Shown: positions 1 to 64,000 of the stretch, one piece after another | How positions within the stretch are numbered: the first letter of the stretch is position 1 | Layout of the letters: each line of letters opens with the position of its first letter | DNA from: Candidatus Uhrbacteria bacterium | Lineage (GTDB): Bacteria > Patescibacteriota > Patescibacteriia > UBA9934 > UBA10169 | Assembly: GCA_016187485.1 (NCBI GenBank) | Contig: JACPJO010000005.1 | Location: 7,499 to 71,498 of the forward strand | DNA: 64,000 nucleotides | Reading direction: 5' to 3' | Translations under genes and position numbers: made by a program | The notes under the pieces: model-generated | What the model was told of the DNA's origin: nothing | The model's database searches: none | Seen by the model: the letters and a program-made list of their open reading frames with translations, nothing else

Positions 1-141
1 GCGCTCCGCACCCTGCACATGCGTATGTCCCGTCCTCGTGGTGATTGATAAACTCGCCTGTAAACGGAGCTTCGGTGCCTTTCTCGCGCAGCACGCGATA
101 CTGCTCCGGAGTCAGTTTTTTCTTCCAATCGTGGTTGATCA
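1..141 (-). CDS. msrB: Peptide methionine sulfoxide reductase MsrB, N-terminal part (5' partial at window edge)
   Basis: Reverse-strand translation from the ATG at 139-141 reads MINHDWKKKLTPEQYRVLREKGTEAPFTGEFINHHEDGTYACAGCGA. This is the MsrB N-terminal signature, including the CxxC region. The gene continues off the window. Confidence 0.6.
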
Positions 142-213
142 TAGTGGCCTCTTATCCATAGTATTCTTCGCGCGTCGCTTTTTGTTGCTCTGCATGGTAT
201 AACCTTCGTCGCT

Positions 214-1677
214 ATGGCACAAGGCAACACGGTTCTGCGGTTCGAAGACGTCTCTTTTGGCTACAAACAAGACGAACTCATTTTGGATGAGGCGAGTTTT
301 TCTGTGCGCGAAGACACCAAGATCACGCTCATGGGACAAAATGGCGCAGGGAAGAGTACGATCTTCAAACTCATTACATCTGAATTGAAGCCGACGCACG
401 GAAACATCCATGTGCCGGCCGGGGTAAGCATTGCCACAGGCAAGCAAGTCATGGCACGCGAGCATCTCACAGAGACGCTTCGCGTATACTTTGCGCATGC
501 TTTTGCGGAGGTGCCGCGTAATTTGGACAAGCGCATTGCGGATGTTCTTGAGGTGGTGAACCTCTCGGCACCGCTTGAGAAGATTGTTGGCGAATTTTCC
601 GGCGGGCAGCAAGCGCGACTGCTTCTTGCCTACGCGTTGATTCAGGAGCCGGACATTCTATTGTTGGATGAACCAACAAATAATCTTGACCGCGACGGCA
701 TCGATCATCTGACGACGTTTCTTATCATGTATCCAAAAACAGTTTTGGTTATTTCGCACGACGCGGATTTCTTAAACAGTTTTACCGAAGGCGTGCTGCA
801 CCTTGATGTCTACACAGGGAAGGTCGAGAAGTACGATGGAAATTACACAGATGTTGTGGAAGAGATCGCGGTACGCATCGAACGCGATCGGGCAAAAAAC
901 GCGCAGCTTCTAAAGACGATTCAAGATCGCAAGGACAAAGTAAACTTTTTTGCGCACAAAGGAGGGAAGATGCGCAAGCTTGCGAGCAAGTTAAAAGATC
1001 AAGTCGAAGAAGCGGAAGAAAACATGGTGGATGTGCGGCGTGATGACCGGACCATCAATGACTTTGTGATTCCCGCACAGCCGTGGCCGGAACCCGTGGC
1101 GCATCTGCGCTCGGTGAAGGTGATTTTAGACCACGAAGCGCACCAGGTGGAAGTGGATTTCACGTTTCGTCGCGGCGATCACGTGCTGATCTCTGGCCCA
1201 AATGGGATAGGGAAAAGCACGCTTTTGCGAACACTTGCCGAAGGGAAGGATGATCGCGCAACGATTGCCGATGGAGTGAAGGCGGGGTATTACCGACAGG
1301 ATTTCTCTGGGCTCAATTTCAATGAAACGGCGTATGCATCGCTTGCGTCCATGATGGAAGAACCAGACAATGAGACGATACGACGCACAGGCGCGCAGTT
1401 TTTATTGAGCGGCGACGCGCTTGCAACGACGGTTGGCGCGCTTTCAGAAGGGCAAAAGGGGCTTCTGTGTTTTGCGCGGTTCGTTCTGCAAGAGCCCGGG
1501 CTTCTTATCTTCGATGAGCCGACAAACCACATCAACTTTCGCCACCTGCCCGTGATTGCGCGAGCACTCGATGCCTACGAAGGTTGCCTCCTTGTTGTAA
1601 GCCACGCAGAAGAATTCGTCCGTCAAATCCGTTTTGACCAAACCCTCGACCTCTCGACGCTTATAAAAAACGCATGA
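214..1677 (+). CDS. ABC-F family ATPase (EttA/Uup-like), two tandem ABC domains and no transmembrane domain
   Basis: Two Walker A motifs (GQNGAGKST, GPNGIGKSTLL), two ABC signature motifs (LSGGQQARL, LSEGQKGLL) and two Walker B motifs (LLLDEPTNNLD, LIFDEPTNHI). An inter-domain linker is rich in K/R/E. Confidence 0.85.
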   Translation: MAQGNTVLRFEDVSFGYKQDELILDEASFSVREDTKITLMGQNGAGKSTIFKLITSELKPTHGNIHVPAGVSIATGKQVMAREHLTETLRVYFAHAFAEVPRNLDKRIADVLEVVNLSAPLEKIVGEFSGGQQARLLLAYALIQEPDILLLDEPTNNLDRDGIDHLTTFLIMYPKTVLVISHDADFLNSFTEGVLHLDVYTGKVEKYDGNYTDVVEEIAVRIERDRAKNAQLLKTIQDRKDKVNFFAHKGGKMRKLASKLKDQVEEAEENMVDVRRDDRTINDFVIPAQPWPEPVAHLRSVKVILDHEAHQVEVDFTFRRGDHVLISGPNGIGKSTLLRTLAEGKDDRATIADGVKAGYYRQDFSGLNFNETAYASLASMMEEPDNETIRRTGAQFLLSGDALATTVGALSEGQKGLLCFARFVLQEPGLLIFDEPTNHINFRHLPVIARALDAYEGCLLVVSHAEEFVRQIRFDQTLDLSTLIKNA

Positions 1678-1769
1678 GGATGAACGATAGTTTACGGACA
1701 TCTCTATTTCCGCCTGGGGATAATGTCGTGTAGATTTCCACGTCGTTTTTCTGTTATGATGCCTTCAGT

Positions 1770-2558
1770 ATGAAATACCTTGTCATCGTCTTTGACATCT
1801 TTTTTGCGAGCATGGCCACAAGCGTGTTTGCCGCCAAAGCGCCACAGCCAAATGATGATCGAAATAACCTCTTGCGTTACATTCGATACGAATGCACAGT
1901 TGAATGTATGGGAAGTAAGGACACGAAAAAAACGTATGACGAGCTTACCGCGTGTACAGATGAGTGCATCGGAAAGCCAAAGGAATGGATCCGAGATTCC
2001 GCCAAGCAGCAACGAGGCTTTTGTACAGACTCTCAGAGCACGGAGGAAGAATTAAGTTCAGTTTCTTATTGTCGAGTCGTGGCAAGCAAGCGCGACCTTG
2101 TGGAATATCAACTTAATTTTAACACGTCAAACGGTTGTCCTGTTGGCGCTGACTTCAAAAAAGATAAATGCCGATGTCCTTTTGGAAGTAGGATTGATAA
2201 AGGCCACACTTCCTGTCGTGAGAACAAAGTCGTGAAGGGTGTAAAAGAGGGTTTCCGATTTTTTACGGACTTATTTAAGCCTGATAAAGACAAAGAAGGA
2301 GAAGAAAACACCGCGCCAGTACCTACAACATCGACTCCGCCGACAGAACAGCCACCCGTACAGCCGGTGCAAAAGAACACCCAGCCTGAACCAGCTCAAG
2401 CGATTCCGAATCCGTTCGAAGGCGCCAGCACATTCACCTACGAAGATTGCATCCAGACAGCAACACCAGACGTTCTTGCAAATTATGCGGACCGCGCAGG
2501 CATCTCACGCGGCGCCATGCCCACTGCAGAACAACTCTGCGCACGGTTGAAGAAATAA
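1770..2558 (+). CDS. Secreted Cys-rich protein with Pro/Thr/Gln-rich C-terminal region (hypothetical)
   Basis: N-terminal signal peptide (MKYLVIVFDIFFASMATSVFA). Many cysteines are arranged in pairs, and a low-complexity PTTSTPPTEQPPVQPVQ segment follows. Confidence 0.5.
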   Translation: MKYLVIVFDIFFASMATSVFAAKAPQPNDDRNNLLRYIRYECTVECMGSKDTKKTYDELTACTDECIGKPKEWIRDSAKQQRGFCTDSQSTEEELSSVSYCRVVASKRDLVEYQLNFNTSNGCPVGADFKKDKCRCPFGSRIDKGHTSCRENKVVKGVKEGFRFFTDLFKPDKDKEGEENTAPVPTTSTPPTEQPPVQPVQKNTQPEPAQAIPNPFEGASTFTYEDCIQTATPDVLANYADRAGISRGAMPTAEQLCARLKK

Positions 2559-2573
2559 AAACGAGAAGTCTGA

Positions 2574-2906
2574 TCAGGAAGACTCAGATAAATACTTACG
2601 GGCTTTAACGAATACCTTACGTTCAAGAGCCGTCAACGGGTCAATGCGCAACTCCCGAGCTATCAAAAAGAGAATATTGAAAACATCGGCGAGCTCGTCT
2701 TCAAGATGCTGCTCTGGAGAGCAAGTTTCTTCCCCCAGCTTTTTCATGCGGGACTTACCTTGACTTGAAAGCAGAGCCTCGGCTAATTCTCCCATCTCCT
2801 CCATCAGCTTGAGCAAAAGATACTCGCGATCCATCACGATCCCGTGTTTTTTCTTATAGCGTTCCGCGTTGGCCTCAATGAGACGCTGGACTTCTTGAAA
2901 TTCCAT
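2574..2906 (-). CDS. MazG-like nucleoside triphosphate pyrophosphohydrolase (small single-domain type)
   Basis: EEMGELAEALL and ELADVFNILFLIARELRIDP motifs are typical of MazG / NTP-PPase all-alpha proteins. Confidence 0.7.
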   Translation of the reverse strand: MEFQEVQRLIEANAERYKKKHGIVMDREYLLLKLMEEMGELAEALLSSQGKSRMKKLGEETCSPEQHLEDELADVFNILFLIARELRIDPLTALERKVFVKARKYLSESS

Positions 2907-3048
2907 AAGTTATTTCTTGACCATATCTTACTTGACCCATTTGCGCTCCATGTTATCATACCCGCGCCCTTCACAGGCATACCTTCCGGGGTAGTCTCCG
3001 ACCCTACGGGTCGTAGACCCGGAGGGCTCAGCGGCATGAGTCACTCGT

Positions 3049-3306
3049 ATGTTCTTTGTCTATCTGATACAAAGTGAAAGCGACCAAAGGTATTACATTG
3101 GGCAGACGCAAGATCTCACTGCCCGACTAGAGGAGCATAATAACGGAGAAGTCCCCTCGACATGTAATAGAGTCCCCTTTCGCTTGATCGGATACGAGAC
3201 CTACAAGACACGATCAAAAGCGCGCTGGCGTGAATACTCGTTGAAAAAGAGTGCTCACAGACGGAAGCAATTCATCGAACATGTAAGTAAAAATATTCCG
3301 GGGTAG
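3049..3306 (+). CDS. Stand-alone GIY-YIG nuclease domain protein (UPF0213/YhbQ-like, 85 aa)
   Basis: VYLIQSESDQRYYIGQTQDLTARLEEHN matches the GIY-YIG core (GIY...YIG...R...E..N). Its stop codon (TAG 3304-3306) lies inside the first 10 nt of the tRNA-Asn gene. Confidence 0.7.
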   Translation: MFFVYLIQSESDQRYYIGQTQDLTARLEEHNNGEVPSTCNRVPFRLIGYETYKTRSKARWREYSLKKSAHRRKQFIEHVSKNIPG

Positions 3307-3637
3307 CTCAGCGGCAGAGCAGTGGACTGTGACCAGGATCAAGCGATCCAAATAGCAGCTTCCTGCGGAGACGCAGGAATGAAAAGAGGGTGAACTGCTG
3401 GAAGCCGTCGCGTAAGACCAGCTAAGCTGGCCGAGCACGGTAATCAGCAGCCAAGCCCGCCGCATAGCTGAGGCAATGCAGGCGGGAAGGTTCAGAGACT
3501 ATCCGCAAGGAGTACTCCGACGATGTCGGAGGAAGCGCCCTCCGTCCTTCGGGACGATGATATAGTCCACCCCTTAAGGAAACTTAAGGATACGTGTAAT
3601 CCATTGGTCGTGGGTTCGATCCCCACCCCCGGAGCCA
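3297..3637 (+). tRNA. tRNA-Asn(GUU) interrupted by a group I intron in the anticodon loop (exon 1 3297-3330, exon 2 3597-3637 including encoded CCA)
   Basis: Joining the exons gives UCCGGGGUAGCUCAGCGGCAGAGCAGUGGACUGUUAAUCCAUUGGUCGUGGGUUCGAUCCCCACCCCCGGAGCCA. This is a canonical cloverleaf with a 7-bp acceptor stem, D-arm GCUC/GAGC, anticodon stem GUGGA/UCCAU, loop CUGUUAA and T-arm GUGGG-UUCGAUC-CCCAC. The anticodon arm GGACUGUUAAUCC is near-identical to E. coli tRNA-Asn. Confidence 0.8.
3331..3596 (+). ncRNA. Group I self-splicing intron (266 nt, no internal ORF) inserted between anticodon positions 35 and 36 of tRNA-Asn
   Basis: Conserved group I core elements are present. P-like CUGCUGG (about 3396-3402) pairs with Q AAUCAGCAGCC (3442-3452). 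R is GGUUCAGAGACUA (3489-3501) and S is GAUGAUAUAGUCCAC (3555-3569), giving P7 AGACUA/UAGUCC. P2 is the hairpin CUUCCUGCG-GAGA-CGCAGGAA, and P9 is the hairpin CCUUAAG-GAAA-CUUAAGG. The 5' exon ends in U (3330) and the intron ends in G (3596). A candidate P1 pairs exon CUGU with intron GCAG (3355-3358). Confidence 0.75.
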
Positions 3638-3890
3638 CTAAATCCACTCAGTGCAAACTGGGTGGTTTTAGTTTGTTCGTGCCTTGCAAATAGTGCGGAA
3701 AAGCCATCTTTTGGTACACACTGAAACTCCCCGTCAGCAAAAATGAGTTCGGAAAACGCCTGCGTGACGATTTCTCGTTTTTCACTATTGGAGTGGACCC
3801 TGTACACTCCACTATTCTTCTGTTTCGATATTTAGCGTTTTGAAAACTGCTTCTATTTCTGATTCAGAATGTTGTGGTGTGTTTGGCATA

Positions 3891-4073
3891 CTATTTCGTC
3901 TCAATCGAATCCAAGAACTTATCAAACTCCTCCTTCGGAATCCGATAACCCTTGCCGAGTCTGTGTGCCTTGAGCTTTCCGGCCTCGATGTAACGGTAAA
4001 TGGTCATTTCGCTGACTCGTAGCTTCTCTGCCAGCTCAGAGACAAGATAGAAGTCTGGTATTTGGGTTGCCAT
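3891..4073 (-). CDS. Excisionase/MerR-like helix-turn-helix DNA-binding protein (60 aa)
   Basis: LVSELAEKLRVSEMTIYRYIEAGKLKAHRLGKGYRIPKEEF matches the Xis/helix-turn-helix_17 family pattern. It lies next to a tRNA and an R-M system. Confidence 0.6.
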   Translation of the reverse strand: MATQIPDFYLVSELAEKLRVSEMTIYRYIEAGKLKAHRLGKGYRIPKEEFDKFLDSIETK

Positions 4074-4076
4074 ACG

Positions 4077-5996
4077 TTAGAACAGCACGAGTGACTCCCC
4101 AAAAATCTGTGTGAGCTCCCATTTGCGAGTCGTATCAACGGCACGGTGTAGACCGATGAAACGAATATCTTTTTGACCCTCAAGAGCCTTGATGGTTGAT
4201 TCTTTCAAATCTGCATCAAGACAAACGAGTGCGGAACGGTCTCCGTCCGTAACTTTCCAAACCGCATTGTCTGCAAACTGGTCGAGCTTCTCTTTGTTCA
4301 TCGTGAGAGTGAAGCCCTGCTTGATGAGCATTTCGTATTGCAAGTCTGTCTCTTTGTTTTTTGGGTCAAAGAGTAGTTGCTGTTTTGCTCGCGCAAGATG
4401 TTCTTGAAATGCTTCAACGTTCTCTTCATCCGATTTTTCTGGGTCCGGTTGGTATGTGTTTTCAGGGAAGATGCTTGTTGTGAGCTTGAAGACCTTGAAT
4501 CCAGTATCAACGTCAGGCTTCTCAGAATGAATCCGTTCACCCGCGCGTTTTACACGCTCGATAGTGATATCGGATATTTTTTTATACCCAGCTTTGAATG
4601 CCTCGCTTTTTTCGTCGGTTGCTTCTGGAATCTGAACCATTACGGATTTTCTATTTCCACCGTCTTCTTGGTTGAGATCCATTACTGCATGTCCTGTAGT
4701 TCCAGAACCGGCAAAAAAATCAACGATAATGTCCTCATTTTTTGTGATGGTTTTCAGTATGACTTTGATGAGCTCAAGTGATTTTGGCGATGGGAACAGT
4801 TTGGCTTTAGTCTCAAATAAATCATTGAATACTGCTTGTCCTTTTTCAGTAAAATACTTCTTATCGTTCAAGATGCTTTTGAGCATTTTCTCAGCCCCGC
4901 TGGCATATGATTTGCGGTATATCTTCCATTGGCCATTTACTTGCTTTGCTAACAAAAACTCCGTTTCATTCTCGCTTTTTTCTTTTCCCCAAGCCCAACA
5001 CCCGTTGAAGCCGTCGTCCCAATCTGGATACACCGCAATGCCTTCCGGTGTTTTTCTCAAACTAATCTCTCCCGACTTATCGTCAACGAAAAATGGATAA
5101 TGAAGGTTCGGACGATTATGCTTACCAAACTCTCTATGTGTGTTACGGAGTTCGAGAAGACGATATTTTCCACCGTCGTCTTCCTCAGAGTATTCCGCTG
5201 CTATTTGCTCAGCATCTTTCTCAATCGCGAAATAGCCCTTAGGGAGCTGTGTTTTCGAATAACACAATACGTACTCATGATTTGTAGCAAAATATTTATC
5301 TTGCGAACGACCTTTTGGATTGCAGAGAACAGTTAGCTGTGCGACAAAGTTTTCTTCACCAAAAATCTCATCCATTAGTTTTCGAAGGTGGTGTATTTCG
5401 TTATCGTCAATAGAAATAAACACGGCTCCTTCATCTTTCAACATCATCTGCGCCAACAAGAGACGTGGCATCATCATATTGAGCCAGTTGGTGTGGTAGC
5501 GGCCGGCGCTCTCGGTGTTTGTGTCCATCTTTACACCGTCACGGAAGAGGCCGTTTTTCTCCCAGTATGCCTGCTTGCCCTCGGAGTAATCATCTGAATA
5601 GACAGAGTCATGACCCGTGTTGTAGGGAGGGTCAATGTAGATACACTTCACTTTGTTGTAGTACGCCTTCGAAAGAAGTTTTAGAACCTCCAGATTCTCC
5701 CCCTCAATAATCACGTTTTGTGTTTTATCAAAATCAACGCTGCGCTCCACGTCGGGCGCAAGGCGAGCTTTGCTCGGGGTGAAGGCATGCTTCTTAGCGT
5801 GCATCTTGCCCGGCCAGCGGAACTCAAACTTTTCGCCAAGGGAAACGTCAAAGTTGTGTGCGAGAGCATGTACCTCCTCTACATTCAGCTTTCCCTCATC
5901 GGTAAACAAATCAGGATAGAGCCGCTTTATTGCCTCAAGGCGCTCGAGGCGGTGGTCAGGGCTCTGTAATGCTGGGTTTTGTGGTTCGTGCGTCAT
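4077..5996 (-). CDS. mod: Type III restriction-modification methyltransferase (Mod), beta-class N6-adenine/N4-cytosine MTase
   Basis: Motif IV is DPPY (IYIDPPYNTG), located N-terminal to motif I (IIVDFFAGSGTTGHAV). This beta-class order is typical of Mod proteins. The protein is 639 aa and the gene is immediately downstream of res. Confidence 0.85.
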   Translation of the reverse strand: MTHEPQNPALQSPDHRLERLEAIKRLYPDLFTDEGKLNVEEVHALAHNFDVSLGEKFEFRWPGKMHAKKHAFTPSKARLAPDVERSVDFDKTQNVIIEGENLEVLKLLSKAYYNKVKCIYIDPPYNTGHDSVYSDDYSEGKQAYWEKNGLFRDGVKMDTNTESAGRYHTNWLNMMMPRLLLAQMMLKDEGAVFISIDDNEIHHLRKLMDEIFGEENFVAQLTVLCNPKGRSQDKYFATNHEYVLCYSKTQLPKGYFAIEKDAEQIAAEYSEEDDGGKYRLLELRNTHREFGKHNRPNLHYPFFVDDKSGEISLRKTPEGIAVYPDWDDGFNGCWAWGKEKSENETEFLLAKQVNGQWKIYRKSYASGAEKMLKSILNDKKYFTEKGQAVFNDLFETKAKLFPSPKSLELIKVILKTITKNEDIIVDFFAGSGTTGHAVMDLNQEDGGNRKSVMVQIPEATDEKSEAFKAGYKKISDITIERVKRAGERIHSEKPDVDTGFKVFKLTTSIFPENTYQPDPEKSDEENVEAFQEHLARAKQQLLFDPKNKETDLQYEMLIKQGFTLTMNKEKLDQFADNAVWKVTDGDRSALVCLDADLKESTIKALEGQKDIRFIGLHRAVDTTRKWELTQIFGESLVLF

Positions 5997-6006
5997 ATAG
6001 GCGTAT

Positions 6007-8703
6007 TTAGGCGGTCACAAGGCGTTCTGCTTTTCGTTCTGGGCGTTTGCCTTCATCCGCAATCGGTGGGAAGGCATCGGTCATGTAGTATTCCTCCAGG
6101 CCAATGGCTTTGAAATGAGCTATGGCACATCTTATTTTGGCTCGTTCCTCATCGTCGAGAACCGGTTGATTTTCTTGGAAGCCCTTAGTCTCAACGACGA
6201 AGTGGTAGGTGGTAGCCTCCCCCTCATCAATCGACCGCTTTTCTATGACCAGCGCCCAATCGGGGTTGTAGGGTCCAACGGGGGTTGGGATTTTGTACCA
6301 GTCTGGGAGTTTGATAAAACACCGGACCCGATTCTCTCCATCAATGTCTTGCGCGAAGCGTTTCTCGATGGAGCTGTTGTAGACAACGTGGTCGTACACG
6401 CCTCCGCTCACCTTGATTGCGTCCTGGTACGTCTCGAATGCCTCTTTGAACTCATCCTTGCCGTAACGGTCGCTCTTTGGTTCGTAGCGCACACAACGCA
6501 CCATGGCGTGCTTGATGATACTCTTCATGGCTACGGATGCTTTGGAGAGAAACGCGACCGGATTTTGAGCTACTTTCTTTTGGTCGCGTACACCGTGAAG
6601 AATCTCTTCAATCGCTCCCATGGAGAGCCATGTCTCTTCTGCGAGCTCAGCGACGAGGTCGACTTTCGGAGCAGAGGCAACAGCGATATCTTTTATCTCT
6701 TCGCCTTTGTAGTCGTCGCTAAACGTGATGCCGTTTTGAGTATTTTGTTGCATGGAAGTAATGCGCGTGAGCGTGGCCTGCACGCGCGGGGGAGGAACAG
6801 AAAGACCATTGAGGGTTTTTACACAATCGTTCACGATGGTTTGTTCATCGAAATGAACGGTGTATTTGGTTTTGCGAGAAATAACCTCCCAGAGCCGGTC
6901 GAAATCTGAACTCTCAAAGACGGCTTTGTTGCGCTTCACTTTAGTGAGCGCTCGACGGGCATCTGTTAGTACCATCTCTTGCGCCTTATCTCCGTATTCA
7001 TCTGCGAGCTCATTTTGATATTGCGAAACAAACTCGGCGTAGCTTTGGTTGGGAATAACGGTCAGCAAGTTAACCGGAATACCACTCTCCATTTTCTCCG
7101 GGTCGCGTACACGGCTGCCGGTCTGGTCTACGCAAATACGAAGTCCGCGTCCAATCTCTTGACGCTTCTGAATCACGCTCTCTGTTTCGTTGAGGGTGCA
7201 TATGTTGAAGACGTTCGGGTTATCCCAACCAACTCCGAGTGCGGAGTGGGAGAACAAAAACTCGAGTGGTTCATCAACCGAAAGGAGTCTCTCTTTGTCG
7301 CGCATGATGAGGTCGAAAACGTCATCATTCTTTTGCATCGCGGCAACGCTGTCGGTCCATTCGCCCTTGCCGGTCTTGGCGAAGTATCCACCGTGCACAG
7401 CGTTCGTGTCACTCGGAAGTTTACCGTATTTTTTCTTATATTCCTCTGAGTAGCATTCGTTGAACAAACGACGAATCAAACCCTCCTCGTCAACGTAGTT
7501 AGCAACGCGGTCAATGAAAAAGAGTGACAACACTTTGACGCCAATCTCTGCCAACTGTTCCTTCTTTTTGAAATGTTGAGCAATCGTGAGCCGGATTTGT
7601 TCGCGGAAGATTGCCTCCTTGTCTTGCCCGTGACCGGCACCTTGCGCGAGCTCGGTTCCATTGGTGAATCGAATGCGGGCTACCTCATCACCCATATCCT
7701 TCCAGACGCGGTCGACAACCCAACCTTCGTAGGCGGGATTTTTGGTCTTCTTGCCGAGGTCATCATCCTTCGTCACTTTGATGGTCTTTTGTTTGAAACC
7801 TCCCCCAGCCAAACGAACCATAACGCCGATTTTTGCATGTGGCTGTTTACCAGCAGTAAAATCAACATCATGCACAACGATGTTTGTGGTGCTCTCTTTG
7901 TTTTCTTCATGGACAGACAGGACTTCTACCTGCTTCACGAGCCGCTTGTTGTACGCATCAAACGGCGTCAGCTGGTGGACGAGGTTCTTCACCACTTTGT
8001 GCGTGGCTGAGTAGCGCAACTTGAGGAGCGGATTGAGTCCCTCAAGACGCTTCACCATGTTGGGGGAGTCCATGCCCTCCTGTGGTTCGTCCATGATAAT
8101 AACCGGCTGAACCTGGCGAATGAGTTCAATAAGTTTTTCGCCGCCATTGCTATCGCGTTCCTGGTTGATGATACGGTCATCCGTATTGAACGCCTGCACG
8201 TTCATGACCATGATTTGCAAATCGGCAGACTGTGCGTAACCGCGAATCATTGTTGGCTTTTTGCTGTCGTAGGCAAAGGCACGGTGGTTGACGCCGTAGA
8301 TAGTTTTGAAATGGTCAGCGGCAATCTCAAGGGTCTTGAGTACACCCTCTTTCACCGCGATTGAGGGTACAAGAATAATAAACTTCGAAAGGCCGTAGGA
8401 TTTGTTGAGTTCAAAAATCGTGCGCAGGTAGACATATGTTTTACCTGTACCTGTTTCCATCTCAACGGAAAAATCGAGCTCATCAATCGGTCGGGCATCG
8501 AGAATGTTGTTGAGTTTTGCTACACGGTCGCGATTCTCTCGCACAGCTTCTGGTGCGATGCGAAGGTCATTGGCACAAACGCCGGCAAAGAGCCGGTCTT
8601 CCGCGCGAACGTAGGGCGCTCCAACAAACAGTTGAACCACCGAAGCGATAGCATCAAGCTGGTACTGGAGGTTGGCTTCAAAGTGGAGCTTTAGCATATT
8701 CAT
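6007..8703 (-). CDS. res: Type III restriction enzyme Res subunit (SF2 helicase plus endonuclease)
   Basis: Helicase motif I is METGTGKTYV and motif II is DEAD-like IIMDEPQ. The protein is 898 aa and co-oriented with, and adjacent to, mod. Confidence 0.85.
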   Translation of the reverse strand: MNMLKLHFEANLQYQLDAIASVVQLFVGAPYVRAEDRLFAGVCANDLRIAPEAVRENRDRVAKLNNILDARPIDELDFSVEMETGTGKTYVYLRTIFELNKSYGLSKFIILVPSIAVKEGVLKTLEIAADHFKTIYGVNHRAFAYDSKKPTMIRGYAQSADLQIMVMNVQAFNTDDRIINQERDSNGGEKLIELIRQVQPVIIMDEPQEGMDSPNMVKRLEGLNPLLKLRYSATHKVVKNLVHQLTPFDAYNKRLVKQVEVLSVHEENKESTTNIVVHDVDFTAGKQPHAKIGVMVRLAGGGFKQKTIKVTKDDDLGKKTKNPAYEGWVVDRVWKDMGDEVARIRFTNGTELAQGAGHGQDKEAIFREQIRLTIAQHFKKKEQLAEIGVKVLSLFFIDRVANYVDEEGLIRRLFNECYSEEYKKKYGKLPSDTNAVHGGYFAKTGKGEWTDSVAAMQKNDDVFDLIMRDKERLLSVDEPLEFLFSHSALGVGWDNPNVFNICTLNETESVIQKRQEIGRGLRICVDQTGSRVRDPEKMESGIPVNLLTVIPNQSYAEFVSQYQNELADEYGDKAQEMVLTDARRALTKVKRNKAVFESSDFDRLWEVISRKTKYTVHFDEQTIVNDCVKTLNGLSVPPPRVQATLTRITSMQQNTQNGITFSDDYKGEEIKDIAVASAPKVDLVAELAEETWLSMGAIEEILHGVRDQKKVAQNPVAFLSKASVAMKSIIKHAMVRCVRYEPKSDRYGKDEFKEAFETYQDAIKVSGGVYDHVVYNSSIEKRFAQDIDGENRVRCFIKLPDWYKIPTPVGPYNPDWALVIEKRSIDEGEATTYHFVVETKGFQENQPVLDDEERAKIRCAIAHFKAIGLEEYYMTDAFPPIADEGKRPERKAERLVTA

Positions 8704-8794
8704 TCTCGCAGGATTTTATAGTTGCAAGTATTCTATCATCTCTTAACAATGCTTAACAATAGAAAAGCCCCCGTACGGAGGGGCTTGCTGTGGA

Positions 8795-9064
8795 CTAAGC
8801 GATATTCTCGTTCATCCACTTGGTAACTTCCTGAGATACGTTGAACGTAGACCAGTTGGACTTCACTTGAATGACCACCAGTCCATCATCCTTATCCATA
8901 ACCGTCTTGAGGTCGTTAGCGACCTGCACAGCGGCTACATCTGTCTTGATGAGCCAAAGTGACTCAAGTGGTTTTGCCCACGTGCCGTAACTCTTAATCT
9001 TCTCGACCAACTTTTTGTAATCACGATTTGGCTGTCCCAAATCGTAGGAAACCAGATAAACCAT
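8795..9064 (-). CDS. Small hypothetical protein (89 aa) with alpha+beta character; faint Cas2/VapD-like resemblance at the N-terminus
   Basis: MVYLVSYDLGQPNRDYKKLVEKIKSYG starts with a beta-strand YDL/YDV motif followed by a helix, as in Cas2-fold proteins. No Cas1 gene or CRISPR array is present, so the resemblance is left open. Confidence 0.4.
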   Translation of the reverse strand: MVYLVSYDLGQPNRDYKKLVEKIKSYGTWAKPLESLWLIKTDVAAVQVANDLKTVMDKDDGLVVIQVKSNWSTFNVSQEVTKWMNENIA

Positions 9065-9328
9065 AGCTCTAACGATAAGTGATTAGATGCTACCCTGGTT
9101 CGTCGCCACGTGATATTATGAAAGGGCCGTACCCCTAAGCATTGACCTGCCACGGGCGACGAACTGTTGGAGATAGCGCATGGGTAATCCCCGATGCGCT
9201 ATTATTTTCTCACGCTCGTTTCTTGCTGTCAACTTTGGTTACAGACTAATCTTCCGTTCAATATTTGAAGGGGTTTTAACTTGGGGATAAAGTTGACAAA
9301 ACCGCTCGAATGTACTATATTTCTTTAT

Positions 9329-9625
9329 ATGAATATCGGCGAAAATATCAAACTCATTCGTCGTACAAAGGGCATGACACAGGAGCAGTTAGCCAATGCC
9401 TTGGGGTATACGAAGTCTTTCCTTTCACTTGTTGAAAGTGGGGACCGGACACTCTCTTCAGAAGATATTGCACGCATTGCCGTTGCGCTTGGTGTTAGTG
9501 TTGAAGATATGCAATCACGGGTTGTTGTTCAGTTTCGCTCGGATTCTATTTCTTCGTCAGACCAGAAAAAAGTCGAAGAGGATTTTATAAAGTTTGCTCG
9601 AAATCTCAAAAACAGCCGTAACTAA
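9329..9625 (+). CDS. XRE-family helix-turn-helix transcriptional regulator
   Basis: NIGENIKLIRRTKGMTQEQLANALGYTKSFLSLVESGDR is a classic Cro/C1-type HTH. The start is taken at ATG 9329; the ORF track extends to 9281. Confidence 0.8.
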   Translation: MNIGENIKLIRRTKGMTQEQLANALGYTKSFLSLVESGDRTLSSEDIARIAVALGVSVEDMQSRVVVQFRSDSISSSDQKKVEEDFIKFARNLKNSRN

Positions 9626-9629
9626 TCCT

Positions 9630-10112
9630 ATGGAGGGCCTGACTGAAAAAATCAGAGTCATTCTTGAAAAACTGGCAATCACACAGCCTCCTATTGATAT
9701 TGAAAAAGTGGCGGCTTACTTTGGAATCAATCTAGTTCCGTATGATAACTTCCCAGACAATGTTTCTGGCATGATTGTGCGCGACCAAAATGGAGACAAC
9801 GAAAATATCTATATTGGGTTTAACTCAAAACAAGCTAAGGTGAGACAACGCTTCACCGTAGCCCACGAGCTCGGTCATTTTCTTAGTGGTCATGACGACC
9901 TAAAAATCGTTGAAGATACCTTTGATAAGGATACGGTAAAAGAAAGAGAGGCAAACAGCCTGGCCGCCGAGTTATTGATGCCCAAAGATTTTCTTGTTGC
10001 TGACATGAAGCTCGGGAAATACGATATTCCGTCCTTGGCTAGCCGATACGGGGTGAGTGAGCAAGCTATGTCGATTTGTCTACTTAAATCCGGGCTCCTC
10101 TCCAAAGTTTAG
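9630..10112 (+). CDS. ImmA/IrrE-family zinc metallopeptidase (DUF955)
   Basis: HELGHFLSGH contains the HExxH motif, with a downstream ANSLAAELLMP helix. The gene directly follows the XRE gene; alternative start at 9594. Confidence 0.75.
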   Translation: MEGLTEKIRVILEKLAITQPPIDIEKVAAYFGINLVPYDNFPDNVSGMIVRDQNGDNENIYIGFNSKQAKVRQRFTVAHELGHFLSGHDDLKIVEDTFDKDTVKEREANSLAAELLMPKDFLVADMKLGKYDIPSLASRYGVSEQAMSICLLKSGLLSKV

Positions 10113-10242
10113 TTTTTGGTAGGCTACACATTCGTTGCTAGCTCACGAAACTTCCAAGAAACTTCTATTTTCTCCATGCTCACCCTGACCTGGCGGTAAA
10201 TCGGCTCCAGTTCGGTAAAAATGTAGAGTTCGGAGCCAGATA

Positions 10243-10280
10243 ACACACCTTGCGTTGCAAGGTGTGTTTTCTTTTTAGCG
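10243..10280 (+). terminator. Rho-independent terminator after the XRE-ImmA pair
   Basis: ACACACCTTGC-GT-TGCAAGGTGTGT is a perfect 11-bp stem followed by TTTTCTTTTT. Confidence 0.55.
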
Positions 10281-10319
10281 CATCTCGAATATACTTGTAA
10301 AAAACCATCCATTAGATTT

Positions 10320-10709
10320 ATGAACTACAAAGGCGTAATAATTGAAGAAAGTTTAGAAAATAAAGATATTCTCAAAGATGTCAAAATCTTAGAGACGAAA
10401 GTCGAGGAAGTTGTAGAAGAACATAAAACTCCTTGGATAAAACAATGGACTTTACACACTGTTGAAATTTCAGAAAATCAAGTTGCTAGTGTCGCGGAAA
10501 AAATCAGCAAAGCATTGGATTCAAAACATAACTGGTATGCGGATTTGAAAAATGAAACTCATCATTACATTATTTTCCGCGACAAAGTTTTTTACATAGA
10601 CCGAAAAAGTAAGGAACAATATGATGAAGCGAAACACTATGGCATTTCGCTCGGCATACCAGAATATCAAGTTGATTTTGCTCCTGACGATAAAGTTTGG
10701 GAAAGATAA
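10320..10709 (+). CDS. Hypothetical protein (129 aa) in a low-GC islet
   Basis: Clean ORF with strongly AT-rich codon usage unlike the flanking genes. It overlaps the start of the downstream hydrolase gene (10697), which suggests an operon. Confidence 0.5.
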   Translation: MNYKGVIIEESLENKDILKDVKILETKVEEVVEEHKTPWIKQWTLHTVEISENQVASVAEKISKALDSKHNWYADLKNETHHYIIFRDKVFYIDRKSKEQYDEAKHYGISLGIPEYQVDFAPDDKVWER

Positions 10710-11338
10710 TTATGGCTACAAAAAGTAAGATCCAAGTGCTATTAGTTCATGGCGGAATGACCTTCAAAAATGAGAAGGACTATTTACATTACCTAAAAAC
10801 CAAAAAAGTAACGACAAAGAAAAAGATTTCTTGGACGGGAGATTATTTAGAAAAAAGTTTAGGTAAAAGGTTTGAGATAATTTCGCCACGAATGCCTTTG
10901 CAGGATTTTGCGAAGTACAGAGATTGGAAGATATTTTTTGAGAGATATTTATCTCTTATCAAAAATAAATATATTTTGATCGGTTCGTCTTTGGGTGGAG
11001 TTTTCCTTGCAAAATATCTTTCTGAAAATAAACTTCGCAAAAAGGCCTTGTCGGTATATTTGGTTTGTCCGCCTTTCGACAATACATTGCCAGACGAAGA
11101 TTTGGTCGGTGGCTTCACGCTTGGTAGTGATTTGTCGTTGATTGAGAAGAACTGCAAAAATCTTCATTTACTATTTTCAAAAGACGACGATGTTGTGCCC
11201 GCCTCTCATGCCGATAAATACAAGCAGAAATTGAAAAACGCCCATGTTGTGATTTACAAGAGCAAGGGCGGGCATTTCAACATCATCAAATTTCCTGAAA
11301 TAGTTAAGATGATTTTTGCAGATATTAAAAGAAATTAG
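10697..11338 (+). CDS. Alpha/beta-fold serine hydrolase (YdeN/RBBP9-like esterase)
   Basis: Nucleophile elbow GSSLGG, plus a downstream acidic residue and His (KDDDVVP...GGHFNI) consistent with a Ser-Asp-His triad. Low GC. Confidence 0.6.
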   Translation: MGKIIMATKSKIQVLLVHGGMTFKNEKDYLHYLKTKKVTTKKKISWTGDYLEKSLGKRFEIISPRMPLQDFAKYRDWKIFFERYLSLIKNKYILIGSSLGGVFLAKYLSENKLRKKALSVYLVCPPFDNTLPDEDLVGGFTLGSDLSLIEKNCKNLHLLFSKDDDVVPASHADKYKQKLKNAHVVIYKSKGGHFNIIKFPEIVKMIFADIKRN

Positions 11339-11602
11339 CCGCCGATTTTTGCAAAAAAGAAAGCCGAAGCCCGCGCGGATTCCTCCCCAGACCCCTCCTC
11401 CGCGCGGGCGAGTCCGTCGCCCCGCCTCCTTTGCCCCAGAAAAATAGTGGCGGGGCGCATCGCTTCAGATTTCGCTTCTTAGATTTGTGTATCAGATTCG
11501 GCAAAATGATTTCAAAAGTTTGCGAAGGTTTTAATTCGGGAGCCACATAGAACCGACGTGTTCAAACGCGTCGGTTTTATGTTTGTGATAGACTATTTTC
11601 GT

Positions 11603-12226
11603 ATGACCTACAAAGCCATTTTCTTCGACGCAGACGGCGTTCTCATCAAAAACAAGTTCCTCTTCACAGAACAACTCAAACAGGACTTCGGTATTGAAAT
11701 TGAAAAGATGCTTCCGTTCTTCAAGGGCGTATTTCGACAATGTACCGTCGGTAAAGCGGATCTCAAAGATGAACTCACGAAGGTCATCGGCGAGTGGGGC
11801 TGGAACGGTACAGTCGACGAGCTGATGGAATACTGGTTCACCAAAGGTACTCAGATAGATCAGGAAGTGCTGGAATATGTGAAGTCTATTCGAGGGCGTG
11901 ACATCCGCTGTTACATGGCTACAGATCAAGAGAAATATCGCGGTGAGCACCTGGAGAAACTTCTTGGAAATGATCAGGTCTTCAAACGGGTCTTCTATTC
12001 AGCTCAAATCGGTTGTTCCAAGAAGGAACCTGCATTCTGGGATCATGTCTTTGAAACGGTCAACATGGCATCACGACCACCATTTCAAGAACTGATTGAA
12101 CGCTCACAAATGCTTTTTATAGACGATGATCAACCGAAAATAGATGCTGTAGCCTCGTTCGGATTGGATACGCATCTGTACACCGATCTCGAGTCACTCA
12201 AGCAATGGTTGAACCAATATGTATAA
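11603..12226 (+). CDS. HAD-superfamily hydrolase
   Basis: HAD motif I is FFDADGVLI directly after the chosen start. The ORF track starts at 11558, but the DxD motif placement favours the ATG at 11603. Confidence 0.7.
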   Translation: MTYKAIFFDADGVLIKNKFLFTEQLKQDFGIEIEKMLPFFKGVFRQCTVGKADLKDELTKVIGEWGWNGTVDELMEYWFTKGTQIDQEVLEYVKSIRGRDIRCYMATDQEKYRGEHLEKLLGNDQVFKRVFYSAQIGCSKKEPAFWDHVFETVNMASRPPFQELIERSQMLFIDDDQPKIDAVASFGLDTHLYTDLESLKQWLNQYV

Positions 12227-12680
12227 CCATGCACCAGAGGATTATAAATGTCCCATCTGTCTTGCAATCAAAGGTATCGAAAGCGACGACACCTGGATTA
12301 TTCAAGATGACATCTTTTACCGCGATGATCTTGTAACCGGATTTATCAGCTCAAAATTCATCAAAGGCAATGAAGGGCACCCGGTGCTGGTTCCAAACGA
12401 GCATTACGAAAACCTCTATGATCTCTCGGAGATTGTCGGACATCGCATTTTCGACGTCTCTAAGCGCATCGCGACGGCGCTCAAGAAAATTCGTGGAGCC
12501 GATGGTATAACGATCCATCAAAGCAATGAGCCGGCGGGTGATCAACACGCGTTTCACTATCACCTTCACGTCGTCCCTCGATTCAACGGCGACCACTTCC
12601 ATGAAGAGCTTTGGAAAGCCTCCCGATCTCAACCAGAGGAGCGAACCGCGTTTGCTAAGACATTACGAGATCTCCTGTGA
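12219..12680 (+). CDS. HIT-family (histidine triad) nucleotide hydrolase/transferase
   Basis: Histidine triad HYHLHVVPR. It overlaps the HAD gene by 8 nt, suggesting an operon. Confidence 0.8.
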   Translation: MYNHAPEDYKCPICLAIKGIESDDTWIIQDDIFYRDDLVTGFISSKFIKGNEGHPVLVPNEHYENLYDLSEIVGHRIFDVSKRIATALKKIRGADGITIHQSNEPAGDQHAFHYHLHVVPRFNGDHFHEELWKASRSQPEERTAFAKTLRDLL

Positions 12681-13013
12681 GTCCTCTCCCTCCTGACTTC
12701 AAAGACCGACCGCGCATAGAGCGCTGGTGGATAAATCTGCAGGTGCTATTTCACCGTCGATCGGTGAAAGTTACCTGTTGCGAAACGTTTCGTACAGGTC
12801 CATACGCCTGCAAAGGCTGCGCCACGCTTTATGATTGTCATTCGACGAGTCTCTGGTACCGCTTCCTCGCTCGTCGCGCCAAACGCCGCTCGCCACTGGT
12901 GAAGATGTTATAATTCCACACTCCATTAGCTCTAATTCGTGAGAATAAGCGAATAGTAAAAGGCTCATGGCCCCGACAAGGGTGGGTGGGTGGATCTGAT
13001 CCCAATTCACATT

Positions 13014-13477
13014 TCATGCTACAGCCGTAATAGTGTACACCGTCTTCGACCCTCTTATCTGAAGTACGACACTCTCGCCGGCGCGCTTGCCGAGAAGAGC
13101 TTGGCCAAGAGGGGAGAGATGGGAAATCCGGCCGCGTTCGGGGGCAGTTTCCTGCGAACCGAGAATTTCGTAGATCCATTTCTTTCGATTCTCTTCGAGC
13201 GTGACTTTGGATCCGATCCGCACACAGCCGTTCTCGTCTGGCCCCGATGCGATTGGGATAGCGCGCTTCAACTTCTCCTCGAGCATCAACAGGCGCTCGT
13301 TGATGCCACGCAGTTTCGCCTTAGCCATCTGGTAGCCGACGTTTTCCGAAAAGTCGCCCATCTCTGCCAACCGCTGTGTTTCCGCAACTGCCGCTGGCCG
13401 GTCTGTCTTTTTGAGGCGGAGGATGATCTTTCTCATCCGCTCGATCTCCTTTGGTGTTACGTAATCATCCTCCATTT
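13014..13477 (-). CDS. greA: Transcription elongation factor GreA
   Basis: GDFSENVGYQMAKAKL (GreA coiled-coil signature) and a C-terminal FKBP-like domain. The start is trimmed to the MEDDYVTPKE methionine, giving about 154 aa. Confidence 0.8.
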
Positions 13478-13632
13478 TCAAAGCTTGTCGAAGCTTTTCC
13501 CCTCGTCTTGTAGGTACGCGCATATGTCCGGAAGTATAGCAGGCATCAGCTTTCCTCATTAAATAGCTTGTCCAACACTAAGTGTCGGACAGTTCGTTTT
13601 TAGAGCACGGAATGTGCTATAGTGACACCATT

Positions 13633-13863
13633 ATGGTGCACAAGGTGCCAGCGGATCTACGGAAAGCTCTCCTCTCAACACCTGCGTCAAGAGCCGTCTG
13701 GGAAGACATTACGCCGCTTGCGCGCAACGAGTGGACTTGCTGGGTGACGTCTGGAAAAAAAGAAGAGACACGGACTATCCGCATCAAGAAGGCACTCTCA
13801 AAACTCAAAAGCGGCATGCGCCGACCTTGTTGCTGGGCCGGCTGCCCTCACCGCTCCAAGTAG
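13633..13863 (+). CDS. YdeI/OmpD-associated (OmdA) family small protein
   Basis: NEWTCWVTSGKKEETRTIRIKKALSKL matches the OmdA domain pattern. The start is uncertain, with alternatives at 13582 and 13612. Confidence 0.45.
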   Translation: MVHKVPADLRKALLSTPASRAVWEDITPLARNEWTCWVTSGKKEETRTIRIKKALSKLKSGMRRPCCWAGCPHRSK

Positions 13864-13937
13864 TCTATGCAAAAAATTATCTCCCATCTTTGGTTCGATT
13901 TCGATATTGCAGCGCTCAAACAGGCGCACGACGGCGT

Positions 13938-14237
13938 ATGATCAAAGACTTTGCGGCGTTTTTGCGAGAGTTCAACATTGTGTCGCTCGCGATCGGGTTT
14001 GTCATGGGAACCGCATCGACCTCGCTTGTTGGGTCGTTCGTCAAAGATATTCTGATGCCGATTGTGGAACCGTTGATGTCGGCGCGATCGTGGGAGACGG
14101 CCGTGCTTCATCTCGGCCCGATTAATATCGCTTACGGGGAGTTTCTCGCCGAGCTGATCAATTTTCTCATCCTCGCGCTTATCATTTTTGTCGTCGTGAA
14201 AAAGCTCTTGAAGATTGAGGTAGAGAGGAAGAAGTAG
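13938..14237 (+). CDS. mscL: Large-conductance mechanosensitive channel MscL
   Basis: MIKDFAAFLREFNIVSLAIGFVMGTA...FVKDILMPIV is the MscL signature. The start ATG at 13938 lies within a longer track ORF. Confidence 0.85.
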   Translation: MIKDFAAFLREFNIVSLAIGFVMGTASTSLVGSFVKDILMPIVEPLMSARSWETAVLHLGPINIAYGEFLAELINFLILALIIFVVVKKLLKIEVERKK

Positions 14238-14240
14238 GGT

Positions 14241-14792
14241 ATGCCTCGAACCAATAACATCGTGCGCGACGCGGGAATTGTAGCGATGAGTGTTTTGGTT
14301 GCCGTAGTACTGGCTCAAACAGGCACGCTAGAGGCTCTTCTTACAAGCACGCAAGGACGGATCATGCTTGGGAGCTTTCTTGCTGGCCTCTTTTTTGTTT
14401 CCATCTTCACTGTGGCTCCTGCATCCGTCATGCTTGTGGAGATGGCGCTTGCGAACTCGGTGTGGGAAGTTGCGCTCTTCGGGGGCTTAGGGTCGCTTGT
14501 GGGAGACCTTGTCATCTTCCGATTTATGAAAGACAGCGTGTCGTCGGATGTCCGCTGGCTTTTACGAAAGACAGGGCGTGAAAAAGTTTTGGCGCTTTTC
14601 GGCATCAAGCATGTGCGTTGGCTCATCCCGTTTCTCGGCGCTCTCGTCGTTATCTCTCCGTTTCCCGATGAGATCGGTCTTGCCATGATGGGACTCTCCA
14701 ACATGAAGACGCGATGGTTTGTACCGATCACCTTTGCGCTCGACTTTTTCGGCATCCTTCTTATTGGACTTGTTGCAAAGCACGTGTGGTAA
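14241..14792 (+). CDS. Integral membrane protein, hypothetical
   Basis: Multiple hydrophobic helices (about 5-6 predicted TM segments). No recognizable motif. Confidence 0.45.
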   Translation: MPRTNNIVRDAGIVAMSVLVAVVLAQTGTLEALLTSTQGRIMLGSFLAGLFFVSIFTVAPASVMLVEMALANSVWEVALFGGLGSLVGDLVIFRFMKDSVSSDVRWLLRKTGREKVLALFGIKHVRWLIPFLGALVVISPFPDEIGLAMMGLSNMKTRWFVPITFALDFFGILLIGLVAKHVW

Positions 14793-14878
14793 GTTAGGGC
14801 TCAACGAAGTCACGGACACTTGCTTTTTTCATGGTTTGCGCGCAGAATGCCCAGATTCTCAATAACAAAGACTGTCCT

Positions 14879-15349
14879 ATGAGGAATTATCAAAGCAGGC
14901 CTCGCCCGCAAGGTGCAGGAGGGTGGGGAGGGCCGAAGAAGTTTGGCGGGGCAAGACCGTTTGGCGCCAAGAAACCGTGGGATCGTGGGGGAAGCGACCA
15001 CCGCCACGAGGACCGTCCAATGTTTCAAGCCACGTGCAACGCATGTGGGGAAGCATGCCAAGTGCCGTTTAAGCCAGTTAATGGCCGTCCGGTGTTTTGT
15101 CGCAATTGTTTTAAAAAGGATGGGGATGAAAAGCCTGCACGAGACTTTTCTCCTCGGGAGTTTTCGCCTCGGCAGGAGCGCCAGGTGGAACGCCCACGCA
15201 CAGACCACTCTGGGGAGGCGCTCAAAGCCATTAATGCAAAGCTCGATGCCATCATGGACACACTTGCCGCAATGACTATTCCGTCAGCCGAGGTGCCTGT
15301 GGTGCCAAAGAAGACGACGAAGAAGCGCGCGACGAAGAAGAAGGTGTGA
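14879..15349 (+). CDS. Zinc-ribbon protein with Gly/Arg-rich N-terminus and Lys-rich C-terminal tail (putative nucleic-acid binding)
   Basis: CNACGEACQVPFKPVNGRPVFCRNCF forms a CxxC...CxxC ribbon. The C-terminal tail is KKTTKKRATKKKV. Start chosen at MRNYQSRP. Confidence 0.45.
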   Translation: MRNYQSRPRPQGAGGWGGPKKFGGARPFGAKKPWDRGGSDHRHEDRPMFQATCNACGEACQVPFKPVNGRPVFCRNCFKKDGDEKPARDFSPREFSPRQERQVERPRTDHSGEALKAINAKLDAIMDTLAAMTIPSAEVPVVPKKTTKKRATKKKV

Positions 15350-15891
15350 AGCGTATCTTTTTTGCCATCCCACTTACCGTAGAGATTCAGCAGAGACTTT
15401 CCCTGGTGCAGGGCGACATCCGGCGCCAGCTTCAACACAGCCGTGTCGCATGGGTTTCTCCCTGCGACATGCACATCACACTTCACTTTTTGGGTGAGGT
15501 CTCCGTGGCCTCCATTCTAAAACTTGTCCAGGAGGTGAGAAAACTCTCACTGCCGGACGCTTTTTCTCTGTCATGCGGAGATGTAGATGCTTTTCCTTCC
15601 AAAAAAAATCCCGAGACAATTATCGTGCGTACGCACACGCATACGGCTTTATCTGCCCTGCGCCAGCGCCTCGGGACAGTTATTGTTTCACAGGGACTCA
15701 CCATGAGTGAACGTGCGTTTCATCCGCACGTGACACTCGGCCGTGTACGTTCCTCTGGGGAAGTTCTTCAACCCGAGCAGGTCAGCCCGCTCTCTGCGCA
15801 GATTCTTATTGGCGGATTTACCCTTTTTGAAAGCAAACTTACGCCAGATGGCCCGGTGTATAGCGCTTTGGAGCATTTTCCTATCGGGTAA
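15346..15891 (+). CDS. thpR: RNA 2',3'-cyclic phosphodiesterase ThpR/LigT (2H phosphoesterase)
   Basis: Two H-x-T/S-x motifs (HITLHFLGE and HPHVTLGRV) are diagnostic of the 2H family. Confidence 0.75.
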   Translation: MKRIFFAIPLTVEIQQRLSLVQGDIRRQLQHSRVAWVSPCDMHITLHFLGEVSVASILKLVQEVRKLSLPDAFSLSCGDVDAFPSKKNPETIIVRTHTHTALSALRQRLGTVIVSQGLTMSERAFHPHVTLGRVRSSGEVLQPEQVSPLSAQILIGGFTLFESKLTPDGPVYSALEHFPIG

Positions 15892-17098
15892 ATCGGCGAC
15901 GGGGTTTTCGGAACGGGGCGGGATAGCGTGACGACGTGCGAGAGGGCTGTGTCTGGACGGACCGTTCGACTGTCTCGCCCGAAGGGGTTTTCACAAGGAG
16001 AGTTTTTCGAATGAGCCGCTCAATATTTCCAATATCGCGGCGCTGTTCAGGGGCGGCAAAAGATATGGCTTTCCCAGATTTTCCGGCGCGTCCCGTGCGG
16101 CCGATACGATGCACGTAATCTTCCGAATGGTCCGGCAGATCGAAGTTCACGACGAGTTCAATATCTTTCACATCAATTCCGCGCGCGGCGATGTCGGTAG
16201 CGACCAAGATACGATATTTGCCGTTCGAAAACCCTCGTAGAGCATCCTGCCGCTGGGCCTGCGAACGGTTCGAGTGAATCTCGGCAACCGAGTGATGCAT
16301 GTTTTTAATAGACTTGGCAATCTTCTTTGCGCCGTGTTTCGTGCGGCTGAACACAAGCACGGTTCCTTTGTGTTCGGCAAGGAGGCGTTCAAGCAGCGCA
16401 GTCTTTTCTGTTTTGGGTACAATGTACACTTCCTGGTCTACTTTTTCTGCGGCAGTTCCCGATGGAGCTACCTCCACGCGCAAGGGCTGCTTCATGTATT
16501 GGCGCGCGATGGAAGCAATCTCTTCGGGCATGGTGGCAGAGAACAGCATGGTCTGCCGCTCTTTTGGTACGAGCGCAAGAATACGTTTGAGCTGCGGGGC
16601 GAAGCCCATATCGAGCATCCTATCTGCCTCGTCAAGCACCAGGACGCCCACGGTTGAAAGGGAAGTGCTCTTTTGTTCCAGGTGGTCGAGCAAGCGTCCT
16701 GGAGTGGCGACAATAATATGCGGGCGGGCCTTGAGCTGCTTCAATTGTGGCCCCATGGATGTCCCGCCAATAAGTACGGCGGTGCGCAGTCCCAACGGCC
16801 CGCCTACTTTGTGTAGTGTCTCCTCTACTTGGACTGCCAATTCGCGTGTGGGGAGAAGCACCAATCCCATTTTCCCTTTTGCCGAGATTTGCTGAATCAT
16901 GGGGAGGGAGAAGGCAAGAGTTTTTCCTGTGCCTGTCTGTGCAATACCAATCACATCTTCGCCGGTGGTGGCAACGGGGATTGCTTTAAACTGAATGGGT
17001 GTCGGATGCTGGAAGCCCAGCCGTTCAATTTGCTCCAACAATTTCGGGGCAATGCCGAGGCCAAAAAAGGATTCGCCTGCCAGTTCTTCGCGTGTCAT
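15881..17098 (-). CDS. DEAD-box ATP-dependent RNA helicase
   Basis: Q-motif region, AQTGTGKT (motif I), DEADRMLDMGF (motif II), SAT (motif III) and HRIGRTGRAG (motif VI). Confidence 0.9.
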   Translation of the reverse strand: MTREELAGESFFGLGIAPKLLEQIERLGFQHPTPIQFKAIPVATTGEDVIGIAQTGTGKTLAFSLPMIQQISAKGKMGLVLLPTRELAVQVEETLHKVGGPLGLRTAVLIGGTSMGPQLKQLKARPHIIVATPGRLLDHLEQKSTSLSTVGVLVLDEADRMLDMGFAPQLKRILALVPKERQTMLFSATMPEEIASIARQYMKQPLRVEVAPSGTAAEKVDQEVYIVPKTEKTALLERLLAEHKGTVLVFSRTKHGAKKIAKSIKNMHHSVAEIHSNRSQAQRQDALRGFSNGKYRILVATDIAARGIDVKDIELVVNFDLPDHSEDYVHRIGRTGRAGKSGKAISFAAPEQRRDIGNIERLIRKTLLVKTPSGETVERSVQTQPSRTSSRYPAPFRKPRRRFTR

Positions 17099-17287
17099 AA
17101 GTGTTTCGCACAGAGGCTATCACAGTTTCTCCTCTCTGTATAGCAGAGAACCCCGCATGCGCGGGGTTCTGGCTACTCATCACTTTTTTCCTCGCCACCT
17201 CCGTTCTTATCGTCGCCTGCATCCGGTTCTTTGTCTGCCTCGGGAGGATTCTGCCACTGACTGTTTTGGAATGTCATATGAAAGGAG

Positions 17288-18454
17288 TTATTCGAGCGTC
17301 TCGAACGTTTTCTCGCCGGACACGGTGAGGTTGCCGCTTGCGTCCGCGCTTCCCACAACAAAGTGGTACGCCTTATCCGGCTGGAGACCGGTCACTTCCA
17401 CGTTGTGATAGAAGGAGAGCTCGGCTGAACGTTGTGCTGGAGCGCCACTTGTATCCACCGGAGAGGCGAGGCTGGCCCACACGCGGCTGTCGGATGCCTC
17501 GTTCGTTACCCAGATGATATGCGCGGAGGTGGCTGTCTTTGCGCTTACCGCCACGTAGACAATCTCCGGTCCGGTGGTGTCTTCCACGGGGGCCGGTCGT
17601 GTGTGGAATCGGTCTTCGCGCGTGCCAACATTTCCTGTCGCGTCAGCGCTCCCCATCACCACGTAGTATTGCGTGTCGGGCTCAAGCCCGGTCAACTCTA
17701 ATTGGTGAACGAACGCCAGCTCCACTTTCTGTACTGCTGGTGCCGCTTTTATGTCCACTGGGCTTGTTTTACTCACCCACACGCGACTGTCGGATGCCTC
17801 ATTTGTTACCCAGAACAAACGAGCCGATGTTGCCGTCCTTGCGTTGATCGCGGCATAGACGATGTTGGGAGCCGTCACATCTTTTACAGGCTCGCTCACC
17901 TTTGTGTGGAATGTCATGTTCTCTGTGTTGGATACATTGCCTGCGCGATCACGCGCTCCCACAAAGAACGAATAGGTGGTGTCAGGTGCCAGATTCGTGA
18001 GTTCTACCTGATGGCTCATGGACCATCCGTCGGCGGTCTTTACACGTATTGGGGATGTTGGATCGTTCGCCGCGCGGTAACTTACTGACCCGCGTGACAG
18101 TTCGTTTGTCTGCCAGCGAATGACGGCTGTCGAAACGTCGGCCTCGGCGACAACGTTGCTTATAACAGGCGCTGTCTTATCCTCCCGTTTCTCTCGATCG
18201 TCATCGTCGTCATTCAAACGATGCAGTATTTTTGCAATACCCGGCGGCAAACCTTTACCGTTTTCGAGCCGCTTCTGCACGCCTCGCGGAAGGACACCAT
18301 CCCTGAAGGGGACATCCCCATTCGCCTCCGCCCGTATCTCTACGGAAGCTTTGACCTCATCCTTCTCCCTCGTCTGGTCGTCACCGTGCGCAAACCCGCT
18401 TGTGGGGGGGAGAAGGAGTGCTGCGGCCAGAATACTTAGATAGATGTTTTTCAT
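17288..18454 (-). CDS. Secreted protein with three tandem ~95-aa beta-sandwich (FN3-like) repeats
   Basis: Signal peptide MKNIYLSILAAALLLPPTSGFA. The repeated units are RVWVSKTSPVD...ELTGLEPDTQYYVVMGSADATGN, ...ELTNLAPDTTYSFFVGARDRAGN and ...EVTGLQPDKAYHFVVGSADASGN. Confidence 0.6.
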   Translation of the reverse strand: MKNIYLSILAAALLLPPTSGFAHGDDQTREKDEVKASVEIRAEANGDVPFRDGVLPRGVQKRLENGKGLPPGIAKILHRLNDDDDDREKREDKTAPVISNVVAEADVSTAVIRWQTNELSRGSVSYRAANDPTSPIRVKTADGWSMSHQVELTNLAPDTTYSFFVGARDRAGNVSNTENMTFHTKVSEPVKDVTAPNIVYAAINARTATSARLFWVTNEASDSRVWVSKTSPVDIKAAPAVQKVELAFVHQLELTGLEPDTQYYVVMGSADATGNVGTREDRFHTRPAPVEDTTGPEIVYVAVSAKTATSAHIIWVTNEASDSRVWASLASPVDTSGAPAQRSAELSFYHNVEVTGLQPDKAYHFVVGSADASGNLTVSGEKTFETLE

Positions 18455-18530
18455 AGGGCAAATGAAACACTAGGGAATTAGTTCGACCTTTCCCTATACG
18501 ACGCCCTATGCGGAATTTTCTTACGCCCCC

Positions 18531-20057
18531 TTACAACCGATTAATAGCCTTTTTGAAGATTTCGGCGAGAGCGTGGATTTCCTCTATTGTTTCTGTTCCC
18601 GGACTTATGCGGATGAACGGGTTTGTGTCTTGTTCTGCGTGGAGAGCGGTCAAGTACACGCGTGTCGTGTTGAACCCAAAACTTGTTCCCGCAATGAGTG
18701 GCACATGCGCGCGCTTGGCCTCTTCTATAGCGAGACGAAGGAATTTCTTATACTGCTCAACAGTTTGTTGGCCAGGTTTCCACACGAGAACAAAGAAAGC
18801 TCCCTTGAAGGGCCGTGTTCCCATCCATGCATATGCAGGGTGTGCGGGGAGTCCAGGATATACAACGTGCGAGAGGGGGGAGTTCGTCTGTGTCTCGAGA
18901 TGCTTATCAAGAGTGTGCGCCAGCATCTCTGCATTGCGGCTGATACGCCCTAGTCGTTTTACGAGGAGTCCCTTGTTTGGCTCCGCAAGCGCTCGCGCCG
19001 AGGCGTCGGGGAGATTTGTGCCGAGGTGGACGCGCGCGGAAAAAAGTCCAGATACGTATGGCCCCACGCTCCAGATGATGCCGCCGGTAACGCGATCAAA
19101 ACCGAATTGATAAAACTTGTTGAGGCTTTCCACGACGATCAAGCGGAGGTTTGTGAAGAGAACCGGGAAGTCTTGCAATGGTTGATACATCACGCCCGCC
19201 GCGCTGTTGTCGAGCACGATAAAAGTTGGACGTTTGACAGCCTTTGCTAAGCGAGGGATGAGGGCAGAAAAGTCTGGCGCGGCAACGCGTTCGGTGTTGC
19301 AAATCGTGTCCAGGAAAATGGCTGCCGGAGCGTGCTCTTCGACGGCTCTTAGGACGGCATCCGTGTCCATCTCGTCCACAAAGTGCATAAGGCCGCTGAA
19401 CGTCTTTCGGAGAATACCTTTATTTTCAAAATAGCTTTCCCGCCCCACAAGTACGGGAGAGGTTATGGCGCCTGTCTGCACGAGGTAATTTACTACGGTG
19501 GTAAAAGCCGCCATTCCGCTTGAGGTCGCGTAGGCATGCGGCGTGAGGTGGAGCGGGGCTTCGATATACTCCTTCACGAACCGCTCCTCATAACCGGCTG
19601 CGTCAAGATTTTGATCGCGCTTGTAGTCGTTGATCGTGCCGGTGATTTTCCCCGTTTGCATTCCTGCCTCGGAGAAGAGCGCGTGCATGAACGAAGGGGA
19701 TTGCCAATCGGCGGAGCACAAAAGAGCGCCCCGCAAACCCGCCAACGCACGAAGCTCGTGCATCGTACGGCATTTTTTCTGTATCAACGAGGAAGTATCC
19801 TGCCCATCGTGTTTTCTCCGAAGTTCACGCCGAAGGCCACTCTCAATTTCCTGGTAACGTTTTTCGTACCCCTTACCGGTTTCAAAGAGCAGAGGCCGTA
19901 TGTGATCCTGCACAAACTCCGGATGCCGGCGAAGGTCTTTCAAAAACTTCTCCAGCGACTGTTTGCCGGAGCGGGCCAAAAAGAGTAACTCCTCGAAATC
20001 TTGGGCCAGGTCGACGCGAGTTTCCGCTATCATAAGGGTTCCGTGATTGTACACCAT
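18531..20057 (-). CDS. PLP-dependent enzyme of the Cys/Met-metabolism (cystathionine gamma-synthase/lyase) family, with ~150-aa N-terminal extension
   Basis: The C-terminal two-thirds show VVESLNKFYQFGFDRVTGG, which is the family PLP-lysine region (cf. ESLTKY..GHSD..GG), and a RISPGTETIEEI terminal motif. Confidence 0.55.
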   Translation of the reverse strand: MVYNHGTLMIAETRVDLAQDFEELLFLARSGKQSLEKFLKDLRRHPEFVQDHIRPLLFETGKGYEKRYQEIESGLRRELRRKHDGQDTSSLIQKKCRTMHELRALAGLRGALLCSADWQSPSFMHALFSEAGMQTGKITGTINDYKRDQNLDAAGYEERFVKEYIEAPLHLTPHAYATSSGMAAFTTVVNYLVQTGAITSPVLVGRESYFENKGILRKTFSGLMHFVDEMDTDAVLRAVEEHAPAAIFLDTICNTERVAAPDFSALIPRLAKAVKRPTFIVLDNSAAGVMYQPLQDFPVLFTNLRLIVVESLNKFYQFGFDRVTGGIIWSVGPYVSGLFSARVHLGTNLPDASARALAEPNKGLLVKRLGRISRNAEMLAHTLDKHLETQTNSPLSHVVYPGLPAHPAYAWMGTRPFKGAFFVLVWKPGQQTVEQYKKFLRLAIEEAKRAHVPLIAGTSFGFNTTRVYLTALHAEQDTNPFIRISPGTETIEEIHALAEIFKKAINRL

Positions 20058-20073
20058 CTGTTATGATTCCCTC

Positions 20074-20961
20074 ATGTTTTTAGACCTATTTCAAAAAAAT
20101 CCCCGTGTTTTCACTCTCGCGGGAAAGCCAGGCGGAAAGACGCTTCTTGTGACGGCGGGAATGGATGGAGATGAGTATGCGGGGATGGAAGCTGCACGCC
20201 GTCTCGTGCAGGAATTTTACTCGGGAGGTTTTTCCGGCCGTCTCGTTGTTATCCCTATCATGAATAGGGCAGGATTCTGGGCCGAGTGCAGCCACAATCC
20301 AGAGGATGACAAGTTTCCGAAGTTCATGTTTCCGGGCCGGGCAAACGGCACACCAACCGAGCGGCTCATCCATTGGCTTGTAGATGGTCCCCTCAAGCAG
20401 GCGGACGTGTGGTATGACATGCACGGCGCGGCGCTTACCGAGGGGCTTCGGCCGTTCGTGTGGCTCCATCGTACGGGAGAGCGGGATGTCGATGTGCTGG
20501 CGCAACAGTTTATCCGGCACGTGAGGGCGGAGGTAGTGATGTTTGAGGAAACGGTGTGGCCATGCAAAGCGAAGACGCTGGCGCGGCAGGGCAAGATGTA
20601 TGTCGTGGCGGAGTCAGGGAGTCGCACAAGCAATGGAGAGGACGACGTGGCGCGCCATCTTGATTGGGCGCACACGATGATGGGGACGCTTGGGATGATC
20701 GAAGCACCATCGGCAGAAAAGACAGAGAAGGTCGTGTTACGCTCCTGCGTCATGTATCACGCTCCTTGTGACGGAAGATGGCTTCCCCGACAGGGGGTGA
20801 CACACGTTTCTCGCGGAAGTATTCTTGGACATCATTCCCCTCTGGACGGATCTCGCACCTCTCCCGTGTGTGCACTCTCTGATGGCGTACCTCTGTGGTG
20901 GAAAGAGACGCCGGCGATGCGCAAAGGCGATATCCTCTTTGCTATAGGGAAAAGTGCTTGA
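20074..20961 (+). CDS. Succinylglutamate desuccinylase/aspartoacylase (AstE/AspA) family zinc hydrolase
   Basis: VTAGMDGDEYAGMEA matches the family G-x-HG/DG-D/NE-x-x-G zinc-binding motif. The gene is divergent from the PLP enzyme gene. Alternative start at 20047. Confidence 0.55.
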   Translation: MFLDLFQKNPRVFTLAGKPGGKTLLVTAGMDGDEYAGMEAARRLVQEFYSGGFSGRLVVIPIMNRAGFWAECSHNPEDDKFPKFMFPGRANGTPTERLIHWLVDGPLKQADVWYDMHGAALTEGLRPFVWLHRTGERDVDVLAQQFIRHVRAEVVMFEETVWPCKAKTLARQGKMYVVAESGSRTSNGEDDVARHLDWAHTMMGTLGMIEAPSAEKTEKVVLRSCVMYHAPCDGRWLPRQGVTHVSRGSILGHHSPLDGSRTSPVCALSDGVPLWWKETPAMRKGDILFAIGKSA

Positions 20962-21178
20962 AGATGGGTTATACTATTTTTCTATGACACACAGAATGTT
21001 TTTTCACGTGAGCGAAGCGGTCTTTGCGCTCGTGGCGCTTCTGCACCTTTTGCGGCTTGTGTATGGTTGGAGCGCGCAGATTGGTGGGTGGCAAGTGCCA
21101 ATGTGGGCAAGCGTTGTGGCCCTTGTGGCCGCAGGCTTCTTAGCGCTCTCTGCCCGCAATCTTGGACGGAGGCCATAG
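20954..21178 (+). CDS. Small two-helix membrane protein (hypothetical)
   Basis: Hydrophobic stretches AVFALVALLHLL and MWASVVALVAAGFLAL. The true start may be the internal Met (MTHRMFF). Confidence 0.35.
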   Translation: MLEDGLYYFSMTHRMFFHVSEAVFALVALLHLLRLVYGWSAQIGGWQVPMWASVVALVAAGFLALSARNLGRRP

Positions 21179-21258
21179 GGTTGCAGGGAAAGAGGGAGAA
21201 AGGTAGGATCACTCGGGGCGGGAGACCCACCACACAAGGAGACAGAACGGGGGCATTT

Positions 21259-21648
21259 ATGCGACGATTGCGTTCGCCCGATGCCTACGCCACGGTGTGG
21301 GCTATCTTGGAACGGCGCGGGTTCTGCGTGCCGAAGCAACCGGCGCCCAAGAGCCGCGTCTTCGGGGACGTTGGGCTTGATGGCTACGACTTCATGCTCA
21401 TTGTGAGCGAGGTCGAAAGCACGCTTGGCATCCACGTGGACACGGATTGGCTTCTTGACCGTCCGCCCCGCGTGGAGGTTGCCGCGTACCTCAAGCGGCT
21501 GCACTTGGAGAACGTGGCCATCAACGGCTACGATGCTTCCAACCCGAAGGCTCTGCGGAATCTTGTGATGGGGCATATGACGCTCGCAAGCTTCGTGGCA
21601 ACCATCCGGGACGCCGTGGAGCGACCCGCCGTGATTCACATTAAGTGA
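21259..21648 (+). CDS. Hypothetical protein with acyl/peptidyl carrier protein-like helix bundle motif lacking the usual Ser
   Basis: DVGLDGYDFMLIVSEVESTLGIHVDTDWLL parallels the ACP motif D-L-G-x-D-S-L-D-x-V-E-L-V...E-F-G-I, but with Gly in place of the phosphopantetheinyl Ser. The ATG at 21259 lies inside a longer track ORF. The antisense ORF looks artefactual. Confidence 0.35.
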   Translation: MRRLRSPDAYATVWAILERRGFCVPKQPAPKSRVFGDVGLDGYDFMLIVSEVESTLGIHVDTDWLLDRPPRVEVAAYLKRLHLENVAINGYDASNPKALRNLVMGHMTLASFVATIRDAVERPAVIHIK

Positions 21649-21708
21649 TCTTCTTCGCTCCGCGCTCCCTCGGAGCGTTTCTCTTTTTTATGGGCGGGAG
21701 CTATACTT

Positions 21709-22626
21709 TTGGCGTATGCGCACACGTTTTGCCTTTGTCCTCTGTCTTATCCTCCTGCTTGTTGTGCTTTACGTTTTTGCAGGGACCCGACTGTGAGCAT
21801 TTGTTACCGATCCAATGCGGATTTTCTCCGGCGAGATATAGGGGAGGGGGGGCGTTTTTATTTTGTGGGAACAGAGGAGGCGCCGGGAGTCCGCGCGGCT
21901 TTTGGTCCCATTGTGCGTGAGGAGTACGAGGGAGATAACGAACCAATGATCGAGGAAGGTCCATTTCGTCCTATTTCATGGAGGACGCATATGCATGCGA
22001 GGGTTCCTGCCGGGTGGCGAAAAGGGCGCATCGCTCCCATTATCCGCCGGCACGGTTTTGTGGATGTGCAAGAAGTGGGAGACTGCCGTGACCGATATTG
22101 GAGTGCGCAGGCGAAGCGCCATGAGCGAGCGTGGATGAAAGAGCAGAGGGAATGGCAGATGGTCGAGCCGACCCTTGAAGAGTTTATTGCCGGCATGCGT
22201 GCGACGGATAAAGATATACTTTTCAAAGCGATGTTTATTGATTCGCTTCGGCGGATCGCACGTGGACATGGGGGTTTGCTTCACCTTCGGGCGCTCCGGC
22301 GCGCAGACGGGCCCCTTGAGGTTGGGCTTGCGACGGTGGATGTTCCCGAATGCCGCCTCTCCTTCCACCACATTGCCTTCACGCTTCCAAGCGCACGCGC
22401 ATCTTCAGCGGGCACCGGGCTTATTATGGAGTGGTTTGACCGCGCAATGGCCCAGAAACTCCACGCTCTTCACTTCGGTGTTTTCTGGGCGCCTGGTTCG
22501 CCAAAAGATTGGAAAGGATTTTCTCGATTCAAGGCACAGTTCGGTGTGCAGATGATGGATTTACCGCATCCACTCGTGCGTTGGGCGGGGCGCATGCGAG
22601 AAAACATTCAACGTTTGTATGTCTGA
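21709..22626 (+). CDS. FemAB-like/GNAT-fold (Acetyltransf_6-like) protein, paralog 1 (tentative)
   Basis: Paralogous to the next ORF over about 250 aa (e.g. YFVGTEEAPG / YQFVGRPGAYG, and LEVGLATVDVPE / LEAGLGVFDVPE). The pattern G-x-G-L-x-x-W-F...L-x-F-D-F-G resembles FemAB/BioF2-like GNATs. The N-terminal 28 aa look non-proteinaceous, and a GTG at 21793 is an alternative start. Confidence 0.4.
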   Translation: MAYAHTFCLCPLSYPPACCALRFCRDPTVSICYRSNADFLRRDIGEGGRFYFVGTEEAPGVRAAFGPIVREEYEGDNEPMIEEGPFRPISWRTHMHARVPAGWRKGRIAPIIRRHGFVDVQEVGDCRDRYWSAQAKRHERAWMKEQREWQMVEPTLEEFIAGMRATDKDILFKAMFIDSLRRIARGHGGLLHLRALRRADGPLEVGLATVDVPECRLSFHHIAFTLPSARASSAGTGLIMEWFDRAMAQKLHALHFGVFWAPGSPKDWKGFSRFKAQFGVQMMDLPHPLVRWAGRMRENIQRLYV

Positions 22627-23488
22627 CCACCTATGGTACGAGGGGGAGTTGGGAAAAACTATTTGTGTGGGGGCGGCGCTTCCAGATGGTTATAGGCGAT
22701 ATACACAGAGCGAGGCATACATACGGCGGGAGTGTACCGCGAAAAAGCATTATCAATTTGTCGGACGGCCGGGGGCTTATGGAGCTCGGTGGCGGTACGG
22801 GCCTGTGGCATTTGAAAAATATGTCGCGGATGAGGAACCGTACATAGAACGGCGAGGCTGGCCGCGCAAAATCATTTGGCAGAGAATATGTTCCAACGAG
22901 CAGCCAAGCGGGTGGAAGCTATCAGAAACGTGGACAGTTCCTCGACTCACGGGGTTTGTCGAACTTGATTCTGGGGACATGACGAGAACATGGAGCGCGC
23001 ACGCCCGCCGGCATCTCAAAACTTTTCACGCGGCCAGTACCTGGCGTCTTGAGCCGGTCACGTACGCAGAGTTTCTTCATTCGTATCGCAAAACGGATAA
23101 GCCGTACTTCATCAAGCGTCTTTTCACACACGTGCTTCGCGAGAAGATTCAAGCGCACGGCGTGCACGTGCGCCTGTTCGGAGCTCGACTTGACCGTCCA
23201 GGTGCTCCGCTTGAGGCAGGGCTCGGTGTCTTTGATGTTCCAGAGATCGGGCAATCCGTGCACCTCCTTTCGTTCATCCATCCGCGGGCGAAAATGGATT
23301 CCGTCGGTTTTGGCCTCATGGAGCGCTGGTTTTTAGAATCTCTCAACAAATCCATGAAGTTCTTGGACTTCGACACGTTTTGGGCCCCAAAAGATCCTGT
23401 CATGTGGCGCGGGTTTTCAGCCTTTAAGTCCCAGTTCGGGACACGGTTCATCCTCCACCCCCCTGCCCTTACTCGCTGGTCCTTCTAG
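22619..23488 (+). CDS. FemAB-like/GNAT-fold protein, paralog 2 (tentative)
   Basis: ATGTCTGA start/stop overlap with paralog 1, implying translational coupling. The family pattern GFGLMERWFLESLNKSMKFLDFDTFW is present. Confidence 0.4.
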   Translation: MSDHLWYEGELGKTICVGAALPDGYRRYTQSEAYIRRECTAKKHYQFVGRPGAYGARWRYGPVAFEKYVADEEPYIERRGWPRKIIWQRICSNEQPSGWKLSETWTVPRLTGFVELDSGDMTRTWSAHARRHLKTFHAASTWRLEPVTYAEFLHSYRKTDKPYFIKRLFTHVLREKIQAHGVHVRLFGARLDRPGAPLEAGLGVFDVPEIGQSVHLLSFIHPRAKMDSVGFGLMERWFLESLNKSMKFLDFDTFWAPKDPVMWRGFSAFKSQFGTRFILHPPALTRWSF

Positions 23489-23638
23489 GGGTCAGACCCC
23501 GGCGGGCTTGCAATTTTTAGGGATTTGTGATACTCTCCTTCCAAGTCTGTGACAGTTCCCTTGGCTAGCAAGTGCGTAACTTGAGTTAAGTGCGAGCAGG
23601 AAAGGTCGTGCACGGGCATTATTCAGTGAAATTTTCTT

Positions 23639-23908
23639 ATGGAACAAAACAAGTTGTTCGTGGGAAACCTCCCGTACCAAGCCACCGATGAATCGCTCAA
23701 GGCGCACTTCTCGCAAGCTGGTAACGTGCTTGAGGCCACCATCCTTACGGACCGCGAAACAGGACGTTCTCGCGGATTCGGATTCGTTGTCATGGAAACA
23801 GATGCGGCGGCTCAAAAGGCCATCCAAATGTTTGACCAGCAAGACTTCGATGGACGCCAGCTGCGTGTGAACGTGGCTCGTCCGAAGGAAGAGCGCGCCC
23901 GCTTCTAA
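23639..23908 (+). CDS. RRM-type RNA-binding protein
   Basis: RNP-2 is LFVGNL and RNP-1 is RGFGFVVM. Confidence 0.85.
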   Translation: MEQNKLFVGNLPYQATDESLKAHFSQAGNVLEATILTDRETGRSRGFGFVVMETDAAAQKAIQMFDQQDFDGRQLRVNVARPKEERARF

Positions 23909-23949
23909 GCGTGTGCACACAAAAAAGAGGCTTCTGCCTCTTTTTTGTT

Positions 23950-24342
23950 TTATGGCGTAAGAGTTTCTTCTATACTCTCAATCAAAATGACAGGGGAGAG
24001 AGTGATAACGGCTTTTACTCCACGCACGATGTCTCCGCTTGTGAGCGTAACCAGCGCGCTTGTTTGTCCGGGGGCGGGGGCCGAAAGGGCCACCGTGCAT
24101 GTGGCCGCGTTTGTGTAGACGGTTGGATTATTCCATGCGGGGTCTGCAGAGAGTTGTATGAACACCTCATCCAGACATCCAAAAAGCGCGGTGCGTGTTT
24201 CAAGTGCTTGCCGCTGTTCATAAGAGCCCGCGATGCTCTCGATCCCTGTTTGGCTCAAGAGCACGAGGGCGGCAACACTCACCATACCCATGATGAGGAG
24301 CGGGAGAATAAGCACGATGCCTTTGGGGGACTGAGATTTCAT
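23950..24342 (-). CDS. Pseudopilin-like protein (type IV pilus minor component, tentative)
   Basis: N-terminal hydrophobic helix (IVLILPLLIMGMVSVAALVLL), with size and context within the pilus operon. Confidence 0.4.
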   Translation of the reverse strand: MKSQSPKGIVLILPLLIMGMVSVAALVLLSQTGIESIAGSYEQRQALETRTALFGCLDEVFIQLSADPAWNNPTVYTNAATCTVALSAPAPGQTSALVTLTSGDIVRGVKAVITLSPVILIESIEETLTP

Positions 24343-24947
24343 AAAACAATGAGAGAGGGCGGGAGAGCGATCGCCGTTTGAGAATCGAACGAGGCACTGC
24401 GCGTTGTCGCGTTAGGTGCCAACATGAAGGCCTCCAGGTAAATATTTACGCCACGAAGAACAGCAAGCGAGTCGTATACGGGATCAAATCGAAATTTTGT
24501 CACGTTAATCGTGTTGGCGCTTACCCACACAGAAGGAGCTGCATCTATCTGAATTTGCAGTCGGTTGATCGCGTGTGTACTTCCGCCAAACGTGACGGTT
24601 GTCGACGCCAAGCGTATGGTGACCGTCTCTAGCGCGGGGTTTTGGTACACGAGTACTCCGTTGTCGTTCCCGAATGTTGACGATGTGGCCAACAGCGTCG
24701 GCGCTTCCGTCAACTGGGTGTGAAGATGCGAGAGTATGAGAGCCGCGGTCTGCTCCATAGTGGCGCGCGAGCGGTACGCCTCTGCCGCGTGGGTGATCGT
24801 TAAAAAAACTTTTACACCCGCCGGCACGATGATCATGAATGCGGCAATGTAGAGCACGACTTCAAGCAGAGTGAGACCTTTGGGAGCACGCATATTAATC
24901 TGGGATAAACGGATCGCTTGTGAGCGTGGACCCATCACCAAAGACAA
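24339..24947 (-). CDS. Prepilin-type N-terminal domain protein (minor pilin)
   Basis: GLTLLEVVLYIAAFMII is a prepilin cleavage/methylation-type N-terminus. Confidence 0.5.
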   Translation of the reverse strand: MSLVMGPRSQAIRLSQINMRAPKGLTLLEVVLYIAAFMIIVPAGVKVFLTITHAAEAYRSRATMEQTAALILSHLHTQLTEAPTLLATSSTFGNDNGVLVYQNPALETVTIRLASTTVTFGGSTHAINRLQIQIDAAPSVWVSANTINVTKFRFDPVYDSLAVLRGVNIYLEAFMLAPNATTRSASFDSQTAIALPPSLIVL

Positions 24948-25797
24948 GCGTAAGTGTTACTACCGTTCCCTCCATGTTATCGGCAAACTGTGCTTTATTC
25001 ATTTCATCCCTATCGCTTGGGGAAAGCGTGTAGTCGGCAATATTGAGGGTCGTTCCTGTCAGTTGCGGCCCAGGTGGCGTTCCCGGCCCCGTGTCTGACC
25101 AAACTTTCACCGATTCGATAAATACTTGACTTATGGTGCTTGCGTTTGTCCATGTGAAGATTATTTTATCAATGACGACGTCTGCGCCTCCGGTATTTTC
25201 GATCTCGATTTCACGCAACTGCTTTCCTCCAAACCACTCCGCCTCACTCACATCCAAAATGACCGAGCTTGATTGTTCATTGAGAAAACAGGGGTTTGTC
25301 GGCGTTTGATAGCGCGTGCGAATGGCAGAGTGAGAGACTGTCTGTACGCGTCCAGCGGTGTCGGTCCAGTTGGTCGTTGCCTCGACATCCTTGCTGTCCG
25401 GATCCACCGTCCCGCCAGTGGGAACCACTAAACAGTTGCTATCGCGCTCAACTTCGGTGACGCTCACGCTTCGAGAAAATCCCCCGGGGAGACTCTCTGG
25501 TCCGCCCGCGGCGACACTCCACGAAGTGCCATTCCACACAACGATGCCGGGGTTGGTGATGGGGAGATCATCAAACCGAATCGTCTTCATAGCCTCGATT
25601 CCCTCCATTGTTCTCCACAGCGCTTCTTGTGCAATGAGGGCCGACCCGGTTTCTTGGTTGACTGTTACGGCAAGTCCGGCGGCTGCCCCAAAAAAAGTGA
25701 TGAGTATCGCTGCCGCAAGGACAGCTTCGAGGAGGATGGACCCACGTTCATTGTACTGCCATGCCGGTTTCGGAAATAGAAATGACATACGTCGCAT
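24895..25797 (-). CDS. Minor pilin-like protein (PilX/PilW-like, tentative)
   Basis: N-terminal GSILLEAVLAAAILITFFG helix followed by a large beta-rich domain. Confidence 0.45.
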   Translation of the reverse strand: MRRMSFLFPKPAWQYNERGSILLEAVLAAAILITFFGAAAGLAVTVNQETGSALIAQEALWRTMEGIEAMKTIRFDDLPITNPGIVVWNGTSWSVAAGGPESLPGGFSRSVSVTEVERDSNCLVVPTGGTVDPDSKDVEATTNWTDTAGRVQTVSHSAIRTRYQTPTNPCFLNEQSSSVILDVSEAEWFGGKQLREIEIENTGGADVVIDKIIFTWTNASTISQVFIESVKVWSDTGPGTPPGPQLTGTTLNIADYTLSPSDRDEMNKAQFADNMEGTVVTLTLVFGDGSTLTSDPFIPD

Positions 25798-26233
25798 CTT
25801 TATAGTCTATCGCAATGGAGCCATATTGACTTGTTTCTCCGTCAAACAGTCCGAAGGCAATTTCATGATCATTCCCGCTAGAAGGGCCTCCGCCGCTCAG
25901 GGTGACGGAGGAGAAGTGTGCATCTTTCTCGAAAGGCGACACAATATCTTTTGTTGTGTCGCGTAGGGCATAGCTTGTTCCGGCGAAGAGCACCACCTCT
26001 GTTGCCGATCGTGTCACTTCGTTGTAGGGGAGATACACACCCCACGGAAGGCCACTCATGCCGTCTCGCGCACGGCGAGCGGAAGTGCGCAACAAACTTT
26101 CCACGCGCAGAGCTGGCTCATCGCTGTCCGTAGCAAACAGGGAAGGAAGCGCCGCTGTTGCGGCAGTGACCAGGAGCGCAAACAGACCGATGACGAGAAT
26201 AAGTTCCAACAGCGTGAAGCCCCGGCGCATCAT
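25748..26233 (-). CDS. Prepilin-type N-terminal cleavage/methylation domain protein (pseudopilin)
   Basis: RGFTLLELILVIGLFALLV is a canonical G-F-T-L-x-E prepilin signal. Confidence 0.6.
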   Translation of the reverse strand: MMRRGFTLLELILVIGLFALLVTAATAALPSLFATDSDEPALRVESLLRTSARRARDGMSGLPWGVYLPYNEVTRSATEVVLFAGTSYALRDTTKDIVSPFEKDAHFSSVTLSGGGPSSGNDHEIAFGLFDGETSQYGSIAIDYKDATYVISISETGMAVQ

Positions 26234-27354
26234 ATGGAGCCAACAACTTGATAGATGGGAGAGATAATGGAGTAAGCAAGAATGCCGACGAAGACACCAA
26301 TACTCAAGATCATCACGGGCTCGATAAGCGAGGAGATATTCCGCACGGAATCGTCTACCTCCTGTTCGTAAAATTGCGCGAGGTAGTCGAGCATCTCTGG
26401 CAATGTTCCCGTTTCTTCCCCAACGCGCACTAACCGAATAGCCATCGGTGGCACGAGATGCGGCATACTTTCAAGAATGTCGGTGAGGGTTTTTCCGCGC
26501 GACACCCCCGCCTGCGCGCTCTCAAATAGTCTGCGGAAGTAAAAGTTCTTCAACACAGATCGCGTAATGGTGAGCGCGTCGTTGATCGGCATACCGCTTG
26601 CGAGAAGCGTGCCCATAAGTCGCGTAAAACGGGCCAGGTTGATATTGCGCGAGAGGTGCCGGATAACCGGCATATGCAAAATGATCCAGTGTGTGATGGG
26701 GCGGAGATGCCGGATGCGCGGAACGACAAGAAAGAGAAGGACAAGCAAGAACAGGCCGGCAAGCACGTAGAGCGGATAGGTCTTTACAAAGCCAAGCGTC
26801 CACAGAATGGCGCGTGTGGTGAAGGGAAGCTCGACTTTAAGCGTCTGAAAGAGAGGAATGATTTTAGGAAGGACGAACAGAAAGATGAATCCACCGATTA
26901 CGATAGCGCCCGCGAGCACAATCATGGGGTAGAGCATGGCGCCGCGCACTTTTTGTTGGAGTTCATGCTGTTTTTGCAGCTGCGTGGCAAGGTGGTTGAG
27001 GTTTGCTTGAAGAGTTCCCGACGATTCACCCGCGCGGATCAAGTTAATGTAGACCGCCGAAAAGACATGGGGGAACTGCTCCATCCCGTCGGCGAGTGTG
27101 CGCCCACTTTTTACGGCGTCTTCCAGTTCGTTGAGGATGGCTTTGAGTGGTCCGGATGACTGCTGAACAAGAATATTGAGCGCTTCATCGATGGCAACCC
27201 CAGAGCGCAGAAGTACCGCAAGATACTTCGTAAGCAACATGCGCTCGGTGTGTGAAAGACGCACAAACAGACGCGAACGCAAAGATACTTTTCGCCGCCC
27301 CGTAGATTTCTTCTGTACTGCCCTTTTTGGTTTCTCCTCCTTTTTCTTTGCCAT
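26230..27354 (-). CDS. pilC: Type IV pilus assembly / T2SS platform protein PilC (GspF family)
   Basis: Polytopic membrane protein with GspF-type domains. Positioned between pilB and the pseudopilins. Confidence 0.8.
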   Translation of the reverse strand: MAKKKEEKPKRAVQKKSTGRRKVSLRSRLFVRLSHTERMLLTKYLAVLLRSGVAIDEALNILVQQSSGPLKAILNELEDAVKSGRTLADGMEQFPHVFSAVYINLIRAGESSGTLQANLNHLATQLQKQHELQQKVRGAMLYPMIVLAGAIVIGGFIFLFVLPKIIPLFQTLKVELPFTTRAILWTLGFVKTYPLYVLAGLFLLVLLFLVVPRIRHLRPITHWIILHMPVIRHLSRNINLARFTRLMGTLLASGMPINDALTITRSVLKNFYFRRLFESAQAGVSRGKTLTDILESMPHLVPPMAIRLVRVGEETGTLPEMLDYLAQFYEQEVDDSVRNISSLIEPVMILSIGVFVGILAYSIISPIYQVVGSI

Positions 27355-27356
27355 AG

Positions 27357-28688
27357 CTACTCTTGCATGACGCGAATAAATTCCTCCACAGTTGTATCGA
27401 GAGAAACAATTTTACGAATGCCGTCCTCTTCAATTGTTGTCATACCCTCCGCGAGTGCCTGCCTTTTAATTTCCGCACTGCTTGCGCGCCCGATGATAAG
27501 TTTTTGGATTGCTTCAGAATTTTCCAGCACCTCATAAATACCGAGCCGCCCCCTGTACCCGCTTTGTCCACAAGCGGAGCATCCTTTTGCCTCGGCCACG
27601 GTAACGGAACTTTTCTTTTCAAATAACTTTTCAATGACATTCTCTGCCAGAATTTGTCCGGCTTCCTTCTTTGAAAAAGATTTCTGCCCACGACAGTCAG
27701 GACATGTGCGGCGTACCAAACGCTGTGCGATAGAACAGTTCAATGTGGAAGCGACAAGAAAAGGCTCGACTCCCATATCAATAAGGCGGGGGATCGTTGT
27801 GGCGGAATCATTTGTGTGGAGAGTGGAGAGGAGCTTGTGACCGGTCATGGAGGCATTAACGGCGATTTTTGCTGTTTCTTGGTCGCGGATCTCTCCTACC
27901 ATGATGATGTCGGGGTCTTGGCGCAGCAAGGAACGGAGGCCTGTGGCAAACGTGAGCTTGGCCACTTGGTCCACTTGGCTCTGGTTTACTCCCTTGATTT
28001 CGAACTCCACGGGGTCTTCAATAGTGGAGATGTTTACCTCTCGCTTGTTTAGAATTTCCAAGATGGCGTAGATCGTTGTTGTTTTTCCCGATCCGGTTGG
28101 TCCGGTAGCAAGAATCATACCCCACGGGCGTTTGATAGCGCGCTGCACGCGGGCGAGGTCGTTTGGCGCAAGTCCGAGCTGCTCCAGAGAAAGTTTGTGC
28201 GATTGGCTGGAGAGAAGCCGCAGAACGGCTTTCTCGCCCTGGGTGGTGGGAATGATGGAAGCGCGCACATCCACTGTCTCCTCGCCTACGGAAAATTTAA
28301 ACCGTCCATCCTGCGGAGCATGATGCTCGTCGGTGCGCATGCGCGTGAGAATTTTAAGGCGTGCAATGAGCTGGACGTGCACGGGCAGGGGAATCGTAAA
28401 ATCATCACGGAGAATTCCATCCACACGAAGCCGCAGAAGCCCCTGCTTTTCATCTGGTTCAATATGAATATCTGAGGCGCGGAGTCCATACGCATATGCC
28501 GAAAGCGTTTCAAACAAGCGGACAACAGCATCTTCGGCCCGGGCCGACTTTGCGGACTCAATGAGACTTTCAACGTTCGCACGGCCCGGCGTTTTTCCCG
28601 CAGGAGAAACTTTTACCGCCGAGACGATTTTGTCTTTAGCTTTGACGATTGTTTTTCGGGTAGGCATATTTTTCCACAGGGCACGCAC
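27357..28688 (-). CDS. pilB: Type IV pilus assembly ATPase PilB (GspE family)
   Basis: Walker A is GPTGSGKTT. The tetracysteine motif is CPDC...CSAC. Asp box and His box are present. Confidence 0.9.
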   Translation of the reverse strand: MRALWKNMPTRKTIVKAKDKIVSAVKVSPAGKTPGRANVESLIESAKSARAEDAVVRLFETLSAYAYGLRASDIHIEPDEKQGLLRLRVDGILRDDFTIPLPVHVQLIARLKILTRMRTDEHHAPQDGRFKFSVGEETVDVRASIIPTTQGEKAVLRLLSSQSHKLSLEQLGLAPNDLARVQRAIKRPWGMILATGPTGSGKTTTIYAILEILNKREVNISTIEDPVEFEIKGVNQSQVDQVAKLTFATGLRSLLRQDPDIIMVGEIRDQETAKIAVNASMTGHKLLSTLHTNDSATTIPRLIDMGVEPFLVASTLNCSIAQRLVRRTCPDCRGQKSFSKKEAGQILAENVIEKLFEKKSSVTVAEAKGCSACGQSGYRGRLGIYEVLENSEAIQKLIIGRASSAEIKRQALAEGMTTIEEDGIRKIVSLDTTVEEFIRVMQE

Positions 28689-28748
28689 CTGTGTACGCAG
28701 ATTTTGCTATAGTATACATGATTTCTTAATTTTTATCTTTCTCATTTT

Positions 28749-29219
28749 ATGCAACAAAGAGGTTTTACCCTTGTTGAGCTCCTCATTGTGATCGCGGTCA
28801 TTGCGATCATCGCGGCGGGAGTGTTCGTCGCTTTGGATCCGGCACAGCGGTTTCAAGAAGCGCGCGATTCGCAACGCTGGAGTGATGTGAGCGCCCTTAT
28901 TTCGGCCGTAAAGACGGATCAAGTGGACAACGGCGGCGCATATCTTGCCTCCATTGCGGCACTGACGGCAGGAAATTATCATGTGATTGGGACAAACGCT
29001 GCCGGATGTAATGCGGGATGTACAGCACAAACGACACAGGCAGCTTGTGTGGACCTTACGGGCCTTGCAACGGAGGGCTACTTGGGGAGTGTTCCAACCG
29101 ATCCGAGCGGTGGCACGGCGGCGTTTACGGATTACTACCTTATGCGCAACGCAGCGGGTGTGGTGACCGTCGGTGCATGTGACCCGGAGGCAGCTGCAGA
29201 TATTAGTATTGCCAGATAG
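28749..29219 (+). CDS. Type IV major pilin (PilA-like)
   Basis: [23 protein letters not shown] prepilin leader and hydrophobic helix. A Cys pair lies in the C-terminal region. Confidence 0.8.
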
Positions 29220-29224
29220 GATTC

Positions 29225-29253
29225 TTGACACAAGAACCGTGTCGTGGTTTAAT
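29225..29253 (+). promoter_or_regulatory. Sigma-70-like promoter upstream of rpmG
   Basis: TTGACA (29225-29230), a 17-bp spacer, then TTTAAT (29248-29253). This lies 10 nt upstream of the rpmG ATG. Confidence 0.45.
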
Positions 29254-29263
29254 TTGCCACGAT

Positions 29264-29434
29264 ATGTCACAAGAAAACCTCATCAAACTTGTGTCCCAGG
29301 GGGACAACACCGGGGCGGGGAAAGGGCACGTCATCTTCTCGCGGAAAAACAAAAAGACGCTCAAGGAACGCCTCGAGCTCTCGAAGTTCAACCCGCTTGT
29401 CCGCAAACACACGGTTTATAAAGAGTCCAAATAA
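29264..29434 (+). CDS. rpmG: 50S ribosomal protein L33
   Basis: [34 protein letters not shown] matches the L33 C-terminal signature (KNK...RLELKKY.P..RKHT.HKE.K). The start ATG at 29264 lies inside the longer track ORF. Confidence 0.75.
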
Positions 29435-29477
29435 TTTCACACTCCGCCTTTCGTGAAGGGCGGGGTGTTCTATTTTT

Positions 29478-30128
29478 ATGACACGTCTTCTCTCTCTTCT
29501 TGCCATTCTTCTTCTTCTGGGCGCCGGTTGCGCCCCTTCAACCACGACGATCGATACGAGCGTGGACGTAGCGGACCCGGACGACTTACCCGAAAGCGAT
29601 GCCGCGTGGACGGCACACAACAGCATCATCACGGATGGGGTAGATGAAGCGCTTGTGGGAACGTGGGTGCTTGCAGAGCAAAAAGTTGCCGGTGTCACGA
29701 ATCCGTTTGCCGGGCATTATCTGACATTTTCTGCCGACAAAACTCTTTCCCACGACTATAGCACCGAGCGAACGGAGCGTTTGCCGAGCTGCACCGTTGG
29801 AGGAATGGTCGCCGGCACGTTTTTCAGCGAACTGGAAGTGGATCTCGACGTCGTCGGGGACACAGGAGATATTGACCCGTCTTCCGGTGCCGTGAGCACG
29901 CTCTTGTACGTGACGCGTGATCGTCAAAATCCGGAAGTCGAGTGTCCGGGGTCGGATGTCGTCGTACAGTCAAACACGCCCACGCTCCCGCTTGGCACAG
30001 GCCCGCTCCGTACGGGTTCGATGGGGAGCGGCGTTCGCTACACCTACGAAATGGATGATGATTGGCAGACGCTTGTTGTAACGCTCGATCAGCCCTCCGC
30101 CATCTACACTTATAAGAGGATTCAATGA
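29478..30128 (+). CDS. Putative lipoprotein (hypothetical)
   Basis: Signal peptide MTRLLSLLAILLLLGAGC with a Cys at the predicted cleavage site. Confidence 0.45.
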   Translation: MTRLLSLLAILLLLGAGCAPSTTTIDTSVDVADPDDLPESDAAWTAHNSIITDGVDEALVGTWVLAEQKVAGVTNPFAGHYLTFSADKTLSHDYSTERTERLPSCTVGGMVAGTFFSELEVDLDVVGDTGDIDPSSGAVSTLLYVTRDRQNPEVECPGSDVVVQSNTPTLPLGTGPLRTGSMGSGVRYTYEMDDDWQTLVVTLDQPSAIYTYKRIQ

Positions 30129-31114
30129 TTTTCCTTCCCCCTGCGCCGCTCGAAAATACAACGTACTGCTTCCTCGAGCGGTACGTTTTCAATAAGGAGA
30201 TCGCTTAGGGGAAGAGCGCCAAGCATTTTTTCCACGCGGCTGCGGACCTCCTTATGAGGGATGTGAAACACGGCTCGTTGCGGGTGGAACTCTACCAACT
30301 TTCCGAAGCCTTCGAGTACCGCTTTCGTGTGCGGATGTTCCAGGACGACGGTCACTTCTTTGTAGTCAATCACGCTTCCCACAAGCGTTTCGAGCGATCC
30401 ATCATAAAAGAGAACACCCTTATCAATCACGATGGCGCGCCGGCAGAGCGCCTCTACGTCTGCCATCGTATGGGAGGTGAGAACGATGGTGGTTTTCTTT
30501 TCACGATTCCATGTGTGCAAGAAGTCCCGGATAGACTGTTGGGAGACGACATCGAGCCCGATGGTCGGCTCGTCCAGAAAGAGGACACGCGGATTATGCA
30601 GGAGTGAGTTGAGCAACTCGCACTTCATGCGTTCGCCAAGTGAGAGTTTGCGTACTGGAATTTCCAGCACGTCTTCAATGCGCAAGAACTCGGAAAGCTC
30701 CGACACGCGTTTACGATACGTCTGATCGGGGATCTCATAGATTTCCTTATTGAGAAGGAAACTGTCTTTTGCAGGCAGGTCCCACCACAGCTGATTTTTC
30801 TGTCCCATGACGATGGAGAATTGCCGACGGAAGGCATCCTTACGCTCCCACGGAACGAAGCCCATGACGGTTGCGCTCCCCGATGTGGGCCAGAGGATTC
30901 CCGAGAGCATCTTGAGCGTTGTTGTTTTCCCTGCGCCGTTTGGGCCGAGGAATCCCACGACCTCTCCTTCCTCGATGGAGAACGTGAGATCTTGCACTGC
31001 GGGAACTTCCAGAGACTCCCGATGGACGAGTGATCGAAGCGTTCCCAAAAACCCCGCCTGTTTTTTATACGAGCGATAGGTCTTGGAGAGAGAATGGAGT
31101 TCGATGATGGGCAT
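30122..31114 (-). CDS. ABC transporter ATP-binding protein (ABC-2 exporter type)
   Basis: Walker A is GPNGAGKTT, the signature motif is LSLGERMK, and Walker B is LFLDEPTIGLD. Confidence 0.9.
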   Translation of the reverse strand: MPIIELHSLSKTYRSYKKQAGFLGTLRSLVHRESLEVPAVQDLTFSIEEGEVVGFLGPNGAGKTTTLKMLSGILWPTSGSATVMGFVPWERKDAFRRQFSIVMGQKNQLWWDLPAKDSFLLNKEIYEIPDQTYRKRVSELSEFLRIEDVLEIPVRKLSLGERMKCELLNSLLHNPRVLFLDEPTIGLDVVSQQSIRDFLHTWNREKKTTIVLTSHTMADVEALCRRAIVIDKGVLFYDGSLETLVGSVIDYKEVTVVLEHPHTKAVLEGFGKLVEFHPQRAVFHIPHKEVRSRVEKMLGALPLSDLLIENVPLEEAVRCIFERRRGKENH

Positions 31115-31133
31115 AGGGGAAAGGTTTGAAAGG

Positions 31134-31931
31134 TTAGGAACTGGCGGAAGTATAGTGCCGCACGGCTTTGTTCCAGACCATGACGGAGGCAGAGAACCAT
31201 AGCAGGGTCAGCCCGATGGCGACTCCCACGAGGATCGGAGATAGTTCTCCAAGAAGGGCGCGAACGGGGAAAGCGACAATCAAGAAAATCGGAATGACAA
31301 AAAGTAAGACGGAGCGAAGCAGGGAGGGGAAAAATTCTGGCGGGATGCGCGCGCTTGCCAGAAAGTGGCGATACAAAAACCACGTGGCATAACCGGACTC
31401 CATCCAGAAGCCCAGAGCAGCGCTCATCAGGTTGAAGGCAAACGCGATCACGATGCCACAAAGGAACAACACGCCTCCCGCAAGCCATCCCTCCCAGGAA
31501 GGTTGCACGGAGAGGGAAGAGAGAGCGTACCATACCATCCATCCAACAACGGGGAGGGTCGTCACGTCAAAGAGATCGAACATATGGAACGCGGCCCAAA
31601 ACAGAGGCGAGAGGGGCTTTGTAAGAATGGTATCGAGCGCCCCAGCATGGATCAGCTCGTGCACGTGGGAGAGGCCGCGCCAAAAAAGCTGAACGATGAC
31701 ATCAATCGCGTTCATGATGGCGAAGAAGAGCAGAAGCTCGCCTTTCCCGAATCCGCCTATACTTTGTGTGTGTGTGAAGAGAGCGACGGTGAAGGCAAAG
31801 AAAATCCCCATGCGCAGAAGTTTTCCGACAAAGAAGGTCAACATATCCAACCGTGAGCTTGATTGGTGAGCCATGTGCAAAACGCTCCAGGTTTTCCAGA
31901 TGCGAAAATATCTACCGACCATAAGCTTCAT
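31134..31931 (-). CDS. ABC-2 family transporter permease
   Basis: Six hydrophobic helices. Co-oriented with the ABC ATPase. Confidence 0.6.
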   Translation of the reverse strand: MKLMVGRYFRIWKTWSVLHMAHQSSSRLDMLTFFVGKLLRMGIFFAFTVALFTHTQSIGGFGKGELLLFFAIMNAIDVIVQLFWRGLSHVHELIHAGALDTILTKPLSPLFWAAFHMFDLFDVTTLPVVGWMVWYALSSLSVQPSWEGWLAGGVLFLCGIVIAFAFNLMSAALGFWMESGYATWFLYRHFLASARIPPEFFPSLLRSVLLFVIPIFLIVAFPVRALLGELSPILVGVAIGLTLLWFSASVMVWNKAVRHYTSASS

Positions 31932-32709
31932 AAGAACGGACGCCAGCGCGCCAGGATAGCGAAAGGGTGGTAAAGATGAGTGCGACCCAAAACCATTGAG
32001 TCAAAAGAATAGAGAGAATTTCTGGCCATGTGGAGTAATTTCCGAGATATGCTTGGATGGGGGTGTAAAGAATGTAGGCGAACGGTGTGTGCGTCAGGAT
32101 CGCGCGCGCGGACTCTGGAAAAAGCATGAAAGGAGTGTAGATACCACTCAAGAAGTACATGCCGACATACATAAGCCAACGTGGACCAAAAGAGCGGTGT
32201 GTCCAAAACGCGACCGTGCCTACCCCCATGTCGAGCAGAACGGCAATAAGAAGGCCGCCGACAAGAAGAAGGATGAAGAGGAGTAAAGACGTGGTGTTTG
32301 CCGGTGGTAAAAGCTCGATGTAGGGAAAACCAACGACAAGAATGCCGATAATGAAAAGGCCAATGACAGCATTGATAGACCGGAGGGCTAAAGAGCGGCT
32401 AAACCAAAATCCGAAATAGCGGATTGGGCGCAAGAGATAATTTACAAGCCCTCCATCGCTGATTTCGTCGGCGATGGTGTGCATGACTTGGGCGTGGATG
32501 ATAAGCGGAGCAAGAAGGGCGTTTAAGATGATGGTTGTCAACAGAGTCGGTAACGATACGGCGTTTTTAGGAAATGCTTGGAAGAAAAAGAGGAGAGAGC
32601 CGAAAATAATAAGGTCTTGGATTAATGCGAGAACAAAAGGGAGACGATACACAAGTCGCGCGGAAAGAGCTAACGAGAACGTGGTTGTGTATTTCCGGAG
32701 CCATTTCAT
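31912..32709 (-). CDS. ABC-2 family transporter permease (second subunit)
   Basis: Polytopic membrane protein of the same size (265 aa) as its neighbour. Overlaps it by 20 nt. Confidence 0.6.
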   Translation of the reverse strand: MKWLRKYTTTFSLALSARLVYRLPFVLALIQDLIIFGSLLFFFQAFPKNAVSLPTLLTTIILNALLAPLIIHAQVMHTIADEISDGGLVNYLLRPIRYFGFWFSRSLALRSINAVIGLFIIGILVVGFPYIELLPPANTTSLLLFILLLVGGLLIAVLLDMGVGTVAFWTHRSFGPRWLMYVGMYFLSGIYTPFMLFPESARAILTHTPFAYILYTPIQAYLGNYSTWPEILSILLTQWFWVALIFTTLSLSWRAGVRSYEAYGR

Positions 32710-32738
32710 AGAAATGATGGAGCGATTATACTACGGAC

Positions 32739-33614
32739 ATGGAAAAACTGCTTTCCTGGTATAAAAAACACGGCCGGAAGTTGCCCTGGCGCCGCACGCG
32801 AGACCCGTACAAGATTCTCGTTTCGGAAGTTATGCTTCAGCAGACGCAGGTGCCGCGCGTCCTTTTATACTACGAAAAATGGCTCACGCAGTTTCCGTCG
32901 TGGAGATCTCTAGCGCAAGCAACGAACGCCCAAGTCATCCGCGCGTGGTCGGGGCTTGGGTATAATCGCCGTGCCCTTATGCTTCGCGACGTGGCAAAAA
33001 CTGTTGTGGGGCAGGGAGTGCCGAAGTCGGAGACGGATTGGCAGAAACTCAAAGGGATTGGGCCGTACACGGCGGCAGCGCTTGCGGTGTTCTCTTTGCG
33101 CACGAGGGCTCTGCCGATTGATGTGAACGTTCGCCGCGTTCTCGGGCGTGTGTTTTTTGGCAAGCCTTACCCAACACCCAAAATAGATCGGCTAATTTGT
33201 GAGAATAAGAGAATAGTTTTTGGACGAGCGCATCAGTTCTACGACGTTCCGCAAGCGTTATTTGATCTTTCCACAATGATCTGTAAGAAGAAACCGCTGT
33301 GCGAGATTTGTCCGTTGCGTACGGAGTGCAAAACGGCGCCAAGATTTCTCTCCGGAGGAGTAAAAACGCCAAAACGTTCTCTTAAGAAATCCCGCGAGCG
33401 TATTCGCATCGGTAAAAAATATCCTGACCGCATTTACCGGGGGCGTATTCTTAAACTGGCGGCCCACATTCGTGGGGTGGGCCTGCGCCATGTGGGTTCT
33501 GTGGTTGATCCGGCCTACACACCACGCGATGCCGCATGGATGACGGCTATGATCGAGCGTCTCATCGCCGATAAACTTGTTGTACGCCGCCGCGGTCGCT
33601 TATTCGTGGAATAA
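32739..33614 (+). CDS. HhH-GPD DNA glycosylase (MutY/Nth-type adenine glycosylase)
   Basis: LPWRRTRDPYKILVSEVMLQQTQV (HhH-GPD start) and CKKKPLCEICPLRTEC ([4Fe-4S] cluster loop). There is no NUDIX-like C-terminal domain. Confidence 0.8.
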   Translation: MEKLLSWYKKHGRKLPWRRTRDPYKILVSEVMLQQTQVPRVLLYYEKWLTQFPSWRSLAQATNAQVIRAWSGLGYNRRALMLRDVAKTVVGQGVPKSETDWQKLKGIGPYTAAALAVFSLRTRALPIDVNVRRVLGRVFFGKPYPTPKIDRLICENKRIVFGRAHQFYDVPQALFDLSTMICKKKPLCEICPLRTECKTAPRFLSGGVKTPKRSLKKSRERIRIGKKYPDRIYRGRILKLAAHIRGVGLRHVGSVVDPAYTPRDAAWMTAMIERLIADKLVVRRRGRLFVE

Positions 33615-33633
33615 CTGCTACAATTTTCCCACT

Positions 33634-34515
33634 ATGTCATCTCCTATCTTTACACGCAATGCGTTTTTGCATTTGCTTGCGTTCATCAGTTTTTATTGGG
33701 CTGTCGTGGGGCTTATCACGCTCTACTTCCAAATTGTCAACGCGCTCTTTCCGGACCCGCTTATCTATCAAGACATGACATTTGGCGCCATGCGGTGGGG
33801 GATTTCTTCGGTGGTTATTGCGTTCCCTGTTTTTGTCGTGACGATGCGGTTCATTCGGAGCCAGGGCATTATTCGACCGCATTTCCCCATATACTTCACG
33901 CTTTTTGTGACGGGTGTCACGGCCATGATTGATTTAGCTACGCTTGTATATCACCTCACCGGTGGGGATCTCACAACGCGGTTTATTTTGAAAGCACTGG
34001 CTGTGCTCGTGGTTGCCGGTTCCGTGTTTGCTTACGAATGGTGGCACTTGAAACATGACGCGCTTCACCCGTCCAAACGCGCACGCTTCATGTTTATCCT
34101 CGTCTATATTTTACTCGCGCTTTCTGTGGTTGACGCATTTTGGGTGATTGGTTTACCAAACGTGCGGCGGTCACAGTCGCTTGATGAACGGCGCGTAAAC
34201 GATCTTCGCTCTTTGCAATGGGAGGTGCTTTCTCTCTACCAACGGGATGGCGAACTTCCTGAAACGCTTGATATGCTTGTGCGCGATCCGGGCACCAGTG
34301 CTGCCTATGAGTATCGGCCACTCGACCTTGCGTCATTTGAGCTTTGTGCAACTTTTGATCGCGCTTCTACAGGAAAAGAATCGCCGCCTTATATGGGCCG
34401 ACCCATTGCGGAAACATCAGACATTTTTACCCATGGGGCCGGATACACGTGCTTTGCGCGCACGGTTGAAGCCGATCCGGCTGTAGCCAATGAAAAAATC
34501 TATCGGCTGAGGTAG
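33634..34515 (+). CDS. Membrane protein with 5-6 TM helices and a soluble C-terminal domain (hypothetical)
   Basis: Hydrophobic segments through about residue 170, then a polar C-terminus. Start chosen after the mutY stop; the track ORF begins at 33577. Confidence 0.4.
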   Translation: MSSPIFTRNAFLHLLAFISFYWAVVGLITLYFQIVNALFPDPLIYQDMTFGAMRWGISSVVIAFPVFVVTMRFIRSQGIIRPHFPIYFTLFVTGVTAMIDLATLVYHLTGGDLTTRFILKALAVLVVAGSVFAYEWWHLKHDALHPSKRARFMFILVYILLALSVVDAFWVIGLPNVRRSQSLDERRVNDLRSLQWEVLSLYQRDGELPETLDMLVRDPGTSAAYEYRPLDLASFELCATFDRASTGKESPPYMGRPIAETSDIFTHGAGYTCFARTVEADPAVANEKIYRLR

Positions 34516-34536
34516 GGGGAGAATAAGAGAGGTATA

Positions 34537-34567
34537 AAAGTCGAAAGCGACCCCGTGGGGTCGCTAG
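34537..34567 (-). terminator. Rho-independent terminator of the 519-aa GC-rich gene; copy 1 of a 31-nt element repeated in inverted orientation at 46746-46776
   Basis: On the minus strand the transcript reads AGCGACCCC-ACG-GGGGTCGCT followed by UUCGACUUUUAU. It is identical over 31 nt to the hairpin after the 45233..46723 gene. Confidence 0.6.
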
Positions 34568-34614
34568 GTCCTCCTTCGCCTTGATGGGCTACGGAGGATG
34601 GAGAGAAGGAACGT

Positions 34615-36174
34615 TCAGTCGTTGGGATCCGTGAGCTTGCGCACCCGCATAGCGTGGGTGTCGAACGTGCAGGGCGCGTCCGCGAGCGGGTAGAAGCGCC
34701 AGCAGTCGCGCGCGACGGGCGGCGTATCGCGCGGGGGGAAGCCCGGCACGAGCACGTCGGTCCGCGCGGCGAGGAGCTGGCGGTCGATCTGGTCCTGGGG
34801 CCACTCGAGTTCGTAGCGGAGCGTCTGTCCGCTCTGCACGACCGTGGCCGTGTAGAGCTCTCGGTGCTTCGTGCGGCTGAAGCCATCGTAGGTGGGCTTC
34901 ACGAACTGCCAGCCGCACTCGATGACGCGCGACTGCAGGGCCTCGTAGAACCATGCCTGGCGCACGATGCTCTCGCGCGGCACGGTCTTGGTGCCCTCGT
35001 CTTCGCGCCCCTTCTGTGGCCTCACGGACTTGACGTAGCCGGTGCCCCCTTCCTCCATCTCGGCGGCCAGGATGTGGCGGTACAGGTAGGGGGCGTTCTC
35101 CGGCGTGAGGCGCCGGAGGAGGTTGCCGAGCAGCTGCTCGCACTCCCGTCCCCACGTGTTCCTGTGCATGTCGAGCAGCAGGTGGGTGGCGATCGTGTAG
35201 GACGAGTCGCACGCGGGCAGCGCGCGCAGGATGTCGTAGCGCACGCCGATCGGGAGGGCGCGGAGGCTCTCCGTGTCGACGTGCTTCGCCGTCATGTTCG
35301 GCTGCGACAGCGCACTCGTCGTCGCCTCGATCATGGGCAGGGCCCAGTCGAAGCCGACCCGGGCGAGCGCCATGAGCTCCTTGATGCCCTTGTTGTAGAA
35401 CGCGTTGTGGGGCGGAGGTGGCGGGTTGCCGGCCTGGAGGTGCGCCGCGAATGCCGTAGCGAGCCACCACCGGTGAACGAACGCCAGCGGAGCCCGCCGT
35501 GCGCACTCCGTGACCATCTTGCGGAAGTCGTTCACGTCCTCGAAGCAGGGCCAGAGGGAGGCGGCCCATCCATCGGAGGAGTCGAGGAACTTCCCGGCGA
35601 ACGAGCCATCCGTGTTCGTCGTGATGAGCTCCCACACGATCTCGCGCATCATCTGCTTGCCGTCCCGGTGGGTCAGGATCACGTCCGTGAGCCACGTCGG
35701 GTCGTGGGAGCGGCGGAGGATGTGCGTCCGCGCCGTCTCCACGCGCTCCTCGATCGGGAGCCAGGCGAAGAGGATCGGCAGCTCCTGCACGATCTCCGTC
35801 ATCTGGGTCCACGACGTGTCCGTCGTGAGAACCCGTGCGAGTGCCGCACGGTCTGCCTCGGGCAGGATCGTTCCGAGGTGCTCCAGACTCTGCAGGACCC
35901 AGCAGAGCCCGTGGGCCTGCGTGATGTCCTCGGGGAGGTTGCACTCGCGGTCGCGCTCGATCGCGGTCAGGATGTCCGCCAGCTTGAGCGTCCCCGTCTC
36001 GTCGCGAACCGTGAGGTCGGGGTGCAGCATGAAGCGCGCCTGGCGCGTCTTCTGTGCCTTCTTCTCCTTGATGGCCTTGTCGCGGGCCTGCTGGTACTCG
36101 AGGAAGCTGAACCCGCGATTTTCGAGATCCTTCCGGATTTCCTGCATCTCCTCACTGTTGAGCTCGATGTCCAT
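34615..36174 (-). CDS. Large hypothetical protein (519 aa) encoded in a GC-rich (foreign-looking) block
   Basis: Long ORF with balanced, protein-like composition. The overlapping long ORFs in other frames are Arg/Pro/Ala-rich high-GC artefacts. I recognise no catalytic motif. Confidence 0.55.
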   Translation of the reverse strand: MDIELNSEEMQEIRKDLENRGFSFLEYQQARDKAIKEKKAQKTRQARFMLHPDLTVRDETGTLKLADILTAIERDRECNLPEDITQAHGLCWVLQSLEHLGTILPEADRAALARVLTTDTSWTQMTEIVQELPILFAWLPIEERVETARTHILRRSHDPTWLTDVILTHRDGKQMMREIVWELITTNTDGSFAGKFLDSSDGWAASLWPCFEDVNDFRKMVTECARRAPLAFVHRWWLATAFAAHLQAGNPPPPPHNAFYNKGIKELMALARVGFDWALPMIEATTSALSQPNMTAKHVDTESLRALPIGVRYDILRALPACDSSYTIATHLLLDMHRNTWGRECEQLLGNLLRRLTPENAPYLYRHILAAEMEEGGTGYVKSVRPQKGREDEGTKTVPRESIVRQAWFYEALQSRVIECGWQFVKPTYDGFSRTKHRELYTATVVQSGQTLRYELEWPQDQIDRQLLAARTDVLVPGFPPRDTPPVARDCWRFYPLADAPCTFDTHAMRVRKLTDPND

Positions 36175-36196
36175 GGTCGGTCTGCCTTTCTGGTGC

Positions 36197-36252
36197 GAAA
36201 TGCACCTTTCAAGGCAGGGCCACCATCGGCCCTACCTTGAAAGGTGCATTTC
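36197..36252. promoter_or_regulatory. 56-nt near-perfect palindrome (25-bp arms, 1 mismatch, 6-nt spacer) upstream of the 519-aa gene
   Basis: GAAATGCACCTTTCAAGGCAGGGCC-ACCATC-GGCCCTACCTTGAAAGGTGCATTTC. No U-tract follows on either strand, so this is not a terminator. It lies in the divergent region between gene 34615..36174 and xth. Confidence 0.5.
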
Positions 36253-36443
36253 ACGCCTTCAGGGGGCCGACGTCCTACAATTTTACGGTGGACGTTGGAA
36301 GTAGGATCTAACTACATAACATGGGAATGTCCTGTTTTCTCCTCGGCTTGCTTGCCGAATGGAGGTGACAGAATACCAAAAAACGGTCGAAATGTCAATA
36401 CATAATGGAAGACTCCGTCCGTGATACAATTTCTGCAATATCT

Positions 36444-37247
36444 ATGCCAAAGCGCACGCGCACGATTATCTCTTGGAATGTCAACGGTATTCGCTCGGTC
36501 TTGCGGCAGGGTCTTTCGGATTTTATAAAAAAACACCATCCCGACATTCTCTGCCTACAAGAAACGAAGGCTGAGCAAGGCCAAGCCGTCGTAGATTTGC
36601 CGGACTATGAGGAGTATTGGAATAGTGCAAAGAAGAGAAAGGGATATTCTGGCACCGCGATTTTCTCCAAGCAAAAACCTCTCTCGGTTTCTTTTGATTT
36701 ACCTGTCAAAGGCGGGGTGCTTACGGACGAGTATGGGGACGCTAATGGGGAAGGGCGCGTGATCACGGCCGATTACGGAGACTTTTTTCTGGTCAACGTG
36801 TATACACCAAATGCAAAGCCGGACTTGGGACGTCTGGCGTACCGACATAAAGTTTGGGACCCGGCGTTTCTGAAATATCTTAAAGCCCTTGAAAAGAAAA
36901 AACCCGTGATTGCCACAGGCGATTTCAATGTGGCGCACGAGGAGATAGACATTGCGCGACCGAAAGAGAATGTGAAAAACGCCGGCTTTACTCCCGAAGA
37001 GCGCAAAGGGTTTGAGCGCATAGTGGAGGCGGGGTTCGTGGACACGTTCCGTCTGCTCCACCCAAACGAAAAAGATCGTTACACGTGGTGGGCGCGCTGG
37101 AGCAATGCCCGTGCGCGCAATGTCGGTTGGCGCATTGATTATGTTATCGTCTCGCCGGCGCTCAAGAGAAAAATTAAACGCGCGTTTATTCTTGACCATG
37201 TTATGGGCTCCGATCATTGCCCTGTGGGGGTTGATTTGCTAGGGTAG
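36444..37247 (+). CDS. xth: Exodeoxyribonuclease III (Xth, AP endonuclease)
   Basis: ISWNVNGIRS, LCLQETK, DFNVAHEEIDI, NVGWRIDYVIVS and SDHCPVGVDL are the catalytic motifs of the ExoIII family. Confidence 0.85.
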   Translation: MPKRTRTIISWNVNGIRSVLRQGLSDFIKKHHPDILCLQETKAEQGQAVVDLPDYEEYWNSAKKRKGYSGTAIFSKQKPLSVSFDLPVKGGVLTDEYGDANGEGRVITADYGDFFLVNVYTPNAKPDLGRLAYRHKVWDPAFLKYLKALEKKKPVIATGDFNVAHEEIDIARPKENVKNAGFTPEERKGFERIVEAGFVDTFRLLHPNEKDRYTWWARWSNARARNVGWRIDYVIVSPALKRKIKRAFILDHVMGSDHCPVGVDLLG

Positions 37248-37253
37248 CTCCGT

Positions 37254-38756
37254 ATGAACATCACTATCGTCAAAGGCAGACTGGAGGAACAAAAGGCCGA
37301 CCTTCTTGTGGTAAATGAATTCTCTGGTGTGGAGAAAACCGGCGGAGCGACGGGATCTGTTAATAAAGCGCTTGGGGGGCTTTTGGAGAAACTCATGAAG
37401 GAGGAGCAGTTTAATGGCGGACAGAGGGAGACGCTTCTAGTGCGGACGGGGGGTGTTATTCCCGGCTCACGGGTTCTTCTTGTTGGACTCGGTGAACGAA
37501 AAGATTTTTCTCTAGAAACCGTACGCGAGGTGAGCGCTGCTGCGTACAACACAGCGAAGAAACTTGGGGCGCGCCGCGTCGTCTCGATTCTTCACGGCGC
37601 AGGAGCAGGGAAGTTGTCGGCGCTTCTGTGTGCAAAGGCACAGACCGAAGGCGTACGGCTTGCCGAATATGAATTTGTTAAACGGAAAAAGGCACCAGAG
37701 AAAAAGACGCCGAAAGTAGAGTCCTGGACTATCGTCTCTTCGGATGCTGCTCATGTGCGTGCGGGGGCAAGGGGGGTGGGCGAAGGCGAACTTTCTGCCG
37801 AGGGAACGATCTTTGCGCGCGACCTTGTGAATGAGCCAGCGGGACAGATGACGCCAAGACATTTGGCGCTCGCGGCGCAAAACATCGCAAAGGTGAGCAA
37901 AGGAGCCGTTCGTATAAAAGTTTTTGAAGCAGGGCAGATCGAAAAGATGGGTATGGGGGGGGTTGCCGGCGTTGGTCAAGGATCTGTTCATCCGCCATAT
38001 TTTGTCCACCTTATCTACAAGCCACGCGGGGCAAAGAAAACGGTTGCGGTGGTGGGGAAGGGCATCACGTTTGACTCCGGTGGTCTTTCTCTCAAACCGG
38101 CCGACTACATGATGACGATGAAGTGCGACATGGCCGGTGCCGCGGCGGTGCTTGGGTTGTTCTCGGTGCTTACGCGGGTTGCTCCAAAGGTTACAGTGCA
38201 CGGGATTTTTGGCGCCTGTGAAAATATGCCGTCGGGAAACGCCATTCGACCGGGCGATGTACTCAAAGCGCTCAATGGAAAGACGATGGAGGTGTTGAAT
38301 ACGGATGCCGAGGGACGTTTGACGCTGGCCGACAGTCTTTCGTATGCGTCCAAATTGAAGCCCGACGCTCTTGTGGACCTTGCCACACTTACGGGTGCGT
38401 GCATGGCGGCACTTGGTGAAGAGATAACAGGGGTGATGGGGAACGACCACAAGTTGACAGGAGCAATATTGCAAGCGGCTGCCGCGGCTGGCGAAAAGAT
38501 GTGGGAGCTGCCACTTGAGAAGAGATACAAAGATCTCATCAAATCTGAAATTGCCGACGTAAAAAATATCGGGGGGAAATACGGCGGCGCCATTACCGCG
38601 GGTCTCTTCCTGCAAGAATTTGTTGACGCGGAAATTCCCTGGGTTCATCTAGACATTGCCGGTCCCGCGTTTGCCGAGCGGCCGGTAAATGCGTACACCC
38701 GTTATGGCGGCACCGGAGCCGGTGTAACAACACTCATCGAGTTCTTGAAAAAGTAG
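37254..38756 (+). CDS. pepA: Leucyl aminopeptidase (M17 family, PepA)
   Basis: NTDAEGRL signature. Metal-binding residues lie in VGKGITFDSGG and DMAGAAAV. Confidence 0.85.
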   Translation: MNITIVKGRLEEQKADLLVVNEFSGVEKTGGATGSVNKALGGLLEKLMKEEQFNGGQRETLLVRTGGVIPGSRVLLVGLGERKDFSLETVREVSAAAYNTAKKLGARRVVSILHGAGAGKLSALLCAKAQTEGVRLAEYEFVKRKKAPEKKTPKVESWTIVSSDAAHVRAGARGVGEGELSAEGTIFARDLVNEPAGQMTPRHLALAAQNIAKVSKGAVRIKVFEAGQIEKMGMGGVAGVGQGSVHPPYFVHLIYKPRGAKKTVAVVGKGITFDSGGLSLKPADYMMTMKCDMAGAAAVLGLFSVLTRVAPKVTVHGIFGACENMPSGNAIRPGDVLKALNGKTMEVLNTDAEGRLTLADSLSYASKLKPDALVDLATLTGACMAALGEEITGVMGNDHKLTGAILQAAAAAGEKMWELPLEKRYKDLIKSEIADVKNIGGKYGGAITAGLFLQEFVDAEIPWVHLDIAGPAFAERPVNAYTRYGGTGAGVTTLIEFLKK

Positions 38757-38803
38757 GCTCGGGCGTGTAACCGCTACGTCCACCTTATCTTCCTCGCTCG
38801 AGT

Positions 38804-39366
38804 CTATTTTCCAAGCGTTTGCTCACCCGGCTTCCAATCTACGGGACAGCGTTCGCCGGTTTGCAGCGCCGCAAGAACACGCAGGACCTCATCTACGGAT
38901 CGTCCGACGTCGAGATCGTTGTATGCGGCGTAGCGCAAGACTCCTTCGGGATCAATGATGAAGGTGCCACGAAGCGTGATGCCCTTACTGTGCACAAGAA
39001 CACCGTACGCGTCGCTCATCTCTTGCGTCATGTCCGAGAGCATGGGGAATTTGAGAGGCCCGATTTCTTTGAGCCACTGCTTGTGCGAATGCACGCTGTC
39101 GGTTGAGCAGCTGTACACGATTGTATTGAGCTTTTGAAAATCCGCAAAGCGCGTGGAGAACTGTGTGATCTCCGTGGGACAAATGAATGTGAAATCGAGC
39201 GGGTAGAAGAAAAGGACAACCCATTCACCACGGTGGCTTTTCAGGGGATAGGTGCGGAAGGTAACTCCGTCCGTATCTACTCCCTCTAGGGTAAAGTCTG
39301 GCGCCTGCTCTCCCACTTGCGCGTGTGCGCAGCAAAGGAAATCTTCGGTATTTTGGTCTATCATAG
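38804..39366 (-). CDS. Peroxiredoxin (AhpC/TSA family, 2-Cys type)
   Basis: FTFICPTE peroxidatic-Cys motif. The start is trimmed to MIDQNTEDF (188 aa); the track ORF extends to 39601. Confidence 0.85.
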
Positions 39367-39410
39367 GTAAACAGCATAGCAAAAAATAAGGCAATTTGGT
39401 AGAGTGACGC

Positions 39411-40433
39411 ATGACTATGCAGGGACGCGGAAGAATTTTTCTTGGGATTTTAGCGGTTTTTGCCGTCGTGCTTTTTATTGCAGAATATCGAGCGCGAACC
39501 GCAGGGCCTCGTATCGAGCCGTTTGCGCAAAGCGAAGGGTGGGGTATCCCGCGTGAGGAAGTGTATGACTCCGGCCTCTCGTCCTCGTCCATTCCGGCCA
39601 TTGACGCCCCCGCGTTTATTTCCCCAAGCGAAGCGGATATATTTTTGTATGATGAAGGCGAGGGTGTCTCCCTATCCCTGGGCGGCGAGACACAATTCTA
39701 TCCTTTCCAGATTCTTGTGTGGCACATGGTTGTGAACGACATGATTGCCGGTGTGCCCATTGTTGTTACCTACGATCCTCTTGTGGGAAGCGCGATGGTC
39801 TACGATCGCCGTGTGGAGGGCCGCACCCTCTTGTTTTCGGTGAGTGGAAAATTATGGAACTCAAACGTTCTCTTGCTTGATCGCGAGACGGGAAGCCTTT
39901 GGCCGCAAACAACAGGACGGGCGGTGAATGGGGAATTCCTTGATCGCGATCTTGCACCGATAGGATCGGAAATCGTCACCTGGAAAAAGTGGAAGGCACA
40001 ACGCACAACAGGACGCGTGCTCTCTAAAAACACCGGGGCTGTGCGTGACTATACGCGTAATCCTTATCTTGGCTACGAAGAAAATCGTTTAGTGTATTTC
40101 CCGCTTTCCCGTCGTGACATTCGTCTCCACCCAAAGGAACTCGTCTTTGGGTATACAGGACCGGAAGGCGAGACGAAAGCGTACCCGCGCGAGTATTTGG
40201 TGGAAGAGGGAAGTATCACCGACACGGTTCTCGGGCGCAAAGTTGTCATGACGTTTAACGAGAACACAGGTGTGCTTCGTGCGAGGGGAGAAGATGTGGC
40301 GGGCGTGGCAAGCGATGTATTTCTCCGTCCTATGTATTGGTTCGCATGGGCGGCGATCCATCCAGACACAGAGCTCTATGACCCGCTCGGAGAAAAACAG
40401 AAAGTGGAAAGTGAACAGCAAGAAGGAGAGTAG
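39411..40433 (+). CDS. Membrane-anchored/secreted protein, possibly DUF3179 family (hypothetical)
   Basis: N-terminal signal anchor (IFLGILAVFAVVLFI) and a conserved-looking core with WNSNVLLLDRETGSLWPQ. Family assignment is from memory only. Confidence 0.4.
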   Translation: MTMQGRGRIFLGILAVFAVVLFIAEYRARTAGPRIEPFAQSEGWGIPREEVYDSGLSSSSIPAIDAPAFISPSEADIFLYDEGEGVSLSLGGETQFYPFQILVWHMVVNDMIAGVPIVVTYDPLVGSAMVYDRRVEGRTLLFSVSGKLWNSNVLLLDRETGSLWPQTTGRAVNGEFLDRDLAPIGSEIVTWKKWKAQRTTGRVLSKNTGAVRDYTRNPYLGYEENRLVYFPLSRRDIRLHPKELVFGYTGPEGETKAYPREYLVEEGSITDTVLGRKVVMTFNENTGVLRARGEDVAGVASDVFLRPMYWFAWAAIHPDTELYDPLGEKQKVESEQQEGE

Positions 40434-40435
40434 CT

Positions 40436-41116
40436 ATGGGAACGCTCTTTGTCGTGGCGACGCCCATTGGGAACCTCCAGGATATTTCTGCGCGGGCGCG
40501 TGAGATTCTCGCGTCGGCCGATCTTGTGCTGTGCGAGGATACGCGCGTGACGGCAAAACTTCTTTCTGTGTACGACATCCACGTACGCACTGCCGCCCTG
40601 CATCAACATTCCACAGATGCGAAACACCAAGCGTATATCCGGCTGCTTGCCGAAGGAAAGACGCTCGCGCTTGTAAGCGACGCGGGAACACCAGCGATTT
40701 CCGACCCCGGCGGGAGGTTTGTAGAGGATGTTCTTCGCGCTCTTGGGGATGAAGCAAAGATCATTCCTATCCCCGGGCCGTCCGCAGTTACGGCAGTGTT
40801 AAGTGTCTCTGGATTTCCTGCAGACACCTTCACGTTTCTCGGTTTTCCCCCGCAGAAAAAGGGCCGAGAAGCTTTTTTCCGTTCGCTTGTTCACATCGAA
40901 CATACGGTAGTGTTTTACGAATCTATCCACCGTATTGTGAAGGCGCTCGCGTCTCTTTCGGCTCTTCTGCCGGAGCGCCAGATGGTGCTCTGCCGGGAGC
41001 TTACAAAACTGCACGAACATATCTATCGCGGGACGCCGGCGCAAGTGACAGACGCTCTTTTGGGTGATAGCATCAAAGGTGAGTGTGTGATCGTGCTTGC
41101 GCCCGCACGGTTTTAA
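40436..41116 (+). CDS. rsmI: 16S rRNA (cytidine1402-2'-O)-methyltransferase RsmI
   Basis: LFVVATPIGNLQDISARAREILASADLVLCEDTRVTAKLL is the tetrapyrrole-methylase-fold RsmI N-terminus. Confidence 0.85.
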   Translation: MGTLFVVATPIGNLQDISARAREILASADLVLCEDTRVTAKLLSVYDIHVRTAALHQHSTDAKHQAYIRLLAEGKTLALVSDAGTPAISDPGGRFVEDVLRALGDEAKIIPIPGPSAVTAVLSVSGFPADTFTFLGFPPQKKGREAFFRSLVHIEHTVVFYESIHRIVKALASLSALLPERQMVLCRELTKLHEHIYRGTPAQVTDALLGDSIKGECVIVLAPARF

Positions 41117-41117
41117 T

Positions 41118-42575
41118 ATGTCTCGTTTTTATCTCACGACAACTCTCCCCTACGTAAATGCCGATCCGCACATCGGATTCGCTCTTGAGATTGTGCAGGC
41201 GGATGTTGTGGCGCGCCTCCATCGCCAAAAGGGAGAGGAAGTTATTTTCAACACGGGCACAGACGAACATGGCCAGAAGATTTATCAAAAGGCTCTCGAA
41301 CAGGGGAAAGAGCCGCAGGCGTACTGTAATGAATATGCCGCAAAATTTGATCGGCTGAAGACGGCGCTTAACCTCTCCTACACGCATTTTATTCGTACGA
41401 CATCGCCAGACCATGTCGCGGCGGCACAGGAATTTTGGAGGCGTTGCGATGCGCACGGCGACATCTACAAAAAAAATTATCAGACAAAGTATTGCGTCGG
41501 GTGCGAATTGGAGAAACAAGACTCGGAGTTGACCGATGGCCGTTGCCCCGTTCATCCGAACCTTGCGCTTGAGCTGCGCGAGGAGGAAAATTATTTTTTC
41601 CGTTTTTCCAACTACCAGAAACCCCTCCTGGATCTCTATACGGCACATCCGGATTTTGTCGTGCCGGACTATCGGCTGACCGAAATCAAAAATTTCGTCG
41701 AGGCTGGGTTGCAGGATTTCAGCATCTCGCGACTAAAAGAGAAAATGCCGTGGGGAGTAAGCGTGCCGGGTGATGAAGCGCACGTGATGTATGTCTGGTT
41801 TGATGCGCTCATTAACTATATCTCTACGCTTGGCTGGCCCAAGGAGGGAAGTGATTTTGAAACCTTCTGGCCTGGGGTGCAGGTGGCGGGGAAGGACAAC
41901 CTTCGCCAACAGTCGGCAATGTGGCAGGCTATGTTGCTGTCGGCGGGGTTACCTCCATCCGAACAAATTTTCATACATGGTTTTATTACCGCGGATGGGG
42001 CGAAGATGAGTAAGTCGCTTGGAAATGTGGTGGATCCGTTTGCGATGGTCGAGCGTTATGGCACAGACGCCCTGCGGTACTATCTTCTGCGCGAGATTGT
42101 TTATGGGGCAGACGGGGATTTTTCGCTTTCACGGTTTGACGAACGATACAACGGTGATCTTGCGGATGAGCTTGGCAACTTGCTCCATCGTGTGCTCACC
42201 ATGACAGAGAAGTACGCAGAGGGGATTGCGCCTGCTCCCTCCGCTCAGGGAAAACAAGTTTCCGTGGACCGCGCCTATTTTGAGGAGCTCACTGACCAGT
42301 ATCGTTTCAGCGAAGCTCTCTCTCTGGTGTGGGATGTGGTGCGTATCGCCAATCAAGATATTGAGAACGCGAAACCGTGGGCGATGGCGAAAGAGGGGCG
42401 TTTCGATGAGGTGAAAGACGAGCTTGCGCACCTTTTGCATCTTCTCCGACAAATTGCTGACATGTTGGCTTCCTATTTGCCGGAGACGGCCGAACGAATG
42501 AAGCGCGCACTTGCCGAGCCCGGAAAACCAATAATGAAAGGGGAGCCGCTCTTCCCTAAAATGGAAACTCTATGA
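41118..42575 (+). CDS. metG: Methionyl-tRNA synthetase
   Basis: HIGH-type motif (PHIGFA), KMSKS motif (KMSKSLGNVVDP) and a zinc-knuckle CVGCELE...CPVHP. Confidence 0.9.
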   Translation: MSRFYLTTTLPYVNADPHIGFALEIVQADVVARLHRQKGEEVIFNTGTDEHGQKIYQKALEQGKEPQAYCNEYAAKFDRLKTALNLSYTHFIRTTSPDHVAAAQEFWRRCDAHGDIYKKNYQTKYCVGCELEKQDSELTDGRCPVHPNLALELREEENYFFRFSNYQKPLLDLYTAHPDFVVPDYRLTEIKNFVEAGLQDFSISRLKEKMPWGVSVPGDEAHVMYVWFDALINYISTLGWPKEGSDFETFWPGVQVAGKDNLRQQSAMWQAMLLSAGLPPSEQIFIHGFITADGAKMSKSLGNVVDPFAMVERYGTDALRYYLLREIVYGADGDFSLSRFDERYNGDLADELGNLLHRVLTMTEKYAEGIAPAPSAQGKQVSVDRAYFEELTDQYRFSEALSLVWDVVRIANQDIENAKPWAMAKEGRFDEVKDELAHLLHLLRQIADMLASYLPETAERMKRALAEPGKPIMKGEPLFPKMETL

Positions 42576-43060
42576 CCTTTTCTCTCATGGACCTTATTCT
42601 TCTTGTCGTGCTCGGTCTCTTCACACTTGCCGGGCTCTACTTTGGGCTCTTCCATACGCTTGGAAGTCTCGTGGGCGCCGTCTTCTCCATCTTTGCTACC
42701 GGCTATGCCATGCCCTACGTGAGCAGTTGGCTTTCTGCGTGGATTCCGCTCTCGCCCCCGTTTACGGTTGTGCTGTTTGTCGTGCTTTTCCTTATCATCA
42801 GCCGATTGGTGGGATTTGTTTTCTGGATTCTCGATGAGACGCTTGGCATTGTGACGCGTCTCCCGTTTCTCTCTTCGGTTAATCATCTTTTGGGCGGCGT
42901 GTTTGGTTTTGTGGAAGGTGTTATTGCGCTTGGCGTGCTCATCTATGTGATCAACACGTACATCCCTTCGGGAGCGTTCCTCTCGGCCATAGCGGCTTCG
43001 CCAATTGCCGGATGGATTGTCGCCCTCACCGGCTGGCTGACCCCGTTGTTACCGTTTTAA
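42572..43060 (+). CDS. CvpA-family membrane protein (tentative)
   Basis: Four hydrophobic helices with the N-terminal pattern MDLILLVVLGLFTLAGLYFGLF. 162 aa. Confidence 0.45.
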   Translation: MTFSLMDLILLVVLGLFTLAGLYFGLFHTLGSLVGAVFSIFATGYAMPYVSSWLSAWIPLSPPFTVVLFVVLFLIISRLVGFVFWILDETLGIVTRLPFLSSVNHLLGGVFGFVEGVIALGVLIYVINTYIPSGAFLSAIAASPIAGWIVALTGWLTPLLPF

Positions 43061-43099
43061 CAACGAGGCAGTCTGCTGGCAGGACTCCGAGCATCATCT

Positions 43100-43984
43100 A
43101 TGACTCTTTTCGATTCCCACTGCCACGTCCATTTTCGTGCTTATAAGGAGGACAGGGATGCTGTTATTAAGCGTGCAACCGAAGAGGGCGTTTTCATGCT
43201 TACCGTGGGGACGCAGGCGGATACGTCGCGTGAAGCGGTGCGTGTGGCTAACGCGCATGAAGGTGTGTGGGCGACGGTGGGGCTTCACCCCAATCACACG
43301 ACGGCACAAGAGTTTGTAGACGAGAGTGAGGAGGACACCATAGCGAAAGTCAAAACGCGCACAGAAGTTTTTGACGCGGAAATGTATCGTCCGCTTGCGC
43401 AAGATCCAAAGTGCGTGGCGATTGGGGAGTGCGGACTCGACTTTTATCGCATCCCCGAACATCTTGATCGAACGGACGTCATACGAACGCAAGAAGAGAT
43501 GCTGCGGCGGCAGTTTGATTTGGCGACCGAACTTGGGAAGCCCGTGGTCATCCATTGCCGCGACGCGCACAAAGAACAGGCAGATATAATTGAAGAGTAT
43601 GTCAAAAAGGGAAAGCTGGGTGCGCGGGGTGTGATCCATTGTTTTACGGGTACGAAGGAAGATGCCCTTCGGTATCTTGCGCTTGGGTTTTATATTTCGT
43701 TTTCGGGGGTCGTGACGTTTCCGCCACGTAAAGAGGGGTCTGACCCCTCCGGGGGTCAGACCCCTCTTGCGCCGCTTGCGCTTGTGGCGCGTGATATTCC
43801 GGAGAATCGAATTCTCATCGAAACTGACGCCCCCTATTTAGCGCCTATTCCCATGCGGGGTAAGCGCAATGAGCCGGCGTATGTGCGTCATACAGCAGAA
43901 TTTTTGGCAAAGTTGCGTGGAGTGACTTTGGAGGAGTTTGCAAAGGTGACAACAGAGAACACGAGGAGAGTATTTGGCATTTGA
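43100..43984 (+). CDS. tatD: TatD-family metal-dependent DNase/hydrolase, carrying an in-frame palindromic insertion
   Basis: N-terminal FDSHCHVHF and internal IETDAPYLAP motifs. A 38-nt perfect palindrome (43731-43768) encodes an extra KEGSDPSGGQTPL loop. Confidence 0.85.
   Translation: MTLFDSHCHVHFRAYKEDRDAVIKRATEEGVFMLTVGTQADTSREAVRVANAHEGVWATVGLHPNHTTAQEFVDESEEDTIAKVKTRTEVFDAEMYRPLAQDPKCVAIGECGLDFYRIPEHLDRTDVIRTQEEMLRRQFDLATELGKPVVIHCRDAHKEQADIIEEYVKKGKLGARGVIHCFTGTKEDALRYLALGFYISFSGVVTFPPRKEGSDPSGGQTPLAPLALVARDIPENRILIETDAPYLAPIPMRGKRNEPAYVRHTAEFLAKLRGVTLEEFAKVTTENTRRVFGI
43731..43768. repeat. Perfect 38-nt palindrome made of two GGGGTC(T/A)GACCCC units, inserted in-frame in tatD
   Basis: AAGAGGGGTCTGACCCC-TCCG-GGGGTCAGACCCCTCTT. 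The same 13-mer GGGGTCAGACCCC recurs at 23488-23500, and a related GGGTC-N3-GACCC motif occurs at 3004-3021. Confidence 0.7.
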
Positions 43985-44030
43985 AATTCGAAAGCCAGGC
44001 ACGAGGCCTGGCTAGGAAGAAAAGAACGAA

Positions 44031-45104
44031 CTAGAGCTTGTGGCCGAGGCGGCGCATGGTGGCGTGGATGTCGCTCACCACGAGCACGGCGTCGGCACGC
44101 GTGAGGTGCCACACGCGCTCGCCGTCCCAGTGGCGAAGTGGTCGCCGGATTGCCGAATCCTCGTTGAGTAGATCGGTGTAGAGTGCGCGCAGTCGGGGCT
44201 CGGACTTCTCTCCCTCGAATCGCTTGATGCGCAGTTTGAGGCGCCGAGCGAGCTCCGCCGACATCTCCTCGCGACTCTTCCGTGCCGCGACGAGCCGGAG
44301 GCTCGTATACACGCCGTCGTCTCGTCCCTGCTCCCACGCTGCGATGAGCTCCGGTTCCGGACTCACGCGGATGTAGTTGGCGGGGAGCGTGCGCGGCGGC
44401 GGTTGGGCGGCCTCGGTGCGCGGTGTGGCCTCTGCCGAAGGCGGTTCTGCCGCCTGCCGCTGCGCCTGCTCAATGTCCGCCGCCGTGACACCGCTTCCCG
44501 CCTGCACGACTTGTGCGCGCAGGCGCTCTTCGCGAATGCGCGCCCGGGAGCTTTCCGCCGCCGCCGTCTCTTCCGCCGTCTTCACGAGCTCCATCTTCTG
44601 CGTTCTAGCGTAGGCGGTGAAGCCATCGCGCACAGAGGAGTTCCAGAAGGCGCTGTCGTCGGGCCAGTCGGGCGCATCGTTGGGGGACGTGTAGCCGAGT
44701 TGTCGCGCCATCGCGATCACCTCGTCGTACTGATCGTCTCCCTCGGGCGCGATCTGCATCGGCTCGTCGGGGTTGCGGGAGGAACTGTGTCGGTACTTGT
44801 CGAGCGCCTTGAGTCCGTAGTAGATCGCCTCGCGCAGACTCTCGTCCACGCCGACCTTTTCGAGCAAGGTCTTCCATTGCTCGAGCGCGCCAGGCTTCTC
44901 CACGCTCTTCGTGAAGGTCCCCCGAGGGAGGAACCTCACGGCGCCCTCGACGAACGGGGCGAATTCGTAGCTGCCGTCCTTCTCTCGGTCTACGTAGTTG
45001 TTCCCCCCCTCCATCTGACGTGCGTCGGCGAAGGGGAGGGCGACGAGGTCCAGGTACTCCTGAGGATTCAGTTCAGAAAGGCTGATAGCCATGGGGTACT
45101 CCAC
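44031..45104 (-). CDS. Hypothetical protein (357 aa) in a GC-rich foreign block
   Basis: Long ORF with normal composition, a central Ala/Glu/Gln/Pro-rich linker and a charged C-terminal domain. Divergent from the 45233 gene. Confidence 0.5.
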   Translation of the reverse strand: MEYPMAISLSELNPQEYLDLVALPFADARQMEGGNNYVDREKDGSYEFAPFVEGAVRFLPRGTFTKSVEKPGALEQWKTLLEKVGVDESLREAIYYGLKALDKYRHSSSRNPDEPMQIAPEGDDQYDEVIAMARQLGYTSPNDAPDWPDDSAFWNSSVRDGFTAYARTQKMELVKTAEETAAAESSRARIREERLRAQVVQAGSGVTAADIEQAQRQAAEPPSAEATPRTEAAQPPPRTLPANYIRVSPEPELIAAWEQGRDDGVYTSLRLVAARKSREEMSAELARRLKLRIKRFEGEKSEPRLRALYTDLLNEDSAIRRPLRHWDGERVWHLTRADAVLVVSDIHATMRRLGHKL

Positions 45105-45158
45105 TTCGTATAGGTTAGGAAAAGGCCGAAACGCCTCAACTTAGCAAAAAAACCTGTC

Positions 45159-45178
45159 GCTGTCAATGCGTTGACAGC
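45159..45178. promoter_or_regulatory. Palindromic operator candidate overlapping a TTGACA -35 box between divergent GC-rich genes
   Basis: GCTGTCAA-TGCG-TTGACAGC is a perfect 8-bp inverted repeat. A CTGTCG/CTGTCA direct repeat lies immediately upstream. Confidence 0.45.
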
Positions 45179-45232
45179 AGCAGACTTTTCTGCTAGGTTA
45201 AGCCCTTAGTTTGCGGCGATCCTGCCGCGAGC

Positions 45233-46723
45233 TTGGGCCGTCCAAAGACGGACGGCAAGTTCCTTGCAAGATGTTGGGCAATCCCGCCCTGTGTACGGCG
45301 CCGTGTGGCGCAGAAAGTGAGAGAGGCCATGCCTCGTCCCCGTAAGGCTCTGCCTGCAGAGCTCCGGCCCGCCATTCCGGGCAAACCGGTCAATCTTCTT
45401 CCCGACAAGTACCGCCGGAACCCCCTCCAGTTCGCCCGCGAGGAGATCGACATCGCGCGCAACAAGGGGGAAGTGCCCGACAACGATGCCGCTTTCCAGA
45501 CCCAGATCATCGAGGAGGACGAACGGCGGTGGCGGTCGCGCGAGCTGCCCGCCATCGCGGGGTACGTGAACCGGATGTACGCGCGCGGAACGTTCGTGGA
45601 CCCCGACGACTTCATGATCGTCTGGGGGCTCTGGAACCAGCACACCCACAGCTTCCGGCTCTCGCACGGCGACCCGGCGGTCACGAACGTTCTCACTGCC
45701 CACAACCAGGGCATGGCCCGCCCCATCACCGATGCGTTCCGCCCCATCCACGAGAAGGCGGTTCCGGTCCCGTTGGCGCTCCTCGCCTTCGAGAAGCGGG
45801 AGATGGGCGAGGACGTCCCGGCGGGCGTCGAGACGTCGGTGTACGTCTACGTCTGCATGCCGGCCAATCTCGAGGCATCGGTGAAAGACGGAAACTTCAC
45901 CGACGACGTGAGCGTGGGCGACACCCAGGTCTACACCACGGATCGCCAGGCAGTGCACCGCCGGAAGGAGGGCAATTTCCTCTTCCGGCCGAACAGCGTG
46001 TCCAAGCACCCCCGCAAGCGCTTCGTCGCCTTCCATCCCGTCACGAAGAAGCCGATCTACCTCGCTGTGATCCCGCAGCGCTTCCTGCGCCGTGGCAAAG
46101 AGGGCGAGGAAGGCTTCCAGCCCGGGCAGCCCTGCCCGGTGGACATGGACGAGTTCGCGGACGGCTACCAGGCCCAGGTCATGGACGAAGGTGCGGTGGC
46201 CACGGACGAGCCGGCGGAAGAGGAAGTCAAGAAGATCCTCGACCGCATCGCGCACGGAGGTGCCGGCGGGCGCAAGGCCAGCAGGCAGGGCGAGTTCGAC
46301 TTCGACGGCCGCGTCTGGAACGCGCTCTCGATCCTCGGCATCAAGGAGGGTGAAGCGCCGACGGCAGAGAGCATCGGGAAGGCGCGCAGGCGCTACAGTC
46401 CGAGGCTCTTCGATGCTCGAAGCGCCATGGGCCTCCACAGCGCCCTCGTCCTGCTCGGCATGCCCGAGAGCGATCGCACCGCGTACATGAAGGACAAGCA
46501 CTTCGAGATCTTCAAAGCCGCGGTCGGTGTGGCCGAGGGGATGCTGCCGAAGGCCGAGCCGGTGGAGGAGACGGAAGGCGACAAGCCCGCCGACTCGCCA
46601 CCCGCAACAAGCGAAGCGTCCAGCGCGACGACCTCGCCCGCCGACACGACGGACGACCCCGCCATGTCCCAGCCCGCCGCGACCCGCAAGGCCCCGCGCG
46701 TGGAACCCGGCACCGACGACTGA
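45233..46723 (+). CDS. Large hypothetical protein (up to 496 aa) in a GC-rich foreign block, with acidic Ser/Thr/Pro-rich C-terminal tail
   Basis: Long ORF whose overlapping antisense ORFs show high-GC artefact composition. The true start is possibly the Met at about 45329 (MPRPRKAL). Stop TGA at 46721-46723. Confidence 0.5.
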   Translation: MGRPKTDGKFLARCWAIPPCVRRRVAQKVREAMPRPRKALPAELRPAIPGKPVNLLPDKYRRNPLQFAREEIDIARNKGEVPDNDAAFQTQIIEEDERRWRSRELPAIAGYVNRMYARGTFVDPDDFMIVWGLWNQHTHSFRLSHGDPAVTNVLTAHNQGMARPITDAFRPIHEKAVPVPLALLAFEKREMGEDVPAGVETSVYVYVCMPANLEASVKDGNFTDDVSVGDTQVYTTDRQAVHRRKEGNFLFRPNSVSKHPRKRFVAFHPVTKKPIYLAVIPQRFLRRGKEGEEGFQPGQPCPVDMDEFADGYQAQVMDEGAVATDEPAEEEVKKILDRIAHGGAGGRKASRQGEFDFDGRVWNALSILGIKEGEAPTAESIGKARRRYSPRLFDARSAMGLHSALVLLGMPESDRTAYMKDKHFEIFKAAVGVAEGMLPKAEPVEETEGDKPADSPPATSEASSATTSPADTTDDPAMSQPAATRKAPRVEPGTDD

Positions 46724-46745
46724 CAGACCAATTCGTTCTTTCTCT

Positions 46746-46776
46746 CTAGCGACCCCACGGGGTCGCTTTCGACTTT
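46746..46776 (+). terminator. Rho-independent terminator; copy 2 (inverted) of the 31-nt element at 34537-34567
   Basis: AGCGACCCC-ACG-GGGGTCGCT followed by TTCGACTTTTTTG. Starts 23 nt after the stop of gene 45233..46723. Confidence 0.65.
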
Positions 46777-47000
46777 TTTGTATCTTTCCTTTATTCCCCC
46801 TCGAAGGTATGTAAGGATAATCTAAGGCGTGTCGCAAGGACGGGGCCCCCATAACCCCGCAGCCCAGCTCAGCTGGGCGCAGCGAGTCATCGAGCGAGGA
46901 GGATGGGGTGGACGTAGCGGTTACACGCCGTCTTGTTACCTGTTCAAAACTTCCCTTGACCTTTAGTGTCTTTCCCTATATACTTTCGGCGCTTTTCGAT

Positions 47001-48066
<1,066 letters not shown>

Positions 48067-48104
48067 GACGTTTCCTTCTGCTCCGATGCCGGAGCAGGGC
48101 TGAG

Positions 48105-48674
48105 ATGTTCTTCTCTCTTTATTCTATGTCTGTCGAACCACAAACGATTGCTCAAACGGTTGAAGCCGCCACAGCCGCTGGCCCCATTGAGGCCTTCGGT
48201 CTTAATGTGAAGATTTTCTTTGCACAACTCGTGAACTTTCTTCTCGTGCTTGTGGTGCTTTGGCGATTTGTCTATCGGCCGGTGGTGGCAATGCTTGAAG
48301 CGCGCGAGGAGAAGATCAAAAAAAGTGTGGAGCATGCAGAAGAGATTGAACGGAAACTGAAGGAAACGGAGCGCGCGCGCGAGGAAGCGTTGGCGCAAAC
48401 ACGTCTGGAGGCGACACGGTTGATTGAAGAGGCTCAAGCGAAGGCGGAAGAGAAGCAACAGGAAGTCTTAGCCAAAACACGTAAGGAGGCCGAGAAGATT
48501 GTCTACGCCAGTCGCGCACACATTGCCGAGGAGCGTGAAAAAATGTTCGCCGATGTGCGTGGGGAAGTTGCGGGGCTTGTCGTGGCGGCCGCCGAGAAAA
48601 TTCTTGCGAGTTCGGTTGATAAGAAGCGTTCGGAAGCAATGACCGAAGAAGTAATGAAGGAGGCTGGACTATGA
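48105..48674 (+). CDS. atpF: F0F1 ATP synthase subunit b
   Basis: Single N-terminal TM helix followed by a long charged coiled coil (LEAREEKIKKSVEHAEEIERKLKETERAREEA). Confidence 0.75.
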   Translation: MFFSLYSMSVEPQTIAQTVEAATAAGPIEAFGLNVKIFFAQLVNFLLVLVVLWRFVYRPVVAMLEAREEKIKKSVEHAEEIERKLKETERAREEALAQTRLEATRLIEEAQAKAEEKQQEVLAKTRKEAEKIVYASRAHIAEEREKMFADVRGEVAGLVVAAAEKILASSVDKKRSEAMTEEVMKEAGL

Positions 48675-49060
48675 AAAAGCCTGCGGTCTATTGGGCACGG
48701 CTTCTCTACACCCTTGCCTCGCAGAAAACAGGCGAGGAGTTGACGGAGGCACTGCGCGTGTTCGTGCAGCATTTGGAGCGTCACAACGCGCGTTCCCGTT
48801 GGCGCGAGATTGCTCGAGCCTTCGAAGATGTGTGGCGGAAGGAACATGGAGCGGCCACTGTAGAGCTGTCGAGTGTGGAAGAGCCTGATCGCCACTGGCG
48901 GGACCGCCTGGCGAAAACTTTCCCCGGCGCGGAAATTCGCCTGACAAGAGACTCGGAACTTCTCGGTGGCGCTGTCCTCCAGATTGATGACAGACGCATA
49001 GACATGACGGATCGTGCGAAACTCAAAGCTCTTACCAACTTCCTTACGGCAAACGTATGA
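48671..49060 (+). CDS. atpH: F0F1 ATP synthase subunit delta (short form, 129 aa)
   Basis: Position between atpF and atpA, plus the C-terminal pattern [25 protein letters not shown] typical of delta/OSCP. Confidence 0.65.
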
Positions 49061-50568
49061 CGACCAAAACAAAAAAAGAAGACATCATTTCCTCTCTGCG
49101 CGAGCAGATCGAGCAATTTGAACATACGGCGAAGACGGAGCACGTCGGTACGGTCGTGTCGGTGGCTGATGGTACGGCACGACTTTCCGGATTATCGAAT
49201 GTTGCGGCGTCGGAGATGCTGACGTTTGAGGACGGTACCGTGGGTGTGGCACTCAACCTTGAAGAGGATACCGTGGGCGCTATCATTTTTGGCGAGACGA
49301 GAGCCATTCACGAAGGGGACTCCGTGAAGGCTGCGGGGCGTATTCTCTCCATTCCTGTTTCCGATGCCGTGGTGGGTCGCGTGATCAATCCACTTGGGGA
49401 ACCGGTAGACGGAAAGGGGGCCATGAAGGCAACTGATTTCATGCCCATTGAGCGCATCGCGCCGGGCGTTATGACGCGTGAACCCGTGGGCGTGCCCATG
49501 CAGACAGGTTTGAAAGCGATTGATGCGCTTATCCCGATCGGCCGCGGTCAGCGCGAACTTATTATTGGAGACCGACAGACGGGAAAGACCGCTATTGCCA
49601 TCGATGCCATCATCAACCAGAGGGGGCAGAACATGAAGTGTATTTACGTAGCGATCGGACAGAAAGAATCCAAGATTGCGAAACTTGTGGCGAGGCTCGA
49701 GGAAGCAGGGGCTATGGAATACACCACGATTGTCATTGCCGGTGCTTCTGACCCTGCGGCCATGAGCTACATTGCGCCCTATGCCGGGTGCGCGATCGGT
49801 GAGTATTTCATGAAAAAAGGCGAGGACGCGCTCATCATCTATGATGATCTCTCCAAGCACGCGTGGGCGTTCCGCGAGATTTCTCTCTTGCTCCGCCGTC
49901 CGCCGGGACGCGAAGCCTATCCGGGCGACGTGTTCTACCTCCACTCGCGCTTGCTTGAGCGCGCCGCTCGCCTTAACAAAGAAAATGGCGGCGGGTCCCT
50001 CACGGCCCTTCCGATTATTGAAACGCAATCGGGCGATGTCTCTGCGTACATTCCCACAAACGTCATTTCCATAACAGATGGGCAGATCTATCTTGAAACC
50101 GACTTGTTCTACAAGGGTATCCGTCCCGCGCTGAACGTCGGCCTTTCCGTGTCGCGTGTCGGTGGCGCAGCGCAAACAAAGGCTATGAAAAAAGTTGCCG
50201 GACGTCTTCGTCTCGAGCTTGCCCAGTTCCGCGAATTGGAAGCTTTTGCGCAGTTTGCCTCTGATTTGGATGAGGGAACGCGCAAGCAAATTGAACGTGG
50301 TCGCCGTCTCACGGAGGTGCTTAAGCAGAAACAGTACTCACCCATGCCGTTTGAAGAACAGGTTTCGGTCATTTACGCCGTGACAAACGGGTACCTCGAC
50401 GACGTAGCCGTGGAAAAGGTAGGAGACTTTGAGCAAGGGCTTCTTGGGTATCTGCGCGCAAACAAAGAGGATCTGTTGAAGCTTATTCAGAAGGAAAAAG
50501 CTATTACGGAAGAAGTGGAGGCAGGGCTTAAAACGGTGATGAATGAGTTTGCGAGCATGAAAAAGTAG
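49057..50568 (+). CDS. atpA: F0F1 ATP synthase subunit alpha
   Basis: P-loop GDRQTGKT, plus the alpha-specific [10 protein letters not shown] and the [39 protein letters not shown] block. Confidence 0.95.
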
Positions 50569-50573
50569 TTCGT

Positions 50574-52908
<2,335 letters not shown>

Positions 52909-52910
52909 CT

Positions 52911-53336
52911 ATGGCAGCAAAGCTTCACATAAAATTAGTCACGCCGGAGCGCTTGCTTTTGGAAAAAGAGGCGGACCAGGTGACGCTTATGACCGAGCAA
53001 GGCGAGATTACCATCCTTCCCGGACATATTCCGCTTGTTGCAAATTTGCGAGCTGGGGAAGTGCGTGTTGTGGAAGGAGGCCGAACGGAATATTTAGTAA
53101 CATCAACGGGATTTGTTGAGGTTCGGGAAAATGGGACAGTGACGTTACTGGCGGACACGGCGGAGCGCGAGGAAGAGTTGGATATACAAAAAATCGGGGA
53201 AGCACGCACGCGGGCTCAAGAAACGCTTTCGGGAGTACGTAAACTTGAAGACGTGGATTACGCTCACGCTGTTGCCGCCCTTGAGCGCGAACTCGCCCGC
53301 GAGCGCGTGGCAATGAAACGTAAGCACCGAAAATAA
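52911..53336 (+). CDS. atpC: F0F1 ATP synthase subunit epsilon
   Basis: KLHIKLVTPERLLLEKEADQVTLMTEQGEITILPGHIPLVANL is the epsilon beta-sandwich signature. Confidence 0.85.
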   Translation: MAAKLHIKLVTPERLLLEKEADQVTLMTEQGEITILPGHIPLVANLRAGEVRVVEGGRTEYLVTSTGFVEVRENGTVTLLADTAEREEELDIQKIGEARTRAQETLSGVRKLEDVDYAHAVAALERELARERVAMKRKHRK

Positions 53337-53343
53337 ATACAAA

Positions 53344-53367
53344 CTCTCTTAGTGGTCACTAAGAGAG
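53344..53367. terminator. Hairpin immediately after atpC (first of two related stem-loops)
   Basis: CTCTCTTAGTG-GT-CACTAAGAGAG, a perfect 11-bp stem. The flanks are U-rich on the minus side and A-rich on the plus side. A second hairpin lies at 53432-53459. Confidence 0.4.
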
Positions 53368-53498
53368 AAATTAATGGGGTGATGTCAAAATTTCTCTCAT
53401 TTTACAGTCGTCCAGTATCTCTGGACCAACTTTCTCACTAAGTGATCTCTTAGTGAGAAAAGTCTGGGGCGGACCAGGTACCGATTTCTCTTGCTCCT

Positions 53499-56375
53499 TT
53501 GCTACAATACGTCCCTATGGCTGATCTCCTGGAAGGGCTCAACGAGGCGCAAAGAAAGGCGGTGACTCATAAGGACGGACCTTTGCTTATAATTGCGGGA
53601 GCTGGCACGGGGAAAACTACGGTGATTGTCCGGCGATTTGCCTGGTTGGTGGAGCAGGGTCTCGCGCCTTCTTCAGGAATTCTCACGCTTACTTTCACGG
53701 AAAAAGCGGTGCGGGAGCTCGAGGAGCGCGTAGACCAACTTTTACCGCTCGGACACCTCGATCTCCACATCCACACATTTCATGGCTTTTGTGAATGGGT
53801 ACTGCGCAAGTTTGGTATAGAAATCGGGCTTGCCCCGGATTTTGAGGTGCTTACGGAAGTGGACGCGTGGCTTTTTGCCCGTCGTAATATGCGCTCCCTT
53901 CCGCTTGACCGTTATCGCCCCACAGGGAAGGAAACAAAGTTTCTCCGGCATATTCTCACGCACATCTCCCGGGCGCGAGATGAAGGAGTGACCGCTGAAG
54001 CGTACGAAGCTTGTGCCACAAAGAGTGAGGAGCACGCGACAACAGAGGCGGAAAGAGCCGAGTCCTCCCGGATTCGGGAATTAGCAAAAGTCTACCGCGC
54101 CTACGAAGACCTACTTCATGCACATCACGCGTTGGACTTTGCAGGGCTGATTGCCGCTACGCTCAGGCTTCTTGAAACACGAGCGGATATTCTAGAGGCT
54201 GTTCGGTCGCAGTTCCCGTATCTTCTTGTAGATGAATTTCAAGACACGAATGCGGTACAGTACAAGCTTGTAAAACTTCTGGCACAGCCGCACAACTGCG
54301 TGACGGTAGTTGGTGATGACGACCAGTCGATTTATCGTTTTCGCGGAGCCTCTGTGGAAAATATCCTCGCCTTCAATCGTGAGTATCCGGAGGCAGAGCG
54401 CGTTGTGCTCACAGAAAATTATCGGTCGCGCCAGAATATTCTCGATGCGGCCTATCGTTTTATTCAGCACAACAATCCTCATCGCTTGGAATCAGAGACG
54501 GGGCTCACGAAGAAACTTTCTGCGGTGCGCGGCAGCGGGGGAGAGGTCGTGCACTGGCAAGGAGCGACACTTTCAGAAGAGGCAAGAACGGTTGTGGATG
54601 AAATTCTCCGCTTGAAGGCCGCTGGCTCCATTGAGCGATGGAGCGACGTGGGAATTCTTGCGCGGGCCAACGATCACGCAGTCCCGTTTGCGGCCGAACT
54701 TGAGTCTCGGGGCATTCCTTTTCGTTTTTTTGCGATGCAGGGGCTTTATCAAAAAAGCGTTATCTTAGATGTGCTTGCGTGGATGCGCGTTGTCGTCTCG
54801 CCTTTTCGGAGCGCGGAAGCTTATCGTGTGCTGCGGCATTCTTTTTGGGACATTCCTACGGAGGATTTAGCACGCGTGTGTTTTGAAGCGGAGCGTCAAG
54901 GACGTAATCTGTTTGAGACCATGCAAAGAGGGGCAACAGAGCTCACGCTCCGTGGGCGCGCAGCATCGGAGCAGATTGTTTCGGTGCGAAACGAACTTGC
55001 AGAACTTGCACGAACGAAGCGGATAAAAGAATTGTTCATCTATATTCTTCACAAAGGGGGCATCATCGCAGAAGTGGAGAAAGAAGAAGAGGCGCAAAAG
55101 CGTCAGACGTATAGCTATCTGACGCAGATGTTTGAGCGTGTCAAACGTTTTGATAGGCAAAGTGACGAGGGAACCATCCAGGAGTTCCTCATGGAATTTG
55201 ATGAAGAACGGCAAGCGGGGGAAGCAGGAGCGCTTGCTGGGGATGTTGAAGAAGGGCCGGATGTCGTGCGTCTTCTCACGGTTCACAGTGCGAAAGGGCT
55301 TGAGTTCCACACCGTCTTTGTGGTGAATGTGGTAGATGCCCGTTTTCCCACGCGAGAACGCGAAAGCGGAATCCCTCTCCCCCCAGAGCTTCTTTCCCCA
55401 TCTTGGTATGCGGACGATGCGCATGCAGAGGAAGAACGGCGTCTCTTTTACGTTGCCTGCACACGTGCTAAAGATCGCCTCTATATTACTTCTGCCCTTG
55501 ACTACGGCGGCGCACGGAAGAAGAAGCCCTCAAGGTTTATTGAGGAAATGAATATCCCGACGGATCTTATAGGTGCCGGAGACCAGGGAGTTTTTGCTTT
55601 CGGAGAAGCGCAAACCCCGCCAAATGTAACGACGACGATGACGATCCCAAAGTACCTGAGTTTTACACAGCTGGCAGCATTCGAGCGCTGCCCTCTGCAG
55701 TATAAATTTGCGCATCTCCTTCGCATACCTGTTCTTGGCAATGCGCACATCTCGTACGGAAAGTCCGTACACAAAGCTCTCGAAAATTTTACAAGAGAAT
55801 GGATGAAGAACAACGCTTTGCCGCCTGTTGAACTTCTGCTTTCTCTCTATCGCGAGTGCTGGATTGATGAGTGGTATCGAGACGACGACATGCGCAACGC
55901 CTTTCGCGCAAAGGGAGAACACGCCCTGCGCACGCTCTTTGACGAATGGTGCATCTCCCCTCCGGAGCCGTTTGCGGTCGAGCAGCCGTTCACACTTGCG
56001 TTTGGCGGAGGTATACTACGAGGGCAAATAGATCGTGTGGACAGGGGAGCGGACGGGCTTTACATTACAGATTATAAAACGGGCACACCAAAGACGGCGG
56101 ATGCTCTCCCCAGAGAAGATCGCGCGCAGTTGTATCTCTACCAGTGGGCGGCGGAAGAGCTTTGGCACGAACCGATCGCGCGGCTCTCCTATCGCTATAT
56201 GGAGGATGGTTCCCATGTTGACTTTTTGGGGGGTCAAGATGATTTGGACCGCGTACGCGAACGTCTTCGACAGACGTATAAAGACATCCAGTCTTCTCGT
56301 TTTTCCCCCAAACCTAACCCCATCACGTGCGCGTTTTGCGACTTTGCGTCTATCTGCGAATATCGTGCAAGCTAG
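53499..56375 (+). CDS. UvrD/PcrA-type SF1 helicase fused to a C-terminal PD-(D/E)xK (RecB/Cas4-like) nuclease domain with Fe-S cysteines
   Basis: IIAGAGTGKT (motif I), VDEFQDTN (motif II) and the VVGDDDQSIYRFRGA block. The C-terminus has DRVDRGADGLYITDYKTGTPK and CAFCDFASICEYR. Confidence 0.85.
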   Translation: MLQYVPMADLLEGLNEAQRKAVTHKDGPLLIIAGAGTGKTTVIVRRFAWLVEQGLAPSSGILTLTFTEKAVRELEERVDQLLPLGHLDLHIHTFHGFCEWVLRKFGIEIGLAPDFEVLTEVDAWLFARRNMRSLPLDRYRPTGKETKFLRHILTHISRARDEGVTAEAYEACATKSEEHATTEAERAESSRIRELAKVYRAYEDLLHAHHALDFAGLIAATLRLLETRADILEAVRSQFPYLLVDEFQDTNAVQYKLVKLLAQPHNCVTVVGDDDQSIYRFRGASVENILAFNREYPEAERVVLTENYRSRQNILDAAYRFIQHNNPHRLESETGLTKKLSAVRGSGGEVVHWQGATLSEEARTVVDEILRLKAAGSIERWSDVGILARANDHAVPFAAELESRGIPFRFFAMQGLYQKSVILDVLAWMRVVVSPFRSAEAYRVLRHSFWDIPTEDLARVCFEAERQGRNLFETMQRGATELTLRGRAASEQIVSVRNELAELARTKRIKELFIYILHKGGIIAEVEKEEEAQKRQTYSYLTQMFERVKRFDRQSDEGTIQEFLMEFDEERQAGEAGALAGDVEEGPDVVRLLTVHSAKGLEFHTVFVVNVVDARFPTRERESGIPLPPELLSPSWYADDAHAEEERRLFYVACTRAKDRLYITSALDYGGARKKKPSRFIEEMNIPTDLIGAGDQGVFAFGEAQTPPNVTTTMTIPKYLSFTQLAAFERCPLQYKFAHLLRIPVLGNAHISYGKSVHKALENFTREWMKNNALPPVELLLSLYRECWIDEWYRDDDMRNAFRAKGEHALRTLFDEWCISPPEPFAVEQPFTLAFGGGILRGQIDRVDRGADGLYITDYKTGTPKTADALPREDRAQLYLYQWAAEELWHEPIARLSYRYMEDGSHVDFLGGQDDLDRVRERLRQTYKDIQSSRFSPKPNPITCAFCDFASICEYRAS

Positions 56376-56377
56376 TT

Positions 56378-56683
56378 ATGCTCTCCCTCTCAAACCTTCT
56401 TACGCCTGCCCTCCGTCGCGCAGGGATTGAGCGCGCCGTTCTCGCTGCACAGGTTGTTTCTGCCACGGAAGAGTGGCTCACGGTCATGCTCCCGGAAGCA
56501 ACACGTAATTCCGCGAAAGCGATCTCCGTGTACGATGAGACGATCCATATTGCGTGCACCAATCGCGCCGTGGGCCAATTTTTAGAGGGGAGGTACAAAC
56601 TTTTAGAAGCTCACGTAGTGCGCGCTGTCCCTAAAATGAGCGTGCGCGCATTGCGCACACGGATTGTCGCTTTTCTCCCATGA
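56378..56683 (+). CDS. DUF721/DciA-like protein (tentative)
   Basis: LLTPALRRAGIERAVLAAQVVSATEEWL...ISVYDETIHIACTNRAVGQFL resembles DUF721. Start ATG at 56378, after the helicase stop. Confidence 0.45.
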   Translation: MLSLSNLLTPALRRAGIERAVLAAQVVSATEEWLTVMLPEATRNSAKAISVYDETIHIACTNRAVGQFLEGRYKLLEAHVVRAVPKMSVRALRTRIVAFLP

Positions 56684-57069
56684 CAACACACTTTTTCTTT
56701 CTCTTGACCGGCATAAGTACCGCGCTTTTGTGGATGGTGTGGATTCTTCTTCTTTGGCGGACGAATCCGGTGTTTGCGACGTGGACGGACCTTATCCTGG
56801 TCTTTGCAATTTTTTGGGTTGCCGTTACGGGAACGCTTGCTATCATTTCGCTCTGGGTTCGTGTACGTCTTCGTCCTTCGGTGCTCCTTATCCACCACGT
56901 AGGTATTTCGTTTCGTCAATCTGTGTTGATCGGGGGGCTTCTTACTGTTTCGCTGGTTCTCTTGGCCCACCAGCTTCTTGTCGTTTGGAGCGTTCTTGGC
57001 CTCCTTGTGCTTATCGGACTCATTGAGTGGTTCTTCCAACGCCGGCGTTTAGGGCAGCAAAAAACTTGA
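56680..57069 (+). CDS. Small membrane protein (hypothetical, ~3 TM helices)
   Basis: Hydrophobic helices (FFLLTGISTALLWMVWILLLW, LILVFAIFWVAVTGTLAII and LLTVSLVLLAHQLLVVWSVLGLLVLIGL). Confidence 0.4.
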   Translation: MTTHFFFLLTGISTALLWMVWILLLWRTNPVFATWTDLILVFAIFWVAVTGTLAIISLWVRVRLRPSVLLIHHVGISFRQSVLIGGLLTVSLVLLAHQLLVVWSVLGLLVLIGLIEWFFQRRRLGQQKT

Positions 57070-57134
57070 ACACCAAAACTGTTCAGGTTTTGCCTTGAGC
57101 TTGTAGCGGGCATGCGCTACCATAGACCGCGCGT

Positions 57135-58187
57135 ATGCTCAATCAATTTTTCGGTCGGTTCTCCCACGATCTTGGTATCGATCTCGGGACGTCTAATACT
57201 CGCGTTTTTGTGCGTGAGAAGGGGATTGTGATTGACGAACCTTCTGTCGTGGCCGTCAATACGCGAACGAATCAAATTTTGGCCGTAGGACGAGATGCGG
57301 AGGACATGCTTGGGAAGACGCCTCCACATGTGCAAACAACACGCCCGCTGCAGAAGGGACTTATTTCGGACTTTGAGGTGACGGAAAAAATGCTCAAATT
57401 TTTTATTGACCGCGTGCACAAGGAATCATTTACGCTTATTCCTCGTCCGCGCGTGGTGATGAGTGTGCCGCTTGATATTACGGAAGTGGAGCGCAAAGCA
57501 GTGGAAGATGCCGCAGCCTCTGCCGGAGCTCGTGAGGTGCATTTGGTGGAGTGCCCTATTGTCTCTGCGCTTGGCGCGCGTCTTCCGATTTCCGAATCTG
57601 TGGGGACGATGCTTGTGGACATCGGTGGCGGCAAGACGGAGATTTCCGTGCTGTCCCTTGCCGGTATTGTGACCTGGAAGTCTATCCCTGTGGCTGGTGA
57701 GGAGATGAACAAAAATATTACGCACTACGCACGGGATGTTTTCAGCATGATGCTTGGCGAACGTGTTGCGGAGCGCATTAAAATGAGAATCGGCAGTGCT
57801 ATCGAGCTCGAGGAACCGCTTGAGATGGAAATGCGCGGGCGCGATATGATTACAGGGCTTCCTAAAGAGATTATCGTGACGGACGGGCAAATCCGTGAGG
57901 CACTGGCCCGTTCTGTACAAACTATCCTGGAGCAAATCAAAGCCGCCCTTGAGGTCACGCCGCCGGAACTTGTGGCTGATATTTATGAGCGCGGAATTGT
58001 TCTGTGCGGTGGCGGCTCACTCCTGCGCGGGCTTGATCGTCTGATTTCCCGCTCCGCCTCGATTCCTGTGCGTGTCGCGGAAGATCCTCTCACCACGGCA
58101 GTGCGCGGCGCCGGGCGTCTCCTTGAACAGGATGCTCTTCTTGCCGATGTGACGTTGCCCTCTGCAAGCGCTTCGTCTATCGTCTAG
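57135..58187 (+). CDS. mreB: Rod shape-determining protein MreB (actin homologue)
   Basis: DLGIDLGTSNTRVFV phosphate-1 motif, VDIGGGKTEISV phosphate-2 and the GIVLCGGGSLLRGLD adenosine motif. Confidence 0.95.
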   Translation: MLNQFFGRFSHDLGIDLGTSNTRVFVREKGIVIDEPSVVAVNTRTNQILAVGRDAEDMLGKTPPHVQTTRPLQKGLISDFEVTEKMLKFFIDRVHKESFTLIPRPRVVMSVPLDITEVERKAVEDAAASAGAREVHLVECPIVSALGARLPISESVGTMLVDIGGGKTEISVLSLAGIVTWKSIPVAGEEMNKNITHYARDVFSMMLGERVAERIKMRIGSAIELEEPLEMEMRGRDMITGLPKEIIVTDGQIREALARSVQTILEQIKAALEVTPPELVADIYERGIVLCGGGSLLRGLDRLISRSASIPVRVAEDPLTTAVRGAGRLLEQDALLADVTLPSASASSIV

Positions 58188-58189
58188 CT

Positions 58190-58951
58190 ATGCCCTGGAG
58201 GAAAGAAGGACAACGGTGGAAGGGGATAGGGCCGTTTGCCCTGTTTTTTCTGGTCGTCCTTTTTCTTCTTGGCTGGAACCCTCTTCATACCGCGTGGTCG
58301 GCCCTTCAGCGCATAGGCGTGTCGATCTTGCGCTTAGGATCCTTTGCAGATGAAACATCGCGGGTAGAATCCCAACTCCAATCCTGTGCCGAAGATCTCG
58401 CGGAACTGCGCAGCCGTGTACCGCGCGAAGAAGAGCGCGCGCTTTTTACAAGTGAGACAGTTGTGGGGGGGTGGGGAAGCGTGCTTGGGTCTGTTATTGC
58501 GCGTTCCCTCATGGATGGCCGCTCCATTATTCTGGTAAACCGTGGAGAGGCCGATGGCGTGCAAGACGGCGCGGCGGTTGTTGCGGGTGACCGTATTCTT
58601 ATCGGTACCGTCGAGGATGTTCGCGCACATACGTCCGTCGTGCGTCTCGTCTCGGACCATCGCAGCCGTATTTCTTCAAAGACCGTCACTTCACAACTTG
58701 CGGGAGTGAGCGAGGGTGCACGCGGATCCTTACTCAATCTCACCTTCATTCCAAAAGAAGTTCCTCTTGCACTCGACGATCTTATTCTTACCGCTGGTCT
58801 TGAAGGAACAATCCCCGCCGACCTTGTTATTGGAACGATTACGGATATGACACAAGATGACACGGCCGCCTTCGGATCCGCATCTATTGAACCGCTGCTC
58901 GACTCACGTCTCATCTCGCTTGTGCGTATCTTCATTCCCCCGGCTTTATGA
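58190..58951 (+). CDS. mreC: Rod shape-determining protein MreC
   Basis: N-terminal TM helix, a coiled coil, then a beta-rich domain with GDRILIGTVEDV and LILTAGLEGTIPADLVIGTI motifs. Lies between mreB and mreD. Confidence 0.8.
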   Translation: MPWRKEGQRWKGIGPFALFFLVVLFLLGWNPLHTAWSALQRIGVSILRLGSFADETSRVESQLQSCAEDLAELRSRVPREEERALFTSETVVGGWGSVLGSVIARSLMDGRSIILVNRGEADGVQDGAAVVAGDRILIGTVEDVRAHTSVVRLVSDHRSRISSKTVTSQLAGVSEGARGSLLNLTFIPKEVPLALDDLILTAGLEGTIPADLVIGTITDMTQDDTAAFGSASIEPLLDSRLISLVRIFIPPAL

Positions 58952-59448
58952 GTCGCGTACTTATTTACGCGGTTATCTTCCTTGCTCTGCTTTCCTTTGA
59001 GGTTGGGTTTTTAAACACTCTTCCGTGGCCGTGGAGTCTTACCCCGCTCATCCCGATCGTCTCTGTATGGATCTATCATACGTGGCACAGCCCGCTCGGG
59101 ATTTGGTTTCTCCTCGCCTGGGGATTTGCCATGGAGTGGCTTAACCTTTTCCCGTGGTTTTCGCCGCTTGTTGTGAGCGTGGTTATTGGGCTTGGCGTTT
59201 TGCTTTGGGTCGAGCGGCTCTTCAGCCATCGCTCGCTGTGGGGGCTTTTTGCCGTGTCCCTTTTGAGTATGGGTTCTTGGGCACTCGTGGAGGGTCTTTT
59301 CCGCCTTTTTAATGCCTCAACCGTTCCCGATGTCGCGCTCTTTGGTTTTGCAGAAAACATGCTTCTGCGGACACTCATGGCGCTGATGGTTTCTGTCCTT
59401 CTGTTCTTTTTTGAGGAGCGCATCCGCCGTCTGGGTCTACGCCTATGA
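58948..59448 (+). CDS. mreD: Rod shape-determining protein MreD (membrane)
   Basis: Five hydrophobic helices, 166 aa, position after mreC. Confidence 0.6.
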   Translation: MSRVLIYAVIFLALLSFEVGFLNTLPWPWSLTPLIPIVSVWIYHTWHSPLGIWFLLAWGFAMEWLNLFPWFSPLVVSVVIGLGVLLWVERLFSHRSLWGLFAVSLLSMGSWALVEGLFRLFNASTVPDVALFGFAENMLLRTLMALMVSVLLFFFEERIRRLGLRL

Positions 59449-61394
59449 GCGCGCTTTTTCGTTTTGGATCACACGGCGGAGGGGCCGACGTTGTGCGTCA
59501 AGAGGCGTTTGCGCTGTCTCCGGATGTTCTCTGCGATACGCATGGAGCTTCTCTTGCGCCGCGAGCGTTTGGTCTTCGGCAGTACCTATTTGCACTTGTG
59601 CTTGTGGGGGTAGCGTGTGCCGTTTTGCTTGGGCGGGCCGCCTATCTGCAAGTTTTTCGCGGAGCGAGTTTCCGCGTTGTAGCCGAAGAAAACCGCACGC
59701 GACTCATCGTCTTTCCGGCGGAGCGTGGCGTGATTTATTCTGCCGACAAAACACTCCTTGCGCGCAACGAACCTTCCTTCACGCTTTTCGTCACGCCCGA
59801 TGACCTTCCGGAGGACCTTGAGGAGAGGCGTCGAGTGATTGAAGAGGCAGCAGGGATGGTCAGCATTGCGCCACCGGAGATTGAATTTGCTTTGGCAGAG
59901 TTTCCCGACGCGGCAGGCGAGGCCATCCCGGTGACAGGAGAGATTACCTATGAACGAGCGGTTCGCTTTCTTGTGGCCGAGGAGCGCCTCCCCGGCCTTT
60001 CCATGCGCATGGAGACGCGGCGCGCCTATGCGACATCGGCACTTCGGTCGCTTTCGCATGTGCTTGGGTACACGGGTTTCATTTCGCAAGAGGAGTATAC
60101 AACGCGGCGGTCACAGGGGTATCGGCGCGTGGACCGTGTCGGAAAAACAGGGGTGGAAGCGACGTATGAGGAGGCTTTGCACGGAGTGCATGGGGCACGT
60201 GTGGTGGAGGTGGATGCGCGCGGAAATGAGACGCGATTGATTCGTTTTGAGCCCGCACAAAATGGCAGCAACCTTTCTCTCTCGATTGACGCAGGACTTA
60301 CGGGATTTATCGAGAATCGTTTAGAAGAGTTTTTCCGTCGAAGCGGCCTCAATCGCGCGTCGGTGATTGCGCTTGATCCTCGGGACGGCGCGGTGCGAGC
60401 ACTTGTCTCGCTTCCAAGTTATGACAACAACCTTTTCTCGGGGCGCGTCTCGCCGGATATGTATAACGAGCTTTCCCTTGATCCAGACCATCCGCTTTTT
60501 TCTCGCGCGGTATCAGGGGAATTTCCCCCTGGTTCAACATTCAAGCCGACCGTGGCTGCGGTGGCGCTTTATGACGGAGTGATTGACGAGCGCACAAGTT
60601 TTCTTTCCACCGGCGGAGTGCGTATTGGGGAATGGTTTTTCCCGGATTGGAAGGCCGGCGGTCATGGGGTGACAGATGTGCGCAAAGCTCTTGCCGAATC
60701 CGTCAACACATTCTTCTATGCGGTGGGCGGGGGGCTTGGGGAATTTCGTGGACTAGGGATTGAGCGATTGAGGGAAGCGGTACGCGCGTTTGGGTTTGGG
60801 CAGACGCTTCAAGCGGATCTCCCCGGGGAGGCAGAGGGGTTCTTACCAAGCAAAACGTGGAAAGAATCTGCAAAGGGAGAGCGGTGGTATATTGGAGACA
60901 CGTATCACGCGGCCATCGGACAGGGAGACGTTCTTGTGACGCCGCTTCAGATGGCAGTTGCCACAGCGACGATTGCCAACGGCGGGGTGCGTTATGCGCC
61001 GCACGTGGTATCTTCGTTAGAACGCGACGGCGTAGAGACCTCCGTGGAGCCAGCGGTAGTGGAACGCCTTGCGGGATACGAAGAAGCGCTGCGCGTTGTT
61101 CGAGAGGGGATGCGTCAAGCGGTGACAGTAGGGAGCGCCAGAATGCTTGAAAGCTTGCCTGTGGCTGTTGCCGCAAAGACAGGCACGGCACAGACGCCGG
61201 GTGACAAGCCAACGCATGCGTGGTTTACGTCGTTTGGACCCTATGAGGCGCCGGAGCTTGTTGTAACGGTACTTATTGAGGAGGGCGGAGAAGGTTCTGC
61301 TGTTGCAGCCCCTCTTGCCCGCGATATTTACGCCTGGTGGTCCGCCAACCGCGGGTTTTCAAATGATCTTGACGATATTTTCGAGAGACGATAG
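59445..61394 (+). CDS. mrdA: Penicillin-binding protein 2 (class B transpeptidase)
   Basis: SxxK is PGSTFKP, SxN is ESVN and KTG is KTGTAQ. An N-terminal TM anchor is present and the gene sits within the mreBCD cluster. Confidence 0.9.
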   Translation: MSALFRFGSHGGGADVVRQEAFALSPDVLCDTHGASLAPRAFGLRQYLFALVLVGVACAVLLGRAAYLQVFRGASFRVVAEENRTRLIVFPAERGVIYSADKTLLARNEPSFTLFVTPDDLPEDLEERRRVIEEAAGMVSIAPPEIEFALAEFPDAAGEAIPVTGEITYERAVRFLVAEERLPGLSMRMETRRAYATSALRSLSHVLGYTGFISQEEYTTRRSQGYRRVDRVGKTGVEATYEEALHGVHGARVVEVDARGNETRLIRFEPAQNGSNLSLSIDAGLTGFIENRLEEFFRRSGLNRASVIALDPRDGAVRALVSLPSYDNNLFSGRVSPDMYNELSLDPDHPLFSRAVSGEFPPGSTFKPTVAAVALYDGVIDERTSFLSTGGVRIGEWFFPDWKAGGHGVTDVRKALAESVNTFFYAVGGGLGEFRGLGIERLREAVRAFGFGQTLQADLPGEAEGFLPSKTWKESAKGERWYIGDTYHAAIGQGDVLVTPLQMAVATATIANGGVRYAPHVVSSLERDGVETSVEPAVVERLAGYEEALRVVREGMRQAVTVGSARMLESLPVAVAAKTGTAQTPGDKPTHAWFTSFGPYEAPELVVTVLIEEGGEGSAVAAPLARDIYAWWSANRGFSNDLDDIFERR

Positions 61395-61442
61395 ATTATG
61401 GTTATTCTCGTGGACATCCACGAGTCCCTGTTTTAAAAGCCT

Positions 61443-61898
61443 ATGGCCACCTACCTTAGCCAAGAAAAACTTGATGAGATGAAAAAGGAGCTCGAGCATC
61501 GCTCGCGCGTGCAGAGAAAGGAAATTGCCGAGCGTATTGCGTCGGCAAAAGAACTCGGCGATCTTTCCGAGAATTTTGAATACCACGAAGCGAAGGAGCA
61601 GCAGGCGCAGAACGAGTCGCGTGTCGTTCAGCTTCAAGATATGATTCGCGACGTCGTGCTTGTAGAGGAAAAATCTGGCGGAGATCGGATTGGACTCGGC
61701 AGCCGTTTTGTTGTCTCAAGAGAGAAAACCGAAAAGACATTCGAAATTGTTGGGGCGAACGAAGCGAATCCTGTAGAGGGAAAGATCAGTAATGAATCGC
61801 CTATTGGGCACGCGTTTATGGGTAAAAGGGTAGGGGAGAACGTCACCATAGACATCCCCTCCGGAAACGTCTCCTATACCATCGTGAAGATTCTTTAA
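61443..61898 (+). CDS. greA: Transcription elongation factor GreA (second copy)
   Basis: LGDLSENFEYHEAKEQQ signature and C-terminal FKBP-like domain (GKRVGENVTIDIPSGNVSYTIVKI). Confidence 0.85.
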   Translation: MATYLSQEKLDEMKKELEHRSRVQRKEIAERIASAKELGDLSENFEYHEAKEQQAQNESRVVQLQDMIRDVVLVEEKSGGDRIGLGSRFVVSREKTEKTFEIVGANEANPVEGKISNESPIGHAFMGKRVGENVTIDIPSGNVSYTIVKIL

Positions 61899-61920
61899 TA
61901 CCCGCGGGGGCCTCCTCCTT

Positions 61921-62322
61921 ATGGCCGAAACTGTGGTAGTATTTGGAACGTTCGATGGTCTCCATGAGGGGCATCGGGCGTTCTTTCGTGAGGCCAAAGC
62001 GTGCGCCGACCGGCTCGTGGTCGTGGTTGCGCGAGACGTCACTGTCCAGCTCCTCAAGGGCCGGCCGGTACGGTATTCTGAACAAACGCGAATGGAGATG
62101 GTGAGGCGCGAGCCGGCAGTGGATGAGGTGCGGCTCGGAGACGCGGTGCTTGGCTCCTACGCTGTCCTTAAAGAGGTTCACCCGCGTGTCGTAGCCGTTG
62201 GGTACGACCAAGACACTCTTCTGGAAGATCTCACGCGGTGGAAAGAAACGCACATGCCCGACATCCGGCTTGTGAGACTGTCGGCCTATAAACCAGAACA
62301 GTACAAATCTTCTCTTCTATGA
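61921..62322 (+). CDS. Cytidylyltransferase-like nucleotidyltransferase (HIGH family, FMN adenylyltransferase/RfaE domain II-like)
   Basis: VVFGTFDGLHEGH is the (T/H)xGH nucleotidyltransferase motif. 133 aa, single domain. Confidence 0.6.
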   Translation: MAETVVVFGTFDGLHEGHRAFFREAKACADRLVVVVARDVTVQLLKGRPVRYSEQTRMEMVRREPAVDEVRLGDAVLGSYAVLKEVHPRVVAVGYDQDTLLEDLTRWKETHMPDIRLVRLSAYKPEQYKSSLL

Positions 62323-63590
62323 TTGACATTGCTCTTATCCGAAAAGACCCAGCGCGCATCGCGGAGGTCGCACAGCAAAAAGGGGTTGCGGTAGACGTAG
62401 ACCGCCTTCTGCATTTGGATGCGGAGCGCCGTGAGTTGGAAGGCGGAATCGCCGAGTGTAATCGTCTGCGTAAAGAGGCCGCGGCGGAAAAGAACGTGGC
62501 GCGCGGGAAAGAACTTAAGGAGCAGCTTTCACAAAAGGAAAAAGAGTTGAAAGAAATTGAGCCGGAACTCCAAGCGCTTTTACTTTCTATTCCGAATCTT
62601 CCCTCTGATGATACGCCGATTGGTTCGGATGAGTCCGCAAATGTGGTTCTCCGTACGGTGGGAGAGCCCAGGGCGCTCTCGTTTAAACCGAAAGATCATA
62701 TGGAGCTTGGGATATCGCTTGGACTTATTGATACCGCGCGCGCCGCGGATATTTCGGGAACACGTTTTGGTTACCTTTTTGGTGATGCCGTCCTCTTACA
62801 GTTTGCACTTATGAGGTTTGCTTTTGAGACGCTGACGAACCAAAGAGCGCTTGCGGACATCATCGCAAAGGCGGGGCTATCTGTTCTGGCAACACCGTTT
62901 ACTCCCGTTGTGCCGCCCGTGTTTATCAAGCCGGAAGTGTTTCAAAAAATGGGGCGGCTCGAGCCAAAGGAGGAACGGTACTATATTCCTTCAGACAATC
63001 AGTTTTTAATCGGGAGTGCAGAGCATACACTCGGACCTCTGCACATGGATGAAACAATTCCTGTCGAAAAACTTCCTCTTCGTTACGTGGGATACTCGAC
63101 AAGTTTTCGTCGTGAAGCGGGGTCGTATGGAAAGGATACGCACGGCATTTTACGCGTGCACCAATTCGACAAAGTAGAGATGGAATCGTTTACGGCACCC
63201 GGGGATGGACTTGCCGAGCAAGATTTTTTTGTTGCGATTCAAGAGCATCTCGTGACCTCTCTTGGCCTGCCGTACCGCGTCATTCTGTGCTCAACCGGAG
63301 ATCAAGGCACACCGGATGCGCGGCATCTCGATGTAGAGGTATGGATGCCTGGGGAAGGGAAGTACCGTGAGACGCATTCAGCCGACTACATGACGGATTA
63401 CCAAGCGCGACGGCTCGGTACACGCGTAAAGGATGGTGGAGGAATGACGTATGCGCATATGAATGATGCTACGGTTTTTGCTATCGGCCGCATGCTCATC
63501 GCCATCTTGGAGAATGGCCAGCAGGAAGATGGGCGAGTGCGTGTGCCAGACGCGCTTCAGAAATTTGTGGGCAAGGAGGTTATTGGGTAG
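62319..63590 (+). CDS. serS: Seryl-tRNA synthetase
   Basis: N-terminal coiled-coil arm. Class II motif 2 is FRREAGSYGKDTHGILRVHQFDKVE, and motif 3 is GRMLIAILENGQ. Confidence 0.9.
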   Translation: MIDIALIRKDPARIAEVAQQKGVAVDVDRLLHLDAERRELEGGIAECNRLRKEAAAEKNVARGKELKEQLSQKEKELKEIEPELQALLLSIPNLPSDDTPIGSDESANVVLRTVGEPRALSFKPKDHMELGISLGLIDTARAADISGTRFGYLFGDAVLLQFALMRFAFETLTNQRALADIIAKAGLSVLATPFTPVVPPVFIKPEVFQKMGRLEPKEERYYIPSDNQFLIGSAEHTLGPLHMDETIPVEKLPLRYVGYSTSFRREAGSYGKDTHGILRVHQFDKVEMESFTAPGDGLAEQDFFVAIQEHLVTSLGLPYRVILCSTGDQGTPDARHLDVEVWMPGEGKYRETHSADYMTDYQARRLGTRVKDGGGMTYAHMNDATVFAIGRMLIAILENGQQEDGRVRVPDALQKFVGKEVIG

Positions 63591-63593
63591 ACA

Positions 63594-64000
63594 TGCATGC
63601 GTATCGCACATGGATAGAAGTGAGTTCGTCGGCGCTCGCGCACAATGTCCGGGCGCTCTCGTCTTGTTTATCGCCTGATGTCCAGATGATTGCGATTGTA
63701 AAGGCAGATGCCTATGGGCACGGGTTGAGAGAAGTCGCAGGACTGCTTTGGCGGGAAGGGGTGCGCGTGTTTGGAGTGGATTCTCTTGAAGAAGCTCTTG
63801 TTGTGCGCGAATGCCTTCCTCAAGCAACCGTTATCATTTTAGGATTCGTTCCAGACAGCTCTCTTCCTCTTGTTGTCTCCCATCACCTTCACATCGGTAT
63901 GTATGATCTTGAGCAAGTTCGTTTGCTCGAGGAGGCTGCGGCGGGAGCGGAGGAGTCTGTCTCTGTGCATATAAAAATTGAAACGGGGACAGCTCGACAG
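63594..64000 (+). CDS. alr: Alanine racemase, N-terminal part (3' partial at window edge)
   Basis: MHAYRTWIEVSSSALAHNVRALSSCL...IAIVKADAYGHG contains the PLP-lysine motif (V-K-A-x-A-Y-G-H-G). The ORF runs off the window. Confidence 0.8.

Follow-up and report, generated by a model that had tools for sequence, protein, structure and literature searches.

A near-perfect 56-nt palindrome in front of the gene for a 519-aa orphan protein of a Candidatus Uhrbacteria MAG may well be, in a judgement that we hold to be evenly balanced, a cis-acting element of the transcribed leader RNA of that gene, that is, an element of gene control and not the scar of a mobile element. On this view, the palindrome would encode a long RNA hairpin with almost perfect pairing in the mRNA leader. 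We infer that it would act after transcription, with a role as a determinant of double-stranded RNA processing or of stability being the likeliest; alternatively, an RNA-binding protein could dock on the hairpin, and the helical-repeat protein encoded downstream is a possible candidate for this. Here the foot of the helix directly adjoins the ribosome-binding site and is predicted to pair with part of it, an arrangement that may also damp translation in this genome. The element is a putative new leader motif that would function like a leader processing or regulatory hairpin, within no described family. The features discussed below are located in the window, i.e., the whole 64-kb stretch of DNA (64,000 nucleotides) that was analyzed:

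36197..36252, minus strand: core palindrome, 25-nt arms with one mismatch (G·U in the sense RNA) and a 6-nt loop (GAUGGU in the sense RNA)
36192..36257, minus strand: leader hairpin as predicted in full; 27 bp pair without interruption (36195-36254), and two G-C pairs follow after a 1x1 internal loop
36185..36190, minus strand: SD-like GAAAGG between the hairpin base (4 nt away) and the ATG (10 nt away), partly paired in the minimum-energy fold
36370..36398, minus strand: sigma-70-like promoter, TTGACA-17-TATTCT with an upstream TG; predicted start near 36363
36175..36363, minus strand: inferred 5' leader of ~190 nt, with 53% GC like the host; start site predicted from the consensus
34615..36174, minus strand: gene of the 519-aa orphan protein, GC3 93% versus 54-56% in the neighbours, no family match
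34516..34614, minus strand: 3' UTR of the 519-aa gene with the module TCGTTCCTTCTC...CTAGC-GACCCC-ACG-GGGGTC-GCTTTCGACTTTT and a terminator-like hairpin at 34541-34567

The palindrome reads GAAATGCACCTTTCAAGGCAGGGCC ACCATC GGCCCTACCTTGAAAGGTGCATTTC. Its arms (36197-36221 and 36228-36252) contain a single mismatch and enclose a centre of 6 nt (ACCATC, 36222-36227) without self-complementarity; they can be extended to 30 nt (36192-36257) at 90% complementarity. Exactly 22 nt (36175-36196) lie between the palindrome and the ATG of the 519-aa gene, and the arms, mismatch, centre and spacing described in an earlier sequence-only reading were reproduced to the exact coordinate. The palindrome is the longest inverted repeat of the window and the only one with arms of more than 20 nt and a loop of less than 60 nt. 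It is present as a single copy in the window, in which the arm, with up to three mismatches allowed, occurs twice, compared to no occurrence in 100 shuffles. Although it is located next to a GC-rich gene, at the edge of a GC-rich block, its own GC content is host-like. Its two neighbours, the 519-aa gene (minus strand) and xth (plus strand), point away from it in divergent orientation, and no gene reads into it. Following the stem, the sense strand continues with CGCACCAG and the other strand with ACGCCTTC; a T-run 3' of the stem is absent from both strands and the terminator scan does not list the palindrome. Indeed, the sequence-only reading had already denied that it is a terminator, and an intrinsic terminator was rejected on these grounds.

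An assembly artefact as the source of the palindrome was ruled out, because six Logan contigs from different sequencing runs match it. Contigs L001 to L005 cover it entirely; L001, L003, L004 and L005 are exact matches to the window and L002 deviates only at its far tip, near 37775-37792, while L006 begins within the palindrome, at 36242, and is an exact match from there on. All six contigs stop inside a span of 8 nt, at 34538 in five cases and at 34545 in L005. These breaks result from a 32-nt exact repeat shared with 46746-46777, which exceeds the assembler k-mer, and population heterogeneity at an insertion edge was therefore rejected as their cause. When the palindrome arm was used as a DNA pattern, 29 viral and 21 metagenome matches were obtained. 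In 49 of these the arm matched once, in L009 it matched twice, ~2 kb apart and without a change of strand, and matches to both strands were absent throughout; all of them were judged to be chance matches.

A promoter is conserved upstream of the palindrome. The sequence TTGACA-N17-TAT(T/C)(T/C)T (TATAGT in L038), followed by a start region that contains TTCG, could be aligned in all four loci of the gene family, with the contig of one of them, L036, starting inside the -35 box, and in each of the three loci that have an inverted repeat the promoter is upstream of the repeat. In a 19-kb scan the promoter of the window came first (tied at 10 of 12). Since this conserved promoter lies upstream, we infer that the palindrome is part of a transcribed leader, the start of which is placed by consensus match only. 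The leader would open with a small hairpin, and the palindrome begins ~105 nt after the predicted start.

The product of the gene is annotated as a hypothetical protein. The GC contents of the three codon positions (0.64/0.45/0.93) identify the minus strand as the real frame, and a long ORF on the plus strand (34654-36240) was dismissed as an antisense by-product of the high GC3 (its GC1 is 92%). The block from 34600 to 36100 has 62 to 77% GC, compared to roughly 53% in the genome. The gene is flanked by a convergent gene for a DUF5671 membrane protein (33577-34515, plus strand) and by the divergent exonuclease III gene, xth, whose ORF on the plus strand extends from 36405; as called on the Logan contigs, Xth has 267 aa, which places the start at 36444. 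The 519-aa protein has no match in Pfam, NCBIfam, PHROGs, PADLOC or the PDB sequences. Domain searches of the protein and the locus gave no integrase, transposase, Rep or protelomerase signature, a DNA-binding domain was not detected in the protein and an RNA-binding domain was not recognized, and neither DNA nor protein matches revealed a phage or plasmid counterpart. An AlphaFold2 model built from the four known sequences has a low confidence (mean pLDDT, 64) and consists of an alpha-helical repeat (about residues 1 to 370) and a small alpha/beta C-terminal part. Foldseek searches with this model against PDB and BFVD returned nothing significant, only weak, nonsignificant resemblances to helical-repeat proteins, including PUF-like ones. 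The alignment of the four sequences has no invariant cluster of catalytic-looking residues, and no paralogy of the 519-aa gene with the other GC-rich genes was found.

A full HMMER search over 1.84 billion representative proteins yielded only three relatives of the 519-aa protein:

P0003, locus L036: 27% identity, E = 3e-17
P0002, locus L037: 36% identity over 240 residues, N-terminally shorter
P0004, loci L038 and L039: 27% identity, E = 3e-5

Word-indexed searches with the protein, the four-sequence profile and P0003 returned the queries alone, the back-translated motif VRxAWFY-N8-ECGW had no match in the metagenome and genome contig collections, and a search for related loci gave only P0004 itself and nothing in viral contigs. 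In L036, the P0003 gene is followed by a convergent DUF5671 gene whose product is 46% identical to that of the window, and in L037, the P0002 gene is preceded by a divergent xth, 65% identical to that of the window. The context of the P0004 gene is different; in both L038 and L039 a divergent HTH_3 regulator gene adjoins it. Since two relatives occupy the DUF5671-xth locus, the 519-aa gene is a resident and not a recent insertion, and gene order and divergence together point to a fast-evolving resident of this locus in a clade of Uhrbacteria-like CPR bacteria. The description of the gene as foreign and derived from a donor element, given in the sequence-only reading, is contradicted by these syntenic relatives and by their conserved promoter. 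The accession of L038 (CAYUTM010000010.1) is titled "uncultured Gammaproteobacteria"; it has ~40% GC and many T4SS_pilin (PF18895) genes of a kind that we take to be typical of CPR bacteria, and its MAG label may be wrong.

The leaders of the relatives were then compared with that of the window, as the sequence-only reading had suggested. In L036, an inverted repeat with 24-nt arms of 100% complementarity (275-298 and 313-336) is separated from the ATG by 64 nt; its sense RNA is predicted to form a stem of 32 bp. L038 and L039 have a weaker version, with 23-nt arms of 87% complementarity, a 37-nt spacer and a distance of 68 nt to the ATG; the stem of L038 has about 23 bp with mismatches. L037, whose gene is N-terminally shorter, has only a small hairpin in its leader and no long one. 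The leader folds of the window, L036 and L038 were all more stable than those of shuffled sequences (z = -9.2, -6.9 and -5.5, respectively). The palindrome belongs to the 519-aa gene, as the sequence-only reading had it. That reading named homologous genes without any comparable palindrome upstream as its refutation, and this refutation did not come about, since distant homologues have such hairpins in their leaders. The comparison of the loci identifies the hairpin, at the level of sequence, as an ancestral cis-element of this gene, with a conserved order of promoter, leader, hairpin and coding sequence.

The arms of the window and L036 can be aligned (GGCGTGAAAT--GCACCTTTCAAGGTAG-GGCC over GGCGT-AAATACGCACCCATTATGGAAGAGGCT), with 22 of about 30 bases in common, a score that was reached by 3 of 5,000 shuffles; the remaining parts of the two leaders have no detectable similarity. 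Between these two hairpins, 16 pairs are identical, 5 have undergone double compensatory changes and none is broken; 3 single changes all lead to G·U in the sense strand, and 3 insertions or deletions are paired on both arms. Near the base of the stem, window and L036 share the outer-arm sequence AAAU..GCACC / GGUGC..AUUU. The arm of L038 is similar to that of L036 only (p about 0.03) and not to that of the window, and in the genome of L038, long AT-rich inverted repeats are common (6 arms of at least 20 nt per 21.6 kb). The maintenance of base pairs by compensatory changes between window and L036 appears supportive and not statistically decisive, the covariation being drawn from two well-aligned sequences; there are only three instances of the hairpin because the family has four known members. 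Moreover, covariation from arm to arm is also expected of a DNA palindrome if template switching homogenizes its arms or a symmetric protein binds it. The retention of pairing in leaders that have otherwise diverged, next to proteins that are 27 to 46% identical, points to constraint on both the pairing and a part of the hairpin sequence.

The gene-sense RNA of the palindrome was predicted to fold with -75.7 kcal/mol (z = -8.55), and with its flanks, the stem reaches about 29 to 32 bp. In the minimum-energy fold, a flanking CCU (36261-36263) pairs with the AGG (36185-36187) of the SD-like GAAAGG, by which the long stem is continued into a helix that reaches the ribosome-binding site; this partial pairing of the SD sequence is predicted in this genome only and not in the relatives. 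Both non-Watson-Crick pairs of the window stem are G·U on the mRNA strand. In line with this, the sense fold of the window is more stable than the antisense fold (-59.0 versus -54.9 kcal/mol), and the difference is larger in L036 (-52.7 versus -38.0 kcal/mol), where eight pairs, including five G·U, are added to the stem in the sense RNA alone. In L038, the order is reversed, with the antisense fold (-34.4) more stable than the sense fold (-27.9). Since the positions without Watson-Crick pairing can form G·U in the sense RNA, pairing in RNA is favoured. The sequence-only reading had also considered a cruciform-forming regulatory site. Its gene-regulatory part is the closest of the candidates proposed there, and the cruciform is disfavoured, because the centre is G+C-rich, which is kinetically unfavourable for cruciform extrusion, and because the G·U positions point to RNA. 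The loops of the three hairpins (6, 4 to 14 and 37 nt), their distances from the predicted start (about +105, +235 and +45) and their distances to the ATG (22, 64 and 68 nt) all vary, and therefore a hairpin is favoured over an operator or a core recombination site.

What would such a hairpin do? A stem of two or more helical turns without a U-tract is a classical RNase III substrate, and long leader stems of the rnc/pnp type act on mRNA stability and translation. RNase III hairpins have stems of about 20 bp or more; the stems of the window and L036 are predicted to have 27 and 32 bp, respectively. Since the duplex is long and perfect and lacks a U-tract, control of processing or stability is the leading sub-hypothesis; RNase III-type processing specifically is, by analogy, possible and on the doubtful side. 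The predicted window leader would resemble those of E. coli rnc and pnp and of phage T7 and the lambda N-leader in its long stem, the sigma-70 promoter upstream, the lack of a U-tract and the variable position relative to the start codon. However, many natural RNase III sites have internal loops, whereas the predicted window stem is almost perfectly paired; rnc and pnp encode ribonucleases, whereas the gene downstream of the palindrome is an orphan; and there is no relationship in sequence or in Rfam. Searches of Rfam 15 gave only generic matches to miRNA precursors with long hairpins, at 23 to 38 bits compared to thresholds of 87 to 107.

Two other kinds of leader would share part of this architecture. 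Autoregulatory leaders (those of ribosomal proteins, the thrS operator, T4 gene 32 and regA) also have a gene-specific, sequence-conserved hairpin in their own leader near the SD sequence, and as in these, the window hairpin is far better conserved than the adjacent noncoding sequence. Unlike their products, the window protein has no recognized RNA-binding domain, the only hints being the helical repeat of the low-confidence model and the weak, nonsignificant PUF-like Foldseek matches. The 5' stabilizers of ompA, aprE and ermC are likewise leader hairpins that would impede 5'-end-dependent RNases, and the window mRNA, as predicted, would in addition have a GC-rich coding sequence and a strong hairpin at its 3' end. 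However, 5' stabilizers need the extreme 5' end, whereas the window hairpin would start ~105 nt into the leader, with a separate small hairpin at the 5' end.

If the palindrome acted as DNA instead, it could be an operator or roadblock: a regulator, perhaps the product of the 519-aa gene, would bind the duplex as a dimer or tetramer and block elongation from the promoter upstream. Such a site would be in keeping with the dyad symmetry, whose outer arms have a motif in common (AAAT..GCACC / GGTGC..ATTT in both the window and L036, CACC/GGTG in L038), with the conservation of the sequence itself, which at ~70% goes beyond pairing while the proteins are 27% identical, and with the HTH_3 regulator genes that adjoin in L038 and L039. 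Nevertheless, we consider an operator unlikely: the spacing of the half-sites varies by tens of bases and the distance to the promoter from +45 to +235, all 24 to 27 positions are complementary, which is more than the contact positions, and the single changes are confined to those that give G·U in the sense strand. Moreover, the protein has no DNA-binding domain and no HTH gene is adjacent in the window.

An attenuator in the leader, a long-stem intrinsic terminator with a weak U-tract that stops most transcripts unless an antitermination signal intervenes, would be placed exactly where the hairpin is found, between a promoter and its gene. At the base of the stem, A prevails in the 5' strand and U in the 3' strand (GAAAU...AUUUC for the window and UAAAUAC...GUAUUUAU for L036), as in terminators with an A-tract and a U-tract, and the L036 hairpin is flagged as terminator-like when the inner stem alone is counted. 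Against this, only 3 U follow the inner stem of the window, which the scan did not flag, and L038 has no U-run; the stems of 24 to 32 bp far exceed those of typical terminators, and no alternative antiterminator pairing was evident in the folds of the window, L036 and L038 leaders. We regard an attenuator as quite unlikely.

We regard it as very improbable that the palindrome serves a mobile or donor element as a site on DNA, be it an attachment, recombination, hairpin telomere-resolution or nick site or an origin. Such a site is suggested by the strongly deviant composition of the gene (GC 67% versus 53%; GC3 93%), by the position of the palindrome at the edge of the GC-rich block and by its size, since a palindrome of 56 bp recalls protelomerase targets. 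The sequence-only reading had listed recombination, attachment, replication and nicking sites among its candidates. They lose ground with the single copy, the host-like GC of the palindrome and the lack of any recombinase, Rep or protelomerase signature, and the synteny of the gene in related genomes, where its host-type promoter is conserved too, goes most of the way to refuting them. Furthermore, the edges of the island lack both direct repeats and target duplications, no palindromic copy was found in viral or metagenome collections and the protein has neither a phage or plasmid homologue nor an invariant catalytic-looking cluster. The 56-bp telRL of phage N15 is similar in total length and near-perfect dyad symmetry; unlike in telRL, the centre of the window palindrome is not palindromic, no protelomerase gene is present and the setting is a chromosomal, syntenic leader. 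A protelomerase target was rejected since ACCATC is not self-complementary and the adjacent protein has no Pfam, NCBIfam or PHROG match. In an integron attC, RYYYAAC ... GTTRRRY core sites surround an imperfect palindrome 3' of the cassette ORF; the region 36192-36257 contains no GTT or AAC triplet and is located 5' of the gene, and attC was rejected. So were the terminal inverted repeats of an IS or MITE, since the palindrome is single-copy and has no flanking direct repeats and a transposase domain is missing. The least probable explanation, by a narrow margin, is a functionless palindrome that arose by a template-switch error of replication and awaits removal: template switching makes perfect inverted repeats in one step and intergenic DNA tolerates them, but a homologous hairpin has been kept at the same place where DUF5671 is only 46% identical and the leader has diverged, with zero broken pairs after many substitutions.

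The leader RNA hairpin, which is the reading that we prefer, belongs to a gene whose composition calls for an explanation of its own. The coding sequences of the family (34615-36174 in the window, 401-1948 in L036, 426-1523 in L037 and 10001-11632 in L038) have a GC3 of 93, 87, 90 and 70%, compared to 54-56, 42, 50 and 31-47% in their respective neighbours. The GC3 of 70 to 93% is 35 to 45 points above that of the neighbours, despite synteny and 27 to 36% protein identity, and the anomaly ends at the boundaries of the coding sequence: leaders, hairpins and UTRs are host-like. Ordinary horizontal transfer followed by amelioration does not explain an extreme GC3 that is confined to coding sequence.

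Two further GC3-rich orphan genes are present in the window, at 44031-45104 (minus strand) and 45329-46723 (plus strand). The 3' module TCGTTCYTTYTC...CTAGC-stem-loop-stem-GCTTTCGAMTTT (34516-34614, 43985-44030 and 46724-46790) comes after each of the three GC3-rich genes and after none of the remaining genes of the window, and the pattern gives 3 matches compared to 0.04 expected. Two copies of the module are identical over 32 nt, 34536-34567 being the reverse complement of 46746-46777; in the third, the flanks are kept and the stem is different and fully compensated.

The two genes form a second GC-rich island (44031-46723), between the genes for TatD and the ATP synthase A chain (ATP-synt_A; ORF 46908-47825). 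They are divergent and encode proteins of 357 aa (minus strand, GC3 82%) and 464 aa (plus strand, GC3 88%; true frame plus from 45329), which have no family or PDB match and are unrelated to the 519-aa protein. Their promoters appear to overlap in their -35 boxes at 45158-45179, in the palindrome TGTCAA-TGCG-TTGACA, with each box followed at 17 nt by a -10-like hexamer, TAAGTT or TAGGTT. Inside the TatD-family ORF (43100-43984), a perfect palindrome with 17-nt arms is present at 43731-43768 (AAGAGGGGTCTGACCCC / GGGGTCAGACCCCTCTT), which could be an in-frame palindromic insertion. A 40-nt intergenic repeat with a terminator-like hairpin inside occurs at 46890-46929 and, inverted and 92.5% identical, at 38762-38801; one copy lies between the convergent genes for an M17 leucyl-aminopeptidase-family protein (37254-38756) and a peroxiredoxin (AhpC/TSA family), and the second precedes the gene for the ATP synthase A chain.

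The combination of an extreme-GC3 coding sequence with a 5' hairpin and the 3' module CTAGC-hairpin-GCTTTCGA is conceivably, and on balance improbably, an undescribed design of special transcripts in CPR bacteria. Such transcripts could be mRNAs "armoured" against the ribonucleases of the cell itself or of a partner. Alternatively, these genes could be the target of a GC-biased process, such as localized recombination or gene conversion, for which the palindrome and the shared 3' module would be landmarks.

To our knowledge, gene regulation in CPR bacteria (Patescibacteria) is very poorly understood, and few cis-regulatory RNAs have been described in them. The palindrome would provide a concrete leader element for this group, with a conserved promoter, a hairpin that evolves by compensatory changes and a defined gene. 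What composition alone would present as a "foreign island" is here a resident, syntenic and rapidly evolving gene, by which a tempting misreading is corrected. The persistence of a GC3 excess confined to coding sequence is a more interesting problem than the palindrome, and together with the 3' module, it may mark a regulon, an "armoured mRNA" design or a localized GC-biased process.

Follow-up and report, generated by a model that had tools for sequence, protein, structure and literature searches.

A 30-nt GC-rich hairpin, probably an inserted REP/REPIN-type repeat, in frame within a loop of TatD in Candidatus Uhrbacteria

Several systems of short palindromic repeats have been described in bacteria, and some of them extend into coding sequences. 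The GTAG- and CGTC-tagged REPs are GC-rich palindromes of 20-40 nt, mostly found just downstream of genes and often present as inverted dimers; besides, intragenic REPs have been documented, notably in helicase, repair and tRNA-synthetase genes, and REPs are occasionally in frame, in loops or linkers (PMC3733652, Di Nocera et al. 2013). RPEs are palindromic repeats inserted in frame in genes (PMC10969869). They are translated, reside in unrelated housekeeping genes at surface-compatible positions and, with a size of ~100-150 bp, code for a conserved peptide of 30-50 residues, their range being limited to Rickettsia. As for REPINs, they are inverted doublets of short palindromes that form hairpins, lack target-site duplication and are dispersed among housekeeping genes; they usually span 70-100 nt, and the REP sequences co-vary with the single-copy RAYT of each genome. 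MITEs are likewise short and non-autonomous, with an inverted-repeat structure and sometimes in-frame fusions, their size ranging from 50 to 500 bp, with terminal repeats matching those of a parent IS and direct target-site duplications. Short, sharp-edged and over-represented motifs are also known from the DNA uptake sequences of Neisseria and from cyanobacterial HIP1, whose copies form inverted pairs past gene ends and are also tolerated in coding sequence, each being confined to one family or phylum at a density of about once per kb.

The repeat considered here lies in a gene of Candidatus Uhrbacteria and was delineated in a window of 64 kb, i.e. the whole stretch of DNA that was analysed. 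The host gene (ORF 43100-43984, + strand) encodes a protein of 294 residues retrieved by exact look-up as MBI2485087.1 from a 303-kb MAG contig, which matches Pfam PF01026 (TatD_DNase) with an E value of 3.8e-78. The residues H7, H9, E110, H152, H180 and D243 are invariant or nearly so in the alignment, the MetRS-CvpA-TatD synteny is kept at orthologous loci, and the AlphaFold2 model obtained with 40 orthologues (mean pLDDT of 92.2, pTM of 0.90) gives target-normalised TM values of 0.87-0.90 against TatD structures, with 0.87-0.89 for 1j6o, 6l25 and 1yix. With its PF01026 domain, its retained motifs and its TIM-barrel fold, this protein is a TatD-family metal-dependent DNase/hydrolase. Within this gene, a preliminary description had reported a perfect 38-nt palindrome, which is indeed present at 43731-43768 as AAGAGGGGTCTGACCCC-TCCG-GGGGTCAGACCCCTCTT, with 17-nt arms that are 100% complementary and a 4-nt loop. 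It is the sole perfect inverted repeat of such length in the window, and a perfect 17+17 nt inverted repeat is expected, by simple arithmetic, ~4e-5 times per 64 kb. The hairpin folds at -22.5 kcal/mol as DNA (48 nt; z = -8.2) and at -59.4 kcal/mol as RNA in a 100-nt context (z = -6.0), values that none of the shuffles reached in either case. The ORF is intact through the palindrome, which reads K211-E-G-S-D-P-S-G-G-Q-T-P-L223, in line with the initial claim of an open frame inside tatD. As the hairpin is not followed by a T-run and terminator-like sites were not called at its position, its reading as an internal terminator was dropped.

Regarding the size of the element, the 38 nt initially proposed do not stand, since only the inner 30 nt (13+4+13) are found again elsewhere, with unrelated flanks. 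Each arm of the tatD hairpin contains the 13-nt palindrome GGGGTCWGACCCC, and the inserted unit, GGGGTCTGACCCC-TCCG-GGGGTCAGACCCC at 43735-43764, is delimited by its recurrence, its layout and the outcome of its deletion. It begins with the third base of codon E212, ends with the second base of P222 and comprises a first copy of the 13-mer with a central T (43735-43747), the 4-nt spacer TCCG acting as the hairpin loop (43748-43751) and a second copy with a central A, which is the reverse complement of the first (43752-43764), these features being assigned to neither strand. On the + strand, the bases AAGA (43731-43734) pair with TCTT (43765-43768) and bring the palindrome from 30 to 38 nt. Because the flanks differ at other copies of the 30-mer and conservation is lacking beyond the 13-mers, AAGA and TCTT were assigned to the host site, and the perfect 38-nt palindrome is best read as the 30-nt element plus four host bases per side. 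Rfam returned nothing relevant for the window or for five motif-rich loci and, as no Rfam family covers the 13-mer, a known RNA family was rejected for the hairpin.

Removing 43735-43764 joins GA to T and yields CGT AAA GAT CTT GCG, i.e. R-K-D-L-A (post-deletion sequence PPRKDLAPLALVARDIP, reconstructed junction CGTAAAGATCTTGCGC). The loop restored in this way, PPRKDLAPLALVARDIPENR, can be aligned to the orthologue consensus D-I-S-P-L-Q-K-V-A-R-D-L-P with no gap, and its RKDL is also present in orthologue P0003; this ungapped alignment points to an insertion of 10 codons into an already expanded clade loop rather than to a gain of 13 residues. From sequence comparison, the event is best read as a 30-nt/10-codon insertion into the palindromic site AAGA^TCTT, encoding K-D-L, by which D would have been turned into EGSDPSGGQTP. 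A 9-nt tandem duplication, CTTGCGCCG/CTTGCGCTT at 43766-43783, was also considered as the source of the length gain and is needless, as the 30-nt deletion aligns without gaps. With a unit of 30 nt, a frame shift is impossible; moreover, four of the six frames of the copy are open, the other two meeting GTC-TGA, and the open frames give hydrophilic tetrapeptides bounded by Gly and Pro, namely GSDP, GQTP, GLTP and GVRP, including on the opposite strand. The element is present in the NCBI MAG and in four independent Logan assemblies (SRR12113383, SRR12113384, SRR12113390 and SRR12113425). All four of these assemblies carry it, the nearest non-self TatD is only 66-67% identical and no allele with an empty site was found, so that arrival by insertion rather than local origin is what we infer, the event itself being not observed.

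The preliminary description counted about 13 extra residues, which holds against canonical TatD, HMMER comparison with the solved structures 1yix, 1j6o and 6l25 leaving a 13-residue gap exactly at GSDPSGGQTPLAP, but not against the closest orthologues, relative to which 10 codons were added. When the segment from G-x-x-T-F to x-x-x-ETDAPY was measured in 112 Uhrbacteria-type sequences, it was 15 aa long in 24 sequences, which are of the canonical type, 22-23 aa in 46 (the mode, PPRKGEGDISPLQKV...), 25-28 aa in 37 and 30 aa in the host species only, while lengths of 34, 41 and 43 aa were found in one sequence each. Most Uhrbacteria loop segments are therefore 22-28 residues long, as against 15 in the canonical type and 30 in the TatD of the window and, because longer loops already exist in Uhrbacteria orthologues, most of the apparent insert corresponds to a loop expansion common to the clade. 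At the DNA level, the loop of the three closest orthologues examined is non-palindromic, the longest perfect inverted repeats being of 6-8 nt. Loops of equivalent length with non-palindromic coding sequence in orthologous proteins of unrelated taxa were the very observation that the preliminary description had set against itself; this is half borne out, as Uhrbacteria orthologue loops are indeed longer and, in these three, non-palindromic, yet the element recurs elsewhere, and it is owing to this recurrence in other genomes and other genes that the REP/RPE-type reading survives. The location in a loop was borne out by the structural model, where pLDDT falls below 50 solely at residues 213-216 and 218-220, within the insert, which is preceded by a strand (198-201) and a short helix (203-206) and followed by a helix (225-232). 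The insert is thus predicted to be a disordered loop, adjoining the clade-conserved PPRK motif.

Across the window, GGGGTCWGACCCC occurs three times for 0.06 expected, and three copies were obtained in none of 100 shuffles. Besides the twin in tatD, a solo copy reading GGGGTCAGACCCC is found at 23488-23500 (neither strand assigned), in an intergenic spacer where it overlaps the final base of the TAG that ends ORF 22619-23488; a terminator-like site was not called at this copy. One twin and one solo 13-mer over 64 kb is low for a REP family. The two GC-rich islands of the window were compared and no relatedness between them was found.

Beyond the window, two more unrelated loci, L142/L143 and L144, carry the exact 30-mer including TCCG amid unrelated flanks; both are intergenic, on metagenome contigs of 67-70% GC, the 30-mer lying past the stop codon of the neighbouring gene by 12 nt (L143) and ~60 nt (L144). 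A copy at a further locus (L009) lies ~11 nt past a stop codon. A scan for twins, defined as two 13-mers 0-12 nt apart with one genome per species, yielded at least 120 genome loci in many phyla, where the twin is usually intergenic. These include isolate or complete genomes of Duganella, Rugamonas rubra ATCC 43154, Parapusillimonas JC17, Halomonas, Faecalicatena, Dorea and a Lachnospiraceae strain, Burkholderiales among the matches listed, as well as MAGs of Acidobacteriota, Actinomycetota, Planctomycetota, Omnitrophota, Gemmatimonadota, Myxococcota and candidate division WWE3. Among the 156 matches listed, a spacer of 4 nt, i.e. the 30-nt unit, is the commonest layout (42), and the two 13-mers are inverted in 115 cases and direct in 41; with about a quarter of the twins being direct, this suggests that the role of the 13-mer as a duplex site is no less important than that of the long hairpin. 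The complete genome of Parapusillimonas carries 12 bare twin units in 5 loci, eleven of them 30-mers and one with a 3-nt spacer, whose flanks are unrelated and devoid of target duplication. Similarly, 764 flanks of the 13-mer showed not one conserved base outside the 13 nt, and an extended consensus was rejected on this basis.

In viral contigs, the real twin was found in 11 stretches on 6 contigs, compared with 0, 1, 0, 0 and 0 for five composition-matched palindromic controls (CT/AG, AC/GT, TG/CA, CA/TG and AG/CT, respectively), this small control set having been run on the smaller collection of viral contigs, distinct from that of the main genome scan. The matched controls argue against a chance convergence of GC-rich stems. 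Two variants of the 30-mer were missing from 7.3 Gb of plasmid sequence, on which grounds plasmid carriage was rejected. A literature search on the 13-mer, the 11-mer and the 9-mer returned primers and GntR operators only, without any paper found naming the 13-mer, which is also absent from the REP survey and its supplements (PMC3733652).

Regarding in-frame copies within genes, a case was counted when a twin was spanned by a long ORF in a Pfam-confirmed gene, with domain matches bracketing or spanning the motif. Such cases were found in genes for HrpA (L061, Ferrovum), RecG (L068), a Ser/Thr kinase (L090), a MacB/FtsX permease (L083), AlaRS (L054), Tgt (L043, Omnitrophota), ArgRS (L062, Vicinamibacterales), an AMP-binding enzyme (L019) and a DEAD helicase (L053), as well as at a urease gamma/beta junction (L095). 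All of these in-gene twins come from MAGs, and copies in isolate genomes appeared intergenic. The ORFs spanning twins in a Rugamonas isolate (L026) and in a MAG (L117) had no Pfam match, the former being the one isolate ORF scanned, and the many ORF-spanning twins of GC-rich isolates, which lie in Arg-rich ORFs judged spurious-looking by eye, were excluded from the intragenic count.

Two of the cases examined inform on how such repeats behave within genes. In another Uhrbacteria TatD (P0065, locus L150), a different palindromic repeat of ~55 nt is present twice in frame; the two copies agree at most aligned positions and have folding energies of ~-36 and ~-49 kcal/mol in a 96-nt context. One copy sits in the first variable loop and the other between R-K-S-D and L-S-P-L, i.e. 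at the same D|L position as the insert of the window tatD, and GATCT lies within both empty sites; this shared site may reflect either a target preference or a single tolerated spot. In the Vicinamibacterales ArgRS, a related 38-mer, GGGGTCTGACCCCCGTAC-N-GGTACGGGGGTCAGACCCC, encodes GSDPRTGTGVRPQ, which lies in the linker joining the N-terminal and catalytic domains. Of the 40 closest orthologues aligned, with 82-93% identity to the query, most retain this peptide. At the nucleotide level, the 38-mer is identical at 37 of 38 positions in three species, the single difference being the central loop base, while the remainder of the gene is 80-93% identical (P ~0.002-0.004 for the two 80% pairs); a fourth orthologue bears a different palindrome with 9-bp arms at the identical site. 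The ArgRS hairpin may be either under direct constraint or homogenised against other genomic copies and, in view of its conservation, the perfect palindrome of tatD need not be recent.

Set against the described systems, the tatD element resembles REPs in its size and composition (30 nt, 23 of them G or C), its 13-bp stem (17 bp with the host flanks) and its 4-nt loop, as well as in the position of several copies near gene 3' ends (L143, L144, L009 and the solo copy of the window), in the prevalence of inverted twins and in a spectrum of host genes (HrpA, RecG, ArgRS, AlaRS, TatD) that recalls that of intragenic REPs. It differs from them by the lack of GTAG or CGTC tags, the flanks being AAGA and TCTT, and by a 13-mer that is identical across phyla, whereas REP families are species-specific. 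With RPEs, it shares in-frame residence in unrelated genes, counting tatD and ten further host genes, and, in tatD, a site within a loop; but with 30 nt, 10 residues, a distribution over many phyla and a host belonging to Candidatus Uhrbacteria, it departs from RPEs in length, coding content and range. The inverted, hairpin-forming doublet without target-site duplication, dispersed among housekeeping genes, is reminiscent of REPINs, from which the shorter unit and the direct orientation of 41 of the 156 listed twins set it apart. In contrast to MITEs, below whose size range the element also falls, direct repeats indicative of target-site duplication were found at none of the copies examined, the flanks in TatD being the inverted AAGA/TCTT and differing at each copy. 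Presumably, GGGGTCWGACCCC also bears some resemblance to the Tn3 terminal sequence GGGGTCTGAC. Unlike the DNA uptake sequences and HIP1, the 13-mer is sparse in the window and spans phyla. Altogether, 43735-43764 is probably an intragenic GC-rich hairpin repeat of the REP/REPIN type, formed by a twin of GGGGTCWGACCCC and inserted in a loop of tatD with the frame kept. In kind, this agrees with the preliminary reading of a short, in-frame, palindromic repeat of the REP/RPE type located in a loop, as such a repeat recurs in other genomes and genes.

Perfect hairpins can also arise locally in one step, even within genes, by template switching during replication (quasi-palindrome mutations, Ripley model), a process with which Mönttinen and Löytynoja reportedly dealt in 2022. 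Applied to tatD, an ancestor bearing K-E-G-S-D would have had 17 nt copied in reverse complement, with a gain of 21 nt (7 codons). Such an inverted duplication was the early working model: the loop of the window TatD exceeds the modal orthologue length by 7 residues (30 vs. 23), the hairpin loop plus one arm amounts to 21 nt, perfect arm complementarity is what a single recent event would leave, and E-G-S-D in the left arm is loosely like the orthologue motif G-E-G-D, making a local origin of that one arm possible. It was dropped upon finding the 30-mer and the twin elsewhere, since a template switch gives a locus-specific copy of adjacent DNA and hence an idiosyncratic sequence, while unrelated genomes and genes also carry the identical 30-mer and the twin, far more often than the matched controls. 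In addition, the same window has another 13-mer copy at a distance of 20 kb, E-G-S-D and G-E-G-D are in register at D alone, and the 30-nt deletion model aligns ungapped, equally well or better, which leaves a local template switch improbable. Still much harder to credit is that no insertion took place at all, the segment being one version of a fast-evolving loop whose palindromy would be due to chance or to Gly/Pro codon usage. It is true that the orthologue loop spans 15 to 43 residues and that E-G (GAGGGG) and P-L (CCCCTC) are reverse-complementary codon pairs; yet the rarity expected of a 17+17 nt repeat and a folding energy beyond all shuffles weigh against it, and the recurrence of the identical unit elsewhere would be left unexplained, by which this account is effectively refuted. 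The same very low credence is given to a hairpin chimera produced by sequencing or assembly, for which it could be advanced that the window and every in-gene example stem from metagenome assemblies, but the sequence is identical in the NCBI MAG and in the four Logan runs, which were assembled independently, the frame stays open, and the twin is also found in isolate and complete genomes (Parapusillimonas JC17, Rugamonas rubra ATCC 43154, Faecalicatena, Dorea).

A more serious contender, albeit an unlikely one, is that the hairpin has been exapted and kept for a function, be it as a structure in RNA or DNA read by a conserved factor (with effects on the processing or stability of the mRNA, on pausing of ribosomes or on protein binding to the 13-mer) or as a loop, next to PPRK, altering DNA binding by TatD. 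The conservation of the ArgRS 38-mer in three species beyond that of the genes carrying it, together with the retention of its peptide in most of the orthologues aligned, is in keeping with this possibility, as are the sharp edges of the 13-mer and its invariance across phyla; as a lead from the literature, GntR operators of the LldR/PdhR type have GGTCTGACC as their core. Concerted evolution with other genomic copies would, however, give equal conservation, and a functional role is further weakened by the predicted disorder of the insert, by a hairpin devoid of a terminator-like tail and by the mostly intergenic location of the copies elsewhere.

Following the preferred reading of an inserted REP/REPIN-type repeat, two copies of GGGGTCWGACCCC placed 4 nt apart would have entered GA^T CTT without target-site duplication, within the strand 7-helix 7 loop of the TatD barrel, already lengthened and variable in length in Uhrbacteria. 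The gene would have remained intact and the protein would have gained 10 disordered loop residues, an insert probably tolerated by selection rather than useful to TatD. The spread of the element would rely on a process recognising the hairpin or the 13-mer, for which the candidates are gene conversion from other copies and a HUH/RAYT-like transposase acting on single strands. A linked transposase was rejected, as the nearest ORFs at 86 twin loci (124 ORFs) are ordinary housekeeping genes, and a Pfam scan of these 124 neighbouring ORFs revealed no transposase family among the 25 listed of the 135 matched. A single-copy RAYT would rarely be adjacent to any given copy of its repeat.

The insertion in tatD thus appears as a known kind of event in an apparently undescribed cross-phylum variant, which is 30 nt long, untagged and built on a 13-mer common across phyla. 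Whether GGGGTCWGACCCC defines a pan-bacterial family of frame-neutral mini-hairpins, typically of 30 nt, present in at least 8 phyla including Patescibacteria, located at gene ends and in loops of essential proteins and nearly invariant in nucleotide sequence within genes, is a tentative proposal that we regard as possible rather than probable. If a sharp-edged 13-mer is truly shared across phyla, it would imply either an unrecognised and widespread sequence-specific machinery, such as a transposase, a recombinase or a binding protein, or a common function of the hairpin; should the cross-phylum occurrence, the excess over matched controls and the conservation in ArgRS hold, they would point to an undescribed sequence-specific process or factor. 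Proteins are known to gain loop residues through in-frame palindromic repeats, a route that has rarely been documented, and the tatD case provides an instance of in-frame repeat gain in a genome of the Patescibacteria (candidate phyla radiation), by what would be the smallest element able to do so, with 30 nt that preserve the frame and are open in four of the six frames. More broadly, where conserved enzymes of uncultivated bacteria differ in loop length, the cause may be repeat insertion rather than adaptation.

The loop of TatD that carries the hairpin of the window (the TatD element, 43735-43764) is also occupied by repeated sequence in other TatD genes. In the TatD P0065 gene of Uhrbacteria GCA_964471375.1 (locus L150, 301-1329), a palindromic repeat of about 55 nt, with the core GCGACTTTAGTCGCGTC...GACGCGACTAAAGTCGC, is present in two in-frame copies, one of which occupies the same D/L loop position as the TatD element, i.e. 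the site where the latter interrupts K-D-L. In the gene encoding TatD P0091 (L148), the same loop contains four tandem copies of a 9-nt unit, xTGACyCCT, encoding L-T-P/M-T-P/S-T-P; this unit is similar to the half-core CTGACCCC and could have arisen as a derivative through decay or slippage. In the window itself, an imperfect 9-nt direct repeat (CTTGCGCCG / CTTGCGCTT, encoding L-A-P / L-A-L) lies directly 3' of the tatD palindrome, at 43766-43783.

Regarding the genomic surroundings, two islands of 58-64% GC (34000-36000 and 44000-47000) stand out from the rest of the window, mostly at 50-56% GC. These may consist of foreign DNA. The second begins directly after tatD, and its large ORFs, at 44031-45104 on the minus strand and 45233-46723 on the plus strand, are both without Pfam match; the similarity of the latter to ORF 34615-36174 (minus strand) is not significant. 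A short distance upstream of the ATG of this last ORF lies the second long inverted repeat of the window, which is intergenic (36192-36257; arms GGTGCGAAATGCACCTTTCAAGGCAGGGCC / GGCCCTACCTTGAAAGGTGCATTTCACGCC), with 30-nt arms of 90% complementarity and a 6-nt loop; its sequence bears no relation to that of the TatD element. Besides, a group I catalytic intron (RF00028) was uncovered at 3338-3589 on the plus strand as a full-length Rfam model match (74.8 bits, E 3.8e-17, the gathering score being 50). Neither a tRNA nor an rRNA gene was detected within the window, and thus none to serve as its host.

As for the 13-nt palindrome (13-mer), two copies of which form the TatD element around the spacer TCCG, its first 10 nt would be the same as those at the tip of Tn3 terminal repeats. 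Its centre, GGTCWGACC, matches the published operator core of the GntR-family regulators LldR/PdhR; both resemblances are candidate leads. In Halomonas, tandem arrays (L030, 2140-4367; L081, 7789-7986) repeat about every 52-55 nt and consist of 34-36-nt twins, i.e. paired 13-mers, alternating with similar fillers of about 20 nt. In the ArgRS genes of Vicinamibacterales (L062, 5331-5368; also L145 and L146), a 38-nt palindrome with the same 13-mer is 37/38 identical between species, varying at the loop centre only, and the genes themselves are 80-93% identical; in the orthologue L147, a different palindrome occupies the same site. Three successive 13-mer copies are found in the HrpA gene of Ferrovum (L061, 6247-6320), just upstream of LTPLG, a conserved motif of helicases, and the last of them itself encodes G-L-T-P. 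Native coding sequence, therefore, may mimic or seed the 13-mer core.

Follow-up and report, generated by a model that had tools for sequence, protein, structure and literature searches.

Genomic islands of recent transfer are marked by abrupt GC steps at gene boundaries, uncharacterised genes and a site that is variable among relatives. The same features are seen in two GC-rich blocks, I and II, of the window, which is the whole 64 000 nt stretch of a Candidatus Uhrbacteria contig analysed here. Composition deviates from the host as it does in islands (GC 0.66–0.67 vs 0.50–0.54; GC3 0.82–0.93 vs 0.45–0.66). However, the blocks keep their position and junction in distant relatives and lack mobility genes; no integrase is found in the blocks, no tRNA in the window, and the flanking repeats are a single inverted 32 nt pair, with no direct repeats. 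Block GC also lies above that of the host and not below it, with no drift to the host value despite 50–75 % protein divergence. Core-gene-flanked variable hot spots, such as defence islands and integration hot spots, resemble the interval between TatD and the atp operon in which block II lies, as among relatives this interval may either be empty or be filled with unrelated cargo. Unlike such hot spots, block II yields no PADLOC, Pfam or PHROG match and no integrase, and its cargo is inherited with the junction across species.

Divergent gene pairs under a palindromic operator within a bidirectional promoter are also well described, for example in phage immunity switches and C-protein controlled restriction-modification systems. 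The block II pair is similar in its head-to-head promoters, in having the −35 boxes within one dyad-symmetric element and in a symmetry kept by paired changes. Its proteins are nevertheless large (353 and 464 aa), and no HTH or other known DNA-binding domain is detectable in them; no regulator with such a domain is present. Hot spots of GC-biased gene conversion (gBGC) form the last comparison, with the mouse Fxy gene of the pseudoautosomal region as an example. Such hot spots have been considered in bacteria (Lassalle et al. 2015, PMC4450053). The blocks share with them a very high GC3, raised GC1 and GC2 with more Ala, Arg, Gly and Pro, faster protein evolution and restriction to a locus. 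They differ in a GC3 effect of +0.3 to +0.45, a size far above bacterial reports and in itself unreported in bacteria, and in short inner non-coding pieces that are not GC-enriched, both of which count against gBGC; recombination is here only hypothesised. No description of a persistent GC-rich orphan-gene pattern was found in the literature.

The features of the two blocks, in window coordinates, are as follows.

34,536–34,567, minus strand: p519 terminator, the other copy of the 32 nt repeat
34,615–36,174, minus strand: p519 gene (block I), 519 aa, GC3 0.93, orphan family
36,175–36,398, minus strand: p519 promoter and leader, with TTGACA at 36,398–36,393, a 17 nt spacer, TGgTATTCT with its end at 36,370, and a ~190 nt leader
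43,993–44,013, no strand assigned: hairpin between converging stops (TatD stop 43,984, p353 stop 44,031), as read from the sequence
44,031–45,092, minus strand: p353 gene, 353 aa, GC3 0.82, orphan family
45,138–45,199, no strand assigned: bidirectional promoter, its layout repeated in relatives
45,206–45,328, plus strand: structured p464 5′ leader, ~123 nt, GC 0.62, several hairpins, RBS GAGAGAGG before ATG 45,329
45,329–46,723, plus strand: p464 gene, 464 aa, GC3 0.88, orphan family
46,746–46,777, plus strand: p464 intrinsic terminator, stem GCGACCCC/GGGGTCGC followed by a T-rich tail, 22 nt past the stop codon

GC is 0.64–0.71 in block I (34,550–36,200) and 0.62–0.72 in block II (44,031–46,777), compared with 0.50–0.56 (about 0.53) in the flanks, which bears out the abrupt high-GC segment of about 2.7 kb described in an earlier sequence-only reading. 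The boundaries of the rise are sharp and lie at gene ends, and elevated GC is limited to the coding sequences of the blocks (promoters 0.47, 3′UTR 0.41). p353, p464 and p519 are the only genes in the window with GC3 above 0.8, host genes ranging from 0.45 to 0.66 (about 0.56). GC1 and GC2 are elevated too, and codon usage is near-identical among the three genes (r = 0.89–0.92). All three proposed frames show GC3>GC1>GC2, and this order together with their high GC3 identifies them as the coding ones. Long antisense ORFs (548, 528 and 451 aa), with the GC pattern of shadow frames and a junk-like composition, were rejected as high-GC artefacts, and no further ORFs of coding-type composition are present inside the blocks. 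The start of p353 at ATG 45,092 (RBS GGAG) is backed by relatives, the NCBI model of 302 aa being too short, as is that of p464 at ATG 45,329; TTG 45,233 has no such backing. A divergent pair had been proposed earlier and is retained, although its lengths of 357 and ~470–496 aa are corrected to 353 and 464 aa. Because the starts have moved, the intergenic region is 236 bp and not 128 bp.

The three proteins are absent from all known families and folds. Pfam and NCBIfam give nothing significant for p353, p464, p519 or any family member, and PDB sequence and profile searches give no match; with the coding GC3 pattern, this agrees with the earlier view of real and uncharacterised genes. The same reading had proposed a defence or phage-derived origin, which the searches do not favour. 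PADLOC-DB 2.0 HMMs return 0 families at E≤1 for all three proteins, and no defence-type enzymatic or sensor domain (nuclease, ATPase, TIR, Sir2 etc.) was detected by Pfam, NCBIfam or PDB profile searches. PHROGs yield nothing significant (best E 0.0011, a family of unknown function, 1/4 members), tblastn against 50 697 phage genomes (INPHARED) gives no match at E≤1, IMG/VR scans no relatives, and the BFVD fold search no match at E<0.01. A single-sequence AF2 model of p464, at a pLDDT of 36, was too poor to use, and a 6-sequence model reaches 59; a fold search with the latter gave no match. Ku and OB-fold appeared for p464 only as weak fold-search rows (probability ≤0.03) and were discarded.

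The N-terminal domain of p353 carries the motif YLDLVALPFA; the centre of the protein is of low complexity (A, E, R, P), and its C-terminal domain measures ~110 aa. It is acidic (pI 5.4), without Cys and without a TM segment. In p464 a basic N-terminus precedes a long helix; next come a beta-rich core and a C-terminal domain that is helical, and the tail is disordered, acidic and S/T/P-rich. The earlier description of its two ends still holds. The p519 family is marked by the motifs GW..(F/L)WP, NAP.(Y/F)Y.H.LA and VR.AWFY...ECGW.

Between p353 and p464 lies the perfect 20 nt palindrome GCTGTCAATGCGTTGACAGC (45,159–45,178; 0 expected in shuffles). The palindrome and its overlap with TTGACA had been noted before; the palindrome proves to be a conserved regulatory feature, with both −35 boxes inside. 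Leftward, towards p353, TTGACA is the complement of 45,161–45,166, followed after 17 nt by TGcTAAGTT (complement of 45,138–45,146). Rightward, towards p464, TTGACA at 45,171–45,176 is followed after 17 nt by TGcTAGGTT at 45,191–45,199. Back-to-back TTGACA boxes, 17 nt spacers and TGn-extended −10 boxes are kept in four lineages, and on this layout the palindrome is a pair of −35 boxes placed back to back in a conserved bidirectional promoter. A terminator scan had returned it as a minus-strand terminator, an assignment dropped because the spacers and −10 boxes are conserved in this way. The gap between the −35 boxes is 4 nt in L099, 19 nt in L103 and 23 nt in L096/L102, the last with 19 nt perfect arms. 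The outer palindrome bases vary symmetrically (GC..GC in the window, AT..AT in L099). Dyad symmetry of block II may mean no more than that one strong promoter is present twice. The window and L099 share 78 % of their intergenic DNA sequence, with hairpins kept, and the flanking pair proteins are 39–50 % identical. An Rfam search of the p353/p464 intergenic region gave chance-level rows only and no family. The p464 leader folds with an MFE of −58.7 kcal/mol (z = −2.5), and the p519 leader contains a hairpin with 30 nt arms (36,192–36,257) directly upstream of the RBS (z = −9.2). Judged by eye, inverted repeats of unrelated sequence seem to precede the start codon in the leaders of the L105 and L097 p519 relatives as well.

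The hairpin at 43,993–44,013 serves TatD and p353 as a common bidirectional terminator and forms the left boundary of block II. The 32 nt terminator repeat CTAGCGACCCCACGGGGTCGCTTTCGACTTTT occurs at 46,746–46,777 (plus strand) and 34,536–34,567 (minus strand) as exact inverted copies (100 % identity, 0 expected by chance). That the block II terminator is the exact reverse complement of that in block I had been seen earlier, with a length of 31 nt and a distance of 23 nt from the stop that now become 32 and 22 nt. Its proposed role as block punctuation is not sustained, the shared copy being special to this genome and absent at related loci. Long independent residence does not explain a terminator common to both blocks; this needs a recent within-genome duplication or gene conversion. 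The 12.2 kb segment between the inverted repeats was considered as a composite mobile unit and dropped, since many relatives have the same pepA-to-TatD order as their ancestral synteny.

Across the inner junctions, Logan contigs of at least 10 SRA runs match the window at 100 % identity (one mismatch in L110), and a single contig covers 35,329–46,775, from block I to block II. Nearly all stop at, or within ≤3 nt of, the outer end of the repeat, as an assembly with k=31 would be expected to do; the ends of L109 and L110 lie deeper in the segment, and L014 ends 7 nt inside the 34,536–34,567 repeat. The outer junctions are thus carried by the MAG contig only. An assembly chimera, in which GC-rich fragments of another organism were joined into the MAG, would produce abrupt composition steps, and the outer junctions do coincide with the repeat at which k=31 assemblies break. 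However, independent assemblies reproduce the inner junctions, other species share the gene order, and the sequence is non-chimeric at the inner junctions. A chimera is therefore given next to no probability, and so is the contaminating contig fragment envisaged earlier.

Relatives are few. Exhaustive searching with HMMER brought up no more than seven relatives, all distant, with 10 matches among 1.84 billion representative proteins and no homologue outside CPR contexts among these representatives. In a word-indexed search of 5.8 billion proteins p353, p464 and p519 each return themselves only, and a metagenome scan for further p464 relatives gave only the L100 contig already found. Every relative with readable flanks has a Patescibacteria/Uhrbacteria-like context; L103 consists of the pair only, without flanks. 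p353 is related to P0004 (43 % by HMMER, 39 % by BLAST), to a 470 aa protein in L103 and to an N-terminal fragment in L102, and p519 to P0005 (33 %) and to P0006 and P0010/P0015 (23–24 %).

In at least three further lineages (L099/L100, L096/L102 and L103) members of the p353 and p464 families are arranged head to head, which supports the earlier interpretation in so far as the divergent pair is a genuine co-occurring module. In L099/L100 the order is TatD (77 % aa identity), p353 relative (39 %) and head-to-head p464 relative (50 %), and the TatD/p353 junction aligns with that of L099, with compensatory changes in the hairpin stem. In L096/L102 and L104 a p464-family gene lies immediately upstream of atpB (74 % and 66 % identity). 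The p519 site lies between a membrane-protein gene and xth, neighbours that are kept in L105, where the p519 relative and a membrane-protein homologue (46 %) are convergent, and in L106, where it diverges from an xth homologue (65 %). Most relatives with readable flanks thus share the sites of the window, which are held by the same families in L099/L100, L096/L102 and L104 on the TatD–atp side and in L105 and L106 for p519. The three-gene system suggested earlier is so far hypothetical: among the contigs covered, most of them too short for this comparison, the p519 family is seen near the pair in the window only; L097 covers 21.6 kb, L096 12.3 kb and most contigs 1.4–6.5 kb.

Because the TatD/p353 junction is orthologous where TatD is 77 % identical but p353 39 % and p464 50 %, the blocks are old, positionally fixed and fast-evolving. 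The firm part of the case consists of the coding frames, the family assignments, the conservation of both position and promoter layout, the persistent GC3 and the lack of any known family or fold. Blocks I and II are probably clade-specific resident genes, old, fixed, fast-evolving and GC-rich by a continuing process, and not recent imports. The earlier claim of a horizontally transferred insertion does not agree with these orthologous sites. A version of it in which both blocks came recently from one high-GC donor, together forming a defence or phage-derived system, fits the abrupt composition steps, the near-identical codon usage of the three genes, the identical terminator and a TatD–atp site that is elsewhere empty or differently filled. 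It is nevertheless very unlikely, as positions and junction are orthologous where flanking genes are 46–77 % identical in amino acids, the blocks lack integrase, tRNA and direct repeats, and the defence, phage and fold databases gave no significant match. Additionally, no non-CPR donor homologue was found among the 1.84 billion representatives, and Leu is encoded by CTC rather than CTG, which is CPR usage.

The p353, p464 and p519 proteins diverge about 2–3 times faster than their housekeeping neighbours. A second family at the TatD–atp site has the same ratio (L016 vs L018: TatD 72 %, MetRS 76 %, famB 41 %), and cassette divergence scales with host divergence in both lineage pairs open to comparison. 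The TatD–atp interval is empty in L021, L034, L048, L052 and L066, with gaps of 300–450 bp, and its cargo among relatives comprises the p353/p464 pair, a famB/B′ pair, a methyltransferase and small ORFs. famB/B′ resemble p353/p464 in size, divergent layout and low-complexity tails. Very distant homology of p464/p353 to famB/B′ (L016, L018, L028, L033) found no support, at hhalign probabilities below 1 %. No same-species strain with an empty site was seen among the Logan contigs. Active hypermutation or diversification of the blocks was rejected because the contigs, from 10 samples or more, agree completely or almost completely.

The GC excess is lasting: the same atypical genes occupy orthologous sites in species diverged past synonymous-site saturation, and GC3 has not relaxed toward the host. 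GC3 is 0.70–0.96 in all relatives and 0.31–0.67 in their neighbour genes (host values overall 0.3–0.7). Uniform, extreme GC-ending codon usage is common to all three families, with C3 > G3 and CTC for Leu. Across hosts of differing GC, codon usage of family members correlates at r = 0.53–0.95, mostly 0.7–0.95, the lowest value being that of the L097 p519 relative. Family GC3 is 0.85 ± 0.08 across hosts with GC3 of 0.37–0.69 and follows host GC3 only weakly (r = 0.37, not significant), so that a source pool of constant high GC accounts for the data no less well than a local shift of constant size.

The excess would be upheld by a continuing local process, the likeliest candidates being gBGC at a hot spot of recombination or the repeated replacement of alleles by those of high-GC Patescibacteria across the conserved flanks. 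High GC3 and accelerated GC-biased substitution at one locus, as expected of a gBGC hot spot, coincide here in all members, with GC1 and GC2 elevated and protein divergence 2–3 times that of the flanks. Alternatively, the loci may be old and their contents recurrently replaced by homologous recombination across the conserved flanks and promoter; the alleles would then come from high-GC Patescibacteria, and GC3 would therefore reflect the donors and not a local process. This alternative is possible but doubtful. It accommodates near-constant family GC3, sharp GC boundaries at gene ends and non-homologous modules alternating at the TatD–atp site. High-GC relatives with the same synteny do exist, among them L074 (GC 0.62, housekeeping GC3 0.88, CTC 50 %), whose codon usage correlates with that of the pooled blocks at r = 0.87. 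However, no family member occurs in the available stretches of the high-GC genomes L046, L047 and L074, cassette and host divergence scale together in the two comparable lineage pairs, and in the lowest-GC host, L097, the p519 relative has a lower GC3, of 0.70. With 4–6 short contigs per family, vertical descent and repeated replacement of orthologous alleles are not separable. A broader proposal, likewise possible but doubtful, is that a clade of Uhrbacteria keeps several orphan genes, unrelated to each other, at loci that are fixed and exposed to a continuing, gene-specific GC-enriching process, either gBGC-like or by targeted recombination or repair. Such a process would bring GC3 to 0.7–0.96 against 0.3–0.65 in the host and give ~2–3 times the protein evolution, and structured leaders and the dyad promoter could mark the loci.

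A further explanation is that the genes encode extremely abundant proteins, envelope or S-layer-like or otherwise structural, with bias, promoters, leaders and terminators all reflecting very high expression. S-layer genes commonly unite consensus promoters, stable leaders and acidic, Cys-poor, low-complexity, fast-diverging products. Perfect −35 boxes, 17 nt spacers, extended −10 boxes, the two long structured leaders and products of just this kind are all seen here. This explanation is nonetheless quite unlikely. By hydropathy (max KD19 0.70–1.14), no hydrophobic N-terminus, signal peptide or TM segment is seen in p353, p464 or p519. Within all codon families the C-ending and the G-ending codons are enriched alike, which has the look of a compositional shift rather than of a tRNA-matched choice, and GC1 and GC2 are raised as well. 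In L097, rpsO has a GC3 of 0.29 against 0.70 in the p519 relative, and ATP-synthase genes lie only 0.01–0.07 above the host mean. Because of the rpsO, atp and codon-ending values, translational selection was ruled out as the cause of GC3.

As resident genes, the members of block II would form a two-gene module transcribed outward from a dyad-symmetric bidirectional promoter of sigma-70 type, each with its own terminator. The pair would have occupied the TatD–atp interval already when Uhrbacteria lineages with no more than 77 % TatD identity had yet to separate, with p519 fixed likewise between the membrane-protein gene and xth. p353 and p464 may act together, co-regulated through the palindrome by a regulator that is probably a dimer and possibly one member of the pair. 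Fast divergence and unrelated alternative pairs at the same site in other lineages suggest a conflict-type accessory role, perhaps in the interaction of an episymbiotic CPR bacterium with its host cell or with phage; evolutionary rate, low-complexity regions and site variability are what points to such a role.

Neither the three families nor the two others that sister lineages carry at the same site have a curated relative or a recognisable fold, and they seem confined to Patescibacteria. An atypical base composition is commonly taken as the mark of recent horizontal transfer, a reading that these blocks, at orthologous sites, do not fit. They imply either a strong local force on bacterial nucleotide content or a hidden pool of high-GC alleles continually sampled by recombination. 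Either case would alter the reading of compositional islands and offer a system for testing biased gene conversion in bacteria.

Two stretches of the window stand out in base composition, with a GC content of 0.64–0.71 at 34,550–36,200 and of 0.62–0.72 at 44,000–46,750 against a background of 0.50–0.56. ORF calling places three genes in them:

34,615–36,174, minus strand: p519, 519 aa, block I
44,031–45,104 or 45,092, minus strand: p353, 353 aa, block II
45,233 or 45,329 to 46,723, plus strand: p464, 464 aa, block II, facing away from p353

GC at the first, second and third codon positions is 0.69/0.46/0.82 for p353, 0.67/0.46/0.88 for p464 and 0.64/0.45/0.93 for p519, and because of this pattern the proposed frames are the coding frames. 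Long antisense ORFs (548, 528 and 451 aa) were rejected as by-products of high GC; they have shadow-frame patterns and are rich in Arg, Gly, Leu and Val. GC3 of the host genes in the window is 0.45–0.66, and no gene besides p353, p464 and p519 exceeds 0.8. On the 303-kb contig of this Candidatus Uhrbacteria MAG the block proteins are annotated as HYW18_03000 (p353), HYW18_03005 and HYW18_02955, all hypothetical. Comparison with relatives places the starts of p353 and p464 at ATG 45,092 and ATG 45,329, respectively. The NCBI model HYW18_03000 (302 aa) begins 51 codons late (window 44940–45092); the 51 N-terminal residues that it loses, which include YLDLVALPFA, are kept in the relative P0004 and on the related contigs L103 and L102.

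Nothing significant was found for the three proteins in Pfam, NCBIfam, PADLOC or PHROGs, sequence searches of the PDB were empty, IMG/VR held no relatives, and none of 50,697 phage genomes was matched by tblastn at E<=1. In a word-indexed search, the three themselves were the only hits among 5.8 billion proteins. An exhaustive HMMER search of 1.84 billion representatives, with the concatenate of p353, p464 and p519 as a single query, matched ten proteins. Relatives of p353 (P0004, 43%), of p464 (P0007, P0008 and P0009, 25–27%) and of p519 (P0005, 36%; P0006 and P0010, 27%) are among these, and HBL39108.1, from another Ca. Uhrbacteria MAG, clusters with P0008. All three block proteins are acidic (pI 5.4–5.9), hydrophilic and without transmembrane segments. 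In p353, two domains flank a stretch in which Ala, Glu, Arg and Pro are abundant. The basic N-terminus and disordered acidic Ser/Thr/Pro-rich tail of p464 are common to its relatives; its AF2 model, built from six family members, reaches pLDDT 70–82 across residues 20–290, and Foldseek found no match among solved and viral structures (E above 0.01). All three genes are real, and each belongs to an undescribed family that is so far confined to Patescibacteria.

The contigs of the HMMER relatives were fetched and compared with the window:

L099/L100: TatD (77 % amino-acid identity), a converging p353 relative (39 %) and a head-to-head p464 relative (50 % across the 226 residues available)
L096/L102: p353-family N-terminus and P0011 (p464 family) arranged head to head, the latter followed by atpB (74 %)-atpE-F-H-A
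L104: p464 relative, then atpB (66 %)
L103: P0009 and a p353-family gene (470 aa), arranged head to head
L105: p519 relative and, convergent with it, a homologue (46 %) of the window membrane protein at 33,577–34,515
L106: xth homologue (65 %), divergent from a p519 relative
L097/L098: p519 relative adjoining an HTH_3 protein, host GC 0.38

Window and L099 align base for base across the TatD/p353 junction, including a shared hairpin whose stem differences are compensatory. Because relatives hold equivalent loci and the L099 junction aligns, blocks I and II occupy inherited positions, older than the divergence of lineages with 46–77 % identity in the flanking proteins. The sequence-only reading had proposed that the blocks were a horizontally transferred system, possibly of defence or phage origin; a fresh insertion of this kind is not supported.

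At least 10 independent SRA runs gave Logan assemblies that match the window at 100 % identity and cover the TatD/p353 and xth/p519 junctions, and a single Logan contig extends from 35,329 to 46,775. The inner junctions of both blocks are secure, since contigs from these runs reproduce them; the outer junctions are covered by the MAG contig alone. Nearly all Logan contigs end at, or no more than 3 nt from, the outer end of a 32-nt repeat, as expected of a k=31 assembler, while two (L109 and L110) stop deeper within the segment.

This repeat is a terminator, earlier described as 31 nt long with an exact reverse complement at the other block. The exact inverted copy was borne out (46,746–46,777, plus strand; 34,536–34,567, minus strand), with the length corrected to 32 nt. 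The 32-nt sequence was sought at related loci and not found. Each of these has its own hairpin instead, so the identity between blocks I and II is a recent event within this genome. The two copies form inverted repeats around a 12.2-kb segment (34536–46777, running from p519 to TatD, p353 and p464), which recombination between them would flip; the present orientation agrees with ancestral gene order and GC skew. A second short dispersed repeat of the genome, a 40-nt inverted repeat of 93 % identity and host-like composition, has one arm just past the pepA stop and the other just upstream of the atp promoter (38762–38801 and 46890–46929). Inside the TatD coding sequence lies a palindrome whose 17-nt arms match perfectly (AAGAGGGGTCTGACCCC / GGGGTCAGACCCCTCTT, window 43731–43768).

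The palindrome noted earlier between p353 and p464 was confirmed (GCTGTCAATGCGTTGACAGC, 45,159–45,178). It is made of two back-to-back −35 boxes, TGTCAA-TGCG-TTGACA; a 17-nt spacer separates each from an extended −10 box, which reads TGcTAAGTT leftward and TGcTAGGTT rightward. The gap between the boxes is 4 nt in L099, which has the layout of the window, 19 nt in L103 and 23 nt in L096/L102, where the arms are perfect over 19 nt. Bases flanking the boxes vary symmetrically (GC..GC in the window vs AT..AT in L099), and the intergenic DNA is 78 % identical between window and L099, above the identity of the proteins. Both the p353/p464 module and its bidirectional promoter are conserved. Transcription in the two blocks is predicted to start near 45,206, 45,131 and 36,363. 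Several hairpins are predicted in the p464 leader (~123 nt, z = −2.5) and one with 30-nt arms in the p519 leader (~190 nt, z = −9.2); no Rfam family matched. Read by eye, the leaders of p519 relatives on L105 and L097 seem to hold inverted repeats too, ahead of the start codon and unrelated in sequence.

The unusual composition is likewise persistent. All members of the three families have GC of 0.58–0.71 and GC3 of 0.70–0.96, with 0.31–0.67 for GC3 of adjacent genes:

L105: family member 0.87, neighbour 0.41
L106: family member 0.90, neighbour 0.49
L097: family member 0.70, neighbour 0.31
L096: family member 0.96, neighbour 0.67

GC3 averages 0.85 +/- 0.08 over the three families and is weakly tied to host GC3 (r = 0.37, not significant). 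Codon usage correlates among members across hosts (r = 0.53–0.95, mostly >0.7), with C3 of ~0.52 and G3 of ~0.36. CTC accounts for 65–80 % of Leu codons in nine of ten family sets and 50 % in L099, and CTG leads in L097; CTG is the typical Leu codon of most high-GC bacteria. Hosts too prefer CTY as Leu box. The families thus retain extreme GC-ending codon usage in every host.

Translational selection is an unlikely cause of this GC3: rpsO in L097 has a GC3 of 0.29, ATP-synthase genes are barely raised, and C- and G-ending codons are both enriched. Within the blocks GC is raised only in the coding sequences and in the p464 leader with its hairpins (promoters 0.47, 3′ UTR 0.41). A high-GC Patescibacteria locus with the same synteny, L074 (GC 0.62, housekeeping GC3 0.88), has codon usage correlated with that of the pooled blocks at r = 0.87. 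A local process may keep up the GC excess, for instance biased gene conversion acting at a hot spot of recombination (for such conversion in bacteria see PMC4450053); alternatively, it may be sustained by alleles imported again and again from high-GC relatives.

The wider locus was surveyed in 80 MetRS-centred loci from GTDB species representatives. The gene order pepA-ahpC-DUF3179-methylase-MetRS-(CvpA)-TatD-atp operon is widely kept in the group, and the TatD–atpB interval is 300–450 bp in five genomes and 0.6–3.5 kb in the remaining ones. A different divergent pair, famB (526–580 aa with a low-complexity tail) and partner B′ (281–382 aa), fills it in four loci:

L016: 13070–14194
L018: 12982–15709
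L028: 3760–6768
L033: 12860–15820

Profile comparisons gave no support for homology of famB/B′ with p464/p353, and the pair is treated as an analogous occupant of the site. GC3 of famB is similarly raised (0.83 vs 0.46 in L016; 0.84 vs 0.50 in L018). In L020, from an Uhrbacteria MAG, the interval (12878–13966) holds a class I SAM-dependent methyltransferase of host-like composition (Methyltransf_23, E 2e-28). In several relatives, among them L018 (15740–16057), L020, L033 and L040, a small membrane gene of AtpZ/AtpI type (motif YYRLAGRIFADFSG) lies directly ahead of atpB, and L043, L046 and L047 have more diverged copies. The window lacks this gene (46778–46997), and no match to it was found in L096–L103. 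GTDB records including L018, L022, L025, L031 and L034 are titled ‘uncultured Gammaproteobacteria’, ‘Pseudomonadales’ or ‘Nanoarchaeota’; their synteny is of Patescibacteria type with MetRS at 55–65 % identity, and the titles look like mislabels.

Elsewhere in the window, a group I intron (RF00028, 74.8 bits; 3,338–3,589, plus strand) lies right behind an ORF of 85 aa (3,049–3,306) whose N-terminus is GIY-YIG-like; no tRNA or rRNA genes were called anywhere in the window. The stretch 4077–12700 is of lower GC (0.37–0.47). It has two large ORFs on the minus strand (639 and 898 aa), a Cas2/VapD-like ORF of 89 aa (8,795–9,064) and, at 9,281–10,112, a pair made up of an XRE-type HTH and an ImmA-like ORF. 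It looks more like a conventional accessory/defence island than the GC-rich blocks do.

Amino-acid differences in the proteins encoded between the conserved flanks are about two to three times those of neighbours: between window and L099, TatD is 77 % identical, p353 39 % and p464 50 %, and between L016 and L018, TatD is 72 %, MetRS 76 %, pepA 66 % and famB 41 %. The p353, p464 and p519 families evolve fast, and so does the famB/B′ pair. Active diversification is unlikely because population contigs are identical or nearly so. We suggest that p353 and p464 would act together under their common dyad-symmetric control element, and that the role of the pair may be an accessory, conflict-driven one.
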